Source of the DNA: a virus
Strand: one strand, 5' to 3'
Virus genome (UHGV): UHGV-0141996
DNA length: 13,855 nt
Shown: positions 1 to 13,855 of the stretch, one piece after another
How positions within the stretch are numbered: position 1 is the stretch's first letter
Layout: every line of letters begins with the position of its first letter
The notes under the pieces: model-generated
Told to the model about the DNA's origin: nothing
Database searches by the model: none
What the model saw: the letters and a program-made list of their open reading frames with translations, nothing else
Translations under genes and position numbers: made by a program

Positions 1-15
1 GGTGTGTTTGAAAGT

Positions 16-39
16 GCGCGGGGGGGGTCATTCCCGCGC
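16..39 (-). terminator. Candidate hairpin downstream of the 50..964 minus-strand gene
   Basis: GC-rich inverted repeat GCGCGGG (16-22) / CCCGCGC (33-39) with a 10-nt loop, just 3' of the minus-strand stop at 50-52. The U-tract on the minus strand is poor (ACTTTCAAAC), so intrinsic-terminator status is uncertain. Confidence 0.3.
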
Positions 40-49
40 GTCCGGCGCT

Positions 50-964
50 TTATGGTAAGTATTTAAGTATTTCTGCTGCCCAGTTTACACGGTGGATGAC
101 ACGGGCATGGTGCAAGTTTCCGTCTAGTATTTCGGCTTTAGTTAGCTGGGATAACTGCTGCCAATTATTGTTAAGTATATAAGTTGCGTTATTACATTGT
201 GAGCTTTCTAGCACGTAAATGTTTTGGCCTGTGAACCCAAATATCACGTAGCCTTGGAACCCAGCTTGCCCAACCGCTACGAAATCTGGTTTTTTACTAT
301 TGATAAGTTCAAGTCTGCCTTCAACAACAGCGGTATTGCCCTTTCCCCTGATCTTAATAGCTGAAAGGATTTTTGAACCGATAGTACTCCAAGGCTGTTG
401 ACCCTGAGGCAGGAGGCTCCAGTTTAGTTTTATAGATTTACTTTTAACGATGGTATTAAGTTGGTCGTCAACAGTTTCGCACAACCCAAAAAGCTCTAAA
501 AAAAGATTAATGCAGTGAGCCACTAACTCTTTGTTGTTAGCTGTCAAACTTAGCTTTGGAGAGATGATCAACTTCTCCCCTTGCAGATTCTCTACAATCT
601 TTAACTCTATGCTTGGTGGAGGGGTGAGGATTCTCTTGTAGCGCTTATACTCAATTTCACGAGTGTCAGTAACTTCTTGAGTTGCGCCCCCTCCGATCCA
701 TTGCTTTCTAGTCCATGAAATTTGTCTGTATGCAGTTTCTTTAGGTGCTGTTTTGTCAGGTACTGATTTGCCATTAGCATTGAATCTGGTTATTGGCCCT
801 AAAATTTTGGGGAGGACTTCTTCACCTAAAGCTCTTTGACTTGAGAAACCAATAGAGTCCGTTTTCCCCGCATCTGGCAAAGAATGTGCAATGTAGATAT
901 CACGGCCATCAAAGTTAGGTATGTAATTATCAATATTTCGAATACGCTTTTTCTGAATAAGCAT
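50..964 (-). CDS. Hypothetical protein, 304 aa, AT-rich orphan; no recognisable motifs
   Basis: Uninterrupted 304-codon ORF with ATG start and a good Shine-Dalgarno (AAGGA, 7 nt upstream on the minus strand). Composition is visibly more AT-rich than the central operon. Hairpin immediately downstream. No catalytic or family motif recognised by eye. Confidence 0.7.
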   Translation of the reverse strand: MLIQKKRIRNIDNYIPNFDGRDIYIAHSLPDAGKTDSIGFSSQRALGEEVLPKILGPITRFNANGKSVPDKTAPKETAYRQISWTRKQWIGGGATQEVTDTREIEYKRYKRILTPPPSIELKIVENLQGEKLIISPKLSLTANNKELVAHCINLFLELFGLCETVDDQLNTIVKSKSIKLNWSLLPQGQQPWSTIGSKILSAIKIRGKGNTAVVEGRLELINSKKPDFVAVGQAGFQGYVIFGFTGQNIYVLESSQCNNATYILNNNWQQLSQLTKAEILDGNLHHARVIHRVNWAAEILKYLP

Positions 965-1802
965 GGATCGTTCCTTTTGATTTTATCTTACTGTTTACAT
1001 AACCAACCAAGCCGGGCACAATCGAGCCGTTAGAGACGATAGTGAGGCTAACAATCGTTATGAGTTTGCAGACTCATGGCGGTCATGCTTCATAGACCGG
1101 ATTCACGCAGGTGACTCCGGTTTTTTTATGCCCATCATTTATACATGGGCACAACATATAGGGTGTGTTAATAAGATTACCCCCTACATGTTCAGCATTC
1201 TAGTTAGGATTCTTTGCAGTACAAGGGTTGATTTTGAGGTTAAATTGAGGTTGTCAAAGGGAAATTTCGACCAACCCTACGTGCCGTAAGGCTTAGGCTG
1301 TATGTCAATGTTTCAGAAAAAAAAATGAAAATTTGATCGAGTGCTGATTTCTTTAGCACGAGAACATGAGATCGAACCAAAATATTGCAAAGTTTTGAAC
1401 AAAACTTGAACTGCCTCGTGTCTCCATAGCCAAGACGAATGCAGTTTAAATAAGCTAAGTCAGCTCTCAAAAGTCCTTTATGACCCGAACCAAAAATTGT
1501 ACCTCTTAAACCCCACCGCAAGCGGCTCTCCGGGGTTTGTGCGCATGGAGTAATGCGGTTGTACTGGGTATGTGCGCACAACCCTCTACAAGCCGCATTC
1601 TACCGTTAGCCTATAGCTGAATCCCCGGCTTGAAAAATTGCACGCTTATGGTTGCCCCTCCCTCAACTCTATAGCTCGCCCGCGCCCCCGTGCGCATGTG
1701 CGTGCCCGCGCGTCAGGGGTCGCTGAGAAAACCCTAAGATTTTGCTCATCCGAGGCAACCGTTGCAGGCGCGTGTTGCCGAGGGCACACTGCCAGTGTTT
1801 GA

Positions 1803-1908
1803 TGGTGTCATCAATCGTTCGATTCTTGCTACCTTCCTGAGTGATTACTATCTGGTGTCATCAATTTAGGGTTTGACTAAATGCTACCACCAATGCAATG
1901 ATGCTACC
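1803..1908 (+). promoter_or_regulatory. Repeat-bearing leader/promoter region upstream of the serine recombinase gene
   Basis: Exact 13-bp direct repeat TGGTGTCATCAAT at 1803-1815 and 1853-1865 (50 bp centre-to-centre). ATGCTACC at 1881-1888 and 1901-1908, plus TTGCTACC at 1826-1833. TTGACT -35-like hexamer at 1873-1878. SD GGAGAGGTG precedes the ATG at 1940. Confidence 0.35.
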
Positions 1909-1939
1909 GTTTTGTGATACCAGACGGGAGAGGTGAAGC

Positions 1940-2515
1940 ATGAGGACTTTTATCTACTGCCGCGTTTCAACACGCGAGCAGGATACGCAGAATCAGGTGC
2001 TGGCTATTGAGCGTGCCGGGTACACGGTGCCTGAGAGCAGGGTAATCAGCGAGGACATTTCCGGCAGCGTTCAGGCTATGCAGCGCCCTAAGTTTCGGGC
2101 GATGGTTGAGCATAAGCTGGAAGCGGGAGATCAGCTTGTCGTGCTGAAACTGGACAGGCTGGGGCGCGACAACATCGACGTGCAACAGACCATCGACATG
2201 CTGTTAGAACGTGGCGTGAAGGTGGTGTCTCTTGACCTGCCAGCGCGTGATCTGACTTCATCTGAGGGCAAGCTAATCCGCCAGATGTTTGGAGCTTTTG
2301 CTGAGTTCGAGCGAAACCGTATCCGTGAGAGGACGCTGGACGGGCTGGAGAAGGCGAAAGCCAATGGCGTTAAGCTGGGACGCAAGGAAGCCACCGACAC
2401 CACTGAAAAGGTGCTGGAGTTGCGGAGTGAGGGGCTGTCTCAATCGAAGGTAGCGAAGCGTCTCGGCGTTAGCGTGAGCACCGTTAAACGCCACTGGAAC
2501 AAGGGCGAGGAGTGA
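1940..2515 (+). CDS. Small serine recombinase (resolvase/invertase family), 191 aa
   Basis: N-terminal YCRVSTREQ motif with the catalytic serine. LVVLKLDRLGRD and FAEFERNRIRERT blocks align by eye with gamma-delta/Tn3 resolvase. C-terminal HTH (SQSKVAKRLGVSVSTVKRH). Strong SD. Confidence 0.9.
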   Translation: MRTFIYCRVSTREQDTQNQVLAIERAGYTVPESRVISEDISGSVQAMQRPKFRAMVEHKLEAGDQLVVLKLDRLGRDNIDVQQTIDMLLERGVKVVSLDLPARDLTSSEGKLIRQMFGAFAEFERNRIRERTLDGLEKAKANGVKLGRKEATDTTEKVLELRSEGLSQSKVAKRLGVSVSTVKRHWNKGEE

Positions 2516-3215
2516 TGGCCTACAACCGAATGAGGTGCTATGACTGGCCGTTACTGGGCTGTGGGTGATGGATGACCTACAGCTTTTGTATTAATTTCAG
2601 AGGGTTATGTTATGCGTAATATCATAACGATATGATTTATAATGTATTTTCGTATTACTTGCGGCTCTCGATGTGAAGAGGTGGCGGGGCTTTAGCCGTG
2701 CCAGACGATGAACATCGAGATCAGATTGTGAATGTGATTCATCACTGAACAATTCGAGGGATGGGGCAGGGGAAGGGATCAAAGGCTGCGTTGTCCAATC
2801 ACTAAGCTAGATTTGAAGCTGGTCAACACGTTAGTAGTATCTTTAAAGTTGCATTTTAAATACATGTACAAGAAAGGGTTCTTCCCTTACATCCCTTCTC
2901 CTAAATGTAGTTACGAGTGCTTCGCTCTCTTCACTTGCTGCGCTTCTCGCTATGCTCCAGCCCGCTCCATCGCCTTTGGCTCATTCCCGGACTTCGCCCG
3001 CTGTGATGCTCGGCCACTCTACGCAACCGTGCTTGCCGTGGCAGGCAACGCGGCGGGGATGTGTAGTGGAACGGTACTCTGTATCGGTATGATTACTGTA
3101 TTCAATCACATACTGGTATCAGTAGGTATCCTTCAAAACATCTTCATTCATTTCTGTATCGTTCAATCATCTTTCTTGTTCGTTTCCTTTCAGGTCTTAG
3201 CCGTTGGTCATTGGT

Positions 3216-3330
3216 CTTACTGCCTGCTGTGCTACTGCCAGCTATGGCACGCCGTCACGGTCTACTGTCTGTTACCTGTCCTACTGCCTTCACTGTCTGC
3301 CGTCTGTCAGTCCTACGGTCTGCCATCCGT
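3216..3330 (+). repeat. Iteron-like short repeat cluster in a pyrimidine-skewed ORF-poor region
   Basis: YTACTGYC-type motifs at 3216-3224 (CTTACTGCC), 3231-3239 (GCTACTGCC), 3261-3271 (TCTACTGTCTG) and 3281-3288 (CTACTGCC). CTGTCTG-type motifs at 3293-3308. Tandem CATCCGT CATCCGT at about 3324-3337. The plus strand is strongly C/T-rich. Confidence 0.4.
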
Positions 3331-3778
3331 CATCCGTTCGGCGCTCGCTTGTTTCGGCTGCGCCGCGCTCGCTCTGCGTATCTAGCGATACTATATCACT
3401 ATAGACACTTTCATAATTATATAATGATTACAGTAACTTATGTTTTCTGTTTTAAAAGCTACTAATAAGGAGATATAGAGCATTACTTACCCGCTTTTGA
3501 CCGACAAAAATCGCGTTGTTAAGTATTGCCAGCCCAGGCTCAATAAGGCTTAGCGAGGTGGTGGCTAAAAAATGAGCTAATGAAGGTATCTACTAAGGAG
3601 AAAGAATAACTCCCGAAGCGCGACAAACTCTCCGATTTTGAAAGTGACTATTAAGGCAGATAAAGACACTGACACTGTTGCTGACATGAAAACTTCTAAA
3701 AGGGCAGAGAGTCTGCCGAACCCGTACCGCTGACCCAACCTGAGCTAATACCTACCCCTATTTTCTGGAGATTTCACC

Positions 3779-5623
3779 ATGCCAACAAACCTACGCCGCC
3801 TGCTTGCGCAGGCTGCCGACGCTGACCCGCTCAATACTGCGGACGCAGATGTACAGCAAATGATCGCTGACGGGATTGTTATTCGACGTTCCAAGATATG
3901 CCCTGTAAAGCGTAAACCCGTTAAGGCGGCATACAACACAAAGACCGAAGAGTTTTATTACAATGCAGATGGCTCCGCGATGACCTTGCGGGAGTGGCGA
4001 ACGCTGCACGGTGTTCAACCGAAGAAACAAAAACAGCGCTCTGACACTGGGTTGCGGCAAGTCATCCAGCCCGGCGACGCGATTCACTGCCGACGCGCTG
4101 AGATTGAGCAATGGCTTAATAAGAAGCCCGCTCGTTATGTTGACCCGCTGCCGCCAGATTTTCCCGGTGTTCGCGTAGACGATGCCGCATTGAAACCGCG
4201 CGAGCACGCCGTGCCGGAAGCGACAACCGGACAGAATGCTTTTCTCAAAGCCTGCCGCGAGTTCCTGATTTGCGATGAGAAGACCATGCGCCGTATCAGT
4301 CGGGGCATGAACCAAATGGAAGCTATGCGCAACGCAGATTTCAAACGCTACGGAGACTCAGGGGAGTTTCGTCAATTGTGGTGTGGAGAGTCGAAGCCTA
4401 CCGAAGATAGATTTAATAGTTCTAATCATCATTGTGACCCGAACGGCTTGGCTGCTTCGCCGTCTGTGCCGCCACTGAATACTGCACCGTATGAGTTCCG
4501 CCCGCTGGCTCGCTGTGACCGAAACGCACGCGTTAGCCTGCTGCCACCTGATGGGCTGGAGTGGAGGCCGGGGCAGTTGTCTGTTGCTGATGCGATCTTT
4601 TCCCGTGGCAGTGATGTGCTTGCCGTACTGCCGACCGGGTATGGCAAAAGCGCCGCCTTCACTTATCCATTGATTTATGAGTCCCGCGCTGGCATTGGCC
4701 TGTCTGTAATCGTGGTTCCTACTAATACCCTTAAGCGTCAGATTCTCCGCCAGTTGCGGGAGGCTGGCATTCACGCTGTGGCCTTTGGCGATAAGCTACC
4801 GAGGCACCGCAACGCACAACAACTGGCGGGACTAGCAGCCGGGGCGTTCCGGGTTGCTGTTGTTTCGCCTGAACATCTGGTTCCGTCGAGTCAGGTTCTC
4901 GCGGCGCTGATGGCTTATGGCGTTGATCGTTTTATTATCGATGAGGCACACACGGTCAAAGACTGGGATTTCCGCCCAGCTTACGACGCAATGCAGCACA
5001 CACTACAGAATGCTTTTCCCTCGGCTCAGCGCTGCGTGTTTACGGCTACTCTACTACGTGAAAATGAGAGCGGTTTAATGGAGGCGCTGGGATGCCGTGG
5101 CGATTACGTTACATTCCGTGCTGATGTTGCTCGCGAGAATATCCAGTTGATTCCGGTCAGGCAGTGCCGCCAGCGATACCGCGCGGCTGTTGGTCTGGTC
5201 GAGGCTCTGCCAGAGGAAGAGAAGACGCTCATTCTAGTCAATGACCTTAAGACGTTGCGGGCGTACCTGAAACTCTTCGGCGACCGGGCGCGCCCATATC
5301 ACTCGAAGACGATGCACCTGAGCAACGAGGAACGCCACGCAAACGCTGAGTGGTTTGCCTCTGCGCCGGGCGCGATTCTGATTGCTACTAAAGCCTTCGG
5401 GCTGGGTGCTGATGTTCCTGATATCCGTAACGTTGTCGTGACATACGTTCCCGATGACTTGCCTGATCTCGTTCAGATGATTGGACGAGCCGGGCGCGAT
5501 GGGGAACCTGCCCGCGCTTTTCTGCTGTGGTCATCGCTGGCGCTGGATGTTGCTCCTGATGAGCTTGCTTACTTCTACCGCCCTGAAAACTGTAACTGGC
5601 AGTACATCGCTAAATACCTCTGA
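3779..5623 (+). CDS. RecQ-like superfamily-2 DNA helicase, 614 aa, with a roughly 280-aa N-terminal region of unknown function
   Basis: Helicase motif I LPTGYGKSAAF, motif II DEAH box FIIDEAHTV followed by DWDFRPAY (RecQ-like), FTATL, and motif VI QMIGRAGRDG. SD GGAG 9 nt upstream of the ATG. The N-terminal region has no recognisable primase or helicase motif. Confidence 0.85.
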   Translation: MPTNLRRLLAQAADADPLNTADADVQQMIADGIVIRRSKICPVKRKPVKAAYNTKTEEFYYNADGSAMTLREWRTLHGVQPKKQKQRSDTGLRQVIQPGDAIHCRRAEIEQWLNKKPARYVDPLPPDFPGVRVDDAALKPREHAVPEATTGQNAFLKACREFLICDEKTMRRISRGMNQMEAMRNADFKRYGDSGEFRQLWCGESKPTEDRFNSSNHHCDPNGLAASPSVPPLNTAPYEFRPLARCDRNARVSLLPPDGLEWRPGQLSVADAIFSRGSDVLAVLPTGYGKSAAFTYPLIYESRAGIGLSVIVVPTNTLKRQILRQLREAGIHAVAFGDKLPRHRNAQQLAGLAAGAFRVAVVSPEHLVPSSQVLAALMAYGVDRFIIDEAHTVKDWDFRPAYDAMQHTLQNAFPSAQRCVFTATLLRENESGLMEALGCRGDYVTFRADVARENIQLIPVRQCRQRYRAAVGLVEALPEEEKTLILVNDLKTLRAYLKLFGDRARPYHSKTMHLSNEERHANAEWFASAPGAILIATKAFGLGADVPDIRNVVVTYVPDDLPDLVQMIGRAGRDGEPARAFLLWSSLALDVAPDELAYFYRPENCNWQYIAKYL

Positions 5624-5660
5624 GTCGAAAGGCTCTCCCTGATTCTCTGGAGTTAATCAT

Positions 5661-6098
5661 ATGCCTGTTACCGAACATGCGCAGCGTCGTGCTGCGCGTG
5701 CGGATGCGCTCATCACCGCACAACTAGCCTTTGCCCTGAATGGGTACAACTGGGATGAACTGGCCGAACCTCATCGCAAGACCCTTAATCGTGAGGCCAT
5801 CATTAGCGAGGTATCTACACCGCTGGAGCGATATTGCCTGCTGAATGATTGCGAGCCGTGGGAGTGTCTGGCCGCTGTACTGAACCGCATGAAAAGGCCG
5901 GATGGCTCGCGTCGCTGGAAAGCCGTCCGGTTGTCCGACCGGGTTTTCAATGGCCGGGTGCATCCAGTGCGCAAGACTCCTGATGAAGTTTACGCCGCCA
6001 TTGCCCGCCGCTTGTTCCTGCCGAAGCCTGTGCATCAAGAAGTGATACAGCACATCCGTGCGCTTGGCTTGTTACCAGTTGGAGATAACCACCAATGA
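5661..6098 (+). CDS. Hypothetical protein, 145 aa
   Basis: ORF with GGAG SD 8 nt upstream. Stop overlaps the next start (ATGA at 6095-6098). Codon usage and GC match the operon. Confidence 0.6.
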   Translation: MPVTEHAQRRAARADALITAQLAFALNGYNWDELAEPHRKTLNREAIISEVSTPLERYCLLNDCEPWECLAAVLNRMKRPDGSRRWKAVRLSDRVFNGRVHPVRKTPDEVYAAIARRLFLPKPVHQEVIQHIRALGLLPVGDNHQ

Positions 6099-6304
6099 CG
6101 AAATCTGAATTTGAAAATGAAACATGGCGAATGAAGGGCTTGCTTCTTGGGGCGCTGATTCGCCGCCTTGAGGAAGATAAGGCTGGCGAGTCGCGCATGG
6201 TCGCAGCGGAGTTATCCAGTGCGGTCAACTTCCTTAAGGCCAACGCCGTAGAAGCACCGGACACATCATTCAACAACGTGTTCCCGGAGGATGACGAACA
6301 ATGA
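6095..6304 (+). CDS. Hypothetical small protein, 69 aa
   Basis: ATGA overlap with the upstream gene, GGAGA SD, and its stop overlaps the next start (ATGA at 6301-6304). Confidence 0.55.
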   Translation: MTKSEFENETWRMKGLLLGALIRRLEEDKAGESRMVAAELSSAVNFLKANAVEAPDTSFNNVFPEDDEQ

Positions 6305-6477
6305 CCCCTGAACAATTCAGACAATGGTTCGCCACGCTGCCACCGAACTATCAGAGCGCCGCACGCACCATGTACGACAACGCCCGCAAGTCGGGCATAC
6401 ATACCGCGTCAAGCCTTGCGCTGATTCACACGTTGGTTACTGACCAGATCAAATTTGATTCGGAGTTTAATTTATGA
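6301..6477 (+). CDS. Hypothetical small protein, 58 aa (below the ORF-track length cutoff)
   Basis: Hand-translated: ATG at 6301, TGA at 6475-6477, giving MTPEQFRQWFATLPPNYQSAARTMYDNARKSGIHTASSLALIHTLVTDQIKFDSEFNL. GGAGG SD upstream. ATGA overlaps at both ends, continuing the translational-coupling pattern. Confidence 0.45.
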   Translation: MTPEQFRQWFATLPPNYQSAARTMYDNARKSGIHTASSLALIHTLVTDQIKFDSEFNL

Positions 6478-7037
6478 CTTTGAGTATTACCGATATCCAG
6501 CGCATTAACGCGCTGGCTCATAAGCACCTAAAGAACAATGAAGAGATTGCAGCGGAGACAGGTCATACCCTGACCGATATTGATGCTGTAATCCGTGGCG
6601 TCTATGTCGATGACTTGGCCGAACATTGGAAAGACGATGCTGATATTACTCTGGCGGAGTACAACGCCATCCGCAGCCGCTATAAGCCCGGCAAGTTGCA
6701 CCGCGATACAGAGTTTATGATTGCCCGCGATATGCTGATTCGCCCTGAGACTGTGCTGGCTATCGCCCATTCCCGCTTTAGCAACGTCCACACGCACCCA
6801 GTGCCGAAAGCCGTCAAAGCAAAGCCGGAGAAAGCGAAAGTAGTGCGCAAGTTAGTGCTTACTGATTTAGATGAAATCCACAAGTTAGAGCGCTTCGGTT
6901 GGCCTGCTGCGGAGATCGCCGGGAAGCTGGGCGTCCCTGTTGAAGTCGTCGCGCATGTGCAACGCTGTCTGAGAAATCGTTGGTCGTACCCGGATACTCT
7001 GGAGTTTGTTAACTCCAAATTCAGCGAGGCTGAATGA
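6474..7037 (+). CDS. Hypothetical protein with C-terminal HTH-like segment, 187 aa
   Basis: ORF with GGAG SD. C-terminal LTDLDEIHKLERFGWPAAEIAGKLGVPVEVVAHV resembles an HTH/sigma-region-4-like DNA-binding segment. ATGA overlap with the next gene. Confidence 0.6.
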   Translation: MTLSITDIQRINALAHKHLKNNEEIAAETGHTLTDIDAVIRGVYVDDLAEHWKDDADITLAEYNAIRSRYKPGKLHRDTEFMIARDMLIRPETVLAIAHSRFSNVHTHPVPKAVKAKPEKAKVVRKLVLTDLDEIHKLERFGWPAAEIAGKLGVPVEVVAHVQRCLRNRWSYPDTLEFVNSKFSEAE

Positions 7038-7270
7038 TGGCAGAGAACGAACCGCTGCACCCCGCCGTTAACCCTGATCTCTACGTGAACCTTGACGAAC
7101 AACGCGAAGGATACGCTCCGATTGAATCACGGGGTTGGGATGTGCTGACGCAGAACCTGACCGGGGAAGGGCGAATCGACCCCAGCCAAACACTTAACCA
7201 GAATCCGAAACAACGCCCGCGCGGCTCCGTTGGTGAGCGTCGTTGGCTTCGTAAACGTAGATTACTTTAA
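7034..7270 (+). CDS. Hypothetical small basic protein, 78 aa
   Basis: ATGATG tandem start (7034 or 7037) with GAGG upstream. Arg/Lys-rich C-terminus. Confidence 0.5.
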   Translation: MMAENEPLHPAVNPDLYVNLDEQREGYAPIESRGWDVLTQNLTGEGRIDPSQTLNQNPKQRPRGSVGERRWLRKRRLL

Positions 7271-7282
7271 CGAGGAATTACC

Positions 7283-7522
7283 ATGAGCAAAACTATCGTA
7301 TTGCTGCCGCCACGCAAGAATACAGACTGGGCTGCACAATTAAAGCTGATTTCTGAATCGCTTGAGGTGAGTCAGGCAGACCTCGCCCACGCCTATCAGG
7401 TTGATCGTCGGGATATGGGTAAAGCGTATCACGGTGTGCGCAAACTGCCGGAACGTTGTGTGCCTGTTCATATGCTGTTGTTAGCGCAGGTACACGACTT
7501 TAGAGCATTATCAGGAGAATAA
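7283..7522 (+). CDS. Hypothetical small protein, possible HTH DNA-binding, 79 aa
   Basis: GAGGAA SD 5 nt upstream of the ATG. Central segment SQADLAHAYQVDRRDMGKAYHGVRKLPE is compatible with a Cro/XRE-like HTH; weak. Confidence 0.5.
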   Translation: MSKTIVLLPPRKNTDWAAQLKLISESLEVSQADLAHAYQVDRRDMGKAYHGVRKLPERCVPVHMLLLAQVHDFRALSGE

Positions 7523-7525
7523 TTT

Positions 7526-8254
7526 ATGTCTGACCAGAATGTTAATCCGTACCTTTCCGGTGCTGATACTGCATCGCAGCAATCGCCGTACATGGCTGCA
7601 CCTGTTGGCGCTGACAATGGCGCATCTCGCTTTAGCTCTGCGCCTGCTGATGCTGATTTCCTCCGTACCCAGCCCGTTAATGGCAATGATGGCGGCCAAT
7701 GGAATAATGGCAACATTGCTAATCAGCAAGACCAGAACGCGGACAGCGCCGGGGCGCAGGTGGGCGATACTATCCCCCTGATGGATGGAACAGCTATTGA
7801 GTACACCGCCGAGCTACAAGGGTTAATGGGGCAGTTTCACCAGTCTGTCGAAAGCCAGCTAGGGCAGGGGACAGTTGACGCGATGTTGCAGTACGCTGGC
7901 ACACTCGACGCTGGGACGCAATCCACCCTTGAACGTATGGTTATGTCTGGCGACCCTGCGCAGATGCAGCGGGCGGTTCAGTACCTGCAAGAACGTATGG
8001 CTGCTGGTTCTGCTTCCGGGTACGTTCCTGCACAGGGAAACCCATACGGCCAGCCTGCCGCGCAACCTGTCGGAATGTCACATGCTGAGTTTATAGCAGC
8101 GTATGACCAGCTTTCGCAGTGGGCGCAGCAATCAGGGTATGGCCCCGGCCATCGCCAGTACGACGAACAATACCGTGCTCTGGTTGCGCAGCGCTCCGCT
8201 GGCAAACGTGCTGGTCGCTTACGCCCAACGGTGGAATGCGCCCTGCAAGACTGA
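7526..8254 (+). CDS. Gln/Ala/Gly-rich low-complexity protein, 242 aa; possible scaffolding protein
   Basis: Strong SD AGGAGA. Low-complexity Q/A/G/D-rich composition with predicted helical C-terminal half. Sits immediately upstream of the capsid-like gene region, as scaffold genes do in T7-like and P22-like head modules. The functional call is positional and compositional only. Confidence 0.4.
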   Translation: MSDQNVNPYLSGADTASQQSPYMAAPVGADNGASRFSSAPADADFLRTQPVNGNDGGQWNNGNIANQQDQNADSAGAQVGDTIPLMDGTAIEYTAELQGLMGQFHQSVESQLGQGTVDAMLQYAGTLDAGTQSTLERMVMSGDPAQMQRAVQYLQERMAAGSASGYVPAQGNPYGQPAAQPVGMSHAEFIAAYDQLSQWAQQSGYGPGHRQYDEQYRALVAQRSAGKRAGRLRPTVECALQD

Positions 8255-8317
8255 GTGCGCACCAACCCGGTACTACCACACCAATCTAAGCGCATGAGTC
8301 CCCGCAAGCCGCATTCT
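8255..8317 (+). repeat. Intergenic GC-rich motif block related to the 1539-1601 block
   Basis: GTGCGCACCAACCC (8255-8268), GCGCATGAGT (8290-8299) and CAAGCCGCATTCT (8305-8317) recur in the same orientation at 1539-1601: GTGCGCATGGAGT, GTGCGCACAACCC (1572-1584) and CAAGCCGCATTCT (1589-1601, exact 13-mer). Confidence 0.45.
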
Positions 8318-8360
8318 GCGCGGCATCTGAAAGCCTGTTTTTAATTAACCGAGGTTCGTA

Positions 8361-8774
8361 ATGAGTACCTGTAATTTCCATGCCGTGGTGCGTGTCGCTG
8401 ACGTGCGCCCGGATTTCGCCTTGCCGCTGGGTAGATGCGACCACATTTACCCTGAGCGTGTGCAGCACGTTTTCAATCCAGACGAAGCGGTTTATATCGT
8501 TGCCCGGTCTGCCACATCCGGCACCCGCACATCTGGCGTTAGCCGTGGGCTTTCCCCTGTGCTGCCGCCGAAGATGGCCGAGCGGATGCGCGAACGTAAA
8601 CGGCACGAGAAGAATCGAGCCAGACCCCGCAAGGTGATCACTGAGGCGATACGCGCTGACATTATCGATCGCTCTGCAAAAGGCCAGAAGAATCGTTACA
8701 TTGCAAGCAAGGTTGGCGTGTCTGAAACCTCTGTGCGGAAGGTGTTGAACATGGCGCGTATGAGTGCGCACTAA
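8361..8774 (+). CDS. HTH-domain protein, 137 aa; possible regulator or packaging-associated DNA-binding protein
   Basis: GAGGT SD. Basic Arg/Lys-rich middle (RMRERKRHEKNRARPRK) and C-terminal HTH-like segment (IIDRSAKGQKNRYIASKVGVSETSVRKVLN). Confidence 0.55.
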   Translation: MSTCNFHAVVRVADVRPDFALPLGRCDHIYPERVQHVFNPDEAVYIVARSATSGTRTSGVSRGLSPVLPPKMAERMRERKRHEKNRARPRKVITEAIRADIIDRSAKGQKNRYIASKVGVSETSVRKVLNMARMSAH

Positions 8775-8993
8775 TGCAAGGTAATACGTTCGCCTTACTT
8801 CACGCGCACTAACCCCTGAGAACCGCGCCAGCTCTGGCCTCAAAACGCCCATTTCGGGGCACCTCATCCCTCTTAATCGATACCGTTCTGAATCCTGCCT
8901 CGGCGGGAGGATTACGCACGCCCGCGCCATGACGATGGCCGGGCTTATCTCGTCAGTGAATCCGCTGGCACAACCTACGTAGGAGTTTTACAT

Positions 8994-9989
8994 ATGGCCG
9001 ATAACATTTACTCGCCTGACCAGTTCCGCCCACATTATGGCGGGGTGGAATCTGACAATGATATTCACATCGAGGCTTATGACCGGGATGTCCAGACCCG
9101 TTTAGAGTCCAAATCCGTATTTCTGGCCGAGGGGCTGTCTACATACAGGCCGCTGAAAGCCAGCAACCAATACCGCATTGATCGCCTGAGTGGTGATCTT
9201 GAGGTGAAGGGCAGAACCGCAGGGCAATCGCTGGAGCCTACCGCCGTTAAGTCGGACAAGTTGGTTATCTCTGTGGATACGCTGAGCTATATCCGCATCC
9301 CGATTGACTATCAGGATGACTGGACAGCTCCCACCTTTCGCGCAGAGCTGAGCCGCAATATCGGTACTGCTCACGCTAAATTCTACGACGAAGCGCACAC
9401 CATCCAGCTAATCAAAGCGACTGACTTCGTACCGCCGCCGACACTGCAACCAACGTTTAACCCGCTTACGGATAATGTTGTCTCGCTCGACCTGACAGCG
9501 GGGAGCGAAGAGGATGCAGCTAACGAACTGGTTCACGCTATCAAAGCTGCTGTTAATCGATTCCTGACTGAGAAAGATATTCCGGTGGCGGAGCTGGTAC
9601 TGCTTATCGACCCGGCTTGGTTCAGCATCCTGATGGAACATAAGAAGCTGATGAACGTCCGTTACAGCCGGGATAGTGGCAACGATTACGCATGGCGTCG
9701 TGTTGGCTATGTCGCTGGGGTGCGAGTTATCGAGCTGAATAGTTACCCGCAGGAAGCCATTACCGGGCATGAACTGGGCGCTGATTATGACGTTACCGCA
9801 GAGGAAGCGCTGACGAGGGCGACGCTGTTTAAACCTTCCTCGGTACTGTTGACGGTCGAAGCGCAGAGCGTCATCAATCGCCAGTGGGATGATGAAAGCG
9901 AAATGACGATGGTGATGGACTCATATCGCCTGTTCAACGTTGGGCTGCGTCGTCCTGACTGCGTTATCAATTTCCGACAAGCTGCATAA
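8994..9989 (+). CDS. Putative major capsid protein, 331 aa, T7 gp10-like by eye
   Basis: Strong SD AGGAG. Length and block pattern resemble T7 gp10 from memory: KLVISVDTL..IPIDYQDD...RAEL..NIG.AHA and a C-terminal VLLIDPAWFSIL ... GVRVIEL ... LF..S.V.L.V block. No protease gene adjacent, consistent with a scaffold-dependent capsid. Confidence 0.55.
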   Translation: MADNIYSPDQFRPHYGGVESDNDIHIEAYDRDVQTRLESKSVFLAEGLSTYRPLKASNQYRIDRLSGDLEVKGRTAGQSLEPTAVKSDKLVISVDTLSYIRIPIDYQDDWTAPTFRAELSRNIGTAHAKFYDEAHTIQLIKATDFVPPPTLQPTFNPLTDNVVSLDLTAGSEEDAANELVHAIKAAVNRFLTEKDIPVAELVLLIDPAWFSILMEHKKLMNVRYSRDSGNDYAWRRVGYVAGVRVIELNSYPQEAITGHELGADYDVTAEEALTRATLFKPSSVLLTVEAQSVINRQWDDESEMTMVMDSYRLFNVGLRRPDCVINFRQAA

Positions 9990-10005
9990 CTGGAGGGGCT
10001 GAGTC

Positions 10006-10515
10006 ATGGTTAATGATGCTTACGCCCCTGAGCTGTTGCGATCCCTTTTCCTGTATGACCCGGTGACAGGTCGCCTGCACCATAAAGCTAACCGACGCCG
10101 GGTTAAGGCTGGCTCCTATGCTGACTCCACCCAGCGAGCTGATGGCTATCGTCAAGTTGCCCTGCGACTTGATGGCAAGCAGTACCAGCTAAAAGCCCAT
10201 CGCGTGGCATGGATTCTTGCGCATGGCGCTATTCCTCACGGTAAGCAGATCGATCACATCAACGGTATCCGTGACGACAACCGCCTATGCAATCTGCGTT
10301 TGGTTACGCAGCGGGAAAACGACCAGAACCGACGCAAGGCAAGGGGATATAGCTGGAATAAAGGCAGTAGCAAATGGGAGGCTTACATACGCGTTGATGG
10401 TGTACTCCGTCACCTTGGCTTATTTACTACCGAAGCGGCGGCGCGTGCTGCCTATCTAAAAGCTAAAGCCAGATACCATCCCTCAACGCCAGCCGATTTG
10501 TTGCAGGCTGCCTAA
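10006..10515 (+). CDS. HNH endonuclease with C-terminal AP2 domain, 169 aa
   Basis: HNH motif HRVAWILAHGAIPHGKQIDHINGIRDDNRLCNLRLVTQRENDQN. AP2-like segment YSWNKGSSKWEAYIRVDGVLRHLGLFTTEAAARAAYLKAKARYH. SD GGAGGGG. Confidence 0.85.
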   Translation: MVNDAYAPELLRSLFLYDPVTGRLHHKANRRRVKAGSYADSTQRADGYRQVALRLDGKQYQLKAHRVAWILAHGAIPHGKQIDHINGIRDDNRLCNLRLVTQRENDQNRRKARGYSWNKGSSKWEAYIRVDGVLRHLGLFTTEAAARAAYLKAKARYHPSTPADLLQAA

Positions 10516-10533
10516 TCCTCGGAGGTTCCATAT

Positions 10534-10959
10534 ATGGCTGATGAAAAGCCGATTAGAGCGCTGGCAGATGATGACCCACGCCGCCAGCGGTACGCTGAAC
10601 TGATGGCGCAGGCTGGCCGCATGACTATTCCCCGACTGCATCCGGGCGATGCTAATAGTGTTATGAGCCAACTTGCGACGATGCTCGGCGCACCTGTCCC
10701 GATAGTCGGTGCTATGACTGAGCACGCCGCTGCATGGCGTGCCTGTATGCTGGAGCAAGGGCTTGGCGATCTTCTGGATGGCTTGAGTAAACAGGTGCTG
10801 ACCATCTTCTTTCTGCTCTGCTGGAGAGACAGCGCCTTGCGATTGGCGGGTAAGCAAAAGGAACGGCTTACAGCGGCCAGCGAGGGTTTGACCATTGAGC
10901 AATACCGGGCGATGCACCCGGCTTACAGAGAGAATAAAGAAGATGATAACCACGATTAA
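10534..10959 (+). CDS. Hypothetical protein, 141 aa, in the position often occupied by a small terminase subunit
   Basis: Strong SD GGAGG 8 nt upstream. Lies immediately downstream of the HNH gene. No recognisable motif; the small-terminase suggestion is positional inference only. Confidence 0.55.
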   Translation: MADEKPIRALADDDPRRQRYAELMAQAGRMTIPRLHPGDANSVMSQLATMLGAPVPIVGAMTEHAAAWRACMLEQGLGDLLDGLSKQVLTIFFLLCWRDSALRLAGKQKERLTAASEGLTIEQYRAMHPAYRENKEDDNHD

Positions 10960-11242
10960 ATTAAGGTGGCGGTACATCGAGCCGCCGCCAATGACTGGCG
11001 CACTCGCTGACCTGAAACAGTGGGTAATGGATACCGGAGAGCCTGAGCTGGAAGCTGAATTTCGTAAGCTGCTGGGGCTAATGCGCCGCAACGGTATCAG
11101 TGACGAACGCGTTAATGCGATGGCTGATGAGCTTTATGTTCTGGTTTGCCAACGCCAGTGCGAAGAATACGAAGCCTGCAAGCGGGCTGCGTCTGACAAT
11201 GGAGACTTTGAATCATGGTTACACGGACAGACCAACTACTAA
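10943..11242 (+). CDS. Hypothetical small protein, about 99 aa; start ambiguous (alternative upstream start at 10895)
   Basis: The ORF track starts at 10895 and overlaps the upstream gene by 65 bp. The in-frame ATG at 10943 (MITTIKLRW...) is preceded by AAAGAAG and gives a minimal overlap. Cys-containing segment CQRQCEEYEAC. Confidence 0.45.
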   Translation: MITTIKLRWRYIEPPPMTGALADLKQWVMDTGEPELEAEFRKLLGLMRRNGISDERVNAMADELYVLVCQRQCEEYEACKRAASDNGDFESWLHGQTNY

Positions 11243-11640
11243 GAAAAGCGATGCGGGACTATCTGGAACACCTCGGCAACATGCCGTTGGCTGAACGGAT
11301 TACAAATGCTGCTGTATTCGAAGATGTGTATCGCTTCCTGTTGAATGGTTCCGGTCGGCTGGAGTTGCGCCGCGCTGATGTGGCCGCTGTTCGTATCTTC
11401 CTGTGGAATTACCAATACCGACGCTGTGCGGTGACAGGTAAGCCGCTGCGCCTTACGTCTGCCGTGCTAGATCACTGCCACCGAACCGGGCGCGTGCGTG
11501 CTGTGGTGCATCGTTCTGCTAACGCTGCTGAGGGAGGCCGCTACGTTGGGCGGACGTGTGGTGTTAGCGTTGCGAACTTAAGGGCTATGGTTGGCAGCTA
11601 TCGCAAGCAATACACCGGTATTGGCGTGTTATATCCATAA
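11215..11640 (+). CDS. Endonuclease VII-like (HNH superfamily) protein, 141 aa
   Basis: Segment CAVTGKPLRLTSAVLDHCHRTGRVRAVVHRSANAAEG matches the Endonuclease_7 pattern (C..C-like ... DH.H.TG.VR ... N...G) with substitutions. GGAG 9 nt upstream. Last gene of the plus-strand operon. Confidence 0.55.
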   Translation: MVTRTDQLLRKAMRDYLEHLGNMPLAERITNAAVFEDVYRFLLNGSGRLELRRADVAAVRIFLWNYQYRRCAVTGKPLRLTSAVLDHCHRTGRVRAVVHRSANAAEGGRYVGRTCGVSVANLRAMVGSYRKQYTGIGVLYP

Positions 11641-11642
11641 TA

Positions 11643-11661
11643 GCGGGGTAATAAACCCCGC
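11643..11661. terminator. Candidate bidirectional terminator hairpin between convergent gene blocks
   Basis: Perfect 7-bp stem GCGGGGT / ACCCCGC with AATAA loop, 3 bp after the plus-operon stop (11640) and 21 bp after the minus-strand gene stop (11682). Flanking A/T-rich sequence on both sides, but no long U-run. Confidence 0.5.
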
Positions 11662-11681
11662 CGAAATAGTAGCGTAGCCAC

Positions 11682-12584
11682 TCAAACAGGAATGTTGTAG
11701 TAATGACAAATGGCATTAGTTAGTAGAGCTGGTGCAGCAGATGCTGCAATATTTAGCGTTCCCGCATATGCTTTACCAATCATATCACCAAGCCACCCTC
11801 CAACTTTTCCTCCTAAATTATCCATAGTGGTGGGCACTGGAGATTCTTGTATAGCTTGCTGAAGCGTTGTTATGTCTGCTTCTGAAACTCCCCATTCTTT
11901 AAGTTGTTTCTCCAGCGAATTAAAATCTCCTGCTATAATCGTGTTATTCTGGTTAATGTCTCCAGTATTCCCAGCACCAATACTGCCTGCATTATTAACT
12001 GCGCCATTAAAAATATTAGTATTGTTAACCGTCATAGGAGCGACCTCTTTTTCTGCCTGAGTGAACAATAACCCTTCACCCATAATCCCCTGTTTTTCTA
12101 ATTCAAGTGACCAATCAAGAATCTTGTTTCTTACAGTTGTGACTATGTGAGCAAATTTACCAGAACTAAAGAACCAGCATATTTCAGGTCTTGAATGTTG
12201 ATCGTGATATAACATTTCAGCCATTTCTAGTGGGATAGGGAGCCTTATATTTCCTTTTGTGCCCTCTGCTCGTATCATTGATGCTATAGATTCAGTGAGT
12301 GTATAAGTAGTAAACTTACGCATAATCTTTGCGCTTATGTTACCAAGATCAACTGGAATCCAGCCGTTGAAAGGGTTATAGGCTTTTAACTGACCGTGCC
12401 CAGTTCTATATTCTGGGGCTGATGCAATTGTAGGGTAGCCATTCAATTCGTGCTCAATCCAGCCTGTAACATCTTCCAGGCCAAGCTTGACGGCTATTAC
12501 TTTAGCTTTCATTAAAAGAGCGATAATATCAGTGTTAGGATCGCTTGCAAGAGCTTGAAGTTCAAGAACTGGTGAGTTAGCCAT
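11682..12584 (-). CDS. AT-rich cargo gene, 300 aa; putative AbiTii-like abortive-infection protein with Asn/Gly-rich C-terminal half
   Basis: Intact ORF with strong SD (TAAGGA 6 nt upstream on the minus strand). N-terminus (LELQALASD..IIALLMKAKVIAVKLGLEDVTGWIEHELNGY) resembles AbiTii-type domains as I recall them; unverified. C-terminal half is N/G-rich low complexity ending in a hydrophobic segment. Located between the integrase and the phage-like operon; markedly AT-rich. Confidence 0.45.
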   Translation of the reverse strand: MANSPVLELQALASDPNTDIIALLMKAKVIAVKLGLEDVTGWIEHELNGYPTIASAPEYRTGHGQLKAYNPFNGWIPVDLGNISAKIMRKFTTYTLTESIASMIRAEGTKGNIRLPIPLEMAEMLYHDQHSRPEICWFFSSGKFAHIVTTVRNKILDWSLELEKQGIMGEGLLFTQAEKEVAPMTVNNTNIFNGAVNNAGSIGAGNTGDINQNNTIIAGDFNSLEKQLKEWGVSEADITTLQQAIQESPVPTTMDNLGGKVGGWLGDMIGKAYAGTLNIAASAAPALLTNAICHYYNIPV

Positions 12585-12603
12585 TTCAAGTCCTTAGTAG
12601 TGT

Positions 12604-12631
12604 TTTGATAAGATATCTTACCCTTATCAAA
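12604..12631. promoter_or_regulatory. Palindromic candidate operator in the leader of the AbiTii-like gene
   Basis: Perfect 12-bp palindrome TAAGATATCTTA (12609-12620) nested in a 9-bp inverted repeat TTTGATAAG (12604-12612) / CTTATCAAA (12623-12631), 20-50 bp upstream of the minus-strand start codon at 12584. Confidence 0.35.
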
Positions 12632-12671
12632 CTGTGCAGTCTAAGGTTGGTCGGTCAAACTCACCTTTAAG

Positions 12672-13829
12672 TTATTTGCTTATTTCATCATTTGTGATTT
12701 GCTCGACATACTTCCTCGTCTCTATAGGAGAAGCTGCATTTTTCGAGTAAGTTTTGAAGCTCTCTGTACTCCCGCGCTCATGACCGACGAGCAGGGCAAT
12801 ACGATCCTCTGGTACTTGAGCACGGTCGAGCTGTTGCACAAACGCATGGCGGAGTGAGTGAAACACTTTTCTCTCTGCGGCAGGTTCGCCAAGCGCTTTG
12901 CGCTTCGCCCGTGTGAACTGCTGGGTGTGCCACGTTGAACGCTTTCCGTCTGCCCGGTCTGTGATTGAGGCGTGATAGAACAGAAAACCGCTATGTGTGG
13001 TCTTGAGCAACGACTTCACGAGAGGGATTAGCTTGCTGTGTACTGGGACGATTCGTGCCGCGCTCTTGGTCTTCCCCTCGGTGATCTCAAAGCACAAAAC
13101 GCCCTCGATGGTTTTAATACTGCTCTCACGCAGCGTACATATTTCATTGATCCGCATACCGCTGTAAGCACCAATAGCCGTTACCGCCTTCATCTCGTCA
13201 TCAAGTAAGGTATAGATCTTTGCCAGCTCTCCCGGTGCGAAGACTTCATAGCTGACCTTGCTGCTTTTTGCTTCGAGCGCATGACCACGCCAAGGATTGT
13301 CCTGTGGTGCATCGTGATAGCGATTGCGTGCCAAATCCCAAATCTGTGCCAGTGCGCTTATATAGTTCTGGATGGTTTGCGGCGCTCGCTCAGTTTTGAG
13401 CTTATCTAACCAGCCTGTAACTATGGATCGATTAATATCCCGCAACTGAATATCTTTCTTTTTCAGGTGGGTTAACAGCACCTCTACGGCTTTGTTGGTC
13501 TTGGATAGCGTGGTTAGCTTTCTCTTCTCACTGTATTGGAGAAGATACAGATCGCGCATTTTAAGTAGGGAAGGGCAAGCCTGAACCGATGCACCAAATG
13601 ATGCGGGGGCTTCCTTAGCATACACACTGACACGGCGTAGCTCATCAATGATTTGATCTACGGATGAGCCGCCTTGCGGCTTAAGCAGATTCCGTAAGCG
13701 AGTCCATTCCAGAGCAATAGCATCGCGAAACAAACGCGCTTGCCGTATGTCTCGTGTCCCTGTGCTTTTCATAAAGTAGCGCTTCCCTTGGAACAGGTGG
13801 CGCATGTAGATGGGAATAGCTATCCGCAC
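12672..13829 (-). CDS. Tyrosine recombinase / phage-type integrase, up to 385 aa; start ambiguous (GTG at 13829, ATG at 13805 or 13772)
   Basis: Tyrosine-recombinase motifs: Arg in GMRINEICTLR, HSLRHAF (His-x-x-Arg), LLVGHERGSTESFKTYSK (His and catalytic Tyr). The ORF track begins with GTG. The internal ATG at 13772 is preceded by AAGGGAAG and would give 366 aa. Confidence 0.9.
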   Translation of the reverse strand: MRIAIPIYMRHLFQGKRYFMKSTGTRDIRQARLFRDAIALEWTRLRNLLKPQGGSSVDQIIDELRRVSVYAKEAPASFGASVQACPSLLKMRDLYLLQYSEKRKLTTLSKTNKAVEVLLTHLKKKDIQLRDINRSIVTGWLDKLKTERAPQTIQNYISALAQIWDLARNRYHDAPQDNPWRGHALEAKSSKVSYEVFAPGELAKIYTLLDDEMKAVTAIGAYSGMRINEICTLRESSIKTIEGVLCFEITEGKTKSAARIVPVHSKLIPLVKSLLKTTHSGFLFYHASITDRADGKRSTWHTQQFTRAKRKALGEPAAERKVFHSLRHAFVQQLDRAQVPEDRIALLVGHERGSTESFKTYSKNAASPIETRKYVEQITNDEISK

Positions 13830-13855
13830 GAGGTAATTCCCGCAGGGATCTAAAA

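Follow-up and report, generated by a model that had tools for sequence, protein, structure and literature searches.

Three diverged copies of a dyad-symmetric sequence block in a viral genome and their linkage to a helix-turn-helix gene

What do related GC-rich blocks, lying kilobases apart in a viral genome and one of them close to a serine recombinase gene, do? The window considered here, i.e., the whole stretch of 13,855 nucleotides that was analysed, raised this question when a first-pass annotation described two such blocks (1539-1601 and 8255-8317) as three collinear motifs in direct orientation. They were proposed to be either directly repeated recombinase sites, supporting deletion or resolution, or repeated operators or promoters for a helix-turn-helix (HTH) protein. 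All of the quoted strings exist: GTGCGCATGGAGT, GTGCGCACAACCC and CAAGCCGCATTCT start at 1539, 1572 and 1589, and GTGCGCACCAACCC, GCGCATGAGT and CAAGCCGCATTCT at 8255, 8290 and 8305, the exact 13-mer thus occurring twice. Their arrangement had been misread. The first two motifs stand in swapped order in the two blocks, and a same-strand local alignment recovers the 13-mer alone (score 26), which 2 of 1000 dinucleotide shuffles also reach. The window holds seven exact repeated 13-mers in all, and a lone one is therefore unremarkable.

Three copies of a palindromic block

The homologous alignment of the two blocks, termed A and B, is inverted. Positions 1522-1607 (minus strand) of A match 8227-8312 (plus strand) of B at 58 of 86 nucleotides without a gap, and the score of this reverse-complement alignment (43) was reached by none of 1000 shuffles, whose null distribution lies at 15.9 +/- 2.3. 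Moreover, a third copy had been overlooked: block C (8762-8839) aligns, again inverted, with positions 1522-1557 of A (30 of 36 identical, score 42, 0 of 1000 shuffles). The features of the three blocks and of the gene between B and C are as follows.

Block A, 1502..1621, minus strand: optional module of about 110 bp at the right edge of the variable left arm; homologous core 1522-1607
A outer arm, reverse complement of 1589-1601: AGAATGCGGCTTG
A box 1, 1572-1579: GTGCGCAC
A box 2, 1533-1544, minus strand: GCGCACAAACCC
A core motif, 1522-1541, minus strand: CACAAACCCCGGAGAGCCGC
A stem-loop, 1508-1540: CCCC...GGGGTTT
Block B, 8227..8332, plus strand: intergenic, between the scaffold-like and HTH genes
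B 5' arm, within 8227..8332: GGAATGCGCCCTG
B box 1, 8255-8262: GTGCGCAC
B degenerate box 2 and core, 8290-8312, plus strand: GCGCATGAGTCCCCGCAAGCCGC (canonical CACTAACCCCTGAGAACCGC in the L007 lineage)
B hairpin, 8309-8323: CCGC-ATTCTGC-GCGG
HTH gene, 8361..8774, plus strand: product of 137 aa with the helix-turn-helix at its C-terminal end, a candidate for binding the boxes; B and C lie on either side of the gene
Block C, 8762..8839, plus strand: incomplete copy, situated between the HTH and capsid genes
C box 1, 8762-8771: GAGTGCGCAC, overlapping the last codons and the stop of the HTH gene
C core motif, 8807-8826: CACTAACCCCTGAGAACCGC
C hairpin, 8827-8838: GCCAGCTCTGGC

Each copy of this 85-105 bp sequence is an imperfect palindrome, which accounts for the same-strand matches between A and B. 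The symmetry is formed by the outer arms (AGAATGCGGCTTG and CAAGCCGCATTCT) together with the inner GTGCGCAC boxes, themselves palindromic, and 89% of the cells pair when the halves are in register, as against 21-57% when they are slid. Read in order, the element consists of an outer arm, a GTGCGCAC box, a 29-bp spacer, a second box with the core CAC-N-AACCCC-N-GAGA-R-CCGC, and a short GC hairpin. This 20-nt core is common to A and C: the string CACNAACCCCNGAGARCCGC occurs exactly at 1522-1541 (minus) and 8807-8826 (plus), with 0.01 occurrences expected by chance, and it is degenerate in B of the window's lineage. Boxes of the form GCGCACNAACCC, with at most one mismatch, occur in the window only in A, B and C. 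The motif is thus repeated, above chance, in non-coding DNA beside transcription units and is dyad-symmetric, as expected of a set of operators. We tentatively regard the three blocks as diverged copies of one cis-regulatory DNA element.

Alternatively, module shuffling may have left behind paralogous copies that share no function today; A would then be a relic that moves with the cargo cassettes of the left arm, and past recombination would explain why it resembles B and C. Block A does have the look of a shuffled piece. Homology with relatives breaks at 1508 and at 1621-1624, bracketing it exactly; it looks like a mosaic, one side resembling B and the other C; and it persists in 135 E. coli genomes, many of them holding decayed remnants such as those of ST648. 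Additionally, in relatives with the other module type, the recombinase and the alternative small gene are each preceded by a block, and these two blocks are related to one another but differ from those described here. We nevertheless consider this explanation improbable. The 20-nt core is exact in A and C, while the remainder of the two copies has drifted to 67% identity; the 33-bp box spacing is unchanged between A and B, as follows from their gapless alignment over 86 nt; and the other module type shows the same layout, a left-hand block plus another preceding the capsid module, in unrelated sequence, which argues for function.

Inheritance of the blocks and the recombinase

Could the blocks be recombination sites of the 191-aa serine recombinase? 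A small recombinase of the resolvase/invertase type is indeed encoded 330 bp from A, and the blocks contain palindromic boxes and are inverted (A on the minus strand, B and C on the plus strand), as in a Hin/Gin-type segment. With this geometry, the outcome would be inversion of the 6.6-kb segment, not the deletion initially proposed. The pattern of inheritance, however, separates A from the enzyme. Block A accompanies three recombinase alleles that are only 26-35% identical to that of the window, and it is absent from three relatives bearing the window's own allele (L002, L009 and L011). Each allele carries its own upstream repeats instead—in the window, exact copies of TGGTGTCATCAAT at 1803 and 1853—and B and C travel with the HTH gene, not with the recombinase.

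Rearranged variants were not found either. Order and orientation are the same in all eight loci that hold both A and B, and all relatives are collinear. Neither a deletion junction nor an inversion junction was found in 5426 complete E. coli genomes, a search of low power given that only about two of them contain both flanks. Moreover, A and B share only 67% identity overall, which is poor for partner crossover sites. As res sites of a resolvase, the blocks were rejected, being neither in direct orientation nor co-inherited with the recombinase. Since A is independent of the recombinase allele and no inversion or deletion variant was seen, the recombination-site reading is unsupported and largely refuted, and we regard it as very improbable.

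Linkage to the HTH gene

The second proposal of the first-pass annotation, repeated operators or promoters for an HTH protein, is favoured by the evidence, which falls short of proof. The 137-aa HTH gene is directly preceded by block B, and C separates it from the capsid gene. The two gaps that hold them are the only sizeable ones in an 8-kb rightward gene array (3779-11640), and they fall where the array switches from replication and scaffold genes to capsid, HNH and nuclease genes. Among relatives, B and C are exchanged together with the HTH gene: the C core is present in all 19 loci with that gene, and both blocks are absent from all four loci in which an unrelated 115-aa gene takes its place (L008, L010, L011 and L012), a linkage that physical contiguity alone would lead one to expect. 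Block A is optional: many intact elements that have the HTH gene are without it (L002, L007, L009 and L025), and L012 has A without the HTH gene.

The encoded protein matches HTH_23 (E=4e-4) and, weakly, a PHROG family of 'late transcriptional activator' proteins (E=1.5e-3). Its structure model is confident only for residues 95-136, which form a tri-helical HTH, and its family comprises only 12 clusters in 5.8 billion proteins. In a few lineages, changes in this domain are accompanied by changes in the blocks. In the L007/Cronobacter lineage, the recognition helix reads VSKSSVNTV instead of VSETSVRKV, and box 2 has GTCCAC instead of GCGCAC in B as well as in C; L102 has exchanged its HTH domain together with block C, while A and B are kept despite the different domain. 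This co-change involves two or three lineages and physically linked features, with L012 and L102 as exceptions for A. Neither the helper-like phage nor phage collections contain the core, which marks it as the element's own signal. A promoter scan returned no sigma-70-like site at B or C, nor any sigma-70 promoter spaced constantly from their cores; its weak hit at 1470-1443 (minus) is downstream of A.

The best reading of these observations, which we put forward with some reserve, is that A, B and C are shared operators for the element's own 137-aa HTH protein. From the sequence patterns described above, this protein may bind all three blocks. Binding at B would set the expression of the regulator itself and binding at C that of the capsid operon, whereas A, inverted at the border of the accessory left arm, might place leftward transcription into the cargo arm, or its insulation, under the same control.

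The main rival holds that the blocks act as imperfect RNA hairpins in the sense transcripts (B and C plus, A minus), with roles in termination or attenuation, transcript processing or 3'-end stabilisation between transcription units. In the case of B, competition would arise between the CCGC...GCGG stem and a short GGC..GCC stem followed by U5 just before the HTH ribosome-binding site; at A, the tail AAACCCC...GGGGTTT resembles a hairpin-plus-U terminator for leftward transcription from a phage-type promoter at 3399-3415 (minus). By eye, B is followed by a weak stem of 3-5 bp, a T5 run at 8338-8342 and the ribosome-binding site, and A has CCCC...GGGGTTT. All three copies are intergenic and sit at gene ends, B and C in the sense orientation, and folding predicts long hairpins of -39 to -52 kcal/mol over 126-160 nt. 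Moreover, of the 225 paired cells, 26 hold a G:U on the given strand, which would be A.C on the opposite one, the A arms of L003/L047 differ by one T:A to C:G double change, and the stretch GAAAGCCTGTTTTTAAT is conserved between lineages.

Several results weigh against these hairpins. Folding is no better than that of shuffled sequences (z of -1.2 to -1.9 for A and B, among them -1.2 for A(-) and -1.8 for B(+), and +0.97 for C(+)). The RNAalifold consensus is weak (-12 kcal/mol, with a covariation term of -1.0), and changes on both sides of a pair number zero in the tested helices and one in that consensus. A terminator scan returned none at A, B or C, and no Rfam family matched the block regions at E <= 1. 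Furthermore, it is sequence and not pairing that is conserved between copies: they have the 20-nt core in common, their loops and hairpins differ, and C is devoid of a 5' arm. In L102, the core even stands in the opposite orientation. A function at the RNA level appears somewhat less likely than the operator reading.

Probable satellite setting and comparison with known systems

The surroundings of the blocks add a context that matters more than the correction of the blocks itself. About 250 bp of the island are a copy of the non-coding terminal region found in lytic T7-like Bonnellvirus phages (98% identity over 180 nt), and A adjoins a segment resembling this terminal region. The island has its own capsid and scaffold-like genes, along with two cargo slots that hold defence genes in relatives. 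The phage-polymerase promoter consensus TATGAAAGTGTCTATAG has one exact occurrence in the window, at 3399-3415 (minus); the blocks were rejected as promoters for a T7-type helper RNA polymerase, this being the only place where the consensus occurs and the blocks being absent from the phage. The island is probably a satellite of virulent T7-like Bonnellvirus phages.

The neighbouring phage-like segment could also speak for the blocks as replication or packaging sites, either iteron-like sites for a DEAD-box helicase initiator or recognition sites of a packaging protein. The element encodes its own helicase and capsid genes, and the boxes recall the P4 ori and crr, where boxes are likewise repeated several kb apart. 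The boxes do not covary with the helicase, though, being absent with a helicase 92% identical to that of the window (L010) and present with one only 70% identical (L007). Each site has only two boxes and lacks an AT-rich stretch, many intact elements do without A, and the sequences shared with the helper phage elsewhere (1621-1702 and 3190-3441) are likelier packaging signals. We therefore give this explanation little credence.

Returning to the operator reading, it can be extended to the entire island, a step that is much less certain than the satellite identity alone. In this speculative scheme, the palindromes would be switch points of the transcription programme in an undescribed satellite family that parasitises virulent T7-like (Bonnellvirus) phages. 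Starting at the promoter taken from the phage (3399-3415), the helper RNA polymerase might transcribe leftward through the copied phage terminal region until halted or paused at A, which adjoins that copy; B and C, with the module's HTH protein, would gate the passage from the replication genes to the satellite's scaffold-capsid genes. In itself, the outcome is a modest correction, replacing a supposed pair of recombination sites by a palindromic candidate control element that is present three times and linked to a small HTH regulator, and it offers a handle on capsid-gene switching in the island: three defined sites and one candidate binder. If the island is indeed a satellite of a virulent T7-like phage, such regulatory sites would be a first step towards testing how it senses and exploits its helper.

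Among known systems, the res and hix/gix sites (Tn3 and gamma-delta resolvase, Hin, Gin) are likewise short palindromes near a resolvase-family gene, here one of 191 aa, and are inverted in the case of the invertases. Inversion of the Hin/Gin type involves crossover sites of about 26 bp with an identical central dinucleotide, recombinase binding and a Fis enhancer. The blocks differ in that they are not co-inherited with the recombinase, show no rearranged variants and have low partner-site identity; three copies exist, two of them 0.5 kb apart around another gene. Intrinsic terminators, the lambda nut site (boxA plus boxB hairpin), REP/BIME elements and T7 RNase III sites are also intergenic, within or between operons, and this group of RNA hairpins likewise recalls the blocks in that a conserved box precedes a hairpin and copies are opposite on divergently read DNA. 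Here, the thermodynamic signal is not significant, covariation and an Rfam family are lacking, and the hairpins differ among copies. The P4 ori and crr are related repeat clusters in a satellite that encodes its own helicase, whereas the clusters of the window have two boxes rather than many iterons, no link to a helicase allele and one dispensable member.

Finally, late-gene activators of phages and satellites with their operators, namely the Mor/C proteins of Mu and the Ogr/Delta proteins of P2 and P4, provide another comparison. The 137-aa protein has no significant sequence or fold match to Mor/C or Ogr beyond its weak PHROG hit, its candidate sites are much longer (85-105 bp, with two box pairs) and are not accompanied by a promoter at a fixed distance, and one of them is optional and lies 6.6 kb away at the cargo border. 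The likeness is one of arrangement: in each case, the gene for a small protein whose DNA-binding domain is C-terminal immediately precedes the morphogenesis genes, and dyad-symmetric sites recur upstream of several transcription units, one of them facing the opposite way.

Setting of the blocks in a satellite-like island

Most of an island of ~15 kb falls within the window. The island is inserted at the 3′ end of tRNA-Leu (leuX), in E. coli between ahr and hsdR, and lies between 31-bp direct repeats of the end of that tRNA; a scan of the window itself returned no tRNA or tmRNA genes. Three palindromic blocks, termed A, B and C, lie among its features.

Features of the island in window coordinates
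1 to ~1500: variable cargo arm, here one 304-aa gene on the minus strand
1502-1621, minus strand: block A
1621-1702: phage-like piece
1940-2515: 191-aa serine recombinase (Resolvase + HTH_7)
~1.2 kb between recombinase and helicase: stretch without a credible gene
3190-3441: match to phage DNA
3399-3415, minus strand: phage promoter copy
3779-5623, rightward: DEAD-box helicase, first of a tightly packed array
After the helicase, rightward: small ORFs, then a scaffold-like 242-aa protein (7526-8254)
8227-8332, plus strand: block B
8361-8774, plus strand: 137-aa HTH protein
8762-8839, plus strand: block C
8994-9989: major capsid protein
Array continued: HNH, two small ORFs and an Endo VII-like nuclease
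11682-12584: second variable cargo slot
12672-13829, minus strand: tyrosine integrase

The two cargo slots hold unrelated genes from relative to relative—AbiTii, TIR-domain, methyltransferase plus restriction enzyme, or DUF3800—and are reminiscent of defence hotspots in other satellites; a general account of the tRNA-Leu hotspot for defence islands is given in one preprint. At 1184-1357, ~170 nt of non-coding DNA share 78-84% identity with unannotated stretches of Klebsiella and Leclercia plasmids. The 1.2-kb interval between recombinase and helicase, part of which is a phage-like CTGTC/CTACTGCC-rich repeat region, is probably non-coding, and its ORF at 2813-3385 (190 aa) is split by frameshifts in relatives and unannotated in RefSeq. 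Two strong Shine-Dalgarno-like strings, TAATAAGGAGATATAGA and CTACTAAGGAGAAAGAATAA, sit at 3455-3480 and 3588-3610 within AT-rich DNA ahead of the helicase gene, with no start codon at the usual distance.

In its sequence, the island resembles a satellite of virulent T7-like phages of the genus Bonnellvirus, since it combines its own capsid and scaffold-like genes with pieces of a phage terminal region and a phage promoter, and since it has an integrase, att repeats and, in relatives, defence-type cargo (AbiTii, TIR, restriction-modification). The capsid protein shows 56% amino acid identity to that of altidsur, a helper-like Bonnellvirus phage. Positions 3190-3441 match, with 98% identity over 180 nt, non-coding DNA of Bonnellvirus phages of Escherichia, Kosakonia, Enterobacter, Pantoea and Cronobacter—Autographiviridae of ~42 kb with their own RNA polymerase—and the matched DNA belongs to a ~1.5-kb gene-free stretch running from the last late gene to the first early gene. 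In T7-like phages, the genome ends lie in this stretch; those of the Bonnellvirus phages are unannotated in their records, and neither the record of Kc261 nor its paper states where the terminal repeats lie. The phage promoter consensus TATGAAAGTGTCTATAG, derived from three plus-strand intergenic phage sites, has one exact copy in the window (3399-3415, minus strand), inside the phage match and pointing leftward, and the phage has a minus-strand promoter copy at the equivalent place. The second phage-like piece (1621-1702), which block A adjoins on its left, contains a 42-nt core 90% identical to the start of the gene-free phage region. Within it, CCCGGCTTGAAAAATTGCACGCTTATGGTTGCCCCTCCCTC (1624-1664) is 90% identical to altidsur 10158-10198, right after the phage's last gene, and is kept in 12 of 12 aligned relatives while the DNA on either side is mosaic; it could be a signal for packaging or end processing. 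A search of a paper library found no description of the element or of any Bonnellvirus satellite.

Geometry and anatomy of the repeated blocks

The first-pass annotation had proposed collinear direct repeats at 1539-1601 and 8255-8317. Every string it quoted is present, but the geometry was wrong and a third copy had been overlooked. The motifs lack collinearity, since GCGCATG(G)AGT comes before GTGCGCAC..AACCC at the first locus but after it at the second. Nor do the loci form a direct repeat, their same-strand similarity being limited to one 13-mer, which means little because the window contains seven exact repeated 13-mers. Aligned in inverted orientation, A (1522-1607) and the reverse complement of B (8312-8227) give a score of 43 (sliding-window background 16.9 ± 3.7), with 58 of 86 positions identical and no gaps, a score reached by none of 1000 dinucleotide shuffles. 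The same scan uncovered C, in the intergenic gap between the HTH and capsid genes, with 30 of 36 positions identical to A 1522-1557, again inverted. The same-strand matches of the first pass are explained by the dyad symmetry of the element; in B, e.g., the 3′ outer arm is CAAGCCGCATTCT, which in A complements the 5′ outer arm.

Anatomy of the element in reading order (B and C, plus strand; A, minus strand)
Part 1: outer arm AGAATGCGGCTTG
Part 2: box 1, GTGCGCAC
Part 3: 29-nt spacer (ACATACCCAGTAC...)
Part 4: box 2 and core, GCGCAC-N-AACCCC-N-GAGA-R-CCGC
Part 5: short GC hairpin

The 5′ half is imperfectly complemented by the 3′ half, with 89% of cells paired in register vs 21-57% in a slid-partner control. 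Exact matches to the core CACNAACCCCNGAGARCCGC occur at 1522-1541 (minus strand) and 8807-8826 (plus strand), where 0.01 would be expected, and the box GCGCACNAACCC, at ≤1 mismatch, was found only within A, B and C. As regards the neighboring genes, the relatives' TAA stop of the scaffold-like ORF reads TTA in the window, so that the ORF is 16 codons longer here (8205-8254) and its end overlaps block B, in the window only. A separate hairpin in the capsid 5′ leader, GAATCCTGCC-TCGG-CGGGAGGATT (8890-8913; 10-bp stem, one mismatch), is kept in all HTH-type lineages, including the loci L007 and L102, amid variable surrounding DNA.

Inheritance of the blocks and the recombinase

We compared about 30 related loci from E. 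coli genomes, a single genome for each species in Kluyvera, Enterobacter, Kosakonia and Trabulsiella, contigs with divergent HTH homologues (Cronobacter and a metagenome) and further metagenome contigs; a pattern scan of metagenomes returned 120 loci, 105 of them chance matches and 15 real relatives, with L102 as the only new configuration. The C core was present in all 19 loci with the HTH gene. Four others (L008, L010, L011 and L012) carry an unrelated gene of 115 aa, in PHROG 21723 (function unknown), between the positions of 8222 and 8993 and neither B nor C. On these comparisons, B and C are inherited together with the HTH gene. In the lineage of L007 and Cronobacter, the HTH protein shows 56-61% identity overall (BLASTP) and about 80% over aligned columns, an insertion of ~40 residues lying N-terminally; VSKSSVNTV takes the place of VSETSVRKV in its recognition helix, and box 2 reads GTCCAC vs GCGCAC at B and C alike, the core of block B being canonical. 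The HTH gene of L102 is a recombinant whose C-terminal domain differs; block C is absent, and CTGAGAACCGCGCCAGCTCCGGCCTCAG is retained in the opposite orientation.

Block A follows another pattern. Homology breaks between relatives flank it at 1508 and 1621-1624, marking it, at the level of sequence, as a discrete optional module. It is carried by the window, L001, L003, L005, L006, L012, L041, L047 and L102, as well as by 135 E. coli genomes, many of them decayed remnants; KFu019 is a strain that carries it, and intact elements such as E2348/69 (L002), L007, L009 and L025 are among those that do without it. L041, a contig from a human gut metagenome (OXVH01000768), matches window 1424-8438 with 100% identity and may represent the source sample or a very near relative. 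We regard the blocks as unlikely to be mere relic copies.

Recombination sites, one of the two functions suggested at first pass, appear very improbable: this reading fails on orientation, on co-inheritance, on better candidate sites of the recombinase's own and on the lack of any rearranged relative. Block A occurs with three recombinase alleles only 26-35% identical to that of the window, and is missing from three loci that have the window's allele. Every allele has its own upstream repeats, different between alleles and at the same place. In the window, these are an exact 13-mer direct repeat, TGGTGTCATCAAT (1803-1815 and 1853-1865), and ATGCTACC repeats; the TGGTGTCATCAAT copies begin exactly where recombinase-module homology begins, and the set likely represents the serine recombinase's own sites. 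Order, spacing and orientation are constant in every locus with both A and B, and synthetic deletion and inversion junctions were found in none of 5426 E. coli genomes, few of which hold both flanks.

Possible shared operators and competing functions

The other function suggested at first pass fits best. A, B and C may be shared operators for the HTH protein—quite possible, if short of probable—because a conserved, dyad-symmetric element keeps fixed internal spacing, because the copies have sequence and not structure in common, because two of them bracket a DNA-binding protein gene at the operon's early-to-late junction, and because helix and box change in concert in the second lineage. The alternative-module relatives (L010, L011 and L012) have two related blocks of ~50-110 nt of their own in direct orientation, one upstream of the 115-aa gene and the other ~200 nt ahead of the recombinase (in L010, 9465-9576 vs 2789-2899). 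A block on the left side and another before the capsid is thus a design seen again with unrelated sequence, and this speaks for regulation rather than chance. Three points weaken the operator reading: linkage by itself would make B and C co-occur with the HTH gene, the lineages number only two or three, and in L012 and L102 A and the HTH gene do not go together. For the 137-aa protein, whose family comprises 12 clusters, a PDB profile search gave no significant relative (best E about 0.9, TetR HTHs), Pfam returned generic HTH families only, and Foldseek found no match at E ≤ 0.001; the AlphaFold model is confident over the C-terminal HTH only, and the PHROG match, to 'late transcriptional activator', is weak. 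As these searches yielded no significant relative, 'Mor/C-like' is a lead and not a membership.

A role at the RNA level, as terminator, attenuator or processing site, is more doubtful. By eye, B ends in a short stem and T5 just upstream of the HTH ribosome-binding site, and A ends in a CCCC...GGGGTTT stem-loop. Aligned together, 15 distinct variants of A and B yield a weak consensus fold. In the tested helices, these variants show no compensatory changes; a shared fold was set aside as weak and without covariation. The predicted folds are no better than shuffled (z -1.2, -1.8, +1.0), and consensus scans detected neither sigma-70 promoters nor intrinsic terminators at B or C. No Rfam family matched at the blocks (whole window, E ≤ 1).

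We consider it decidedly unlikely that the blocks are replication or packaging sites. Judged by eye and discarded were DnaA boxes, IHF sites, attC-like sites, promoters of the sigma-E, sigma-32 and sigma-54 types, and the T7 'hairpin end' palindrome beside the terminal repeat, which could account for A but for neither B nor C. Helper-phage DNA and phage-polymerase promoters were rejected too, blocks and core being absent from altidsur and INPHARED; the two IMG/VR matches were unrelated. Repeated palindromic sites for a regulator are already known in mobile elements, and the main draw of the finding is the unusual satellite that houses it.

Follow-up and report, generated by a model that had tools for sequence, protein, structure and literature searches.

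The non-coding DNA that separates a variable cargo gene from a serine recombinase gene in the window (the whole stretch of 13,855 nucleotides of virus-derived DNA analysed here, to which all positions refer) carries a copy of the end junction of a lytic phage genome. Judging from sequence comparison, the segment is a composite of an optional hairpin module (1508-1622) and a phage junction copy that runs from 1623 to ~1850. Alignment shows 1623-1702 to be homologous to the terminal-repeat boundary of phages of the genus Bonnellvirus. The junction is probably the packaging and cleavage site of an apparently undescribed satellite of T7-like phages; we infer the packaging role from the presence of the phage end junction on an island that also bears a phage-type capsid gene, which is probably how this island enters phage particles. 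The segment lies where the variable cargo gives way to the conserved backbone and marks, by prediction, the physical end of the packaged DNA.

The window represents an E. coli island that has tRNA-Leu (leuX) as its insertion site. In the closest genome, that of E. coli KFu019, the island is 15.4 kb long and has a 31-nt copy of the tRNA 3' end on either side. The att copies of island L001 are located ~2.1 kb left of the segment (tRNA side) and ~12-13 kb right of it. The sequence-only reading had considered the segment a possible remnant of the element boundary, an idea that does not hold: the segment is not at the integration ends, and the boundaries are the 31-nt tRNA-Leu repeat elsewhere. An att site within the segment was rejected as well, the att repeat being the tRNA-Leu 3' end, away from it. 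From left to right, the window comprises:

50-964, minus strand: variable cargo gene on the tRNA side, no family match
Between the cargo gene and the serine recombinase: non-coding stretch of 975 nt
1940..2515, plus strand: small serine recombinase of the resolvase/invertase family (Pfam Resolvase, 1.8e-36, and HTH_7)
After the recombinase: non-coding stretch of 1.26 kb
Next after the 1.26-kb non-coding stretch: DpdF-like DEAD-box helicase and small ORFs
7526..8254, plus strand: head-scaffolding-like protein (phrog_1018, E 7e-7)
8994..9989, plus strand: major capsid protein of Bonnellvirus type, 57% identity to the phage forsur capsid
Right of the capsid gene: HNH nuclease and endonuclease VII-like protein
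Between the nuclease genes and the integrase: methyltransferase
12672..13829, minus strand: tyrosine integrase (Pfam Phage_integrase) at the far island end

The island thus joins att sites and an integrase to an incomplete virion gene set, with capsid and scaffold-like genes only, as satellites do; the gene list and Pfam and PHROGs scans reveal no portal, terminase or tail gene among its proteins. The serine recombinase is the first gene right of the predicted left end, from which it and all genes up to 11640 read rightward, and a sigma-70-like promoter is predicted at 1873-1902. A recombinase gene occupies the corresponding position in every island, in several divergent types. No tRNA or tmRNA was detected in the window, and the two ORFs that overlap the segment (1240-1581 on the minus strand and 1638-1802 on the plus strand) have no Pfam matches, so that hidden coding is not supported.

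The segment is carried by ~150 of 5,426 complete E. coli genomes, at least 90 of which hold a degraded island devoid of capsid or helicase genes; its presence in those genomes therefore reflects recent descent and not function. Related islands occupy tRNA-Leu or tRNA-Gly sites, and the cargo that separates the segment from the tRNA differs among them. Their capsid protein is 94-98% identical across Kluyvera, Enterobacter, Kosakonia, Trabulsiella and Escherichia, and this near-identity across genera, together with the 31-nt att repeat, identifies the island at the sequence level as mobile. Island-bearing strains (E2348/69, KFu019) and phages (the “-sur” collection, J8-65) exist.

A comparison of the non-coding region with 50,697 phage records returns matches to Bonnellvirus only, a genus of virulent, T7-like Autographiviridae. 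Positions 1623-1702 are ~80% identical to these phages (E 3e-8) and were aligned to megetsur, aldrigsur, altidsur and J8-65. In the phages, the matching site is always located just past the last gene, encoding the endolysin, and before the early region. The features of the junction copy, and of a second phage-derived segment discussed below, are as follows:

1623..1662, plus strand: conserved 40-nt core, CCCCGGCTTGAAAAATTGCACGCTTATGGTTGCCCCTCCC, homologous to the Bonnellvirus DNA directly left of the direct terminal repeat
1662..1663, plus strand: predicted cleavage point between CCTCCC and TCAAC, equivalent to the first base of the J8-65 repeat (CCTCCC followed by TCGACCC)
1663..1848, plus strand: terminal-repeat-like segment with a right flank of type A; its right limit is inferred and uncertain
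1849..1857, plus strand: pause-like TATCTGGTG, inside CTATCTGGT (1848-1856)
3212..3442, plus strand: second phage-derived segment, 88-94% identical to Bonnellvirus left-end DNA

The cleavage point is placed with the help of phage J8-65, the one Bonnellvirus record in which the physical ends are annotated. This record holds a 259-bp direct terminal repeat, which we verified to be identical at both ends and which starts with TCGACCC straight after a stretch containing TCCCGGCTTGAAAATTG and ending in CCTCCC. The window junction reads CCCCGGCTTGAAAAATTGCACGCTTATGGTTGCCCCTCCC and then, past the cut, TCAACTC. As the J8-65 repeat directly follows core-like DNA, the annotated physical left end of the phage genome falls, in the alignment, on the step from 1662 to 1663. 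The core, present as a single copy in the window and at the same position in 20/20 Bonnellvirus records, is the proposed terminase recognition (pac) element.

The family-wide anatomy of the junction was established from 54 instances, among them 15 islands and 39 further loci, the rest being phage termini. The 15 islands were found independently of the core, through BLAST searches with the region and through the capsid protein in one genome per species; scanning viral and metagenome contigs for a DNA pattern yielded the 39 loci. All 15 of the independently found islands possess the core. Mean column conservation among them reaches 0.97 in the core, as against 0.57 to its left and 0.75 to its right. 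At least nine unrelated left flanks surround the core; the right flanks belong to three interchangeable types, A (that of the window), B and C, all of which start with TC[AG]AC and have CCCCC at +23. Left and right flank types occur in all combinations. The core being ~97% conserved while its flanks are swapped, it is the 40-nt core that forms the fixed point of the family, and the hairpin module is dispensable.

Further links tie the island to Bonnellvirus. Its capsid protein is 57% identical to that of phage forsur in an alignment covering 98% of the length (E 8e-117), followed by those of other Autographiviridae at ~43%. In the phage, the counterpart of the second segment (3212-3442) is located ~320 nt right of the first segment, between the terminal repeat and the early host-type promoters. 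The second segment holds GATACTATATCACTATAGACACTTTCATA at 3385-3415, similar in its CACTATAGA part to T7/SP6 promoters. This promoter-like motif exists in two copies in the phage and in one in the island, where it is directed into the helicase operon. The non-coding matches to the phages reach 91-96% identity, as compared to 65-75% for the capsid DNA. For the second segment, the best-matching phage is megetsur in islands L001, L006, L008 and L026 (96%) and altidsur in the window, L009 and L014 (90-92%). That the closest phage differs from island to island indicates that the islands have repeatedly exchanged DNA with phages co-replicating in their host cells. The other island ORFs have no homologue in phage altidsur. 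A Bonnellvirus-type capsid and two non-coding terminal segments held in common provide a specific link to a helper.

The phage-like DNA could also be a functionless relic of recombination between island and phage, in either direction, kept through recent divergence. Most E. coli copies are indeed 95-99% identical, many of them reside in degraded islands, and the family is highly mosaic. A fragment of the island has even been captured by the P2-like phages R18C and P2-EC53, in their Z-region hotspot; it consists of a cargo ORF that is also present in E2348/69, followed by the core and by 52 nt of type-B flank. In this foreign setting, however, the cut-proximal portion of the core has degenerated, GCCCCTCCC having become CGATTTACC, which is consistent with a constraint acting only in the context of satellite and helper. 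A relic would not be expected to persist as the sole fixed point, ~97% conserved with both flanks replaced, in islands of five genera. The retention of the core at one position throughout the Bonnellvirus records, and the joint retention of two separate phage terminal segments and a capsid gene, speak against it too. We therefore regard a relic as unlikely.

Returning to the junction as a putative packaging site, the right flank shows how far the likeness to the phage repeat extends. The type A flank starts with TCAAC and contains CTATAGCTCG, CCCCC at +23 to +27 (1685-1689), GTGCGCATGTGCG and a region with a GGCAAC/GTTGCC hairpin (1754-1779). The first 45 nt right of the cut are ~69% identical to the phage repeat, and the likeness drops beyond ~45 nt. 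CCCCC is found at +23 to +27 in the phages as in the window. Short motifs are common to type A and the phage repeat, namely GTGCGC, TATAGCTCG and GCGCGTCA(A/G)G, and motifs of GTGCGC type are enriched in Bonnellvirus terminal repeats too. Beyond the core, right flanks of types B and C have no Bonnellvirus match in the phage search, the same search that brought up the fragment in P2-like phages.

The right edge of the repeat may be marked by the pause-like motif. Pause signals follow an ATCTGTT-like consensus, and CTATCTGGT resembles the class-II pause signal of T7, CTATCTGTT at the T7 concatemer junction; the motif of the window is short and one base off the consensus. In most islands, TATCTG[TG] occurs +168 to +284 past the cut, within at least three sequence contexts unrelated to one another, and in the phages at +257 to +278. 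The type-B flank, at +197 to +240, can be aligned with the pause region of megetsur (z = 7). A local alignment of type A with the phage right-edge regions gave no signal, so that the right edge of the repeat in the window is uncertain, its placement resting on a 9-nt motif.

The DNA left of the core is of a different nature. It comprises the following features, none assigned to a strand:

1508..1622: left-flank module L-I, optional, with both hairpins, three 24-nt units, GTGCGCATG at 1539 and CTATAGCT at 1611
1507..1539: hairpin 1 (AAACCCC-ACCGCAAGCGG-CTCTCC-GGGGTTT), a predicted fold at the start of module L-I
1552..1599: hairpin 2, a predicted fold in the form of an imperfect 48-nt palindrome with GTGCGCAC at its apex

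These features had first drawn attention in the sequence-only reading, and much of that description is borne out. The segment is GC-rich relative to the AT-rich DNA on its left (GC 0.57-0.59 at 1501-1800 vs 0.355-0.37 at 1201-1500). GTGCGCATG does recur at 1539 and 1690, and CTATAGCT at 1611 and 1669; the palindrome GTGCGCAC is located at 1572-1579, the 3' arm ACAAGCCGCATT at 1588-1599, and the GGCAAC/GTTGCC hairpin is formed by GGCAAC at 1754-1759 and GTTGCC at 1774-1779. Two details need correction. The 5' arm AATGCGGTTGT is present, but at 1552-1562 and not at 1554-1564, and the palindrome, which had been described as enclosed in the loop of an existing hairpin, is instead the apex itself, with a GCGC loop. 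Hairpin 2 also pairs further inward, through GGGT.TGT/ACA.ACCC. A repeat search detects a 24-nt unit with GTGCGCA at its end, present twice in direct (1522-1545 and 1555-1578) and once in inverted orientation (1573-1596), and it is from these three copies that the palindrome of hairpin 2 arises.

The amount of structure is unremarkable for the composition. Folding of 1505-1625 yields z = -2.1 on the plus strand and -1.6 on the minus strand, and folding of 1539-1704 as DNA z = -1.1; the energy of the best 50-nt hairpin in 1500-1720 is equalled by 60 of 200 dinucleotide shuffles. The repeated motifs are weakly non-random, since one repeated 9-mer occurs by chance in 6% of dinucleotide shuffles and three repeated 8-mers in 2.6%. 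The enrichment of GTGCGC/GCGCAC in 1500-1720 (4 observed vs 0.24 expected) is the only property that stands out.

Module L-I is the commonest left flank, found in ~27 of 46 islands and absent from ~40%. It is found with right flanks of each of the three types and beside several kinds of cargo. Elsewhere, at least eight unrelated sequences stand in for it, and the cargo DNA then abuts the core at 1621-1624. It has no homologue in the phage collection by blastn.

A structured small RNA, as had been suggested, or else a transcription terminator or insulator, could be encoded by 1505-1625. Two stable hairpins are predicted on either strand, and in strain 550 the module starts 36 nt past a plus-strand cargo gene. 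Conservation tells otherwise: among 16 distinct variants, none of the 25 hairpin pairs is compensatory, 11 are broken by uncompensated substitutions, and all covariation measures for the 25-pair hairpin stay within those of shuffles. The pairing of hairpin 1 is poorly conserved (75.8% of cells paired), and in variant L040 the 5' hairpin arm is lost and the 3' arm kept. Rfam returns no family at the gathering threshold and nothing relevant at E <= 10. A scan for intrinsic terminators over 900-2000 found none, and there is no terminator-like site at the hairpins because their U-tracts are poor, with tails TTTGTG and TTTAAG. With, in addition, an energy that is usual for the composition and a module missing from a large share of related islands, an RNA or terminator function appears very improbable.

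The hairpin module thus displays no sign of selection for structure and, from its distribution, is dispensable for the function of the core. It may hold extra binding sites or insulate the junction from the cargo. The 24-nt units and the GTGCGC motifs held in common with the phage repeats suggest protein binding, which is a guess; of the earlier proposals, that of a protein-binding array is plausible by virtue of the phage-junction homology of the right half and of the GTGCGC motifs enriched in phage repeats. To note, PMC4281155, which cites Chung & Hinkle, reports a hairpin close to the repeat in a packaging intermediate of T7, taken here as a lead only.

The proximity of a recombinase raises another reading, in which the core and its flanks are the island's own site, either a serine recombinase crossover for cargo swaps or a promoter/operator. 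Mosaic breakpoints among islands cluster at both core edges (1621-1624 and 1667), a serine recombinase gene is always found within ~300-900 nt, in E2348/69 and P2-EC53 a cargo gene reading leftward begins ~50 nt away from the core, and the 24-nt units in 1522-1596 look like binding sites. Candidate recombinase or operator sites are present, on sequence grounds, upstream of the recombinase gene:

1803-1815 and 1853-1865, plus strand: two exact TGGTGTCATCAAT repeats

The sub-module with TGGTGTCATCAAT-type repeats tracks the type of the recombinase gene and not the core or the right-flank type, whereas the core is invariant beside divergent recombinases. The core is also found at the repeat boundary of the phages, and altidsur, one complete Bonnellvirus record, has no recombinase among its 55 annotated features. 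The orientation of the cargo beside the core varies, and homologous recombination between diverged islands would also give breakpoints at a short conserved block. A site of the island's own is therefore, in our estimate, quite unlikely.

In the preferred reading, that of a packaging junction, infection of the cell by a Bonnellvirus would be accompanied by excision of the island. The island would be transcribed and/or replicated by means of its phage-like left-end element, and concatemers would form. The helper terminase would then recognise the core and cut between 1662 and 1663, and the repeat-like stretch right of the cut would be duplicated, as in T7. The DNA would be packaged in a linear form with terminal repeats, probably in capsids made of the island's own capsid protein. 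In such a form, the recombinase and the long rightward operon would enter a new cell first and the variable cargo last, an order that would suit transcription-driven genome entry as in T7. The serine recombinase encoded beside the repeat may circularise the island after injection, by analogy with phage P1, which is circularised after injection by Cre-lox.

Two lines of work on T7 provide the background to this scheme. Plasmids with a T7 origin, a pac site and the terminal repeat are packaged and transduced by T7, according to PMC13236587, which cites Chung & Hinkle 1990, and pausing of the T7 RNA polymerase at the concatemer junction starts maturation (PMC3276506). Somewhat tentatively, the island could then be described as a natural “T7 phagemid”, a member of an Enterobacteriaceae satellite family living on Bonnellvirus by junction mimicry, a left-end element serving the helper polymerase, and heads of its own; we hold this fuller picture to be possible, with less confidence than the packaging role itself.

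Cut ends would be expected to appear as virome reads starting at TCAACTCTATAGC or TCGACGGTTAAGG. Among the metagenomic and viral contigs, none ends at the predicted cut, and neither circular nor excised forms were seen. The 14.6-kb contig L047 represents the island interior only and breaks beside both att sites; the other contigs carry the integrated island, and the two island copies in IMG/VR have no end information.

The arrangement parallels the T7 junction and the phagemids built from it: DNA unique to the right end abuts the left edge of the repeat, a promoter-like element follows, and a pause-like TATCTG comes after the repeat-like stretch. The island holds natural equivalents, by inferred function, of the modules that were engineered onto T7-packaged plasmids. 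Unlike the T7 case, the junction derives from Bonnellvirus, resides on a natural integrative island and has a shortened and rearranged repeat-like part. Its pieces are also ~1.5 kb apart, with the recombinase gene between them, whereas ~0.32 kb separates them in the phage.

Satellites copy the cos or pac sites of their helpers. In P4 (cos) and in the PICI and SaPI (pac or cos), a packaging signal copied from or matching that of the helper serves the helper terminase, as is proposed here, and P4-like elements have, as the island does, a hotspot of variable cargo (defence) beside the packaging site (PMC9122126). The helpers of P4, PICI and SaPI are temperate and use cos or headful packaging, whereas the putative helper of the island is a virulent podophage with exact direct terminal repeats, which makes a duplication of the repeat necessary. 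The island also differs from P4-like elements and PICI by its lack of sid/psu/delta, alpA and pri-rep. The PLE of Vibrio cholerae, a satellite of the virulent phage ICP1, and the PICMI are closer in one respect, being integrated islands that answer to, and are packaged by, a virulent helper, as proposed for the present one; they differ in host, helper family and gene content, and have no major capsid protein of their own. The cf-PICI do possess their own capsid protein, to which the island adds a scaffold-like protein and an HNH nuclease. They encode portal, protease, connectors, TerS and TerL and take only tails from the helper, in contrast to the island, which has no portal or terminase and carries the helper junction sequence instead. 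Scans of the island proteins with Pfam, PHROGs and PADLOC detected none of the corresponding hallmark genes (psu/delta/sid/alpha; alpA with pri-rep; portal, protease, TerS and TerL; those of PLE).

The copying of a helper packaging site by a satellite is a known principle, while its application to a virulent podophage, with an exact-terminal-repeat junction, is apparently new. To our knowledge, the well-studied E. coli satellites all exploit temperate phages, and the known satellites of virulent phages are mainly those of Vibrio (PLE, PICMI). No E. coli satellite of T7-like, Bonnellvirus or Autographiviridae phages turned up in a literature search of partial coverage, so that the lack of hits does not by itself establish novelty.

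If the packaging role is confirmed, lytic phages of the T7 type, which are mainstays of synthetic biology and phage therapy, would have natural parasites that move variable cargo among Escherichia, Enterobacter, Kluyvera, Kosakonia and Trabulsiella. As far as we know, the minimal packaging signal has resisted precise definition even in T7; the island family would supply a compact natural definition of such a signal for direct-terminal-repeat packaging, made of the 40-nt core and the start of the repeat. The island would then be the first satellite known for the Autographiviridae and for exact-terminal-repeat packaging.

The gene at 50-964 (minus strand, 304 amino acids) occupies the variable slot that adjoins the tRNA, in which other islands hold other genes, such as one encoding a DUF3800 protein. 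Its product has no match in Pfam, PHROGs or PADLOC, and the gene is a candidate for a hitherto unknown defence gene. Evidence of traffic in cargo comes from the Z-region hotspot of P2-like phages, where a fragment of the island family is found (L062, phage R18C, 4252-5168; L063, phage P2-EC53, 284-1200). The fragment comprises a cargo ORF, a decayed copy of the conserved core, 52 nt of the type-B right flank and a further 78 nt, the latter being located directly upstream of the capsid gene in the related island L019. This fragment shows that cargo travels between satellite and P2 hotspots.

The non-coding DNA beside the cargo gene harbors two features:

994-1022, plus strand: promoter-like site TTTACA-17-CACAAT
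about 1098-1127, plus strand: hairpin and T-run CCGGATTCACGCAGGTGACTCCGGTTTTTTT, downstream of the promoter-like site

Together, they could delimit a small RNA roughly 100 nt long (994-1127, plus strand) that either diverges from the leader of the cargo gene or is antisense to it. A non-coding module spanning ~985-1363 (strongest at 1151-1363) displays 70-83% identity to unannotated DNA of many plasmids from Klebsiella, Citrobacter, Enterobacter and Salmonella, the matches sometimes adjoining genes whose annotation reads tail-fibre assembly or recombinase. This module has no relation to the phage-like junction.

Beyond the predicted cleavage point (1662|1663 in the window), the type B and type C right flanks each possess a hairpin at about +35 to +52: CCCAGCC-GAAG-GCTGGG in type B (L006 5189-5205) and CCTCGCC-GAAG-GCGAGG in type C (L015 2743-2759). 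Two compensatory pair changes distinguish them, the stem being preserved. The type A flank of the window has no counterpart of this GAAG hairpin.

Further right in the window, the serine recombinase gene is preceded by two exact direct repeats with a spacing of 50 nt:

1803-1815: TGGTGTCATCAAT, first copy
1853-1865: TGGTGTCATCAAT, second copy

They accompany the window's recombinase type in other islands, while islands with a different recombinase carry GGGTATACCTGATAAAGACACAGACACACTGTCTCA at the equivalent position. A perfect 9-nt inverted repeat (AAACCCTAA at 1729-1737, TTAGGGTTT at 1866-1874) flanks the GGCAAC hairpin and the direct repeats on both sides; it may be a chance occurrence.

The helicase (3779-5623) matches the PADLOC DpdF profile PDLC02858 over nearly its full length (E 9e-278). 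Here, however, its gene belongs to the conserved backbone of a satellite-like island, which suggests either that island copies were the source of that profile or that the enzyme works in replicating the island. The second phage-derived segment (3212-3442) contains, at 3385-3415, a 28-nt motif, GATACTATATCACTATAGACACTTTCATA, common to the island and to Bonnellvirus; the phage carries one copy at its left end and one, inverted, directly after its RNA polymerase gene. With its CACTATAGA part the motif resembles a T7/SP6-type promoter, and it is oriented into the helicase-capsid operon of the island. Given this promoter-like look and orientation, the motif may be a route by which the helper turns the island on.

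Follow-up and report, generated by a model that had tools for sequence, protein, structure and literature searches.

The tRNA-Leu island and its recombinase

The stretch of viral DNA analysed in this work (13,855 nucleotides of UHGV virus genome UHGV-0141996, hereafter referred to as the window) comprises most of an island of about 15 kb that is located beside tRNA-Leu (leuX) in E. coli, including the EPEC strain E2348/69. The left part of the island contains variable cargo, a predicted res site followed by a recombinase gene, a 1.2-kb non-coding stretch, a DEAD-box helicase gene and small ORFs. The right part contains genes for a scaffold-like protein, a major head protein, an HNH endonuclease and endonuclease VII, then a variable gene (AbiTii in the window) and a tyrosine integrase gene. 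In its overall composition the island looks like a phage satellite. The coordinates of the features considered below are collected in Table 1.

Table 1. Features of the left part of the window
Feature	Position	Strand	Remarks
Left arm with variable cargo, on the tRNA-Leu side of site I (tRNA-Leu itself is outside the window)	1–1803		differs among islands that share res and recombinase
304-aa cargo ORF	50–964	−	no Pfam, PHROG or PADLOC match
GC-rich (58%) non-coding mosaic	1500–1800		inverted repeat 1522–1545/1573–1596; repeated GTGCGCA
Site I, predicted crossover site: GGTGTCATCAATCG TT CGATTCTTGCTACC	1804–1833		two inverted 14-bp half-sites, symmetric at 10 of 14 positions
Central dinucleotide TT, predicted point of 2-bp staggered cleavage and exchange	1818–1819		geometric centre of site I
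Site II, predicted accessory site: GGTGTCATCAAT...ATGCTACC	1854–1888		inverted half-sites, 35-bp span
σ70-like promoter (predicted)	1873–1902	+	−35 TTGACT 1873–1878; −10 AATGAT 1897–1902; consensus scan
Site III, predicted accessory site, gene-proximal	1901–1921	+	TGCTACC 1902–1908 and TGATACC 1915–1921, direct orientation
Shine-Dalgarno-like GGAGAGG	1927–1933	+	6–9 nt 5′ of the ATG; read from the sequence
Small serine recombinase gene, 191 aa	1940–2515	+	resolvase catalytic domain and C-terminal HTH

Searches of the left-arm cargo against PADLOC and Pfam mostly returned no matches, the exceptions being one DUF3800/PDC-M04A and one Metallophos effector-like match. Since such matches are few, the defence nature of the cargo stays speculative. 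The 304-aa ORF is a candidate accessory or defence gene; an identical protein, WP_000908169.1, accompanies the left arm into the ECONIH4-type hybrid islands described below. The GC-rich mosaic had no Rfam match, and pieces of it are common to islands with other recombinases (1511–1680 in the case of KE47 and 1640–1782 in the case of VREC0864). The search for RNA genes yielded no tRNAs and no Rfam match at gathering thresholds.

Downstream of the recombinase gene, at 3214–3441, lie about 200 bp with short CTGTC-type repeats that are 87–98% identical to a stretch of Autographiviridae phages of about 42 kb. The counterpart is situated near the genome end of Bonnellvirus Kc261 and of the 'sur' coliphages. 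This identity, together with the island's own genes for a scaffold-like protein, a major head protein, an HNH endonuclease and endonuclease VII, suggests that the island may be a capsid-forming satellite of T7-like phages that mimics the packaging/terminal region of its helper. No description of T7-like phage satellites with this gene set was found in the literature. A second variable slot (11682–12584, minus strand) is located beside the tyrosine integrase gene. It is occupied by AbiTii in the window, by a DNA methyltransferase with a restriction endonuclease in KFu019 and by a TIR-domain protein in strain S1, and is probably a defence hotspot.

The recombinase consists of a catalytic domain (PF00239, E = 1.8e-36) and an HTH domain at residues 147–188 (PF02796, HTH_7, E = 3.2e-9). 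The closest solved structure is that of gamma-delta resolvase, which was aligned over the full length (E = 1.5e-23), and Tn3 resolvase was also among the top matches; Gin (4e-16) and Sin (9e-10) matched more weakly. In the alignment to 1gdt the RVST and DRLGRD motifs are conserved, R8 and S10 are present, and all catalytic residues of small serine recombinases (R8, S10, D67, R68 and R71 in gamma-delta numbering) were found and are invariant in 25 homologues. The regulatory (2-3′/R) interface comprises R2, R32, K54 and E56 of gamma-delta resolvase (PMC9943657), and the equivalents in the window protein are R2, R34, K59 and E61. In the family, R34 and E61 are invariant and R2 is found in at least 90% of members. 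We infer that the recombinase is a resolvase. NCBIfam gave only sub-threshold matches (XisF, Mpi, CcrB and IS607 models) and no useful classification. Our literature search found no paper on this recombinase family or its res site; in the literature on pipolins, small serine recombinases are mentioned only in passing as presumed resolvases.

Six half-sites upstream of the recombinase gene

The sequence-only reading of the window had pointed to two families of exact direct repeats within 140 bp upstream of the recombinase start and had likened them to resolvase half-sites. The repeats themselves are as described. The sequence TGGTGTCATCAAT occurs twice (1803–1815 and 1853–1865, starts 50 bp apart), ATGCTACC occurs twice as well (1881–1888 and 1901–1908, spacing 20 bp), and the first repeat begins 137 bp 5′ of the ATG at position 1940. 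Apart from the TGGTGTCATCAAT pair, no exact 13-mer in the window recurs in direct orientation within 100 bp, and just 1% of 500 simulations of the window by a first-order Markov model contained a comparable pair. The term direct repeats, however, holds only in part, since both families turned out to be one half-site motif on opposite strands: the reverse complement of GGTGTCAT, which is ATGACACC, is the motif of ATGCTACC with a difference at two central bases. The two copies of TGGTGTCATCAAT were reassigned, one to site I and one to site II, as their left half-sites, and the copies of ATGCTACC as right-hand half-sites.

With the strand taken into account, both families are spanned by the degenerate motif ATGMYACC. 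This motif has four copies in the 13.9 kb of the window, two on each strand, and all of them fall inside 1804–1908; none of 500 simulations contained four copies within 105 bp. Two extra degenerate half-sites, TTGCTACC at 1826–1833 and GTGATACC at 1914–1921, bring the total to six in 1804–1921. The identity of the motif across strands, the two degenerate copies and the inverted pairing had all been overlooked in the first reading.

The six half-sites are ordered < > < > > >, that is, as two inverted pairs spanning 30 and 35 bp that are followed by a direct pair. Site I is distal to the gene, site II comes next and site III is nearest to the ATG. The centre of site II is 52.5 bp away from the centre of site I, and the site II spacer contains a conserved TAG and the −35 element of the predicted promoter. 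This promoter has an 18-bp spacer, with TG preceding the −10 element. The −35 element belongs to the site II spacer; between −35 and −10 comes the right half of site II, and the −10 element abuts the fifth half-site. The best promoter match was at the same position in 17 of 32 homologous loci. Because the predicted promoter overlaps sites II and III, autorepression is plausible, and the half-sites probably autoregulate the recombinase gene.

The comparison with the half-sites bound by Tn3/gamma-delta resolvases had been based on a TGTC-containing core reminiscent of TGTCYNNTA. What stands of this comparison is the type of the half-sites, which are resolvase-like. The TGTC match is for the most part incidental: in the family the consensus reads GGTATCA(nn)AAA, and TGTCATCAA of the window agrees with the Tn3 half-site consensus TGTCYNNTA at only 5 of the 7 specified positions.

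A second copy of the site, which had been envisaged as a recombination partner elsewhere in the genome, was not found. Scans for the exact repeats (with up to 3 mismatches), for ATGMYACC and for the inverted-pair model detected none in the window or in about 55 related loci amounting to about 530 kb. The presence of a single site per locus fits the prediction for a resolvase, for which the partner would be the same site on a sister or tandem copy, and the absence of a second site argues against inversion and cassette models.

Conservation of the layout and comparison with known res sites

Relatives of the recombinase were collected by a scan at one genome per species, which gave 80 loci, and additionally by exact-protein look-ups and from plasmids. 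Conservation in homologous loci, on which the first reading had made its proposal depend, is evident. The same six-half-site map with the same offsets was found in about 38 loci with recombinases 52–70% identical, among them loci of Vibrio, Shewanella, Alteromonas, Moritella, Aeromonas, Pseudomonas, Tolumonas, Pantoea, Hafnia, Kluyvera and Cedecea and of two 4-kb plasmids. Essentially every locus with a recombinase in this range of identity has this layout of TGATACC-like half-sites in the 200 bp upstream of the gene. In an alignment of 32 loci the half-sites are at offsets <6, >29, <55–57, >83–87, >100–104 and >115–118; of the half-sites of site III, the fifth is missing from 4 loci and the sixth from 1. 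The information content in this alignment is 1.4–1.5 bits per column in the half-sites (1.47 in the sixth) and 0.3–0.6 in the spacers, i.e. the half-sites are conserved and the spacers are not. The inverted pair of site I, with exactly 16 bp between the 7-mers, is present once per locus and at a constant offset in nearly all homologous loci. The central dinucleotide varies (TT in 14 of the 32 loci, AC in 5, AA in 4, TC in 3 and others in 6), and the CGT that comes after it is conserved.

The half-site consensus of the family is GGTATCAAcAAACa, also written GGTATCAnnAAA. In one subgroup (L036–L038, L046 and L047) the layout is kept but the motif is different (AGCTCA/GAACC), and in an E. coli type-B relative the half-site motif is GCCA. 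Thus, the architecture is conserved, while the DNA-binding specificity drifts.

The module is also found outside tRNA-Leu islands. Plasmids of 4.1 kb and 4.3 kb carry the same recombinase/res module with little else besides a rep gene, and the obvious role of the module on such small plasmids would be multimer resolution. Citrobacter youngae plasmid pCF10-F (L094, 114–3264) carries a family member that is 67% identical, shares the res layout and is oriented divergently from its neighbours, a flagellin gene and a gene for a 'phase 1 flagellin repressor' (fljA-like). Islands of Vibrio whose insertion site is the Mg-chelatase gene comM/yifB (L085–L088, 5900–10600) combine a large serine integrase with a res/resolvase module and with a swappable two-gene cargo that consists of a YafO toxin, of Metallophos plus HAD, or of unknowns. 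In E. coli KE47 (L097, 5522–6154) and VREC0864 (L004, 5531–6151) an unrelated serine recombinase of 206–210 aa with different upstream repeats occupies the same slot, the satellite backbone being the same from helicase through capsid to integrase. The recombinase and its site therefore behave as a replaceable module.

Of the known systems, Tn3/gamma-delta res is similar in geometry. When the outermost base pairs are left aside, site I is 28 bp, the spacer 22 bp and site II 34 bp in most family members, with centres about 53 bp apart; in the window, without the outermost G/C, the values are 28, 22 and 33 bp, with centres 52.5 bp apart. The linker between sites I and II of Tn3/gamma-delta res is 22 bp (PMC9943657). 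Besides this 28-22-34 bp geometry, which sets site I and site II about five helical turns apart from centre to centre, the two systems share three dimer-binding subsites (predicted here) directly upstream of the gene, with I distal and III proximal, and a promoter under the accessory sites (likewise predicted here). The resolvases align over their full length, with E on the order of 1e-23, and the catalytic and R-interface residues are kept.

The two systems differ in sequence and in site III. The half-site is GGTATCAnnAAA here and TGTCYNNTA in Tn3. The central dinucleotide is TT here, non-palindromic and variable in the family, as opposed to AT in Tn3. Site III of Tn3 is a 25-bp inverted pair, whereas here it is a direct pair, 12–15 bp from start to start throughout the family. 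The site in the window is not in a transposon, in contrast to Tn3/gamma-delta: of the marks of Tn3-family membership (tnpA and 38-bp terminal inverted repeats), tnpA and the terminal inverted repeats are absent here, and no transposase was found in the window or in the RefSeq annotation of homologous islands. Membership of a Tn3 transposon was rejected, as the transposase is absent and the module sits in a tRNA-Leu island with a tyrosine integrase.

By its published description, the Res/res system of SGI1 (PMC12217951) is alike in setting, both being a Tn3-like res upstream of a small serine resolvase in an integrative, helper-dependent island. In SGI1 res, boxI has AC at its centre, boxIII shows only weak symmetry and boxII is overlapped by the promoter (Veress, Szabo and Kiss 2025, PMC12217951). 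In experiments, SGI1 Res bound three subsites, resolved cointegrates and eliminated tandem multimers (PMC12217951). In the window, the corresponding arrangement is a res with a resolvase gene inside a tRNA-Leu island with a tyrosine integrase, with the predicted promoter over sites II and III. The differences are that SGI1 is mobilised by IncA/C plasmids, whereas the island in the window resembles a phage satellite with its own capsid gene, and that in most SGI1 the res is split by an integron, whereas here it is intact.

Two more distant systems share single traits with the site. The accessory site of Sin/beta res, site II in Sin, is made of direct-repeat half-sites (PMC9943657), like site III here. 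Sin res, however, has only two subsites and needs an architectural protein (Hbsu/IHF), unlike the present site, and the protein match to Sin is weaker (E as given above). Hin and Gin are also small serine recombinases with a C-terminal HTH, but hix/gix sites act with an inverted partner site and an invertible segment, neither of which was found here. Invertase systems also have a Fis-bound enhancer and lack accessory recombinase sites, and accessory sites are present here.

Hybrid islands joined at site I and the role of the site

About 100 E. coli genomes match the window only as far as position 1817. In E2348/69 and Trabulsiella, homology to the window begins at 1803. In ECONIH4, collinearity with window-type islands begins at tRNA-Leu, includes the 304-aa ORF and lasts until ...TGGTGTCATCAATCG. 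With AC CGTTTTCTGGCACC it gives way to 99.6% collinearity with the leuX island of E. coli 042, which is related to the O157:H7 leuX island. The 042-type island possesses an integrase of its own, and its recombinase shares 48% identity with that of the window. The junction of this A/B hybrid is at 1817/1818, so that the switch between the parents occurs within 2 bp of the centre of site I. The hybrid is carried by 87 E. coli genomes (RefSeq), and in ECONIH4 both integrases are lost.

Tandem occupancy of leuX occurs in E. coli 042. In addition, 490 bp located 3′ of tRNA-Leu in window-type islands (L001, 3510–4000) recur at the right end of the 042-type island (L095, 9292–9781), which indicates tandem or serial occupancy of leuX by different islands. 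The structure of the hybrid is that which a recombinase-mediated deletion between directly repeated res sites of tandem leuX islands would be expected to produce. Since these natural hybrids join exactly at the centre of site I, they suggest that the res system has been used in the wild. The A/B hybrid may go back to a single event followed by clonal spread. There is a caveat: to form the hybrid, two heterologous sites must have recombined although their recombinases share only 48% identity, and canonical resolvases recombine heterologous sites poorly. In Shewanella, the left half of site I is missing from the central TT outward in one locus (L017, ~3850–3880), and in another (L020, ~3850–3880) the left half, GGGCTCAAAAAGCC, resembles the AGCTCA-type half-site of the other subgroup; because of this resemblance, L020 is a possible second heterologous hybrid.

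The conserved layout, the Tn3/gamma-delta-like geometry, the class of the protein, the overlap with the predicted promoter and the hybrid junction all support the resolvase half-site reading, in which binding is predicted. We conclude that 1804–1921 is very probably a three-subsite res-like site of the adjacent recombinase.

As to its function, we consider it likely that the site and its recombinase form a resolution system: the island, whether excised or in tandem, would be maintained as a monomer, the recombinase gene would be autorepressed, and exchange of arms would be a by-product. This reading is based on the presence of the module on nearly empty small plasmids, on the single site per island and on the precedent of SGI1. 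Recombinase dimers would bind to all three sites. If one molecule carries two copies of res as direct repeats, the accessory sites would build a synaptosome via the R interface. The predicted topological selectivity is that of Tn3/gamma-delta-type systems, in which resolution is confined to directly repeated sites of one supercoiled molecule; strand exchange would then take place at site I, with the cut at the central TT, and the intervening DNA would be deleted. Plausible substrates are tandem islands at tRNA-Leu and dimers that arise while the excised island replicates. When sites II and III are occupied, the gene's own promoter would be covered, resulting in autorepression. The by-product would be a deletion between the res sites of two different islands in tandem at the same tRNA, which would join the left cargo arm of one island and the body of its neighbour. 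One counterpoint concerns the helper: if a T7-like phage packages the island from concatemers, the benefit of multimer resolution is not obvious.

Dedicated exchange or capture of cargo, in which site I would be the swap point for the tRNA-proximal cargo arm, somewhat like integron attI, appears unlikely to us. It would account for a variable region that ends exactly at the outer edge of site I both in E. coli and in the Vibrio comM islands, where it is the two-gene cargo that stops there, and it agrees with the A/B hybrid at the site centre, with the two aberrant left halves in Shewanella and with the match of some cargo proteins to candidate defence families. Each island, however, has one site and none at the other end of the cargo, hence there is no cassette structure; the module is present on the cargo-free 4-kb plasmids too; and the accessory sites and R-interface residues are hallmarks of enzymes confined to intramolecular deletion. 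Moreover, functional constraint alone also predicts a homology boundary at the edge of the site. For this reason the break in homology at the outer edge was rejected as proof of exchange by the recombinase. The edge-of-site boundary in E2348/69 and Vibrio could reflect functional constraint plus homologous recombination elsewhere, and the Vibrio cargo boundary is compatible with recombinase-mediated exchange but not decisive.

A related proposal, which we put forward tentatively and hold to be possible rather than likely, is that the res site is the means by which islands and satellites sharing an attachment site trade the att-proximal cargo arm, via tandem deletion by the recombinase, repeatedly making chimeras, even where the res sites are heterologous and the recombinases only 48% identical. 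In this reading the arm probably carries defence genes. If true, such trading would account for the exact end of the hypervariable region at site I in both E. coli and Vibrio.

It is very improbable that the half-sites are an operator only, with the recombinase-like protein acting as an autorepressor or regulator whose recombination activity is lost or irrelevant. The half-sites do overlap the predicted promoter, and resolvases are known autorepressors. Yet site I, 40–70 bp upstream of the −35 element, is the best-conserved element and is a precise inverted pair with a conserved CGT adjoining its centre; the catalytic residues are all invariant across the family, and the natural junctions are at the site I centre.

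The chances of an inversion switch of the Hin/Gin type, with the repeats as hix-like crossover sites, are extremely small. Relatives of the protein are annotated by JGI as 'DNA invertase Pin-like', and the plasmid relative on pCF10-F has the flagellin and repressor genes as neighbours. The core of the family half-site, TATCAAAAA, also appears to resemble the hix half-site, TTATCAAAAACC, and the non-palindromic central dinucleotide that of hix. Against inversion stand the lack of an inverted second site in the window and in the ~55 loci (~530 kb), the four accessory half-sites conserved beside site I, and a protein that matches gamma-delta resolvase better than Gin and has retained the residues of the R interface. 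Finally, the repeats are not a functionless chance occurrence, a reading for which nothing speaks but the shortness of the 8-mer repeat and which is already refuted by the simulations and by the conservation of the layout across genera.

With the resolution system as the likely function, what has been annotated generically as a 'recombinase family protein' becomes a defined resolution module, whose base-pair-level sites allow hundreds of islands, satellites and small plasmids to be searched for it. Region 1795–1930 provides a concrete, testable substrate for a resolvase family of which we found no description in the literature. The general understanding of serine resolvases is unchanged, as the class of mechanism is textbook knowledge and an island-borne example has already been characterised. 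The most interesting by-products of the analysis are the natural heterologous hybrid and the cargo boundary that coincides with site I in distant lineages. The hybrid junction is natural evidence that a resolvase can fuse tandem islands at a tRNA hotspot, and such fusion would be a route to mosaic defence islands and to immobilised islands, like the ECONIH4 hybrid with neither of the two integrases.

Follow-up and report, generated by a model that had tools for sequence, protein, structure and literature searches.

What is the role of a gap of 1.26 kb in which no gene could be recognized, directly upstream of a helicase gene? The window analyzed here, a stretch of 13,855 nucleotides from the virus genome record UHGV-0141996, holds such a gap at 2520–3778, in which we found a near-exact copy of a phage genome end, a cluster of promoter motifs and a conserved structured RNA (Table 1), and in which no classic iteron origin was recognized either. 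The region appears to be a composite control region of a probable, apparently undescribed phage-exploiting island. Based on the sequence comparisons described here, we consider it probable, with a fair measure of reserve, that the gap constitutes the cis-acting helper interface of an integrative, satellite-like island of about 15 kb that depends on virulent, T7-like Bonnellvirus phages. A first-pass annotation of the window had already read the region as cis-acting, and its repeats and AT-rich segment as parts of one functional unit. Both views appear correct.

Table 1. Features in and around the gap, in window coordinates
Feature	Position	Strand	Remarks
Right-end box (R-box)	1624–1667	+	Homologous to the right-end box of the phage (CCCGGCTTGAAAATTG...CCTCCC) together with the opening bases of the direct terminal repeat; outside the gap
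Serine recombinase gene	1940–2515		Pfam Resolvase and HTH_7
Terminator-like hairpin followed by TTTTGTATT	2556–2585	+	Ends the serine recombinase gene; consensus scan
TATAAT box	2638–2643	+	Inferred sigma-70 -10 element of the conserved RNA; read from the sequence
Structured non-coding RNA (inferred)	2650–2902	+	Core conservation, compensatory pairs
Spurious ORF, not a gene	2813–3385	+	
Conserved block A2	2936–3090	+	Within the A-poor tract; sharp mosaic boundary near 3088–3090
Left-end segment (L-box)	3212–3441	+	Homologue of the Bonnellvirus left-end junction (after the terminal repeat); 84–94% identity
YTACTGYC/CTGTCTG array ("iterons")	3217–3310	+	Right part common to phage
Inferred promoter motif of the Bonnellvirus RNA polymerase in a perfect copy, TTATGAAAG-TGT-CTATAG	3399–3416	-	Leftward; predicted start 3399
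Promoter-like site TTTTAAAAG-CTA-CTAATAAGG	3450–3470	+	Rightward; includes the first SD-like motif
Promoter-like site CTAATGAAG-GTAT-CTACTAAGG	3578–3598	+	Rightward; includes the second SD-like motif; repeat family D12
Promoter-like site TTTTGAAAG-TGA-CTATTAAGG	3636–3656	+	Rightward; 143 nt before the helicase start codon
RecQ-like SF2 helicase gene	3779–5623	+	Pfam DEAD and Helicase_C; PHROG DNA helicase; first gene of a long plus-strand operon

The sole open reading frame of at least 100 aa in the gap, a Cys/Leu/Val-rich frame of 190 aa with a TTG start, had been judged not to be a gene, and this verdict stands. Several single-nucleotide indels at 2930–3060 disrupt the frame among homologues, homology to non-coding DNA of the phages covers its 3' third, and its product has no Pfam match. 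The frame is an artefact of composition, because the stretch contains only 14% A and every stop codon contains A. At 14% A and 64% pyrimidine, 2881–3385 is the most extreme 500-nt stretch of the window, and this A-poor tract, which yields the false ORF, probably imitates the composition of the phage terminal region. The pyrimidine skew first ascribed to the whole region is accordingly a local one: 2520–3778 as a whole is 53.5% pyrimidine, and 2651–2880 is purine-rich. Tandem Repeats Finder and ARAGORN (tRNA/tmRNA) returned nothing in the region. Conserved block A2 is kept at 85–98% in island variants whose flanks have been replaced. The broken frame and the high variability of 3091–3755 between variants are what one would expect of a passive recombination scar, in which phage DNA was gained by illegitimate or homologous recombination in an abortive infection and the remainder is decaying junk or pseudogene; the gap nevertheless stays at 1–1.5 kb in every island variant.

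The left-end segment matches 15 Bonnellvirus records, always in an unannotated gap between the endolysin gene and the early SAMase gene. Besides the short-repeat array it includes a conserved core rich in G+C, the motif of the phage promoter and a single copy of a 20-mer box (3422–3441), and so covers both the "iterons" and the start of the AT-rich stretch of the first-pass annotation. Its core (3272–3441) is identical to that of phages altidsur and mellemsur at 168 of 170 positions (98.8%), and 89–92% identical to that of three sister islands and 97% to that of a fourth. In E. coli E2348/69 the junction copy is closest to phage forsur, and two further variants (L016 and L019) carry the ROV85-specific GCTCGAATCGG. 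The capsid gene is the only other DNA common to island and phage, at 65–78% identity. These relationships suggest that the phage-like core has been renewed independently in different island lineages and tracks current phages. A scar would hardly be expected to retain a core that is more conserved than the island's own protein genes, nor to end at the same place in all carriers, and homology to the phage junction ends exactly at 3441 in all islands compared. Four variants (L013, L015, L021 and L022) lack the phage-like left-end segment, and their gaps have no phage match in the database, nor did a dedicated search with L015 find one; the segment is therefore dispensable for the island family. 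Matches in a 15-mer scan of viral contigs were almost all due to chance, and our literature search found no functional study of the equivalent Bonnellvirus end sequences.

Could the repeats nonetheless serve as an autonomous origin? On this reading, which extends the original one of a classic iteron origin adjoining a replicative helicase, an island initiator would bind the repeats, the AT-rich DNA would melt and the downstream helicase would be loaded. The YTACTGYC motif is indeed enriched, with four copies at 3217–3288 and six in the window against 1.3 expected, a number that none of 200 shuffles reached; CTGTCTG taken alone is not significant (four copies against 1.7 expected, with 18 of 200 shuffles reaching four). 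The tandem CATCCGT (3324–3337) and the AT-rich segment (3386–3480, 75% A+T) are likewise present as annotated, so that significant short direct repeats do lie beside AT-rich DNA, directly upstream of a helicase gene. Typical iterons, however, are units of 17–22 bp spaced on the helical repeat, whereas the units here are 8 nt long at a spacing of 9–15 nt. The longest repeat families measure 14–23 nt at 74–86% identity, and in the phage array the units recur every 9 nt (altidsur 10560–10640). Part of the array and the beginning of the AT-rich stretch, up to 3441, belong to the copied phage end, which in the phage does not lie beside an initiator gene. The helicase itself, whose best solved relatives in the PDB are RecQ and WRN (E = 2e-30) and whose N-terminal 260 aa are uncharacterized, is not a replicative helicase, nor of the DnaB, SF3 or Rep-type initiator-helicase kind; scans of the island proteins found no Rep or primase family, and the repeats are missing from variants of the island whose helicase is the same. 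We therefore regard an iteron-type origin as very improbable. A replication role of the T7 kind, in which a phage promoter and AT-rich DNA would act together in dependence on the helper phage, is possible.

A promoter-like motif occurs at three equivalent places in all three complete phage genomes compared, namely before the replication genes, after the RNA polymerase gene and, in leftward orientation, in the junction. Its central triplet is invariant within a phage and variable between phages (TGT in altidsur, CTA in Kc261 and TGA in ROV85), and from this positional recurrence and covariation, in three phages only, we infer that the motif is the promoter of the Bonnellvirus RNA polymerase. 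No published promoter consensus for Bonnellvirus was found in the literature, and the papers on Kc261 and on the Danish wastewater phages contain no promoter or terminal-repeat data. A loose motif scan returned four sites in the window, all within 3396–3656, against 0.8 expected windowwide. The site nearest the helicase gene agrees with the consensus at 12 of 15 positions, has the triplet of phage ROV85, is identical in E2348 and L019, and forms an inverted repeat with the leftward promoter. The first of the rightward sites is conserved in four islands (E2348, L016, L018 and L019). Among island variants the leftward site carries TGT or CAT, and in L014 and L017 a CTA site lies elsewhere, in rightward orientation. 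Around the start point the rightward island sites depart from the phage consensus (CTAnTAAGG versus CTATAGTG). Two SD-like motifs lacking a suitably placed start codon had been noted earlier, and both are present (CTAATAAGGAGA at 3462–3473 and CTACTAAGGAGA at 3590–3601), but they resemble phage RNA polymerase sites and not orphan ribosome-binding sites. A cluster of promoter-like sites before an operon would also suit a phage-triggered defence island that is not packaged, in which the copied promoters serve as an infection sensor and the copied ends as decoys for terminase or replication proteins. On such a reading the phage polymerase would turn on interfering proteins, including a decoy capsid and scaffold, nucleases and the RecQ-like helicase.

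A second piece of the phage junction lies outside the gap. The sequence at 1623–1702 matches altidsur 10158–10235 at 77.5%, with the counterpart of the phage genome end at 1662/1663; the alignment includes phage J8-65, whose annotated 259-bp terminal repeat begins at this very position. The start of the J8-65 repeat is described as experimentally annotated. The 44 nt of the right-end box are kept at about 91–98% in 11 of 11 island loci compared, and the 840 nt that follow have been swapped. This box, across the phage end-cleavage point, is the family's most constant non-coding element, which counts against a defence island. The two junction pieces, 1623–1702 and 3212–3441, are arranged like their counterparts in the phage concatemer junction, in order as well as orientation, and lie 1.5 kb apart with the recombinase gene between them, as compared with about 0.3 kb in the phage. 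The conservation of this second piece at such a distance, together with the compensatory changes in the RNA segment described below, leaves the scar hypothesis with very little probability in our estimation. Of a terminal repeat, only the left boundary is recognizable in the island. The pause-like phage element GGGTATCTGTCTCTTTT, conserved just after the terminal repeat and similar to the class II pause signal of T7, is missing from 1500–3900, so that the right boundary of a satellite terminal repeat cannot be placed. A boundary at 3090 was considered on the grounds that the J8-65 repeat ends in 13 nt similar to TGTATCGGTATGA and that the mosaic boundary falls there; it was dropped because TATCGGT (3082) is not conserved in other phages and the pause-like element is absent. 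The glasur record, considered as a source of a terminal repeat, simply opens inside the junction and has no repeat within.

Upstream of the phage-derived DNA, the gap has a different character. The first-pass annotation had offered a structured non-coding RNA as its alternative, and this holds for 2650–2902, though not for the sub-segment to which it first pointed. The core of this segment (2652–2800) is near-invariant across E. coli, Enterobacter, Kosakonia and metagenome copies, and a TATAAT or TATAGT box lies 8–11 nt upstream of it even where the adjoining upstream DNA is unrelated (L017 and L020 in the alignment). The predicted architecture comprises a helix P1 (2666–2720), a hairpin P2 (2724–2754) and a long-range helix in which G-tracts at 2758–2780 pair with a C/U tract at 2877–2902, enclosing a variable domain. 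Pairs are held by compensatory or wobble changes among homologues: two pairs of P1 show compensatory double changes (10 cells), a result that none of 500 shuffles reached and that slid controls did not produce at all (0), and in the long-range helix nine pairs alternate unbroken between GC and GU, with two double changes in addition. These GU pairs are compatible with the plus strand only. A variant of the L016 type, in which the inner domain has been exchanged, still folds into this architecture (z = -5.6). A reading of GGGATGGGGCAGGGGAAGGG as a G-quadruplex was weighed against the long-range helix, and the GC/GU pattern favours the helix. Covariation thus points, with moderate support because the diversity of homologues is low, to a structured non-coding RNA. 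The companion search of Rfam 15 with the region matched no described RNA family at the gathering threshold or at E-values up to 5. The RNA would probably be made by host RNA polymerase from the TATAAT promoter, and our guess is that it regulates the quiescent island.

The gap belongs to an island of about 15 kb inserted at tRNA-Leu. In E2348/69 its limits are marked by a 31-bp tRNA-Leu repeat that encloses about 15.06 kb, or around a third of the phage's 42 kb. The never-annotated gap is kept in 58 E. coli chromosomes as well as in Kosakonia, Kluyvera and Enterobacter. The island encodes a major head protein (PHROG E = 3e-69) with 56% identity to the Bonnellvirus capsid protein, a head scaffolding homologue shortened to 242 aa, a small-terminase-like protein with a weak signal of the T7 gp18 type, HNH and endonuclease VII nucleases, AbiTii as cargo, and a tyrosine integrase. 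Features by which satellites are recognized are therefore present, including an integrase with att repeats, small size and few virion genes (scans of the island detected none for a portal, a large terminase or a tail) on the one hand, and a capsid homologue, a short scaffold, a weak small-terminase-like protein and helper-derived end sequences on the other. Several of the observations would also fit a defence island: AbiTii is part of the cargo, the scans showed neither a large terminase nor a portal gene, no virion-derived contig with island ends was found, and some variants lack the left-end copy. Yet one-third size, a shortened scaffold and a capsid homologue make up the classic capsid-downsizing kit of transmissible satellites, the presence of the same tRNA-Leu integrase module in four genera suggests efficient horizontal transfer, and in known satellites defence does not preclude transfer. 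We consider an island that only defends an unlikely explanation, if one to be taken seriously. A 27,683-nt IMG/VR contig that had been considered as a packaged dimer of the 13.8 kb element turned out to be a chromosomal fragment with a single island copy.

How would such an island use its helper? The left end of T7 presents, in order, the terminal repeat, a short-repeat array (SRL), the phage promoter phiOL, strong host promoters and gene 0.3. The Bonnellvirus left end has the same order, and the island copies its array and promoter part; unlike in T7, the junction promoter of both Bonnellvirus and island points leftward, toward the terminal repeat, and unlike the phage left end the island has neither the host early promoters nor the repeat-adjacent pause-like element. 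In T7, Chung and Hinkle (1990) reportedly found that the phage will replicate and package a plasmid provided with a phage promoter-type origin and the concatemer junction. Among satellites, P4 is integrative, about one third the size of its helper P2, uses the helper's packaging signal and redirects capsid size, and carries defence cargo and a small CI RNA made from its own leader; its replication takes place at an iteron-type ori/crr by means of a primase-helicase of its own, and it relies on host RNA polymerase throughout. The island resembles P4 in its one-third size, helper-derived end sequences, putative capsid-size genes, defence cargo and predicted RNA. To our knowledge P4 has no capsid-protein homologue, which the island does have, and the CI RNA is unrelated in sequence to the 2650–2902 RNA, in keeping with the Rfam result.

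A parallel for the copied ends is found in the cos-type staphylococcal pathogenicity islands (SaPIs). The helper of SaPIbov5, phi12, is a temperate cos siphophage. SaPIbov5 is, according to PMC8569155, a chromosomal island that carries a copy of the helper's packaging site and a capsid homologue, Ccm, which leads to small capsids. The island described here shares with these SaPIs helper-derived ends and a capsid homologue (56%), and also has a scaffold homologue. Unlike that of SaPIbov5, its helper would be a virulent podophage of the T7 type that has direct terminal repeats and encodes an RNA polymerase, and what has been copied is part of a concatemer junction, with a putative phage-polymerase promoter, in place of a cos site; the island has no recognizable master repressor or derepression module. 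PLE of Vibrio cholerae, according to PMC10945586 and PMC9410903, is a satellite of the strictly lytic phage ICP1; infection switches it on, and it takes over phage replication proteins and reshapes capsids. The island's putative helper is likewise strictly lytic, but ICP1 is a myovirus without an RNA polymerase of its own, PLE combines the phage coat with an external scaffold of PLE whereas the island has its own coat homologue, and the two elements share no sequence similarity. The cf-PICIs, which are islands of enterobacteria with capsid proteins of their own (bioRxiv 10.1101/2022.09.08.507074), possess a complete head and packaging module of terminases, portal, protease and connectors and take only tails from the helper. 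In contrast, the island has only a capsid, a scaffold and possibly a small terminase, all T7-type proteins.

In conjunction, the homologies, conservation, covariation and gene content that were observed lead us to predict the following course of transcription, replication, cutting and transfer. The part at 3212–3441 would act as a left-end copy with its array, GC-rich core, leftward phage promoter and AT-rich box, and the part at 3450–3656 would present three rightward sites with different triplets before the helicase–scaffold–capsid operon. Upon infection by a Bonnellvirus, the phage RNA polymerase may start transcription at the rightward sites and so activate the island operon. With the left-end copy and the right-end box, the island DNA could then be copied and cut by the replication and terminase machinery of the phage, and would be packaged into small capsids to which the island contributes its capsid and scaffold homologues.

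Textbooks present the T7-like phages as the model of a lytic virus that is fast and self-sufficient, and these phages are preferred candidates for therapy. Our literature search found no description of a satellite of T7-like phages. We put forward tentatively, with somewhat less than even confidence, that the island represents the first recognized satellite family of virulent T7-like (Autographiviridae) phages, with a promoter array for several Bonnellvirus RNA polymerases, a continually refreshed copy of the genome end, downsized capsids and an RNA of about 250 nt beside a swappable serine recombinase that may control quiescence or incoming linear DNA. If this proposal is correct, the island would point to the cis elements that Bonnellvirus phages need at the genome end, because it has copied exactly those. 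The promoter-like sites would then offer orthogonal phage RNA polymerases a set of promoters of natural origin, and common E. coli lineages, including the EPEC reference strain E2348/69, along with other enterobacteria, would sense, exploit and probably blunt T7-like phages by means of the phage's own RNA polymerase and genome-end signals.

The gap between the recombinase and helicase genes (2520-3778) is probably a helper-phage interface, composed of copied phage genome-end DNA and of sites that match the inferred promoter motif of a phage polymerase. This is a more specific and also a more interesting content than the iteron-type replication origin or structured non-coding RNA proposed in the first-pass annotation. 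Window 3212-3441 matches 15 phage records at 84-94% identity, all Autographiviridae of the genus Bonnellvirus, including altidsur, aldrigsur, mellemsur, forsur, Kc261 and ROV85. On the phage side the match always lies in the unannotated 1.5 kb between endolysin, the last late gene, downstream of TerS and TerL, and SAMase, the first early gene. This interval is the concatemer junction, the meeting point of the genome ends; in the type phage J8-65, an annotated 259-bp direct terminal repeat starts 73 nt after the endolysin gene. Read rightward, the junction has first a right-end box, which is conserved, and then the terminal repeat. Next come GGGTATCTGTCTCTTTT, a conserved element resembling the T7 class II pause signal ATCTGTT, and an A-free array of YTACTGYC-like units that recur every 9 nt. 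A GC-rich core, likewise conserved, and a motif resembling a promoter follow; beyond them, an AT-rich region in which a 20-mer occurs twice and three strong sigma-70 promoters lead up to the SAMase gene. This order parallels the left end of T7, in which the repeat is followed by the SRL array, phiOL, A1-A3 and gene 0.3.

The island carries two pieces of this junction, 1.5 kb apart. One spans the array through the first 20-mer, with homology ending at a single base, 3441, in all islands; the other, window 1623-1702, corresponds to the right-end box together with the initial ~39 nt of the terminal repeat, and the equivalent of the phage genome end (1662/1663) falls 5 nt from a universal mosaic boundary. 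Neither the pause-like element, looked for across 1500-3900, nor a right boundary for the terminal repeat was found, and in some island variants the left-end copy is absent and no known phage matches. The second piece (1624-1667, and 1663-1720), made up of the right-end box and the first bases of the terminal repeat, lies upstream of the recombinase gene; no other non-coding element is as constant across the island family.

How closely are the two partners connected? Over a 170-nt core (3272-3441) the window agrees with altidsur and mellemsur at 168 of 170 positions, but of four sister islands compared, three reach only 89-92% identity. The copy in E. coli E2348/69 is closest to forsur, two island variants (L016 and L019) share a ROV85-specific sequence variant, and another (L018) a forsur-specific one. 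The capsid gene, the only other DNA common to island and phages, is 65-78% identical, and the near-identity of the core by comparison implies either that this segment has been exchanged repeatedly between phage and island or that selection holds the phage sequence. Under either explanation, islands and Bonnellvirus phages must meet and interact. A search for virion-derived evidence for the island found none. That the phage DNA is a passive scar of recombination is unlikely; a non-coding gap of 1-1.5 kb is present in every island variant.

The repeats once read as iterons lie within the phage-like segment. Four YTACTGYC units are at 3217-3288 (six in the window against 1.3 expected, a count reached in 0 of 200 shuffles), and the right part of their array is shared with the phage; a classic iteron origin is unlikely. 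The CTGTCTG repeats exist but are not significant alone; the tandem CATCCGT, the pyrimidine bias (64% pyrimidine and 14% A at 2881-3385) and the AT-rich stretch (75% A+T at 3386-3480) were all described correctly. The downstream helicase, previously called replicative, is instead RecQ-like, with matches to RecQ and WRN structures (E = 2e-30). The broader proposal is partly supported: the region would be cis-acting and may be origin-related, and part of it is a likely non-coding RNA.

Three complete phage genomes each contain three copies of the motif TTATGAAAG-NNN-CTATAG at equivalent relative positions. Two copies point rightward, one ahead of the replication genes and one separating the RNA polymerase gene from the structural genes; the third points leftward in the junction. 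The central triplet of the motif is constant within a phage and varies from one phage to another (altidsur TGT, Kc261 CTA, ROV85 TGA), and the motif's layout of 13 nt, then TATA, then G matches that of T7 and SP6 promoters. We infer that it is the promoter of the phage single-subunit RNA polymerase; our literature search found no published promoter consensus for Bonnellvirus. The orientation of the junction copy, which faces away from the left end and into the terminal repeat, differs from that of T7 phiOL. In the window, a loose pattern has four matches against 0.8 expected, all within 3396-3656. The leftward one is a perfect TGT-type copy, from which transcription starting at 3399 and crossing the A-poor tract would give a purine-rich, U-poor RNA. 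The three plus-strand sites have TGAARG-NNN-CTAnTAAGG in common, and the pair CTA(A/C)TAAGGAGA, earlier taken for Shine-Dalgarno-like motifs, is indeed present: each forms the start-proximal half of one of the first two sites. Among other island variants, some have leftward sites of the CAT type, and some have a rightward CTA-type site that immediately follows a short stretch of the repeat array; in L015-type variants an AT-rich segment precedes AAAGGTGTCTATATTG, resembling the altidsur replication-module promoter.

The alternative of a structured RNA probably holds for part of the region. Starting at about 2652, all variants and genera have almost the same sequence, and TATAAT or TATAGT precedes this core even in variants with unrelated upstream DNA. 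Both RNAalifold and a direct count of pairs support a 9-bp helix formed by 2666-2675 and 2711-2720, with an inner stem as its cap. Compensatory double changes are seen at two of its pairs: C-G to U-A in four sequences, and U-A to C-G in six, with one U-G intermediate. These amount to 10 covarying cells, a value reached by 0 of 500 shuffles, and slid controls show none. A long-range helix joins G-tracts at 2758-2780 to a C/U tract at 2877-2902. In this helix nine pairs switch between G-C and G-U and stay paired throughout, two show double changes, and the G-U pairs fit the plus strand only. A variant with a different inner domain adopts the same fold architecture (z = -5.6). We regard 2650-2902 as likely, not proven, to be a structured RNA, because sequence diversity is modest; Rfam, ARAGORN and TRF scans found nothing. 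The inner domain (2786-2935 and its equivalents in L016, L145, L152 and L153, and in L013 and L044) behaves as an exchangeable cassette, of which at least three unrelated versions exist; short direct repeats similar to one another (TCAA[A/C]GG...) flank it, and L013 and L044 carry an 88-nt tandem duplication of its 3' part.

The sole long ORF in the gap (2813-3385) is a compositional artefact. Several indels of a single base between homologues, at 2930-3060, break the frame, no family match was found for the product, and the last third is homologous to non-coding phage DNA. All three stop codons (TAA, TAG, TGA) include an A, and at only 14% A the composition of the stretch is enough to yield the open frame and its Cys/Leu/Val-rich translation. 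In phage records, 'hypothetical protein' calls across the terminal-repeat region, which is free of A, in Kc261 (L005, 41017-41556), forsur_28 (L010, 2130-2645) and ROV85 (L008, 2088-2835, gp21-23) are probably false ORFs of the same kind, since lack of A leaves no stop codons.

Copies of the gap with 91-96% identity are present in 58 complete E. coli chromosomes, none of which has an annotated feature beneath it. The gap is also found in Kosakonia, Kluyvera and Enterobacter genomes and gut metagenomes, where one contig is identical across 1500-3900. Variants form a mosaic: 1624-1667 is kept in all, 1668-2508 (recombinase) is exchanged for unrelated alleles, 2509-3090 is kept apart from the swappable 2780-2935, 3091-3755 is variable, and sequence from 3756 onward is kept. 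The recombinase equivalents in L013-L015, L017, L020 and L176 lack detectable DNA similarity between conserved flanks. One conjecture is that the recombinase may circularise incoming linear DNA via sites in a terminal repeat. About 90 other E. coli genomes, and the leuX region of E. coli CFSAN061761 (L173), retain only the left end (the 304-aa gene, right-end box and a recombinase, then unrelated or decayed genes); these are either island remnants or a different element with the same left module.

Promoter-like sites and genes of the island, with motif positions in phages
Feature	Coordinates	Strand	Remarks
Motif, altidsur (L006)	10752, 17184, 31209		
Motif, Kc261 (L005)	41495, 5847, 19775		
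Motif, ROV85 (L174)	24078, 29534, 2460		
304-aa protein	50-964	minus	no Pfam match; tRNA side of island
Small serine recombinase	1940-2515		Pfam Resolvase + HTH_7; left flank of gap
Leftward site	3416 to 3399	minus	perfect TGT-type copy
Rightward promoter-like site	3450-3470	plus	triplet CTA
Rightward promoter-like site	3578-3598	plus	TAT
Rightward promoter-like site	3636-3656	plus	triplet TGA; 143 nt before helicase ATG
Helicase	3779-5623	plus	614 aa; right flank of gap; first gene of the plus-strand operon
Small-terminase-like protein	6095-6304	plus	69 aa; weak T7 gp18-type match, PF11123, E = 3e-4, below cut-off
Head scaffolding protein	7526-8254	plus	242 aa; PHROG 1018, E = 7e-7
Major head protein	8994-9989	plus	PHROG 267, E = 3e-69; 56% identical to Bonnellvirus capsid protein
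HNH endonuclease; endonuclease VII-like protein	10006-10515; 11215-11640	plus	in operon, after capsid gene
AbiTii abortive-infection protein	11682-12584	minus	Pfam E = 5e-40; adjoins integrase at island end
Tyrosine integrase		minus	beside AbiTii

The window is most of one genomic island, whose counterpart in E. coli O127:H6 E2348/69 lies between tRNA-Leu and an HsdR gene, with a 31-bp repeat of the tRNA 3' end delimiting ~15.06 kb. No portal, large terminase or tail genes were detected among its genes. The scaffold is shorter than that of the phage (242 against 410 aa), its C-terminus is 31% identical to that of altidsur, and the 69-aa protein has a short motif in common with altidsur TerS. 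Together with the capsid homologue, these look like a kit for capsid downsizing and packaging redirection. The two nucleases may act in concatemer processing or attack the helper genome. The main rival reading is a pure defence role, in which the phage polymerase would trigger interference; it may coexist with transfer. Defence cargo is also among the satellite-like traits of the island, along with one third of the helper's size, the shortened scaffold, helper-derived packaging sequences and a tRNA integrase. SaPIbov5 likewise has a capsid homologue, Ccm.

From the observed homologies, conservation, covariation and gene content, we propose the following model for a satellite. In the resting state, host polymerase would make the 2650-2902 RNA. 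Upon infection, the phage RNA polymerase would fire the rightward sites and drive expression of the genes for the helicase, scaffold, capsid and nucleases. With the AT-rich box and leftward promoter that it contains, the left-end copy may be a T7-style promoter-origin, part of the packaging signal, or both; the right-end box at 1624-1667 would provide the terminase cut site. Island concatemers would then be packed into small capsids. We found no description of a satellite of a virulent T7-like helper in the literature searched; coverage was incomplete, and a prior description may exist. The island seems to represent a new satellite family that depends on T7-like phages, and its kit is typical of capsid-downsizing satellites, here with a virulent T7-like helper.

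Follow-up and report, generated by a model that had tools for sequence, protein, structure and literature searches.

The stretch of DNA analysed here (the window; 13,855 nt of UHGV virus genome UHGV-0141996) covers almost an entire 15-kb genomic island, the att sites of which lie just beyond both window ends. In six genomes from three genera, the island measures 14,627–15,400 bp between att repeats at a tRNA-Leu gene (leuX). It is carried by Escherichia, Enterobacter, Kluyvera, Kosakonia, and Trabulsiella, with gene order kept across these five genera; among 5426 complete E. coli genomes, 61 contain it. In E. coli, the sequence to the left of the window comprises tRNA-Leu and the core genes ahr, yjgR, and lptFG, and no head-tail module. 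The island contains one long, co-oriented plus-strand block of about 13 conserved genes, of which a helicase gene (3779–5623) comes first. The sequence-only reading had begun the element at this helicase; positions 1–3778 also belong to it and hold cargo, two phage-derived non-coding segments, and a resolvase gene. We found no published description of the element.

The left edge, next to attL, is occupied by a variable cargo gene (50–964, minus strand), whose 304-aa product had no match in Pfam, PHROG, PADLOC, or NCBIfam. This gene is 100% identical in three loci (L002, L013, and L014), and other genes take its place in E. coli E2348/69 and further loci. A serine recombinase of the resolvase/invertase type follows (1940–2515, plus strand; PF00239, 1.8e-36, with HTH_7); in all loci it lies between the non-coding motif 1 (described below) and the helicase, in two allelic forms sharing either 96–98% or 26–36% identity. 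The helicase belongs to the RecQ-like branch of SF2 and carries DEAD and Helicase_C domains behind a 260-aa N-terminal region without assignment. Its residues 261–585 match RecQ structures (1.9e-30), with NCBIfam recQ_fam below cut-off, and it is kept in all copies at a dN/dS of 0.12–0.16 (10 informative comparisons).

Downstream, on the same strand, lie several small conserved genes: one of 145 aa without family match (5661–6098; present in all loci, in the divergent copy L004 partly), one of 58 aa (6301–6477; all loci including L004), one of 187 aa with a weak C-terminal HTH (6474–7037; PHROG 3855 at 0.002; all loci), and two of 78 and 79 aa (7034–7270 and 7283–7522), kept in all loci, with products that do not resemble the small virion protein encoded ahead of the portal gene in phage Lidtsur. 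Outside the universal core is a 137-aa HTH protein (8361–8774, plus strand), a possible regulator, matching HTH_23 at 4e-4 (below cut-off) and PHROG 836, “late transcriptional activator”, at 0.0015. Its gene was not detected in L004, L006, L016, and L018–L020, and in the two of these loci with gene calls a different ORF fills the slot. Two further small plus-strand genes (10534–11242; 141 aa and 99–115 aa) have no family match, and only the second is kept in L004. An endonuclease VII-like junction-resolving nuclease (11215–11640, plus strand; PF02945, 27 bits against a cut-off of 23.6; PHROG 423, 9e-16) is conserved in all loci. The right edge holds, on the minus strand, an AbiTii abortive-infection gene (11682–12584; PF18864, 4.8e-40; PADLOC AbiTii, 4e-44), in a slot that in other copies carries either of two sets of restriction-modification genes or a YafO toxin, and a tyrosine integrase (12672–13855; PF00589, 5.3e-17), whose first ~28 nt lie beyond the window end. 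In E2348/69, the integrase gene is 1212 nt long and attR lies 134 nt beyond the gene start; in L004 and L015, it is replaced by an integrase of 37–39% identity, and tRNA-Leu is absent from the fetched flank.

Within the plus-strand block, Pfam and PHROGs confirmed the four genes named by the sequence-only reading (scaffold-like, capsid, HNH, and endonuclease VII) at their places. The 331-aa ORF at 8994–9989 (plus strand), which had been taken for a major capsid protein, matched PHROG 267, “major head protein”, at 2.9e-69 and could be aligned over its whole length with podophage capsid chains of known structure (23sf_I, 1.9e-78; 8eld_A, 9.7e-75). Its closest relatives are the capsid proteins of Bonnellvirus coliphages (55–57% identity over 98% of its length). 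By comparison with profiles and solved chains, it is a full-length major capsid protein of the Autographiviridae type, with the HK97 fold. Against L004, it is the most conserved protein (58.5%), the other copies being 94–98% identical among themselves, and its dN/dS is 0.09–0.20 among island copies. The proposed scaffold (7526–8254, plus strand, 242 aa) was likewise borne out: its C-terminal part matched PHROG 1018, “head scaffolding protein”, at 7e-7, and an hhalign comparison of a five-copy island profile with five phiKMV-type scaffolds gave 94% and E 1.4e-7 over the C-terminal ~100 residues. The scaffold gene evolves at a dN/dS of 0.08–0.20 among island copies; direct tblastn matches of its product in phages were not found.

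The HNH gene (10006–10515, plus strand) was assigned to the homing-type HNH_3 endonucleases (PF13392, 9e-19; PHROG 99, 6.7e-56). It had been described as an HNH-AP2 protein; the HNH domain stands, while the AP2 part did not reach Pfam E ≤ 0.01, its C-terminal signature being visible by eye alone. The accompanying suggestion that this nuclease is a component of a cos-type packaging machine finds no support, since the domain is of the homing type, the position of the gene is not fixed (in L004 it lies upstream of the helicase), no large terminase adjoins it, and T7-type phages are not known to rely on HNH-assisted cos packaging.

Portal, large terminase, and tail genes were found in none of the coding-strand ORFs of at least 58 aa in the window, all of which were scanned with Pfam and PHROGs. 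The sequence-only reading had also noted their absence, but its statement that the element has no terminase gene does not hold for the small subunit. The 69-aa ORF at 6095–6304 (plus strand) resembles the N-terminal ~55 residues of the T7 gp18-type small terminase. Five concordant lines, each below curated thresholds, point to this relationship: PF11123 DNA_Packaging_2 (3e-4; best island copy 3.5e-5), PHROG 891, “terminase small subunit” (0.021), a BLASTP match (5e-8) to a 100-aa ORF located immediately before the large terminase gene of Providencia phage MTT, tblastn matches of Lidtsur TerS to five island copies (45–51% identity over 50–53 aa), and a profile-profile comparison with small terminase (94%, E 1.3e-7). 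Judged by these similarities, the protein is a homologue of the N-terminal half of a T7-type small terminase, from which the C-terminal third is missing. Its gene has a dN/dS of 0–0.16 among island copies.

Since integrase-bearing T7-like prophages exist, such an element could be what is left of a temperate T7-like prophage that has decayed down to a few head genes and the genome ends; the capsid, scaffold, terminase-like gene, endonuclease VII, and terminal DNA (see below) are all of the Autographiviridae type. The comparison of copies, however, makes this very improbable. All 13 loci, from five genera, share the same ~13-gene set in the same order and at the same size, with mosaic identity over conserved synteny and one copy at merely 37–58% protein identity. 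Core genes are uninterrupted in the copies compared, and their dN/dS of 0.1–0.3 indicates purifying selection. None of the 13 loci has a fragment of an RNA polymerase, DNA polymerase, portal, large terminase, or tail gene, and the island lacks core protein genes as well. When 16 Lidtsur proteins were searched by tblastn against the window and 12 further chromosomal loci, each with up to 10 kb of flank, the capsid was the sole match, plus the small-terminase-like piece in five loci; the same search recovered portal and tail tube in a real phage contig (L021) that served as positive control. Moreover, Bonnellvirus genomes contain no counterpart of most of the conserved island genes (the helicase and small ORFs).

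Two non-coding segments link the island to the same phages. The first, motif 1 (1623–1702, plus strand, 80 nt), lies upstream of the serine recombinase gene and is common to Bonnellvirus and LIMEzero phages. It matches 13 Bonnellvirus records at 74–80% identity over ~80 nt (best E 1e-8), and in 2.3 Gb of phage DNA no match of this length was found beyond Bonnellvirus; a 30-nt piece occurs in three P2-like records, so that the motif is not strictly specific to the group. Its 44-nt core (1624–1667, plus strand; CCCGGCTTGAAAAATTGCACGCTTATGGTTGCCCCTCCCTCAAC) is at least 90% identical in all leuX-type island copies, five of them with unrelated flanks, and L004 retains the motif at 76% over 82 nt. 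Lidtsur carries it once. In the phages it sits ~50 nt past the last late gene, and in the linear LIMEzero record at nt 4–67, which makes it a candidate genome-end or packaging recognition site.

The second segment, region 2 (3212–3441, plus strand, 230 nt), shares homology with the genome-end part of the phages that immediately precedes the early promoters, and matches 15 Bonnellvirus records at 84–94% identity. Its 176-nt core (3266–3441) is 98.3% identical to altidsur 10603–10777, whereas the capsid genes of the same pair are merely ~65–75% identical as DNA. Alleles of region 2 pair with particular phages: that of E2348/69 with glasur, and those of the window and Kluyvera with altidsur and Kc261; for other variants, a phage counterpart was not found. 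Region 2 includes a 29-nt phage-promoter-like element (3387–3415), probably oriented away from the gene block, and a 20-nt repeat unit (3422–3441). In altidsur, an inverted copy of the 29-nt element follows shortly after the RNA polymerase gene. The phages that supply the closest capsid relatives (57%) also supply the genome-end matches. In the phages, motif 1 and region 2 both fall within the terminal non-coding region, which precedes three sigma-70-like early promoters; the island retains both in phage order and orientation, with the resolvase gene inserted between them. The two segments are copied from a stretch of the putative helper that runs from the last late gene to the early promoters and would include the terminal repeats. 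Physical genome ends are annotated in none of the Bonnellvirus records examined, and we therefore infer from position that these segments are packaging signals. DNA carrying a phage origin and a concatemer junction was reportedly sufficient for T7 replication and packaging in the 1990 work of Chung and Hinkle. The island, similarly, carries homologues of both helper terminal-region flanks; the T7 plasmids are laboratory constructs, while the island is a natural arrangement, with a resolvase gene between the flanks. The 69-aa protein, motif 1, and region 2 had all escaped the sequence-only reading.

The shared non-coding DNA could also stem from a chance recent recombination between phage and island or represent a shared regulatory or replication element rather than packaging signals, the island then spreading in some other way, for instance by generalised transduction or conjugative mobilisation. 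The 98% identity of region 2 fits a recent exchange; among the 13 loci compared, the region was detected in five and in part in another two, and is absent from six; and the promoter-like element and repeat unit may mark an origin instead of a pac site. We nevertheless consider this explanation very improbable: motif 1 is present in every copy, including those with unrelated flanks, and its lower identity to phages (74–80%) indicates long-term selection rather than recent transfer; both segments keep phage order and orientation; and relaxase, oriT, and conjugation genes were not found in the window.

We therefore favour, with a probability of roughly three in four, the interpretation that this 15-kb integrative element belongs to a new family of phage satellites that use lytic podophages of the Bonnellvirus type (Autographiviridae, 42 kb) as helpers. 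The idea of a capsid-encoding satellite with a capsid lineage unlike that of known capsid-forming satellites, proposed by the sequence-only reading, gains support from the att-bounded constant size, the cross-genus synteny, the purifying selection on core genes, the small-terminase-like gene, and the non-coding DNA up to 98% identical to the phage genome-end region. On the best reading, the island would provide the shell itself, and the portal, large terminase, core, and tail would come from the helper. Upon helper infection, the island would be excised by its integrase and amplified by its RecQ-like helicase and/or by helper replication machinery acting on the phage-derived segment, where the promoter-like element lies beside AT-rich DNA. 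Island capsid and scaffold proteins would then assemble on helper portals, probably into smaller shells of the T=4 class, as the ratio of island length to helper genome length is constant at 0.35, the same as for P4 relative to P2 and SaPI relative to 80alpha. The helper large terminase would be directed to the island copy of the genome-end signals, the 69-aa protein either redirecting or blocking the helper small terminase; endonuclease VII would trim branched DNA before packaging, and helper core and tail proteins would complete the particle. The two variable slots beside the att sites would hold defence cargo, as AbiTii does in the window. As to the fit between island shell and helper portal, the capsid is 57% identical to that of the putative helper and the scaffold C-terminus alone is shared, which speaks against the satellite reading. 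If correct, this interpretation implies a satellite family that parasitises lytic Bonnellvirus podophages with its own shell of T7/phiKMV lineage.

Alternatively, the locus may be a fixed defence island that is not mobilised, in which the capsid, scaffold, and shortened terminase act as dominant-negative decoys poisoning the assembly and packaging of incoming Bonnellviruses, and the phage-derived DNA titrates phage factors or triggers on them, the island itself staying unpackaged. The loss of the C-terminal third of the small terminase is as expected for an inhibitor, recognised defence cargo is on board, the capsid has diverged from that of the helper, and known satellites do interfere with their helpers. 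We regard this as unlikely, because a pure decoy leaves unexplained the integrase with its att sites, the size of 14.6–15.4 kb held despite cargo turnover, the spread over five genera with swapping of integrase and att, and the persistence, in phage order, of both flanks of the phage genome-end region; interference and mobilisation are, moreover, compatible with each other.

The proposed satellite shares features with several known groups. Like the island, cf-PICIs are integrative ~15-kb satellites that encode their own HK97-fold major capsid protein, carry an HNH gene, and obtain the rest of the virion from a helper. As far as the cited accounts describe them, cf-PICIs encode the full set of head and packaging functions (protease, portal, head-tail connectors, small and large terminase, and HNH) together with int-alpA-pri, and borrow tails alone, from temperate siphophages (PMC10690885, PMC13612085). 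The island, in contrast, lacks genes for portal, protease, connector, large terminase, AlpA, and primase; it combines a capsid from the T7/phiKMV lineage with helpers that appear to be lytic podophages. P4 (helper P2) and SaPI-type PICIs (helper 80alpha) resemble the island in tRNA-gene integration, a size of ~0.35 of the helper genome, an own copy of a helper packaging signal or small terminase that redirects packaging, and hot spots with defence cargo. P4 likewise integrates at leuX. Unlike the island, these satellites encode no capsid protein and remodel that of the helper with Sid or CpmAB; psu, sid, delta, alpha primase, alpA, and pri-rep were not detectable in the window. PLE of Vibrio cholerae (helper ICP1) and the Vibrionaceae PICMIs exploit virulent phages, as the island would, but their gene sets are unrelated to it and their helpers are not T7-like podophages; PLE, unlike the island, applies an external scaffold to the coat of its helper, whereas PICMIs are described as being without capsid genes and packaged as concatemers (PMC10803314). 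MiniFlayer and MulchRoom, satellites of Streptomyces, have a portal, small and large terminase, and a head-to-tail adaptor and no replication genes (PMC10690885); they belong to lineages unrelated to the island but, like it, encode both capsid and scaffold proteins.

The window covers almost the whole of a discrete chromosomal island. It matches a region of Escherichia coli E2348/69 at 95% identity, and of 5426 complete E. coli genomes, 61 contain a match. The E2348/69 copy sits immediately 3' to tRNA-Leu(CAA), and the last 31 nt of the tRNA recur as an att repeat 15,061 bp downstream, just past the integrase; the core genes ahr, yjgR, and lptFG flank it at the left and host restriction genes at the right. 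Six bounded copies, from Escherichia, Enterobacter, and Trabulsiella, measure 14,627-15,400 bp. About 0.5 kb of the island is missing from the window on the left and 0.2 kb on the right, where the window end also cuts ~28 nt off the start of the integrase gene. The element has its own integration functions and defined ends, as a satellite does. Two IMG/VR contigs contain the island, which by itself does not demonstrate encapsidation.

A tight block of co-oriented genes occupies the plus strand at 3779-11640. It begins with a RecQ-family helicase (3779-5623), whose 260-aa N-terminus has no family assignment, followed by six small conserved ORFs, a scaffold-like protein of 242 aa, an HTH protein of 137 aa, and the 331-aa major capsid protein. 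An HNH_3 nuclease and two small ORFs lie 3' of the capsid gene, and endonuclease VII is the last gene of the block. The minus strand encodes a 304-aa protein with no assigned function at the left end, and AbiTii (abortive infection) and a tyrosine integrase (12672-13855) at the right end; a serine recombinase (resolvase) is encoded at 1940-2515. The sequence-only reading had named a capsid, a scaffold-like protein, an HNH nuclease, and an endonuclease VII, and this set was confirmed by Pfam/PHROG profiles, hhalign, and solved structures. Between endonuclease VII and the integrase lies a slot whose contents differ by copy, namely AbiTii, one of two different restriction-modification sets, or a YafO toxin, and the attL-side slot is likewise variable. 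Such cargo would also suit a decoy or defense island that is never mobilized, an explanation we consider unlikely.

Several observations bear on annotation. The PADLOC model PDLC02858 ("DpdF") matches the island helicase with 920 bits across the entire model and therefore seems to have been built from this helicase family; software that detects defense systems may wrongly report such islands as partial Dpd systems. Two ORFs are almost certainly not genes: one of 214 aa on the minus strand (8286-8930), antisense to the HTH gene, and a low-complexity one of 190 aa on the plus strand (2813-3385), within the non-coding stretch of phage origin. In some phage records, the corresponding terminal region is annotated with "hypothetical proteins." An Rfam search of the window found no credible RNA, and a scan for sigma-70 promoters and terminators gave no signal above shuffled sequence.

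The predicted capsid protein matches PHROG 267 at 2.9e-69 and shares 55-57% identity with Bonnellvirus capsid proteins over 98% of its length. Its residues 1-324 align with residues 1-328 of the solved structure 23sf_I (1.9e-78), and it aligns end to end with 8eld_A (9.7e-75); in all, three solved capsid proteins besides 23sf_I match, at 1e-56 to 1e-75. On these three lines of evidence, we regard its assignment as a full-length Autographiviridae major capsid protein with HK97-fold relatives as secure. The scaffold-like protein matches PHROG 1018 at 7e-7, and a profile of five island copies matched a profile of five phiKMV-type scaffolds in hhalign (94%, E 1.4e-7). This assignment rests on the C-terminal ~100 residues, the N-terminal part being unrelated to phage scaffolds; the Bonnellvirus scaffold is longer, at 411 aa. 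Direct tblastn of the scaffold-like protein against the phages gave no match, and profile comparison was needed. The small ORFs upstream of the scaffold gene showed no similarity to the phage small virion protein. In the window, at 8207-8254, the scaffold-like protein carries an 11-aa C-terminal extension, LRPTVECALQD, after the ...KRAGR end common to the four other aligned copies (226-232 aa). Since the extension sits at the sole phage-homologous part, this copy may be impaired or altered.

The block also encodes a 69-aa protein (6095-6304) related to small terminases. It matches PF11123, the T7 gp18 family, at 3e-4 (3.5e-5 for another copy), with 21.3 bits against a cut-off of 27.5 and over profile positions 12-47 of 79, and PHROG 891 ("terminase small subunit") at 0.021. 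Its tblastn match is a 100-aa ORF directly 5' of the large terminase of Providencia phage MTT (5e-8 pairwise, 20 of 54 residues identical). With the small terminase of the Bonnellvirus Lidtsur as query, five island copies matched over 50-53 residues, 45-51% of them identical, and profile comparison gave 94% (E 1.3e-7). Homology is confined to the N-terminal ~55 residues, and the C-terminal third of the phage protein is absent from all copies. Because the PF11123 score is below threshold and homology of the N-terminal half is supported otherwise, the protein is best described as a shortened relative of T7 gp18-type small terminases and not as a full PF11123 member.

Virion and replication genes were sought by tblastn with 16 Lidtsur proteins, among them portal, tube, core, fiber, both terminase subunits, RNA polymerase, DNA polymerase, primase, and helicase. 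The search took in the window plus 12 other chromosomal loci and as much as 10 kb of their flanks. Across these 13 loci, the capsid gene was the sole match, apart from the small-terminase-like piece in five; single-subunit RNA polymerase, DNA polymerase, portal, tail tube, core, and large terminase were all absent. A true phage contig in the same scan, serving as positive control, gave portal and tube matches. In Pfam and PHROG searches, no island ORF matched a portal, head protease, or head-tail connector. The island thus has no complete virion or packaging set, only genes for a capsid, a scaffold-like protein, and a shortened small terminase; it has defined boundaries and is not an Autographiviridae phage or prophage. 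The proposal that portal, large terminase, and tail genes are missing therefore stands, whereas the claim that no terminase gene is present at all does not, given the shortened small terminase.

Gene order is common to loci of Kluyvera, several Enterobacter species, Kosakonia, and Trabulsiella, with mosaic identity. A divergent Enterobacter hormaechei copy keeps this order, except that its HNH gene lies upstream of the helicase; its capsid is 58.5% identical, its helicase 42%, and its integrase 37%, the capsid being the most conserved protein in this comparison. Pairwise dN/dS was 0.09-0.20 for the capsid, 0.08-0.20 for the scaffold, 0-0.16 for the 69-aa gene, and 0.12-0.16 for the helicase (0.32 in one near-identical pair). 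These values indicate that the islands are a conserved family under selection. A decayed T7-like prophage could likewise have left a capsid, a scaffold remnant, and a truncated terminase gene; with these three genes under selection and gene order kept across genera, we find this origin highly improbable. Among otherwise similar islands (L014-L020), the resolvase and the integrase each occur as two alleles (96-98% versus 26-39% identity), and two copies with the alternative integrase (37-39% identity) have no tRNA-Leu within the fetched flank, which together indicates modular exchange.

Beyond the capsid gene, a low-stringency DNA comparison with Lidtsur revealed two short collinear matches, here termed motif 1 (1623-1702) and region 2 (3212-3441). 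Motif 1 aligns with 13 Bonnellvirus records over ~80 nt at 74-80% identity; outside Bonnellvirus, just a 30-nt piece matched, in three P2-like records. Its 44-nt core has 90% or more identity in all leuX-type copies, including five with unrelated flanks, and the divergent E. hormaechei copy retains 76% over 82 nt. The motif is single-copy in Lidtsur, starts about 50 nt past the last late gene in the phages, and has a homolog at nt 4-67 of the linear record of Pantoea phage LIMEzero, directly following the last ORF. Region 2 is 84-94% identical to 15 Bonnellvirus records, and its 176-nt core is 98.3% identical to the Bonnellvirus altidsur (two bases and one gap differ), with capsid-gene DNA only about 65-75% identical between island and altidsur. 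In the phages, motif 1 precedes region 2 by about 400 nt, and three strong sigma-70-like early promoters come directly after region 2. Order and orientation of the two segments are equal in island and phage, the island having its resolvase gene in between.

Region 2 was found in five of the 13 compared loci and partially in two more. In its variable stretch, the E2348/69 allele pairs with glasur, and the allele of the window and Kluyvera with altidsur and Kc261; such tracking of different helper lineages would imply ongoing co-evolution of satellite and helper. The other island variants had no phage match in the collection searched, and the upstream regions of two variants (L006 and the E. hormaechei copy L004) gave no terminal-region match to the phages. 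Seeking the true Bonnellvirus genome ends, we found no terminal repeat copies in the glasur, Kc261, and LIMEzero records. Two shared non-coding segments, together with capsid and terminase genes of Bonnellvirus type, form a specific molecular link to the putative helper phages, and we infer that motif 1 and region 2 act as packaging signals. The shared DNA might instead have nothing to do with packaging, the island spreading by another route; we hold this to be very unlikely.

Two further features of this DNA were observed. A 20-nt unit, TAATGATTACAGTAACTTAT (3422-3441), occurs once in the island and twice, 60-80 nt apart, in altidsur (L028 10758-10777 and 10837-10856) and Kc261, with two near-copies visible in glasur; it looks iteron-like and is possibly an origin or protein-binding site. 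In P2-like DNA beside tail-fiber genes, a truncated island endonuclease VII region is 84% identical (IMG/VR contigs L109 2867-3392 and L110 2235-2760; records P2-EC53 and R18C), and an exact 26-nt piece of motif 1 lies about 140 nt from it, in an order unlike that of the island. This may reflect capture in a P2 hot spot or hint at a wider role of motif 1.

Region 2 also includes a 29-nt promoter-like element (3387-3415). In altidsur, an inverted copy of it closely follows the RNA polymerase gene, and a weaker match lies upstream of the replication genes; annotated phage-specific promoters of LIMEzero occupy corresponding positions. At these internal sites, the portion that altidsur and Lidtsur have in common (ATGAAAGT...) runs along the gene strand. 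The element is therefore probably directed leftward in the island and the phage left end, through the terminal region, and thus probably points away from the island gene block. By analogy with T7, we hypothesize that it is a sign of the helper RNA polymerase acting there, in replication priming or concatemer processing. The idea that TCACTATAG (3396-3404) is a T7-type promoter for the gene block was rejected: taken by itself, the 9-mer lacks significance, among island loci it occurs only in copies sharing region 2, and altidsur, Lidtsur, and the annotated LIMEzero promoters suggest the opposite functional orientation. A direct repeat search of Lidtsur and the window for multi-copy phage promoters yielded nothing usable. 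In altidsur, two tandem copies of ATAGTGATATGTATCA directly follow the RNA polymerase stop codon (L028 31183-31293; also 17150-17222); the complement of these copies includes the T7-group promoter core CACTATAG, oriented back into the polymerase gene, which could be antisense regulation or coincidence.

We compared the island with described satellites. The cf-PICIs carry a portal, protease, connectors, both terminase subunits, and an int-alpA-pri backbone (PMC10690885; PMC13612085); the island is missing the portal, head protease, head-tail connectors, and large terminase. Whereas cf-PICIs combine small and large terminase with an HNH, the island HNH_3 is of homing type, changes position among copies, and has no large terminase beside it, so that we rejected it as a cos-packaging factor and dropped the earlier argument built on such a role. 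No AlpA, primase, or Rep domain was found in the island; an integrase is present, and the RecQ-family helicase is the only replication-type gene. The int-alpA-pri/rep backbone of PICIs and cf-PICIs is therefore not matched. Searches with Pfam, PHROGs, and NCBIfam found none of the P4-like psu, delta, sid, alpha primase-helicase, or cos site. The PLEs of Vibrio cholerae, with their own gene set (RepA, TcaP, NixI), belong to a different host clade, and PHROG and Pfam gave no hint of them. With no marker genes present, the island is neither P4-like nor a PICI, and it is probably not a PLE. A portal and terminases are also encoded by MiniFlayer and MulchRoom (PMC10690885), unlike the island, which has neither portal nor large terminase. 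The island is satellite-like, yet lacks the defining features of every described family compared, and would thus be a known kind of element represented by a new satellite family. In the literature searched, neither this family nor any satellite of Autographiviridae was described; most subscription journals lay outside the search, and a prior report may exist.

These results support the interpretation of the element as a capsid-encoding satellite, considerably strengthened by boundaries, conservation, and shared cis elements. We propose that infection by a Bonnellvirus, a lytic 42-kb phage, would trigger excision and amplification of the island, whose capsid and scaffold proteins would form shells on helper portals. 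The shells would likely be T=4-class, since the island has 0.35 of the helper length and a T=4 volume is about 0.43 of T=7; P4/P2 and SaPI/80alpha have the same size ratio. The helper large terminase would cut and package island DNA at the genome-end mimic, with the shortened small terminase assisting or biasing this step; endonuclease VII would resolve branches, and helper core and tail proteins would finish the particle. Gene content, boundaries, conservation, and shared cis elements are observed directly; the mechanism as a whole is proposed, with a probability of roughly three in four. We also lean towards viewing the islands as the first recognized satellite family of virulent Autographiviridae phages, with a hitherto unseen division of labor: providing only the shell (capsid protein and a shortened scaffold) and a shortened small terminase, depending on the helper for portal, large terminase, core, and tail, and bearing a resolvase-split mimic of the terminal repeat whose alleles track their helpers.

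Satellites have been described for temperate phages and, in a few cases, for virulent myo- or siphophages; we found none for T7-like podophages, a group favored in therapy and biotechnology. If the proposed mechanism is correct, strictly lytic T7-like phages can mobilize chromosomal islands with defense genes (AbiTii, restriction-modification, and toxins), and the islands offer a natural system for co-assembly of a foreign capsid protein and scaffold with the portal of another genome. It would also help explain host-range failures of Bonnellvirus-type phages on carriers, which comprise ~1% of E. coli plus various strains of Enterobacter, Kluyvera, and Kosakonia, and would supply a marker set absent from current satellite finders. 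Experiments could begin at once: E2348/69, the EPEC prototype, harbors the island, as does a type-culture strain of Kluyvera, and the phages proposed as helpers have been isolated. In a study of the Enterobacter cloacae mobilome, SatelliteFinder reported P4-like, PICI, and cf-PICI elements only, and a few "prophages" were assigned to Autographiviridae (PMC13612085); these calls may be islands of the present family.

Follow-up and report, generated by a model that had tools for sequence, protein, structure and literature searches.

A RecQ-type helicase motor with an orphan N-terminal domain in a tRNA-Leu island that looks like a satellite of T7-like phages

What does a RecQ-like helicase with a long N-terminal extension do in a small mobile element? 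We asked this of a viral stretch of 13,855 nucleotides (UHGV virus genome UHGV-0141996; here, the window), in which the initial annotation had taken the extension for the likeliest initiator or origin-recognition module. The initiators of known satellites are of the SF3/primase-helicase or RepA type, and to our knowledge, no RecQ-type SF2 helicase acts as the replicative or initiator helicase of a phage or satellite.

The helicase gene and its two parts

Judged by its sequence, the open reading frame (ORF) is a true gene, in which a RecQ-type DNA helicase motor is fused to an orphan domain of approximately 260 residues. It runs from an ATG at 3779 to a stop codon ending at 5623 (614 amino acids [aa], stop codon included in the coordinates), with GGAG at 3767 to 3770, 8 nt 5' of the ATG. 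The corresponding gene of Escherichia coli E2348/69, annotated as a "DEAD/DEAH box helicase" (WP_001142869.1), is 99.9% identical. The protein divides as follows.

3779 to 5623, plus strand: complete helicase ORF, 614 aa, with an orphan N-terminal region (ORF call and E2348/69 match)
3779 to 4558, plus strand: N-terminal region, residues 1 to 260 (no family match; dN/dS; AF2; pI)
4559 to 5542, plus strand: RecQ-clade SF2 helicase core, residues 261 to 588, motifs 0 to VI intact (Pfam, NCBIfam, PDB, and motif positions)
5543 to 5620, plus strand: short conserved C-terminal tail of 26 aa, where RecQ has its zinc-binding, winged-helix, and HRDC modules (Pfam and motif positions)

All SF2 core motifs (0, I, Ia, II [DEAH], III, IV, V, and VI) are present. 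Motif 0 is WRPGQ (residues 262 to 266) and Walker A is PTGYGKS (285 to 291), followed by DEAH (388 to 391), TATL (422 to 425), ATKAFGLG (536 to 543), and GRAGRDG (569 to 575). Pfam places a DEAD domain at residues 264 to 427 (E = 1.4e-21) and Helicase_C at 478 to 575 (E = 8.5e-14), and the best solved-structure matches are the bacterial RecQ proteins 4tmu (E = 1.9e-30) and 1oyw, aligned over residues 261 to 585. These results confirm the RecQ/SF2 motifs and the fusion described in the initial annotation. Its domain bounds need revision: the helicase core accounts for ~53% of the residues, not two-thirds, and the N-terminal part is about 245 to 260 residues long rather than 280. The motor is under purifying selection (dN/dS of 0.10 to 0.13).

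With RecQ of E. coli (1OYW) and Cronobacter (4TMU), the island helicase shares the two-RecA SF2 motor, the xRPGQ form of motif 0, DEAH, the QxxGRAGRDG form of motif VI, and a recognizable aromatic-rich loop after motif II. RecQ models also give its best NCBIfam matches. However, it is only ~30% identical to RecQ, and it scores below the cutoffs of both family models (recQ_fam, TIGR00614, 140.3 bits versus 219.8; recQ, TIGR01389, 153 bits versus 640.2). The RecQ zinc-binding domain (PF16124) and the RQC winged helix (PF09382) have no match in it at E ≤ 1, nor has HRDC (PF00570), whereas the canonical RecQ proteins among the matches do carry these Pfam C-terminal domains. Only 29 residues, with one Cys among them, follow residue 585. 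The 260-residue orphan region and the location of the gene in a mobile island rather than at the recQ locus are further differences. As far as the alignments go, "RecQ-like" is a valid description of the motor alone and not of the whole protein.

Searches with the N-terminal region returned zero matches in Pfam and in PHROGs (both at E ≤ 10), one chance-level match in NCBIfam (E = 0.13, searched at E ≤ 1), a best E value of 0.45 and no relative in a PDB sequence profile search, and no match when the modeled part was compared by fold. The initial annotation had seen by eye no primase, AAA+, or known origin-binding signature in the first residues, and this description holds: no well-characterized primase or initiator family was matched by profile or by structure, and for the whole protein, Pfam, NCBIfam, and PHROGs gave only SF2 matches, with primase, AAA+, and SF3 signatures absent. 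We nevertheless regard the region as a real domain, because it is under purifying selection (dN/dS of 0.14 to 0.27 overall and 0.04 to 0.18 for residues 91 to 165) and its fusion to the helicase is constant. It was always found joined to the helicase and was limited to Enterobacterales (14 matches among 1.84 billion representative proteins). Three blocks can be told apart: residues 1 to 90, which are basic (pI 9.8) and partly modeled as a small alpha/beta unit; residues 91 to 165, the most conserved; and residues 166 to 245, helical and the most variable. The AF2 model of the region has a mean pLDDT of 53, with values of 80 to 88 for residues ~24 to 80 only, and the alignment behind both model and profile is shallow (one divergent subclade only), which limits profile sensitivity and model quality. 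By these comparisons, the N-terminal ~260 residues are an uncharacterized domain under selection that has no relative beyond its own small family.

A word-indexed search with the N-domain of a divergent homologue (P0018) found nothing, and a single-sequence AF2 model of the full protein was discarded (mean pLDDT of 35). Two candidate relatives were set aside: an apparent stand-alone N-terminal block (P0024) is uninformative, given its place at one end of a contig of just 521 nt, and another (P0026) was a low-complexity false match.

The island and its apparent helper

The other recognizable genes of the island are listed below.

1940 to 2515, plus strand: serine recombinase of the invertase/resolvase type, left of the noncoding region (Resolvase, E = 1.8e-36; phrog_125)
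6095 to 6304, plus strand: 69-aa ORF with a weak likeness to T7-type small terminase (PF11123, 21.3 bits, below the cutoff of 27.5)
7526 to 8254, plus strand: short scaffolding-like protein, 242 aa (phrog_1018)
8994 to 9989, plus strand: major capsid protein of the element (phrog_267, E = 2.9e-69)
10006 to 10515, plus strand: HNH endonuclease (domain and PHROG matches)
11215 to 11640, plus strand: endonuclease VII (EndoVII)-type junction resolvase, the gene that closes the rightward operon (domain and PHROG matches)
11682 to 12584, minus strand: AbiTii abortive-infection protein, variable cargo (profile matches)
12672 to 13829, minus strand: tyrosine integrase (profile matches and genome comparison)

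With this gene content, the ~15-kb tRNA-Leu island looks like a satellite of T7-like Bonnellvirus phages. The hallmarks found are an integrase with att repeats, a diverged capsid protein and a short scaffold of its own, a possible small terminase, 230 bp of helper cis DNA, and defense cargo. In E2348/69, the element is bounded by 31-bp tRNA-Leu direct repeats 15.06 kb apart. The best phage matches of its capsid protein are those of Bonnellvirus (56 to 57% identity), the C-terminal 108 aa of the scaffolding-like protein are 31% identical to the C terminus of the altidsur scaffold, and the 69-aa ORF is identical to altidsur TerS at 11 of 20 residues. Portal, tail, large-terminase, and polymerase genes had no match among the ORFs scanned, so that the virion set consists of capsid and scaffold only. 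Contigs of 14.5 to 15 kb were considered as excised or packaged molecules and rejected: one of 14.8 kb (L048) has both of its ends within the 31-bp att repeat, the pattern that a break in the assembly would leave.

The order of recombinase, noncoding region, helicase, small ORFs, scaffold, capsid, HNH, EndoVII, and integrase is constant in full-length loci from six genera and is the same in a divergent subclade with 33% identity in the N-domain and ~50% in the core. Among 5,426 complete E. coli genomes, 59 have the capsid gene; the helicase occurs in 59 chromosomes and, as a fragment, on one plasmid. Every listed E. coli genome with either gene has the other a few kilobases away. The helicase thus belongs to the invariant core and keeps a fixed position, whereas the defense cargo, located at both ends of the element, is variable (AbiTii is only 61% identical to its E2348/69 counterpart). 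As initially annotated, the helicase gene is the first one 3' of the noncoding region, which measures 1.26 kb, and it opens the long rightward operon. It also encodes the sole recognizable replication-type protein of the element: profile scans of the ORFs gave no other protein with such a signature, and no relative of solved structure was found for the neighboring ORFs o145 and o187, which offer no alternative initiator.

The phages for which satellites have been described are temperate, apart from a few virulent myo- and siphophages. With cf-PICI, PICI, PLE, and PICMI, the island has in common an integrase with att sites, a subset of virion genes, helper-derived cis sequence, defense cargo, and a size of about one third of the helper genome (~15 kb versus ~42 kb for Bonnellvirus). 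It differs in that its apparent helper is a virulent T7-like phage (Autographiviridae) and in that its expression seems to be wired to the helper's RNA polymerase. Full-text literature searches found no description of a satellite of T7-like Autographiviridae. T7-like phages silence host transcription and break down host DNA in a matter of minutes, and an island wired to the helper RNA polymerase with a capsid, scaffold, and helicase of its own would show how a parasite survives such a regime. There is also a practical side, given the broad interest in T7-like phages as therapeutics and the presence of the element in about 1% of complete E. coli genomes, among them that of the EPEC prototype E2348/69.

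Noncoding DNA upstream of the helicase gene

Six features of the noncoding region may bear on the expression and replication of the island.

2516 to 3090, no strand: noncoding block conserved across the element family (comparison of loci)
3212 to 3441, no strand: stretch 87 to 98% identical to Bonnellvirus noncoding DNA, holding most of the CTG-rich repeats (sequence comparison with phages)
3400 to 3413, minus strand: promoter-like motif (the same as in the last two rows) within the phage-identical stretch and directed leftward, into the repeats (motif search)
3422 to 3441, plus strand: TAATGATTACAGTAACTTAT, common to the phage, which has two copies (phage comparison)
3581 to 3594, plus strand: putative phage-RNA-polymerase-type promoter motif TGAAGGTATCTACT, with its end 185 nt 5' of the ATG (motif search)
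3639 to 3652, plus strand: second putative promoter motif TGAAAGTGACTATT, with its end 127 nt 5' of the ATG (motif search and enrichment)

The initial annotation had placed a putative origin at repeats upstream of the helicase. Short degenerate CTG-rich repeats do exist at 3216 to 3337, but their status as an origin is unsupported, since on comparison with the phages, they are mostly DNA copied from the apparent helper. In Bonnellvirus, the counterpart of 3212 to 3441 is noncoding DNA with the endolysin gene on one side and the early genes on the other (the record of phage Kc261 begins at a gene and not at a physical genome end). Apart from these repeats, no iteron array or recognizable origin was found in the window, and it has no tandem repeats, Rfam family, or tRNA. 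The upstream cassettes of three more distant elements (L010, L006, and L007) had no match in the phage collection.

The putative promoter motif matches the window three times, all within 3400 to 3652, versus 0.17 matches expected by chance; its Bonnellvirus consensus is our own, inferred from motif position rather than taken from a published promoter. The same motif occurs in altidsur intergenic regions, including directly 3' of the phage RNA polymerase gene. Across 40 loci, which are mutually related so that the counts are not independent, it occurs at 2.48/kb in the 500 nt that precede the helicase gene versus 0.05/kb elsewhere (50-fold), and the divergent subclade has a comparable array. 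No sigma-70 promoter was matched near the helicase gene. Neither the promoter motifs ahead of the gene nor the satellite-like character of the island had been noticed in the initial annotation. TAATGATTACAGTAACTTAT resembles the experimentally defined strong promoter of KP34, TAATGTTACAGGAGTA (PMC6834552).

Possible roles of the helicase

The reading that we tentatively favor, as a real possibility, is that of a Bonnellvirus satellite with a helper-induced, ATP-driven RecQ-motor helicase for replication or DNA processing, targeted to a partner by its N-domain. The gene would be silent in the uninfected cell, and the single-subunit RNA polymerase of the helper would transcribe it from the motifs 127 to 185 nt upstream. 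The helicase would serve the satellite's own DNA amplification, unwinding the excised element where phage transcription or strand invasion has opened it; the helper or host replisome would then copy the element into packageable DNA. The N-terminal region would be a targeting module directed to a DNA site or protein partner other than the phage-derived repeats at 3216 to 3330, and this lineage-specific stretch of 260 residues may take the place of the usual C-terminal DNA-binding modules of RecQ. Domain anatomy, conservation, confinement to this element family, synteny, the phage-identical DNA, and the enrichment of the promoter motif are observations, from which we infer satellite status, dependence on the helper polymerase, and the replication role alike, the last largely by elimination. 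In this protein, a RecQ motor carries an orphan N-domain and none of the zinc-binding, winged-helix, and HRDC modules, which makes it a compact test case for SF2 retargeting; with existing strains and phages, it can also address directly whether a nonhexameric SF2 helicase can be the dedicated helicase of a replicon.

A bolder version seems rather unlikely: that the helicase is the replication initiator of an undescribed satellite family of virulent T7-like phages (Autographiviridae), switched on directly by the helper RNA polymerase, with the orphan domain recruiting the RecQ motor to a satellite-specific site. The candidate site is 2778 to 3090, which is present only where the N-domain is at least 85% identical to that of the window, a covariation that rests on one or two events. 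If true, this architecture would be without precedent among phages, plasmids, and satellites. P4 alpha, SaPI/PICI Pri-Rep, and PLE RepA belong either to the SF3/D5-type helicases, with primase domains, or to the RepA_N initiators, and their binding sites are iterons beside the gene. Like the island helicase, these proteins are large element-specific DNA-metabolism proteins that head an induced operon (induction being predicted here) and are the sole replication candidate. The island motor is instead of the SF2 RecQ type, without a primase or AAA+/SF3 signature, and no iterons were found beside its gene.

Alternatively, the protein may be a branch-processing or recombination helicase like T4 UvsW, RecG, or RecQ, which would remodel R-loops, D-loops, and junctions together with EndoVII and HNH and yield unbranched concatemers for the helper terminase without any initiation. 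T4 UvsW, likewise an SF2 helicase, has a small DNA-binding domain at its N terminus and processes R-loops and branched DNA at a step before endonuclease VII; with EndoVII also encoded by the island, it is a possible functional analogue, although it was not among the best 60 PDB matches of the island helicase. The RecQ-clade motor, a weaker PHROGs match to the Holliday-junction branch-migration helicase phrog_6819 (E = 4.6e-6), and the equally conserved EndoVII resolvase and HNH nuclease in the same operon all point this way, as does the requirement of T7-like packaging for debranched concatemers (T7 gene 3). We consider it fairly unlikely all the same, because the helper has an endonuclease and an exonuclease of its own, which makes the need for such a function less than obvious, and the large orphan N-domain is left unexplained.

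The N-terminal region could also belong to a known domain family (such as a primase, or a DNA binder of the winged-helix or excisionase type) and have diverged past detection, which we consider unlikely. The shallowness of the alignment would allow for it, and by eye, residues ~66 to 116 give the impression of an excisionase/MerR-type helix-turn-helix.

A role in defense or helper interference, as a DpdF/PsyrT-like defense helicase or as a displacer of the helper's replication or packaging proteins, appears quite unlikely. DpdF is the helicase of the Dpd 7-deazaguanine DNA-modification/restriction system and has a RecQ-like core. One PADLOC DpdF submodel (PDLC02858) matches the island protein almost perfectly over residues 112 to 614 (920 bits), and other DpdF submodels as well as PsyrT match the core (E values of 1e-39 to 1e-53). 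However, the PDLC02858 label is circular, because the near-perfect match includes the orphan region and the model was therefore evidently built from this helicase family, and the curated NCBIfam DpdF model (NF041063) gave 124.4 bits versus a cutoff of 550. We rejected both defense labels as statements of family membership. The window contains no dpd cluster (dpdA [TGT-like], dpdB, dpdC, or others) and no PsyrA partner, the neighbors being capsid, scaffold, HNH, EndoVII, and integrase. Interference of satellites with their helpers is common (PMC9410903 and PMC10002752), and the island does carry AbiTii, but the helicase is part of the invariant core, unlike the variable terminal defense cargo.

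Least probable is the original proposal, which we find very doubtful, that the N-domain recognizes the repeats at 3216 to 3330 and that the protein is a new initiator-helicase melting an origin there. Its appeal lay in the position of the gene, the first downstream of the repeats, in an N-domain without known fold or family whose first 90 residues are basic, and in the lack of any other initiator candidate in the element. Binding of the N-domain to these repeats is disfavored by the sequence comparisons, because the stretch that holds nearly all of them is swapped independently of the N-domain variant and is shared with phages that lack a homologue of the helicase protein, apart from the generic helicase core. 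The stretch at 3212 to 3441 occurs with N-domains of 69 to 100% identity to that of the window and does not covary with them: it is missing from three loci with N-domains that are 90 to 91% identical (L004, L019, and L020) and present in three at 69 to 73% (L028, L033, and L040). Codons 1 to 165 of the helicase gene have likewise been exchanged by recombination independently of the adjoining upstream DNA.

The RecQ-type motor and its N-terminal region

The ORF at 3779-5623 (+ strand) starts with ATG, has GGAG 8 nt 5' of it, and encodes a helicase of 614 aa. Pfam places DEAD/DEAH at residues 264-427 and Helicase_C at residues 478-575. The closest solved structures are bacterial RecQ proteins (4tmu, E = 1.9e-30; 1oyw, E = 2.2e-29), with alignments spanning residues 261-585; human WRN, RECQ4, BLM, RECQ1, and RECQ5 come next. 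Every motor motif is intact:

Residues 262-266: WRPGQ
Residues 285-291: PTGYGKS
Residues 388-391: DEAH
Residues 422-425: TATL
Residues 536-543: ATKAFGLG
Residues 569-575: GRAGRDG

The initial annotation of a RecQ-like helicase here is confirmed in position and complete motif set. The motor is present as claimed, but it makes up ~53% of the protein rather than the C-terminal two-thirds. Although the motor is of the RecQ clade, the whole protein scores below the cutoffs of two curated RecQ models (140 bits against 219.8 and 153 bits against 640) and has no match to RecQ_Zn_bind, RQC, or HRDC in a Pfam scan. The tail after residue 585 consists of 29 residues with a single Cys. "RecQ-like" is therefore applicable to the motor alone and not to the whole protein.

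Residues 1-260 (the N-region) matched nothing in Pfam (E ≤ 10, five family members scanned) or PHROGs (E ≤ 10), gave a single chance-level match in NCBIfam (E ≤ 1; E = 0.13), and reached only E = 0.45 at best when all PDB sequences were searched with a profile. The domain-level HMM search proposed initially thus matched no known family, and the description of this part as free of a primase, AAA+, or known origin-binding signature agrees with all four collections. Columns kept in both subclades include W73, G78, QPGD 97-100, D127, R132, H143, G151, N153, R160, C165, W201, C246, and R248, and contain no DxD/H primase set, Walker motif, or Cys4 site. The N-region is a genuine domain, and an orphan.

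Scanned exhaustively with HMMER, a set of 1.84 billion representative proteins yielded 14 hits, of which one is a divergent full-length homologue (P0018; 33% identity in the N-region); the others are members of the same family or fragments, apart from P0026, a low-complexity false positive. Among 185,579 species (one genome each) we found eight loci, all in Enterobacterales (Kosakonia, Kluyvera, Enterobacter, Trabulsiella, and Rosenbergiella); a metagenome collection added 30 loci, all with at least 69% identity, and IMG/VR added one. When only the motor was searched, family members at least 49% identical were followed, after a sharp gap, by ordinary RecQ proteins at most 35% identical. The N-region is fused to the helicase motor in every case, and both halves have diverged at similar rates. 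Nei-Gojobori dN/dS values between the window helicase and seven homologues were 0.14 to 0.27 for residues 1-245, 0.04 to 0.18 for residues 91-165, and 0.10 to 0.13 for the motor; given these low values, the N-region is translated and constrained. In two related loci (L006 and L007), codons 1-165 (3779-4273) are nearly identical to those of the window (dS, 0.16 to 0.37) and codons 166-614 (4274-5620) are highly diverged (dS, 1.2 to 1.7). This intragenic mosaic is a sign of recombination inside the N-region, with a breakpoint near residue 165, and of a modular makeup of that region.

The island and its presumed helper

Window 3000-6200 is 99% identical to Escherichia coli O127:H6 E2348/69. In that strain the gene carries the annotation "DEAD/DEAH box helicase," and the element is flanked by a tRNA-Leu gene on one side and a tyrosine integrase gene on the other. 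The tRNA 3' end recurs there as 31-bp direct repeats that bound the element, 15.06 kb apart. Window 1-13855 represents most of this ~15-kb integrative element (7971-23031 in the corresponding locus L001). The major capsid protein falls in phrog_267 (E = 2.9e-69), and among 50,697 phage records its closest relatives are capsids of Bonnellvirus (56 to 57% identity). A scaffolding-like protein of 242 aa has a C terminus resembling that of the Bonnellvirus scaffold. The element also encodes an HNH nuclease, endonuclease VII, and six small ORFs; the ORFs scanned included no recognizable portal, tail, large terminase, or polymerase. Other features are as follows:

1940-2515: serine recombinase (invertase type)
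6095-6304: 69-aa ORF, one of the six small ORFs, with weak resemblance to the small terminase of T7-type phages (subthreshold PF11123 match, 21.3 bits; 11/20 residues identical to TerS of the Bonnellvirus phage altidsur)
11682-12584, - strand: AbiTii abortive-infection protein (E2348/69 counterpart only 61% identical), variable cargo
50-1581, - strand: two ORFs of no recognized kind, variable cargo at the left end
576-2431 of the related locus L048: DNA methylase and Eco29kI-type restriction enzyme, variable cargo

The 69-aa ORF may redirect packaging. Gene order is the same in the full-length loci examined and is also kept in the divergent subclade of L044 and L045, which has a capsid with 59% identity to that of the window. 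Cargo varies at both element ends, and these ends resemble the defence hotspots of other satellites. The capsid gene is carried by 59 of 5,426 complete E. coli genomes, and the helicase is found in 59 chromosomes; each genome listed with either gene has both, a few kilobases apart. The carriers include EPEC E2348/69.

An integrase with att repeats, a Bonnellvirus-like capsid and scaffold, the lack of a recognized portal, tail, and large terminase, and variable cargo are hallmarks of phage satellites, for which reason we regard the island as a probable satellite of a virulent podophage, with a Bonnellvirus as the helper. Bonnellvirus phages are 42-kb T7-like virulent podophages of phiKMV arrangement that infect E. 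coli, Enterobacter, Kosakonia, Pantoea, and Cronobacter. A full-text literature search of limited coverage found no description of an Autographiviridae satellite. The setting, an apparently undescribed satellite family of T7-like phages, is more notable than the helicase.

The PADLOC model PDLC02858 (DpdF) matches helicase residues 112-614 (4112-5620) with 920 bits and was evidently built from this satellite-helicase family itself. Since the curated NCBIfam DpdF model gives 124 bits against a cutoff of 550 and no dpd genes lie near the helicase, the DpdF label is not to be trusted. Through this submodel, defence-annotation pipelines will mislabel these islands as Dpd components.

Phage-derived DNA and promoter-like motifs upstream of the helicase

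The helicase is, as initially proposed, the first gene after the upstream repeat region; it is also the first gene of its operon. The degenerate CTG-rich repeats (3216-3337) lie mostly inside 3212-3441, a 230-bp noncoding stretch 87 to 98% identical to noncoding DNA of 15 Bonnellvirus-type phages, where it separates the endolysin gene, which closes the late region, from the early genes. The helper's machinery for packaging, replication, or transcription likely uses this stretch as a cis site. A second, weaker patch at 1623-1702 (80 nt) is 77.5% identical to phage DNA just past the endolysin gene. About 320 bp separates the two patches in the phage and ~1.5 kb in the island, where the serine recombinase gene lies between them. 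Near this gene, two copies of the near-palindromic ATGATTACWGTA (3089-3100 and 3424-3435) bracket a 320-bp segment with the phage-like repeats and could be recombination or inversion sites. Following the shared promoter-like motif is TTCTGTTTT (3445-3453; ATCTGTTTT at the corresponding place in the phage), which may resemble ATCTGTT, the class II pause/termination signal that T7 has at its concatemer junction.

The shared stretch contains TATCACTATAGACACTTTCAT, the reverse complement of ATGAAAGTGTCTATAGTGATA. In altidsur, the ATGAAAGTGTCTATAGTGATA motif is on the coding strand directly after the RNA polymerase gene and at other intergenic sites. Because this position matches that of the polymerase-specific promoter in T7, SP6, and KP34, directly after the RNA polymerase gene (PMC6834552), we infer that ATGAArGTGTCTAyw is a probable Bonnellvirus RNA polymerase promoter. 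The shared TAATGATTACAGTAACTTAT at 3422-3441 also resembles TAATGTTACAGGAGTA, an experimentally tested strong promoter of KP34 (PMC6834552). With at most one mismatch, TGAARGTNNCTAYT has three matches in the window, against 0.17 expected by chance:

3581-3594, + strand: ends 185 nt before the helicase ATG
3639-3652, + strand: ends 127 nt before the helicase ATG
3413-3400, - strand: points into the repeats

No sigma-70-like site was found near the helicase gene. Across 40 loci, which are related so that their counts are not independent, a slightly looser motif occurs at 2.48/kb in the 500 nt 5' of the helicase (+ strand) versus 0.05/kb elsewhere, often recurring at constant offsets (-139, -197, and -94). 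Arrays of two to six promoter-like motifs precede the helicase operon in related elements; in the divergent L045, six ACTAAGGnGAG motifs are arrayed 5' of the HNH/small-ORF/helicase block (L045 8640-8850). The divergent promoter-like motifs suggest that induction is driven by the helper polymerase, and their arrays possibly titrate it.

Possible roles of the helicase

We tentatively favor the view that the helicase is the satellite's own. The helper RNA polymerase would transcribe it, so that the protein would be made only after helper infection. The excised 15-kb element would depend on it for amplification, or for being made ready for packaging into small capsids formed by the capsid and scaffold proteins that the satellite encodes. 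The N-region would be the targeting or substrate-binding part, standing in for the C-terminal modules that RecQ has and this protein lacks. Anatomy and comparison supply the support: the motor and N-region are intact and constrained, the gene is an invariant core gene heading its operon behind promoter motifs, and its product is the only replication-type protein in the element. Counting against this view, no SF2 RecQ-type helicase is known to serve as a dedicated replicon helicase, and no origin of replication for the element was found in the window. By analogy, the helicase would hold the place of P4 alpha, SaPI Pri-Rep, or PLE RepA in its satellite, but their SF3/primase or RepA domains and iteron origin are absent; no iteron array occurs anywhere in the window.

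UvsW/RecG-like branch processing together with the coencoded endonuclease VII is a less probable role. We consider it rather unlikely that the N-region is a known domain diverged past detection, which would be compatible with any role, and a helper-interference or defence effector is more doubtful still.

The initial annotation's origin-binding initiator acting on repeats 3216-3330 fares worst, as these repeats are mostly helper-phage DNA and, if recognized by the N-region, should co-vary with it across elements, which they do not. The phage-like stretch accompanies N-regions 100 to 90%, 86%, 73%, and 69% identical to that of the window and is absent in three elements (L004, L019, and L020) with N-regions 90 to 91% identical. 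Exchange between elements also affects the proximal block (3442-3778), and the repeat-bearing phages have no helicase homologue beyond the generic core (at most 31% identity).

The distal block (2778-3090) is the sole upstream block that tracks N-region type. All elements with an N-region at least 85% identical have it, among them L006 and L008 with motor identities of only 73 to 76%, and it is absent wherever the N-region is at most 73% identical. This co-occurrence is a lead rather than a result, because no more than one or two evolutionary events underlie it and linkage is a possible cause; the block is a candidate site for the N-region or the recombinase. It is noncoding, and its AT-rich center (~2840-2880) is flanked by an 18-nt inverted repeat (2768-2785 and 2885-2902).

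Follow-up and report, generated by a model that had tools for sequence, protein, structure and literature searches.

A stand-alone AbiTii-family gene as candidate anti-phage cargo in an exchanged slot of a capsid-encoding, satellite-like island

Our analysis shows that the window, a stretch of 13,855 nucleotides from the virus genome UHGV-0141996, encodes an intact AbiTii-family protein that is, on the evidence of sequence comparison, selectively maintained. This protein is composed of three parts: an AbiTii α+β domain, an Asn/Gly/Gln-rich motif of about 30 residues and a four-helix C-terminal domain. The presence of an AbiTii domain in a variable cargo slot of defence systems makes a defence role the best reading, and the gene probably constitutes stand-alone, single-gene anti-phage cargo of the abortive-infection type, carried by a small integrative island, satellite-like and capsid-encoding, in its hotspot next to the integrase. 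An earlier note on this DNA had put the gene forward as an abortive-infection or defence candidate, and it is the defence role that the AbiTii family and the exchange of defence systems in the slot support.

The AbiTii-family gene and its slot beside the integrase

The gene occupies positions 11682-12584 of the minus strand, stop codon included, and encodes 300 amino acids. It is a real open reading frame on the strand opposite to the phage-like operon, as the earlier note had described it, starting with ATG and preceded by the Shine-Dalgarno motif AAGGA 7 nt 5' of the start. The same note had called the cargo AT-rich compared with its neighbours, which is correct: the gene has a GC content of 0.405 and a GC3 of 0.30, while GC amounts to 0.547 in the plus-strand operon (GC3 of its helicase gene, 0.57) and 0.50 in the integrase gene. 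The AbiTii leader has a GC content of 0.379. Judged by a dN/dS of 0.09 against the 95% identical allele found in L002, the gene is under purifying selection and kept functional. NCBI lists the exact 300-residue protein under the name 'abortive phage resistance protein [E. coli]', given by homology only. Its full-length homologues (n = 428) are spread across Enterobacterales, and no published phenotype or test of the enterobacterial AbiTii members was found in the searchable literature.

The integrase-adjacent position was confirmed. A tyrosine integrase gene (12672-13829, minus strand; Pfam Phage_integrase, 5.3e-17), whose N-terminus lies beyond the window end, is located directly upstream of the AbiTii gene in the same orientation, 87 bp away. 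This integrase is 95-96% identical in L002, E2348, L013 and L023 and measures 403 residues in related loci. On the other side, the AbiTii gene is convergent with the last gene of the phage-like operon, an Endonuclease VII gene (11215-11640, plus strand; Pfam Endonuclease_7; PHROG 423, 9e-16), which is 94-100% identical in related islands and is the conserved gene that bounds the cargo slot on the right. Other genes of the island code for a DEAD-box helicase, for a scaffold-like protein and for a major capsid protein that shares 57% identity with Autographiviridae capsids. The island has no gene for a terminase, a portal or a tail, and our literature search returned no description of such an island type.

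Related islands are present in 163 of 5,426 E. coli genomes. The occupant of the slot varies among defence systems while the flanking genes are 93-100% identical, which bears out the idea of a hotspot for anti-phage cargo. In KFu019 the slot holds a type II restriction-modification system with its C protein and in S1 a ThsB-like TIR pair (ThsB_TIR, 1.1e-14); E2348/69, UTME-7 and USMARC-50748 carry other AbiTii alleles, and the alleles found in the slot of related islands are 95, 61, 61 and 44% identical to the one described here. From these comparisons, the integrase-adjacent slot is a defence hotspot in which defence systems are exchanged. The association with recombinases extends beyond this island type: in 12 of 17 loci, a co-oriented tyrosine or large serine recombinase gene lies immediately upstream or is separated from the AbiTii gene only by a tandem AbiTii paralogue. 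Such paralogue pairs are found in five loci. The search for an RNA partner or antitoxin gave no Rfam matches, tRNAs or tandem repeats.

These data also bear on two other roles for the protein. It might be a core or regulatory part of the satellite life cycle, such as a helper-phage sensor for induction or capsid redirection, instead of serving host defence. The capsid and scaffold genes of the island fit such a role, as do the location of a Klebsiella relative at the edge of another capsid-encoding element and the mapping of lactococcal AbiT escape mutants to the major capsid protein, as reported in the AbiT account of PMC13064643. We nevertheless regard this role as very unlikely. Close islands lack the AbiTii gene and carry restriction-modification or TIR genes instead; the gene is found in a small minority of the 163 backbone-bearing E. 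coli genomes (9 matches, counted at the DNA level, so that divergent alleles may be missed); members of the family are also found on 137 plasmids and, next to serine recombinases, on small elements unrelated to the island; and its base composition is unlike that of the backbone.

Alternatively, the protein might act as a toxin-like module for addiction or stabilisation, holding the island in the chromosome without a specific anti-phage role, with a short internal product as its possible antidote. Selfish modules are typically AT-rich cargo, the recombinase-adjacent position recurs across element types, and an internal start, described below, may yield a second product. We consider such a module improbable, the deep allelic diversification of a single surface and the same-slot exchange with bona fide defence systems being better explained by an arms race with phages. 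Many Abi systems act as toxin-antitoxin systems, so that addiction partly overlaps with the abortive-infection role that we favour.

Domain organization of the protein

The N-terminal domain comprises residues 1-185 (12030-12584, minus strand). Its resemblance to AbiTii, which the earlier note had pointed out, was verified by the profile-HMM searches which that note had suggested, both Pfam and PADLOC giving a match. Residues 6-185 align with positions 3-187 of the 189 positions of Pfam PF18864 (E = 4.8e-40, 138.2 bits for a cut-off of 27.6), and PADLOC PDLC02334 is matched over positions 2-183 of 185 (4e-44, 149 bits). By these profile matches, it is a bona fide AbiTii domain. The AF2 model predicts an α+β fold, with helices and strands over residues 1-184 at pLDDT values mostly between 80 and 94, and no fold relative was found in the PDB. 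Residues E46, Y50, P57, R60 and W158 are unchanged across 50 homologues. The AbiTii passages of PMC3710099 describe an N-terminal α+β globular domain of about 180 residues with a highly conserved glutamate, which presumably corresponds to E46.

Conservation is unevenly distributed over this domain. Residues 59-150 (12135-12410, minus strand), which form most of the β-strand part, have a mean column entropy of 2.2 bits, compared with about 1.0-1.3 elsewhere, and their identity falls to 15-55% versus 50-85% in the flanking parts, between alleles and between tandem paralogues alike. We propose that this hypervariable sub-region forms the surface sensing the trigger. A sensor role is favoured by the focusing of variation on these residues, by the fusion of AbiTii domains to HEPN effectors in other proteins and by the dependence of lactococcal AbiT on AbiTi, with escape mutants in the major capsid protein and in early genes (PMC13064643); against it, the invariant E46/Y50/R60 cluster could equally well reflect an AbiTii domain acting as the active part. 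Positive selection was not seen in residues 59-150, with an ω of 0.07 in the sole close pair available. Where these residues are only 15-35% identical, the C-terminal part remains 75-76% identical, and the diversity looks like the product of allele or segment replacement.

The C-terminal half had been described in the earlier note as an Asn/Gly-rich low-complexity region ending in a hydrophobic tail. An Asn/Gly-rich stretch does exist, with 10 Asn and 5 Gly in 30 residues, but it is confined to residues ~186-215, where conservation equals that of the remaining protein (entropy 1.0 bit), and a four-helix domain is predicted for residues 216-300. The tail is only weakly hydrophobic: the Kyte-Doolittle maximum of 1.18 over 19 residues lies under the usual transmembrane threshold. 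A transmembrane or tail-anchor reading was rejected on this value, the one faint Pfam match (FtsK_4TM, E = 0.21) being unconvincing.

The Asn/Gly/Gln-rich motif (residues 186-215; 11940-12029, minus strand) is predicted to be disordered in the monomer, with pLDDT values below 50 over residues 184-213. Its entropy is 1.02 bits, N188, Q212 and N214 are invariant in the 50 homologues, and hydrophobic residues are spaced within it. The four-helix domain that follows (residues 216-300; 11685-11939, minus strand) is proposed to be an output/effector or assembly module. Its helices span residues 221-230, 235-247, 259-274 and 281-296 in the AF2 model (pLDDT 77-91), and W264, A272, C293 and I298 are invariant. 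No match to the domain was obtained from Pfam, up to E ≤ 10, or from the PDB, and PHROG 16090, to which no function is assigned, is its sole family match (E = 1.9e-8). The C-terminal module is found in 792 representative clusters at 50% identity, always at the C-terminus; it also forms the end of a STAND NTPase and of proteins whose N-termini are different, and in such non-AbiTii proteins the motif accompanies the four-helix domain. The C-terminus is a conserved, modular and so far unnamed domain and not mere low complexity. Free-standing phage copies of the module, an idea raised by PHROG 16090, were rejected, as the short proteins proved to be fragments cut off at contig edges or what is left of broken genes. 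A tblastn search of 50,697 phage genomes gave no match to the module, and IMG/VR contains only 4 loci with it.

We asked how far the C-terminal domain could be a HEPN RNase of the c2405 type that has diverged strongly, in which case the protein would kill by RNA cleavage. The fusion partners published for AbiTii are HEPN domains, and one family 'keeps H but lacks R' according to the AbiTii passages of PMC3710099. HEPN domains have about four helices, as does the C-terminal domain, and His294 lies in the last helix of the window protein. However, hhalign against the c2405 candidate of strain CFT073, which was identified by inference from the gene order after tcpC, returned a probability of 0.14%. 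No HEPN family of Pfam was matched at E ≤ 10, position 294 is variable, and the domain has no conserved His or Arg. A HEPN identity thus appears extremely improbable.

The boundary between the AbiTii domain and the C-terminal module contains a candidate internal translation start (12033-12049, minus strand), consisting of the sequence AAGAGG (12044-12049), an 8-nt interval and the ATG of Met184 (12033-12035). Initiation at this codon may give a free product of 117 residues, made of the Asn/Gly motif and the four-helix domain. Comparison of homologues is suggestive only: a Shine-Dalgarno-like motif followed by ATG or GTG is present in 19 of 19 genes in which the search pattern located the boundary motif, out of 24 unique homologous genes, for an in-frame ATG/GTG background of 15%. 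Of 9 independent lineages, 8 have the GAG codon at the candidate internal Shine-Dalgarno motif, versus a gene-wide use of 37%, and both Val variants at position 184 are written GTG.

Leader, candidate promoter and likely terminator

The leader between the integrase stop and the AbiTii start (12585-12671, minus strand) is 87 bp long, and the Shine-Dalgarno motif lies at 12591-12595. The perfect 12-bp palindrome reported in it, TAAGATATCTTA, is indeed present, as a single copy at 12609-12620. The whole window contains 2 perfect 12-bp palindromes versus 3.5 expected from shuffles, and the chance of finding one inside the 87-bp leader is about 0.025; TAAGATATCTTA is therefore mildly unusual in its place but not in number.

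The earlier note had taken this palindrome as the operator of a dedicated repressor, possibly one of the small HTH proteins of the island, in which case the gene would stay silent until phage infection or island induction. Such an operator would overlap the candidate -10 box as well as the predicted start region, the palindrome lies inside a longer, imperfect inverted repeat, TTGATAAG-N10-CTTATCAA, and small HTH-like proteins are encoded on the island (for example at 8361-8774). Comparison of the leaders did not sustain this claim. The dyad survives only in L002, which carries the 95% allele, that is in 1 of 4 leaders of the same type; it is replaced by TAAGATACCTTA in the E2348/69, Kluyvera and Enterobacter leaders and is missing from all other leader types. 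Apart from this change, these three leaders are ~90% identical to that of the window. The outer repeat is likewise not conserved. We thus consider an operator function unlikely.

What is conserved is the left half of the palindrome alone. The sequence GGGTA(A/G)(G/A)AT is kept in 6 of 6 aligned leaders, including the divergent L023 leader, and the hexamer TAAGAT within it (12615-12620, minus strand) resembles a -10 box. It is located 17 nt from a weak -35-like sequence, TAGACT, at 12638-12643, and the Xenorhabdus and Photorhabdus leaders have TAGAAT or TAAAAT at an equal distance. The palindrome is hence most likely the -10 box of a promoter rather than an operator, as far as leader conservation can tell. 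Downstream, a GC-rich hairpin, GCGGGGT-TTATT-ACCCCGC (11642-11662), lies in the 41 bp that separate the AbiTii gene from the convergent Endonuclease VII gene. RNA folding gives the hairpin -22.1 kcal/mol (z = -3.2; 0 of 200 shuffles were equally stable), a strict T-tract scan was negative, and it is likely a bidirectional terminator. A consensus scan called no strong sigma-70 promoter in the leader, TAAGAT falling under its threshold, and no canonical terminator in the 3' gap, so that both assignments rest on conservation and folding.

Proposed mode of action and comparison with known systems

We propose that the AbiTii domain acts as a sensor which would recognize a phage-made trigger via its hypervariable surface, and that the C-terminal module would be the output module. 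The latter role is suggested by its position, as it takes the place of the HEPN RNase of other AbiTii proteins, or of AbiTi, which acts in trans in Lactococcus, and by its modular occurrence on a STAND NTPase and other N-termini. Once activated, the protein would probably self-associate through its Asn/Gly-rich motif, and the self-associated form would arrest or kill the infected cell. Expression is most likely constitutive and low, from the gene's own weak promoter (-10 TAAGAT) and/or by read-through from the integrase gene, and the transcript would end at the shared hairpin.

A more elaborate version, which we hold to be rather unlikely, involves two products, the full-length sensor and the free 117-residue protein. 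The trigger would induce an amyloid-type assembly through the common motif: the full-length protein would nucleate a prion-like assembly that recruits and switches on the free C-terminal pool, and the free product would kill the cell. If this were true, the gene would correspond to the Bab/Agp and HET-S systems, but as a single gene and with the order inverted, and the motif-plus-bundle cassette would be a portable death module, also borne by STAND NTPases and other sensors.

To our knowledge, no mechanism has been established for AbiT, a system known since 2002, and the AbiTii domain has neither a solved structure nor an assigned activity. The enterobacterial form, a single gene in E. coli-type hosts with a natural allele series in a constant background, offers a tractable entry point. 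Allele differences in residues 59-150 could show what AbiTii domains sense, and the fused C-terminal module how they signal. With about 800 clusters at 50% identity, an occurrence on STAND NTPases and no entry in Pfam, this module merits a name and an assigned function. Defence hotspots extend, as the carrier island shows, to a satellite-like element built on an Autographiviridae-type capsid gene.

One of the closest known systems is lactococcal AbiT. According to the AbiT account of PMC13064643, this system (Bouchard et al. 2002) requires two genes, AbiTi (~127 residues), a predicted endoribonuclease, and AbiTii (~213 residues), and its escape mutants also fall in early genes besides the capsid gene. 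The N-terminal 185 residues described here belong to the same Pfam and PADLOC AbiTii family, and both are mobile-element genes with a presumed abortive-infection function. In contrast, lactococcal AbiTii is essentially the domain alone, whereas a C-terminal module of 115 residues is fused to it in cis here. No AbiTi match was seen among the best 25 of 36 PADLOC families for the 20 window ORFs, although a match weaker than E ~2e-4 is possible, and the gene has no co-oriented partner ORF, its neighbours being the integrase and the convergent Endonuclease VII gene. The same lone or paralogue-only arrangement is found in the 17 loci. Within the range of these matches, the gene is therefore not the lactococcal two-gene AbiT.

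The AbiTii-HEPN fusions of the c2405 and Ymh families (Anantharaman et al. 2013, PMC3710099, in its AbiTii passages) share the general layout, with an N-terminal AbiTii domain and a different small helical C-terminal domain in one polypeptide. The C-terminal domain described here differs from theirs: it lacks a HEPN signature, does not resemble the c2405 candidate of CFT073, and is preceded by an Asn/Gly/Gln-rich motif that is absent from those passages.

The Bab/Agp amyloid-signalling Abi system of E. coli ECOR25 (bioRxiv 10.1101/2024.11.07.622273) likewise combines a Gly/Asn-rich motif of ~25-30 residues with a helical domain of ~90 residues, has a hydrophobic terminal helix and is found in a mobile-element defence setting in E. 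coli; the candidate 117-residue internal product is near the size of Bab (109 residues). The order is inverted here, with the motif before the helical domain, the terminal helix is weakly hydrophobic, and sensor and putative executioner are encoded by one gene instead of two. A second motif-bearing polypeptide could be supplied by the internal start or by a tandem paralogue. This likeness is one of motif composition and layout, and amyloid formation here is hypothetical.

Finally, the slot resembles the defence hotspots of satellites and prophages (P4/P2, PMC9122126; PICI-encoded immunity), in which unrelated defence systems are interchanged at a fixed position between core genes, here the integrase and Endonuclease VII genes. 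The carrier differs in being neither P4-like nor a classical PICI; it is built of helicase, scaffold-like and Autographiviridae-type capsid genes.

The AbiTii gene and its leader

The gene between the tyrosine integrase (Int) and the convergent Endonuclease VII (EndoVII) gene lies on the minus strand at 11682-12584 and encodes 300 residues, with a Shine-Dalgarno (SD) sequence rated good (AAGGA) 7 nt upstream. As the earlier note had claimed, it is clearly AT-rich compared with its neighbours: its base composition is GC 0.405 and GC3 0.30, against GC values of 0.547 for the convergent operon and 0.50 for the co-oriented upstream integrase, and a GC3 of 0.57 for the helicase. The AbiTii resemblance suggested for its N-terminus was established by profile searches. 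Pfam AbiTii (PF18864) covers residues 6-185 with E=4.8e-40 and 138 bits (cut-off 27.6 bits), and the PADLOC AbiTii model matches the same residues at 4e-44; NCBIfam has no model. The AbiTii identity is already annotated and the gene itself is no discovery: NCBI lists an identical protein under the name 'abortive phage resistance protein [Escherichia coli]'. This identical protein (P0266) also occurs there once in a viral MAG ('MAG TPA: AbiTii [Caudoviricetes sp.]'). Metagenomic binning has therefore assigned all or part of the island to a virus, as would fit packaging into particles.

We found 428 homologues at E<=1e-3; among the best 120, nearly all are about 300 aa long and the named sources are Enterobacterales. 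Relative to L002, the locus carrying the 95% identical allele, dN/dS is 0.09 for the AbiTii gene, close to the values of the integrase (0.05) and EndoVII (0.09) on either side; the gene is therefore functional.

A perfect 12-bp palindrome, TAAGATATCTTA, does occur in the leader, once, at 12609-12620, but comparison gave no support for the repressor operator that the earlier note suggested. Among leaders of the same type the dyad is kept only by L002; those of E. coli E2348/69, Kluyvera and Enterobacter have TAAGATACCTTA in its place, and those of other clades are unrelated. Only the -10-like half is conserved: GGGTA(A/G)(G/A)AT is kept in all 6 aligned leaders, the -10-like hexamer being the left arm of the palindrome, and TAGAAT or TAAAAT stands at a similar place in Xenorhabdus/Photorhabdus-type leaders. 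Two perfect 12-bp palindromes were observed in the window versus 3.5 expected, and the chance of one falling in the 87-bp leader is p ~0.025. TAGACT, a weak -35-like sequence, precedes the hexamer at a distance of 17 nt; the pair scores 8/12 and was not called by the promoter scan. We read the palindrome as a chance extension of the -10 box of a candidate promoter. Co-transcription with int, from which 87 bp and no terminator separate the gene, is also possible. At the other end, a stable hairpin at 11642-11662 between the convergent genes (-22.1 kcal/mol, z=-3.2) probably terminates both.

A defence slot on a satellite-like island

We compared the window with four elements of the same backbone. 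Int, EndoVII, the HNH endonuclease and the major capsid protein are 93-100% identical and the helicase 87-100%; the AbiTii proteins are 95, 61, 61 and 44% identical to the window protein. In other copies the EndoVII-Int slot is occupied by a type II methyltransferase, a C protein and an endonuclease (KFu019), by a hypothetical protein and a ThsB-like TIR protein (S1; Pfam 1.1e-14), by a 214-aa unknown protein (C6), or by further AbiTii alleles (UTME-7, USMARC-50748). With constant flanks and such occupants, the integrase-adjacent slot proposed earlier proves to be a hotspot for defence genes, carried by a satellite-like island, and this comparative evidence supports the reading of the gene as defence cargo. 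The KFu019 restriction-modification system is compact and includes its controller protein (L026 13172-15011). The S1 pair (L027 11660-13002), whose hypothetical protein has 242 aa, is possibly Thoeris-like, without a recognisable ThsA.

The association with recombinases extends to many genera. In 12 of 17 loci a tyrosine or large serine recombinase immediately precedes the gene in the same orientation, or does so with only a tandem AbiTii paralogue in between; such paralogues occur in 5 of the 17. These tandem pairs (L006/L007 7064-8912; L012, L015, L016, L019), about 45% identical and least alike in residues 59-150, directly follow a large serine recombinase and belong to a small element of Klebsiella/Serratia/Rahnella/Mixta that has a DUF72 gene as its insertion site. 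Relatives at most 40% identical were found on 137 plasmids.

The window is an integrative element that encodes the tyrosine integrase, a small serine recombinase, a DEAD-box helicase, a scaffold-like protein (7526-8254), a major capsid protein (8994-9989), the HNH endonuclease and EndoVII; it contains no terminase, portal or tail genes. The integrase extends past its right end and is a 403-aa protein in related loci. The island (1940-11640) is syntenic in L001 and L026-L028, and 163 of 5,426 complete E. coli genomes carry its backbone; in E2348/69 the syntenic element sits beside tRNA-Leu and the hsd/mcr region. The island's capsid protein shares 57% identity with the capsid proteins of ~42-kb Autographiviridae, e.g. 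Escherichia phage Lidtsur. We found no paper on this island, which looks like a phage satellite that encodes a capsid and has not been described.

A second AT-rich ORF (50-964, minus strand, GC 0.41, 304 aa), without Pfam, PHROG or PADLOC match, lies at the island's other end. KFu019 has the same gene there, while other genes, among them one for a DUF3800 protein, stand in its place in E2348/69 and C6; this end may be a second cargo hotspot. The DEAD/RecQ-like helicase (3779-5623, plus strand) matches the PADLOC 'DpdF' model (E=8.8e-278); no dpd (7-deazaguanine modification) cluster is present in the window, and the model apparently takes in this satellite helicase family. Between the serine recombinase and the helicase, about 1.2 kb (2516-3778) holds no credible ORF, nor is one annotated in E2348/69. 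This region shows strong negative AT skew and short direct repeats of the CTGTC / CTACTGCC type around 3214-3308; its possible roles are as an origin, as a packaging site or in regulation.

Domains, variation and a possible internal start

An AlphaFold2 model from 50 homologues (mean pLDDT 79) consists of an alpha+beta domain (residues 1-184), a stretch of low confidence (184-213) and four helices (221-296, pLDDT 77-91). In the homologue alignment E46, Y50, P57, R60 and W158 are invariant in the N-domain, and N188, Q212, N214, W264, A272, C293 and I298 in the C-terminal part. The C-terminal half had been described as an Asn/Gly-rich low-complexity region with a hydrophobic tail. Asn/Gly-richness holds for residues 186-215, but this stretch (entropy 1.02 bits) is conserved no less than any other part of the protein and is a motif rather than a spacer; the helices follow, and the last is only weakly hydrophobic (Kyte-Doolittle maximum 1.18).

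The most variable region by far is residues 59-150 (2.2 bits), where alleles and tandem paralogues share 15-55% identity versus 50-85% elsewhere. Two comparisons give 75-76% identity for the C-terminal part against 15-35% for residues 59-150, which points to segmental replacement; DNA matches confined to the ends of the gene are consistent with this.

The C-terminal module (residues 186-300) matches no Pfam family even at E<=10, and its sole match is PHROG 16090, of unknown function. An exhaustive HMMER search returned 792 representative clusters at 50% identity, with the module C-terminal in every case. Among the 150 representatives listed, 145 were newly returned and 94 of these carry a recognisable AbiTii domain; other N-termini include a 676-aa STAND NTPase (nSTAND1/AAA_22) and proteins of 363, 409 and 496 aa without any Pfam domain. 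Apparent free-standing copies were contig-edge fragments or pieces of broken genes. The module gave no tblastn match in 50,697 phage genomes and only four loci in IMG/VR.

The module begins exactly at Met184 (ATG 12033-12035), which is preceded by AAGAGG at 8-nt spacing and forms a candidate internal start (12033-12049, minus strand). Of 24 unique homologous genes, a search pattern located the boundary motif in 19, all of which have an SD-like motif and ATG/GTG, against an in-frame ATG/GTG background of 15%. The Glu codon that provides GAGG is GAG in 8 of 9 independent lineages (GAG makes up 37% of Glu codons in these genes), and Val at position 184 is always encoded by GTG. The Met is missing from three first paralogues of tandem pairs. 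This pattern suggests a possible second product of 117 aa.

Proposed mechanism and known systems

We propose that the AbiTii domain is the sensor, its variable 59-150 surface recognising a phage product, and that the C-terminal module is the output, since its place is taken by HEPN RNases in other AbiTii proteins and by AbiTi in trans in Lactococcus; the infected cell would then stop growing or die. Tentatively, we favour activation-dependent self-assembly of the module through the N/G/Q-rich motif.

A c2405-type HEPN has been reported as a fusion partner of AbiTii (PMC3710099). The module is not of this type: it has no conserved His or Arg in the alignment, nor does it resemble the CFT073 protein that best fits c2405.

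Lactococcal AbiT is made of two genes, AbiTii requiring AbiTi, a predicted endoribonuclease (PMC13064643), whereas here a single gene has the C-terminal module fused. No AbiTi model occurs among the PADLOC families listed for the window ORFs (best 25 of 36), and the window contains no Rfam RNA, tRNA or tandem repeat; the gene is therefore not an AbiT of that two-gene kind. The mutations of phages that escape lactococcal AbiT lie in the major capsid protein and in early genes (PMC13064643), a hint at what sort of trigger is involved. We could not find in the literature any description of the fused unnamed module, of the organisation as a single gene, of an allele series within one constant backbone or of the carrier island, all of them variants of the AbiT theme. 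The possible internal start and the Gly/Asn-rich motif recall the Bab/Agp amyloid-signalling Abi system of E. coli, where a 109-aa helical executioner shares the amyloid motif of its sensor (bioRxiv 10.1101/2024.11.07.622273).
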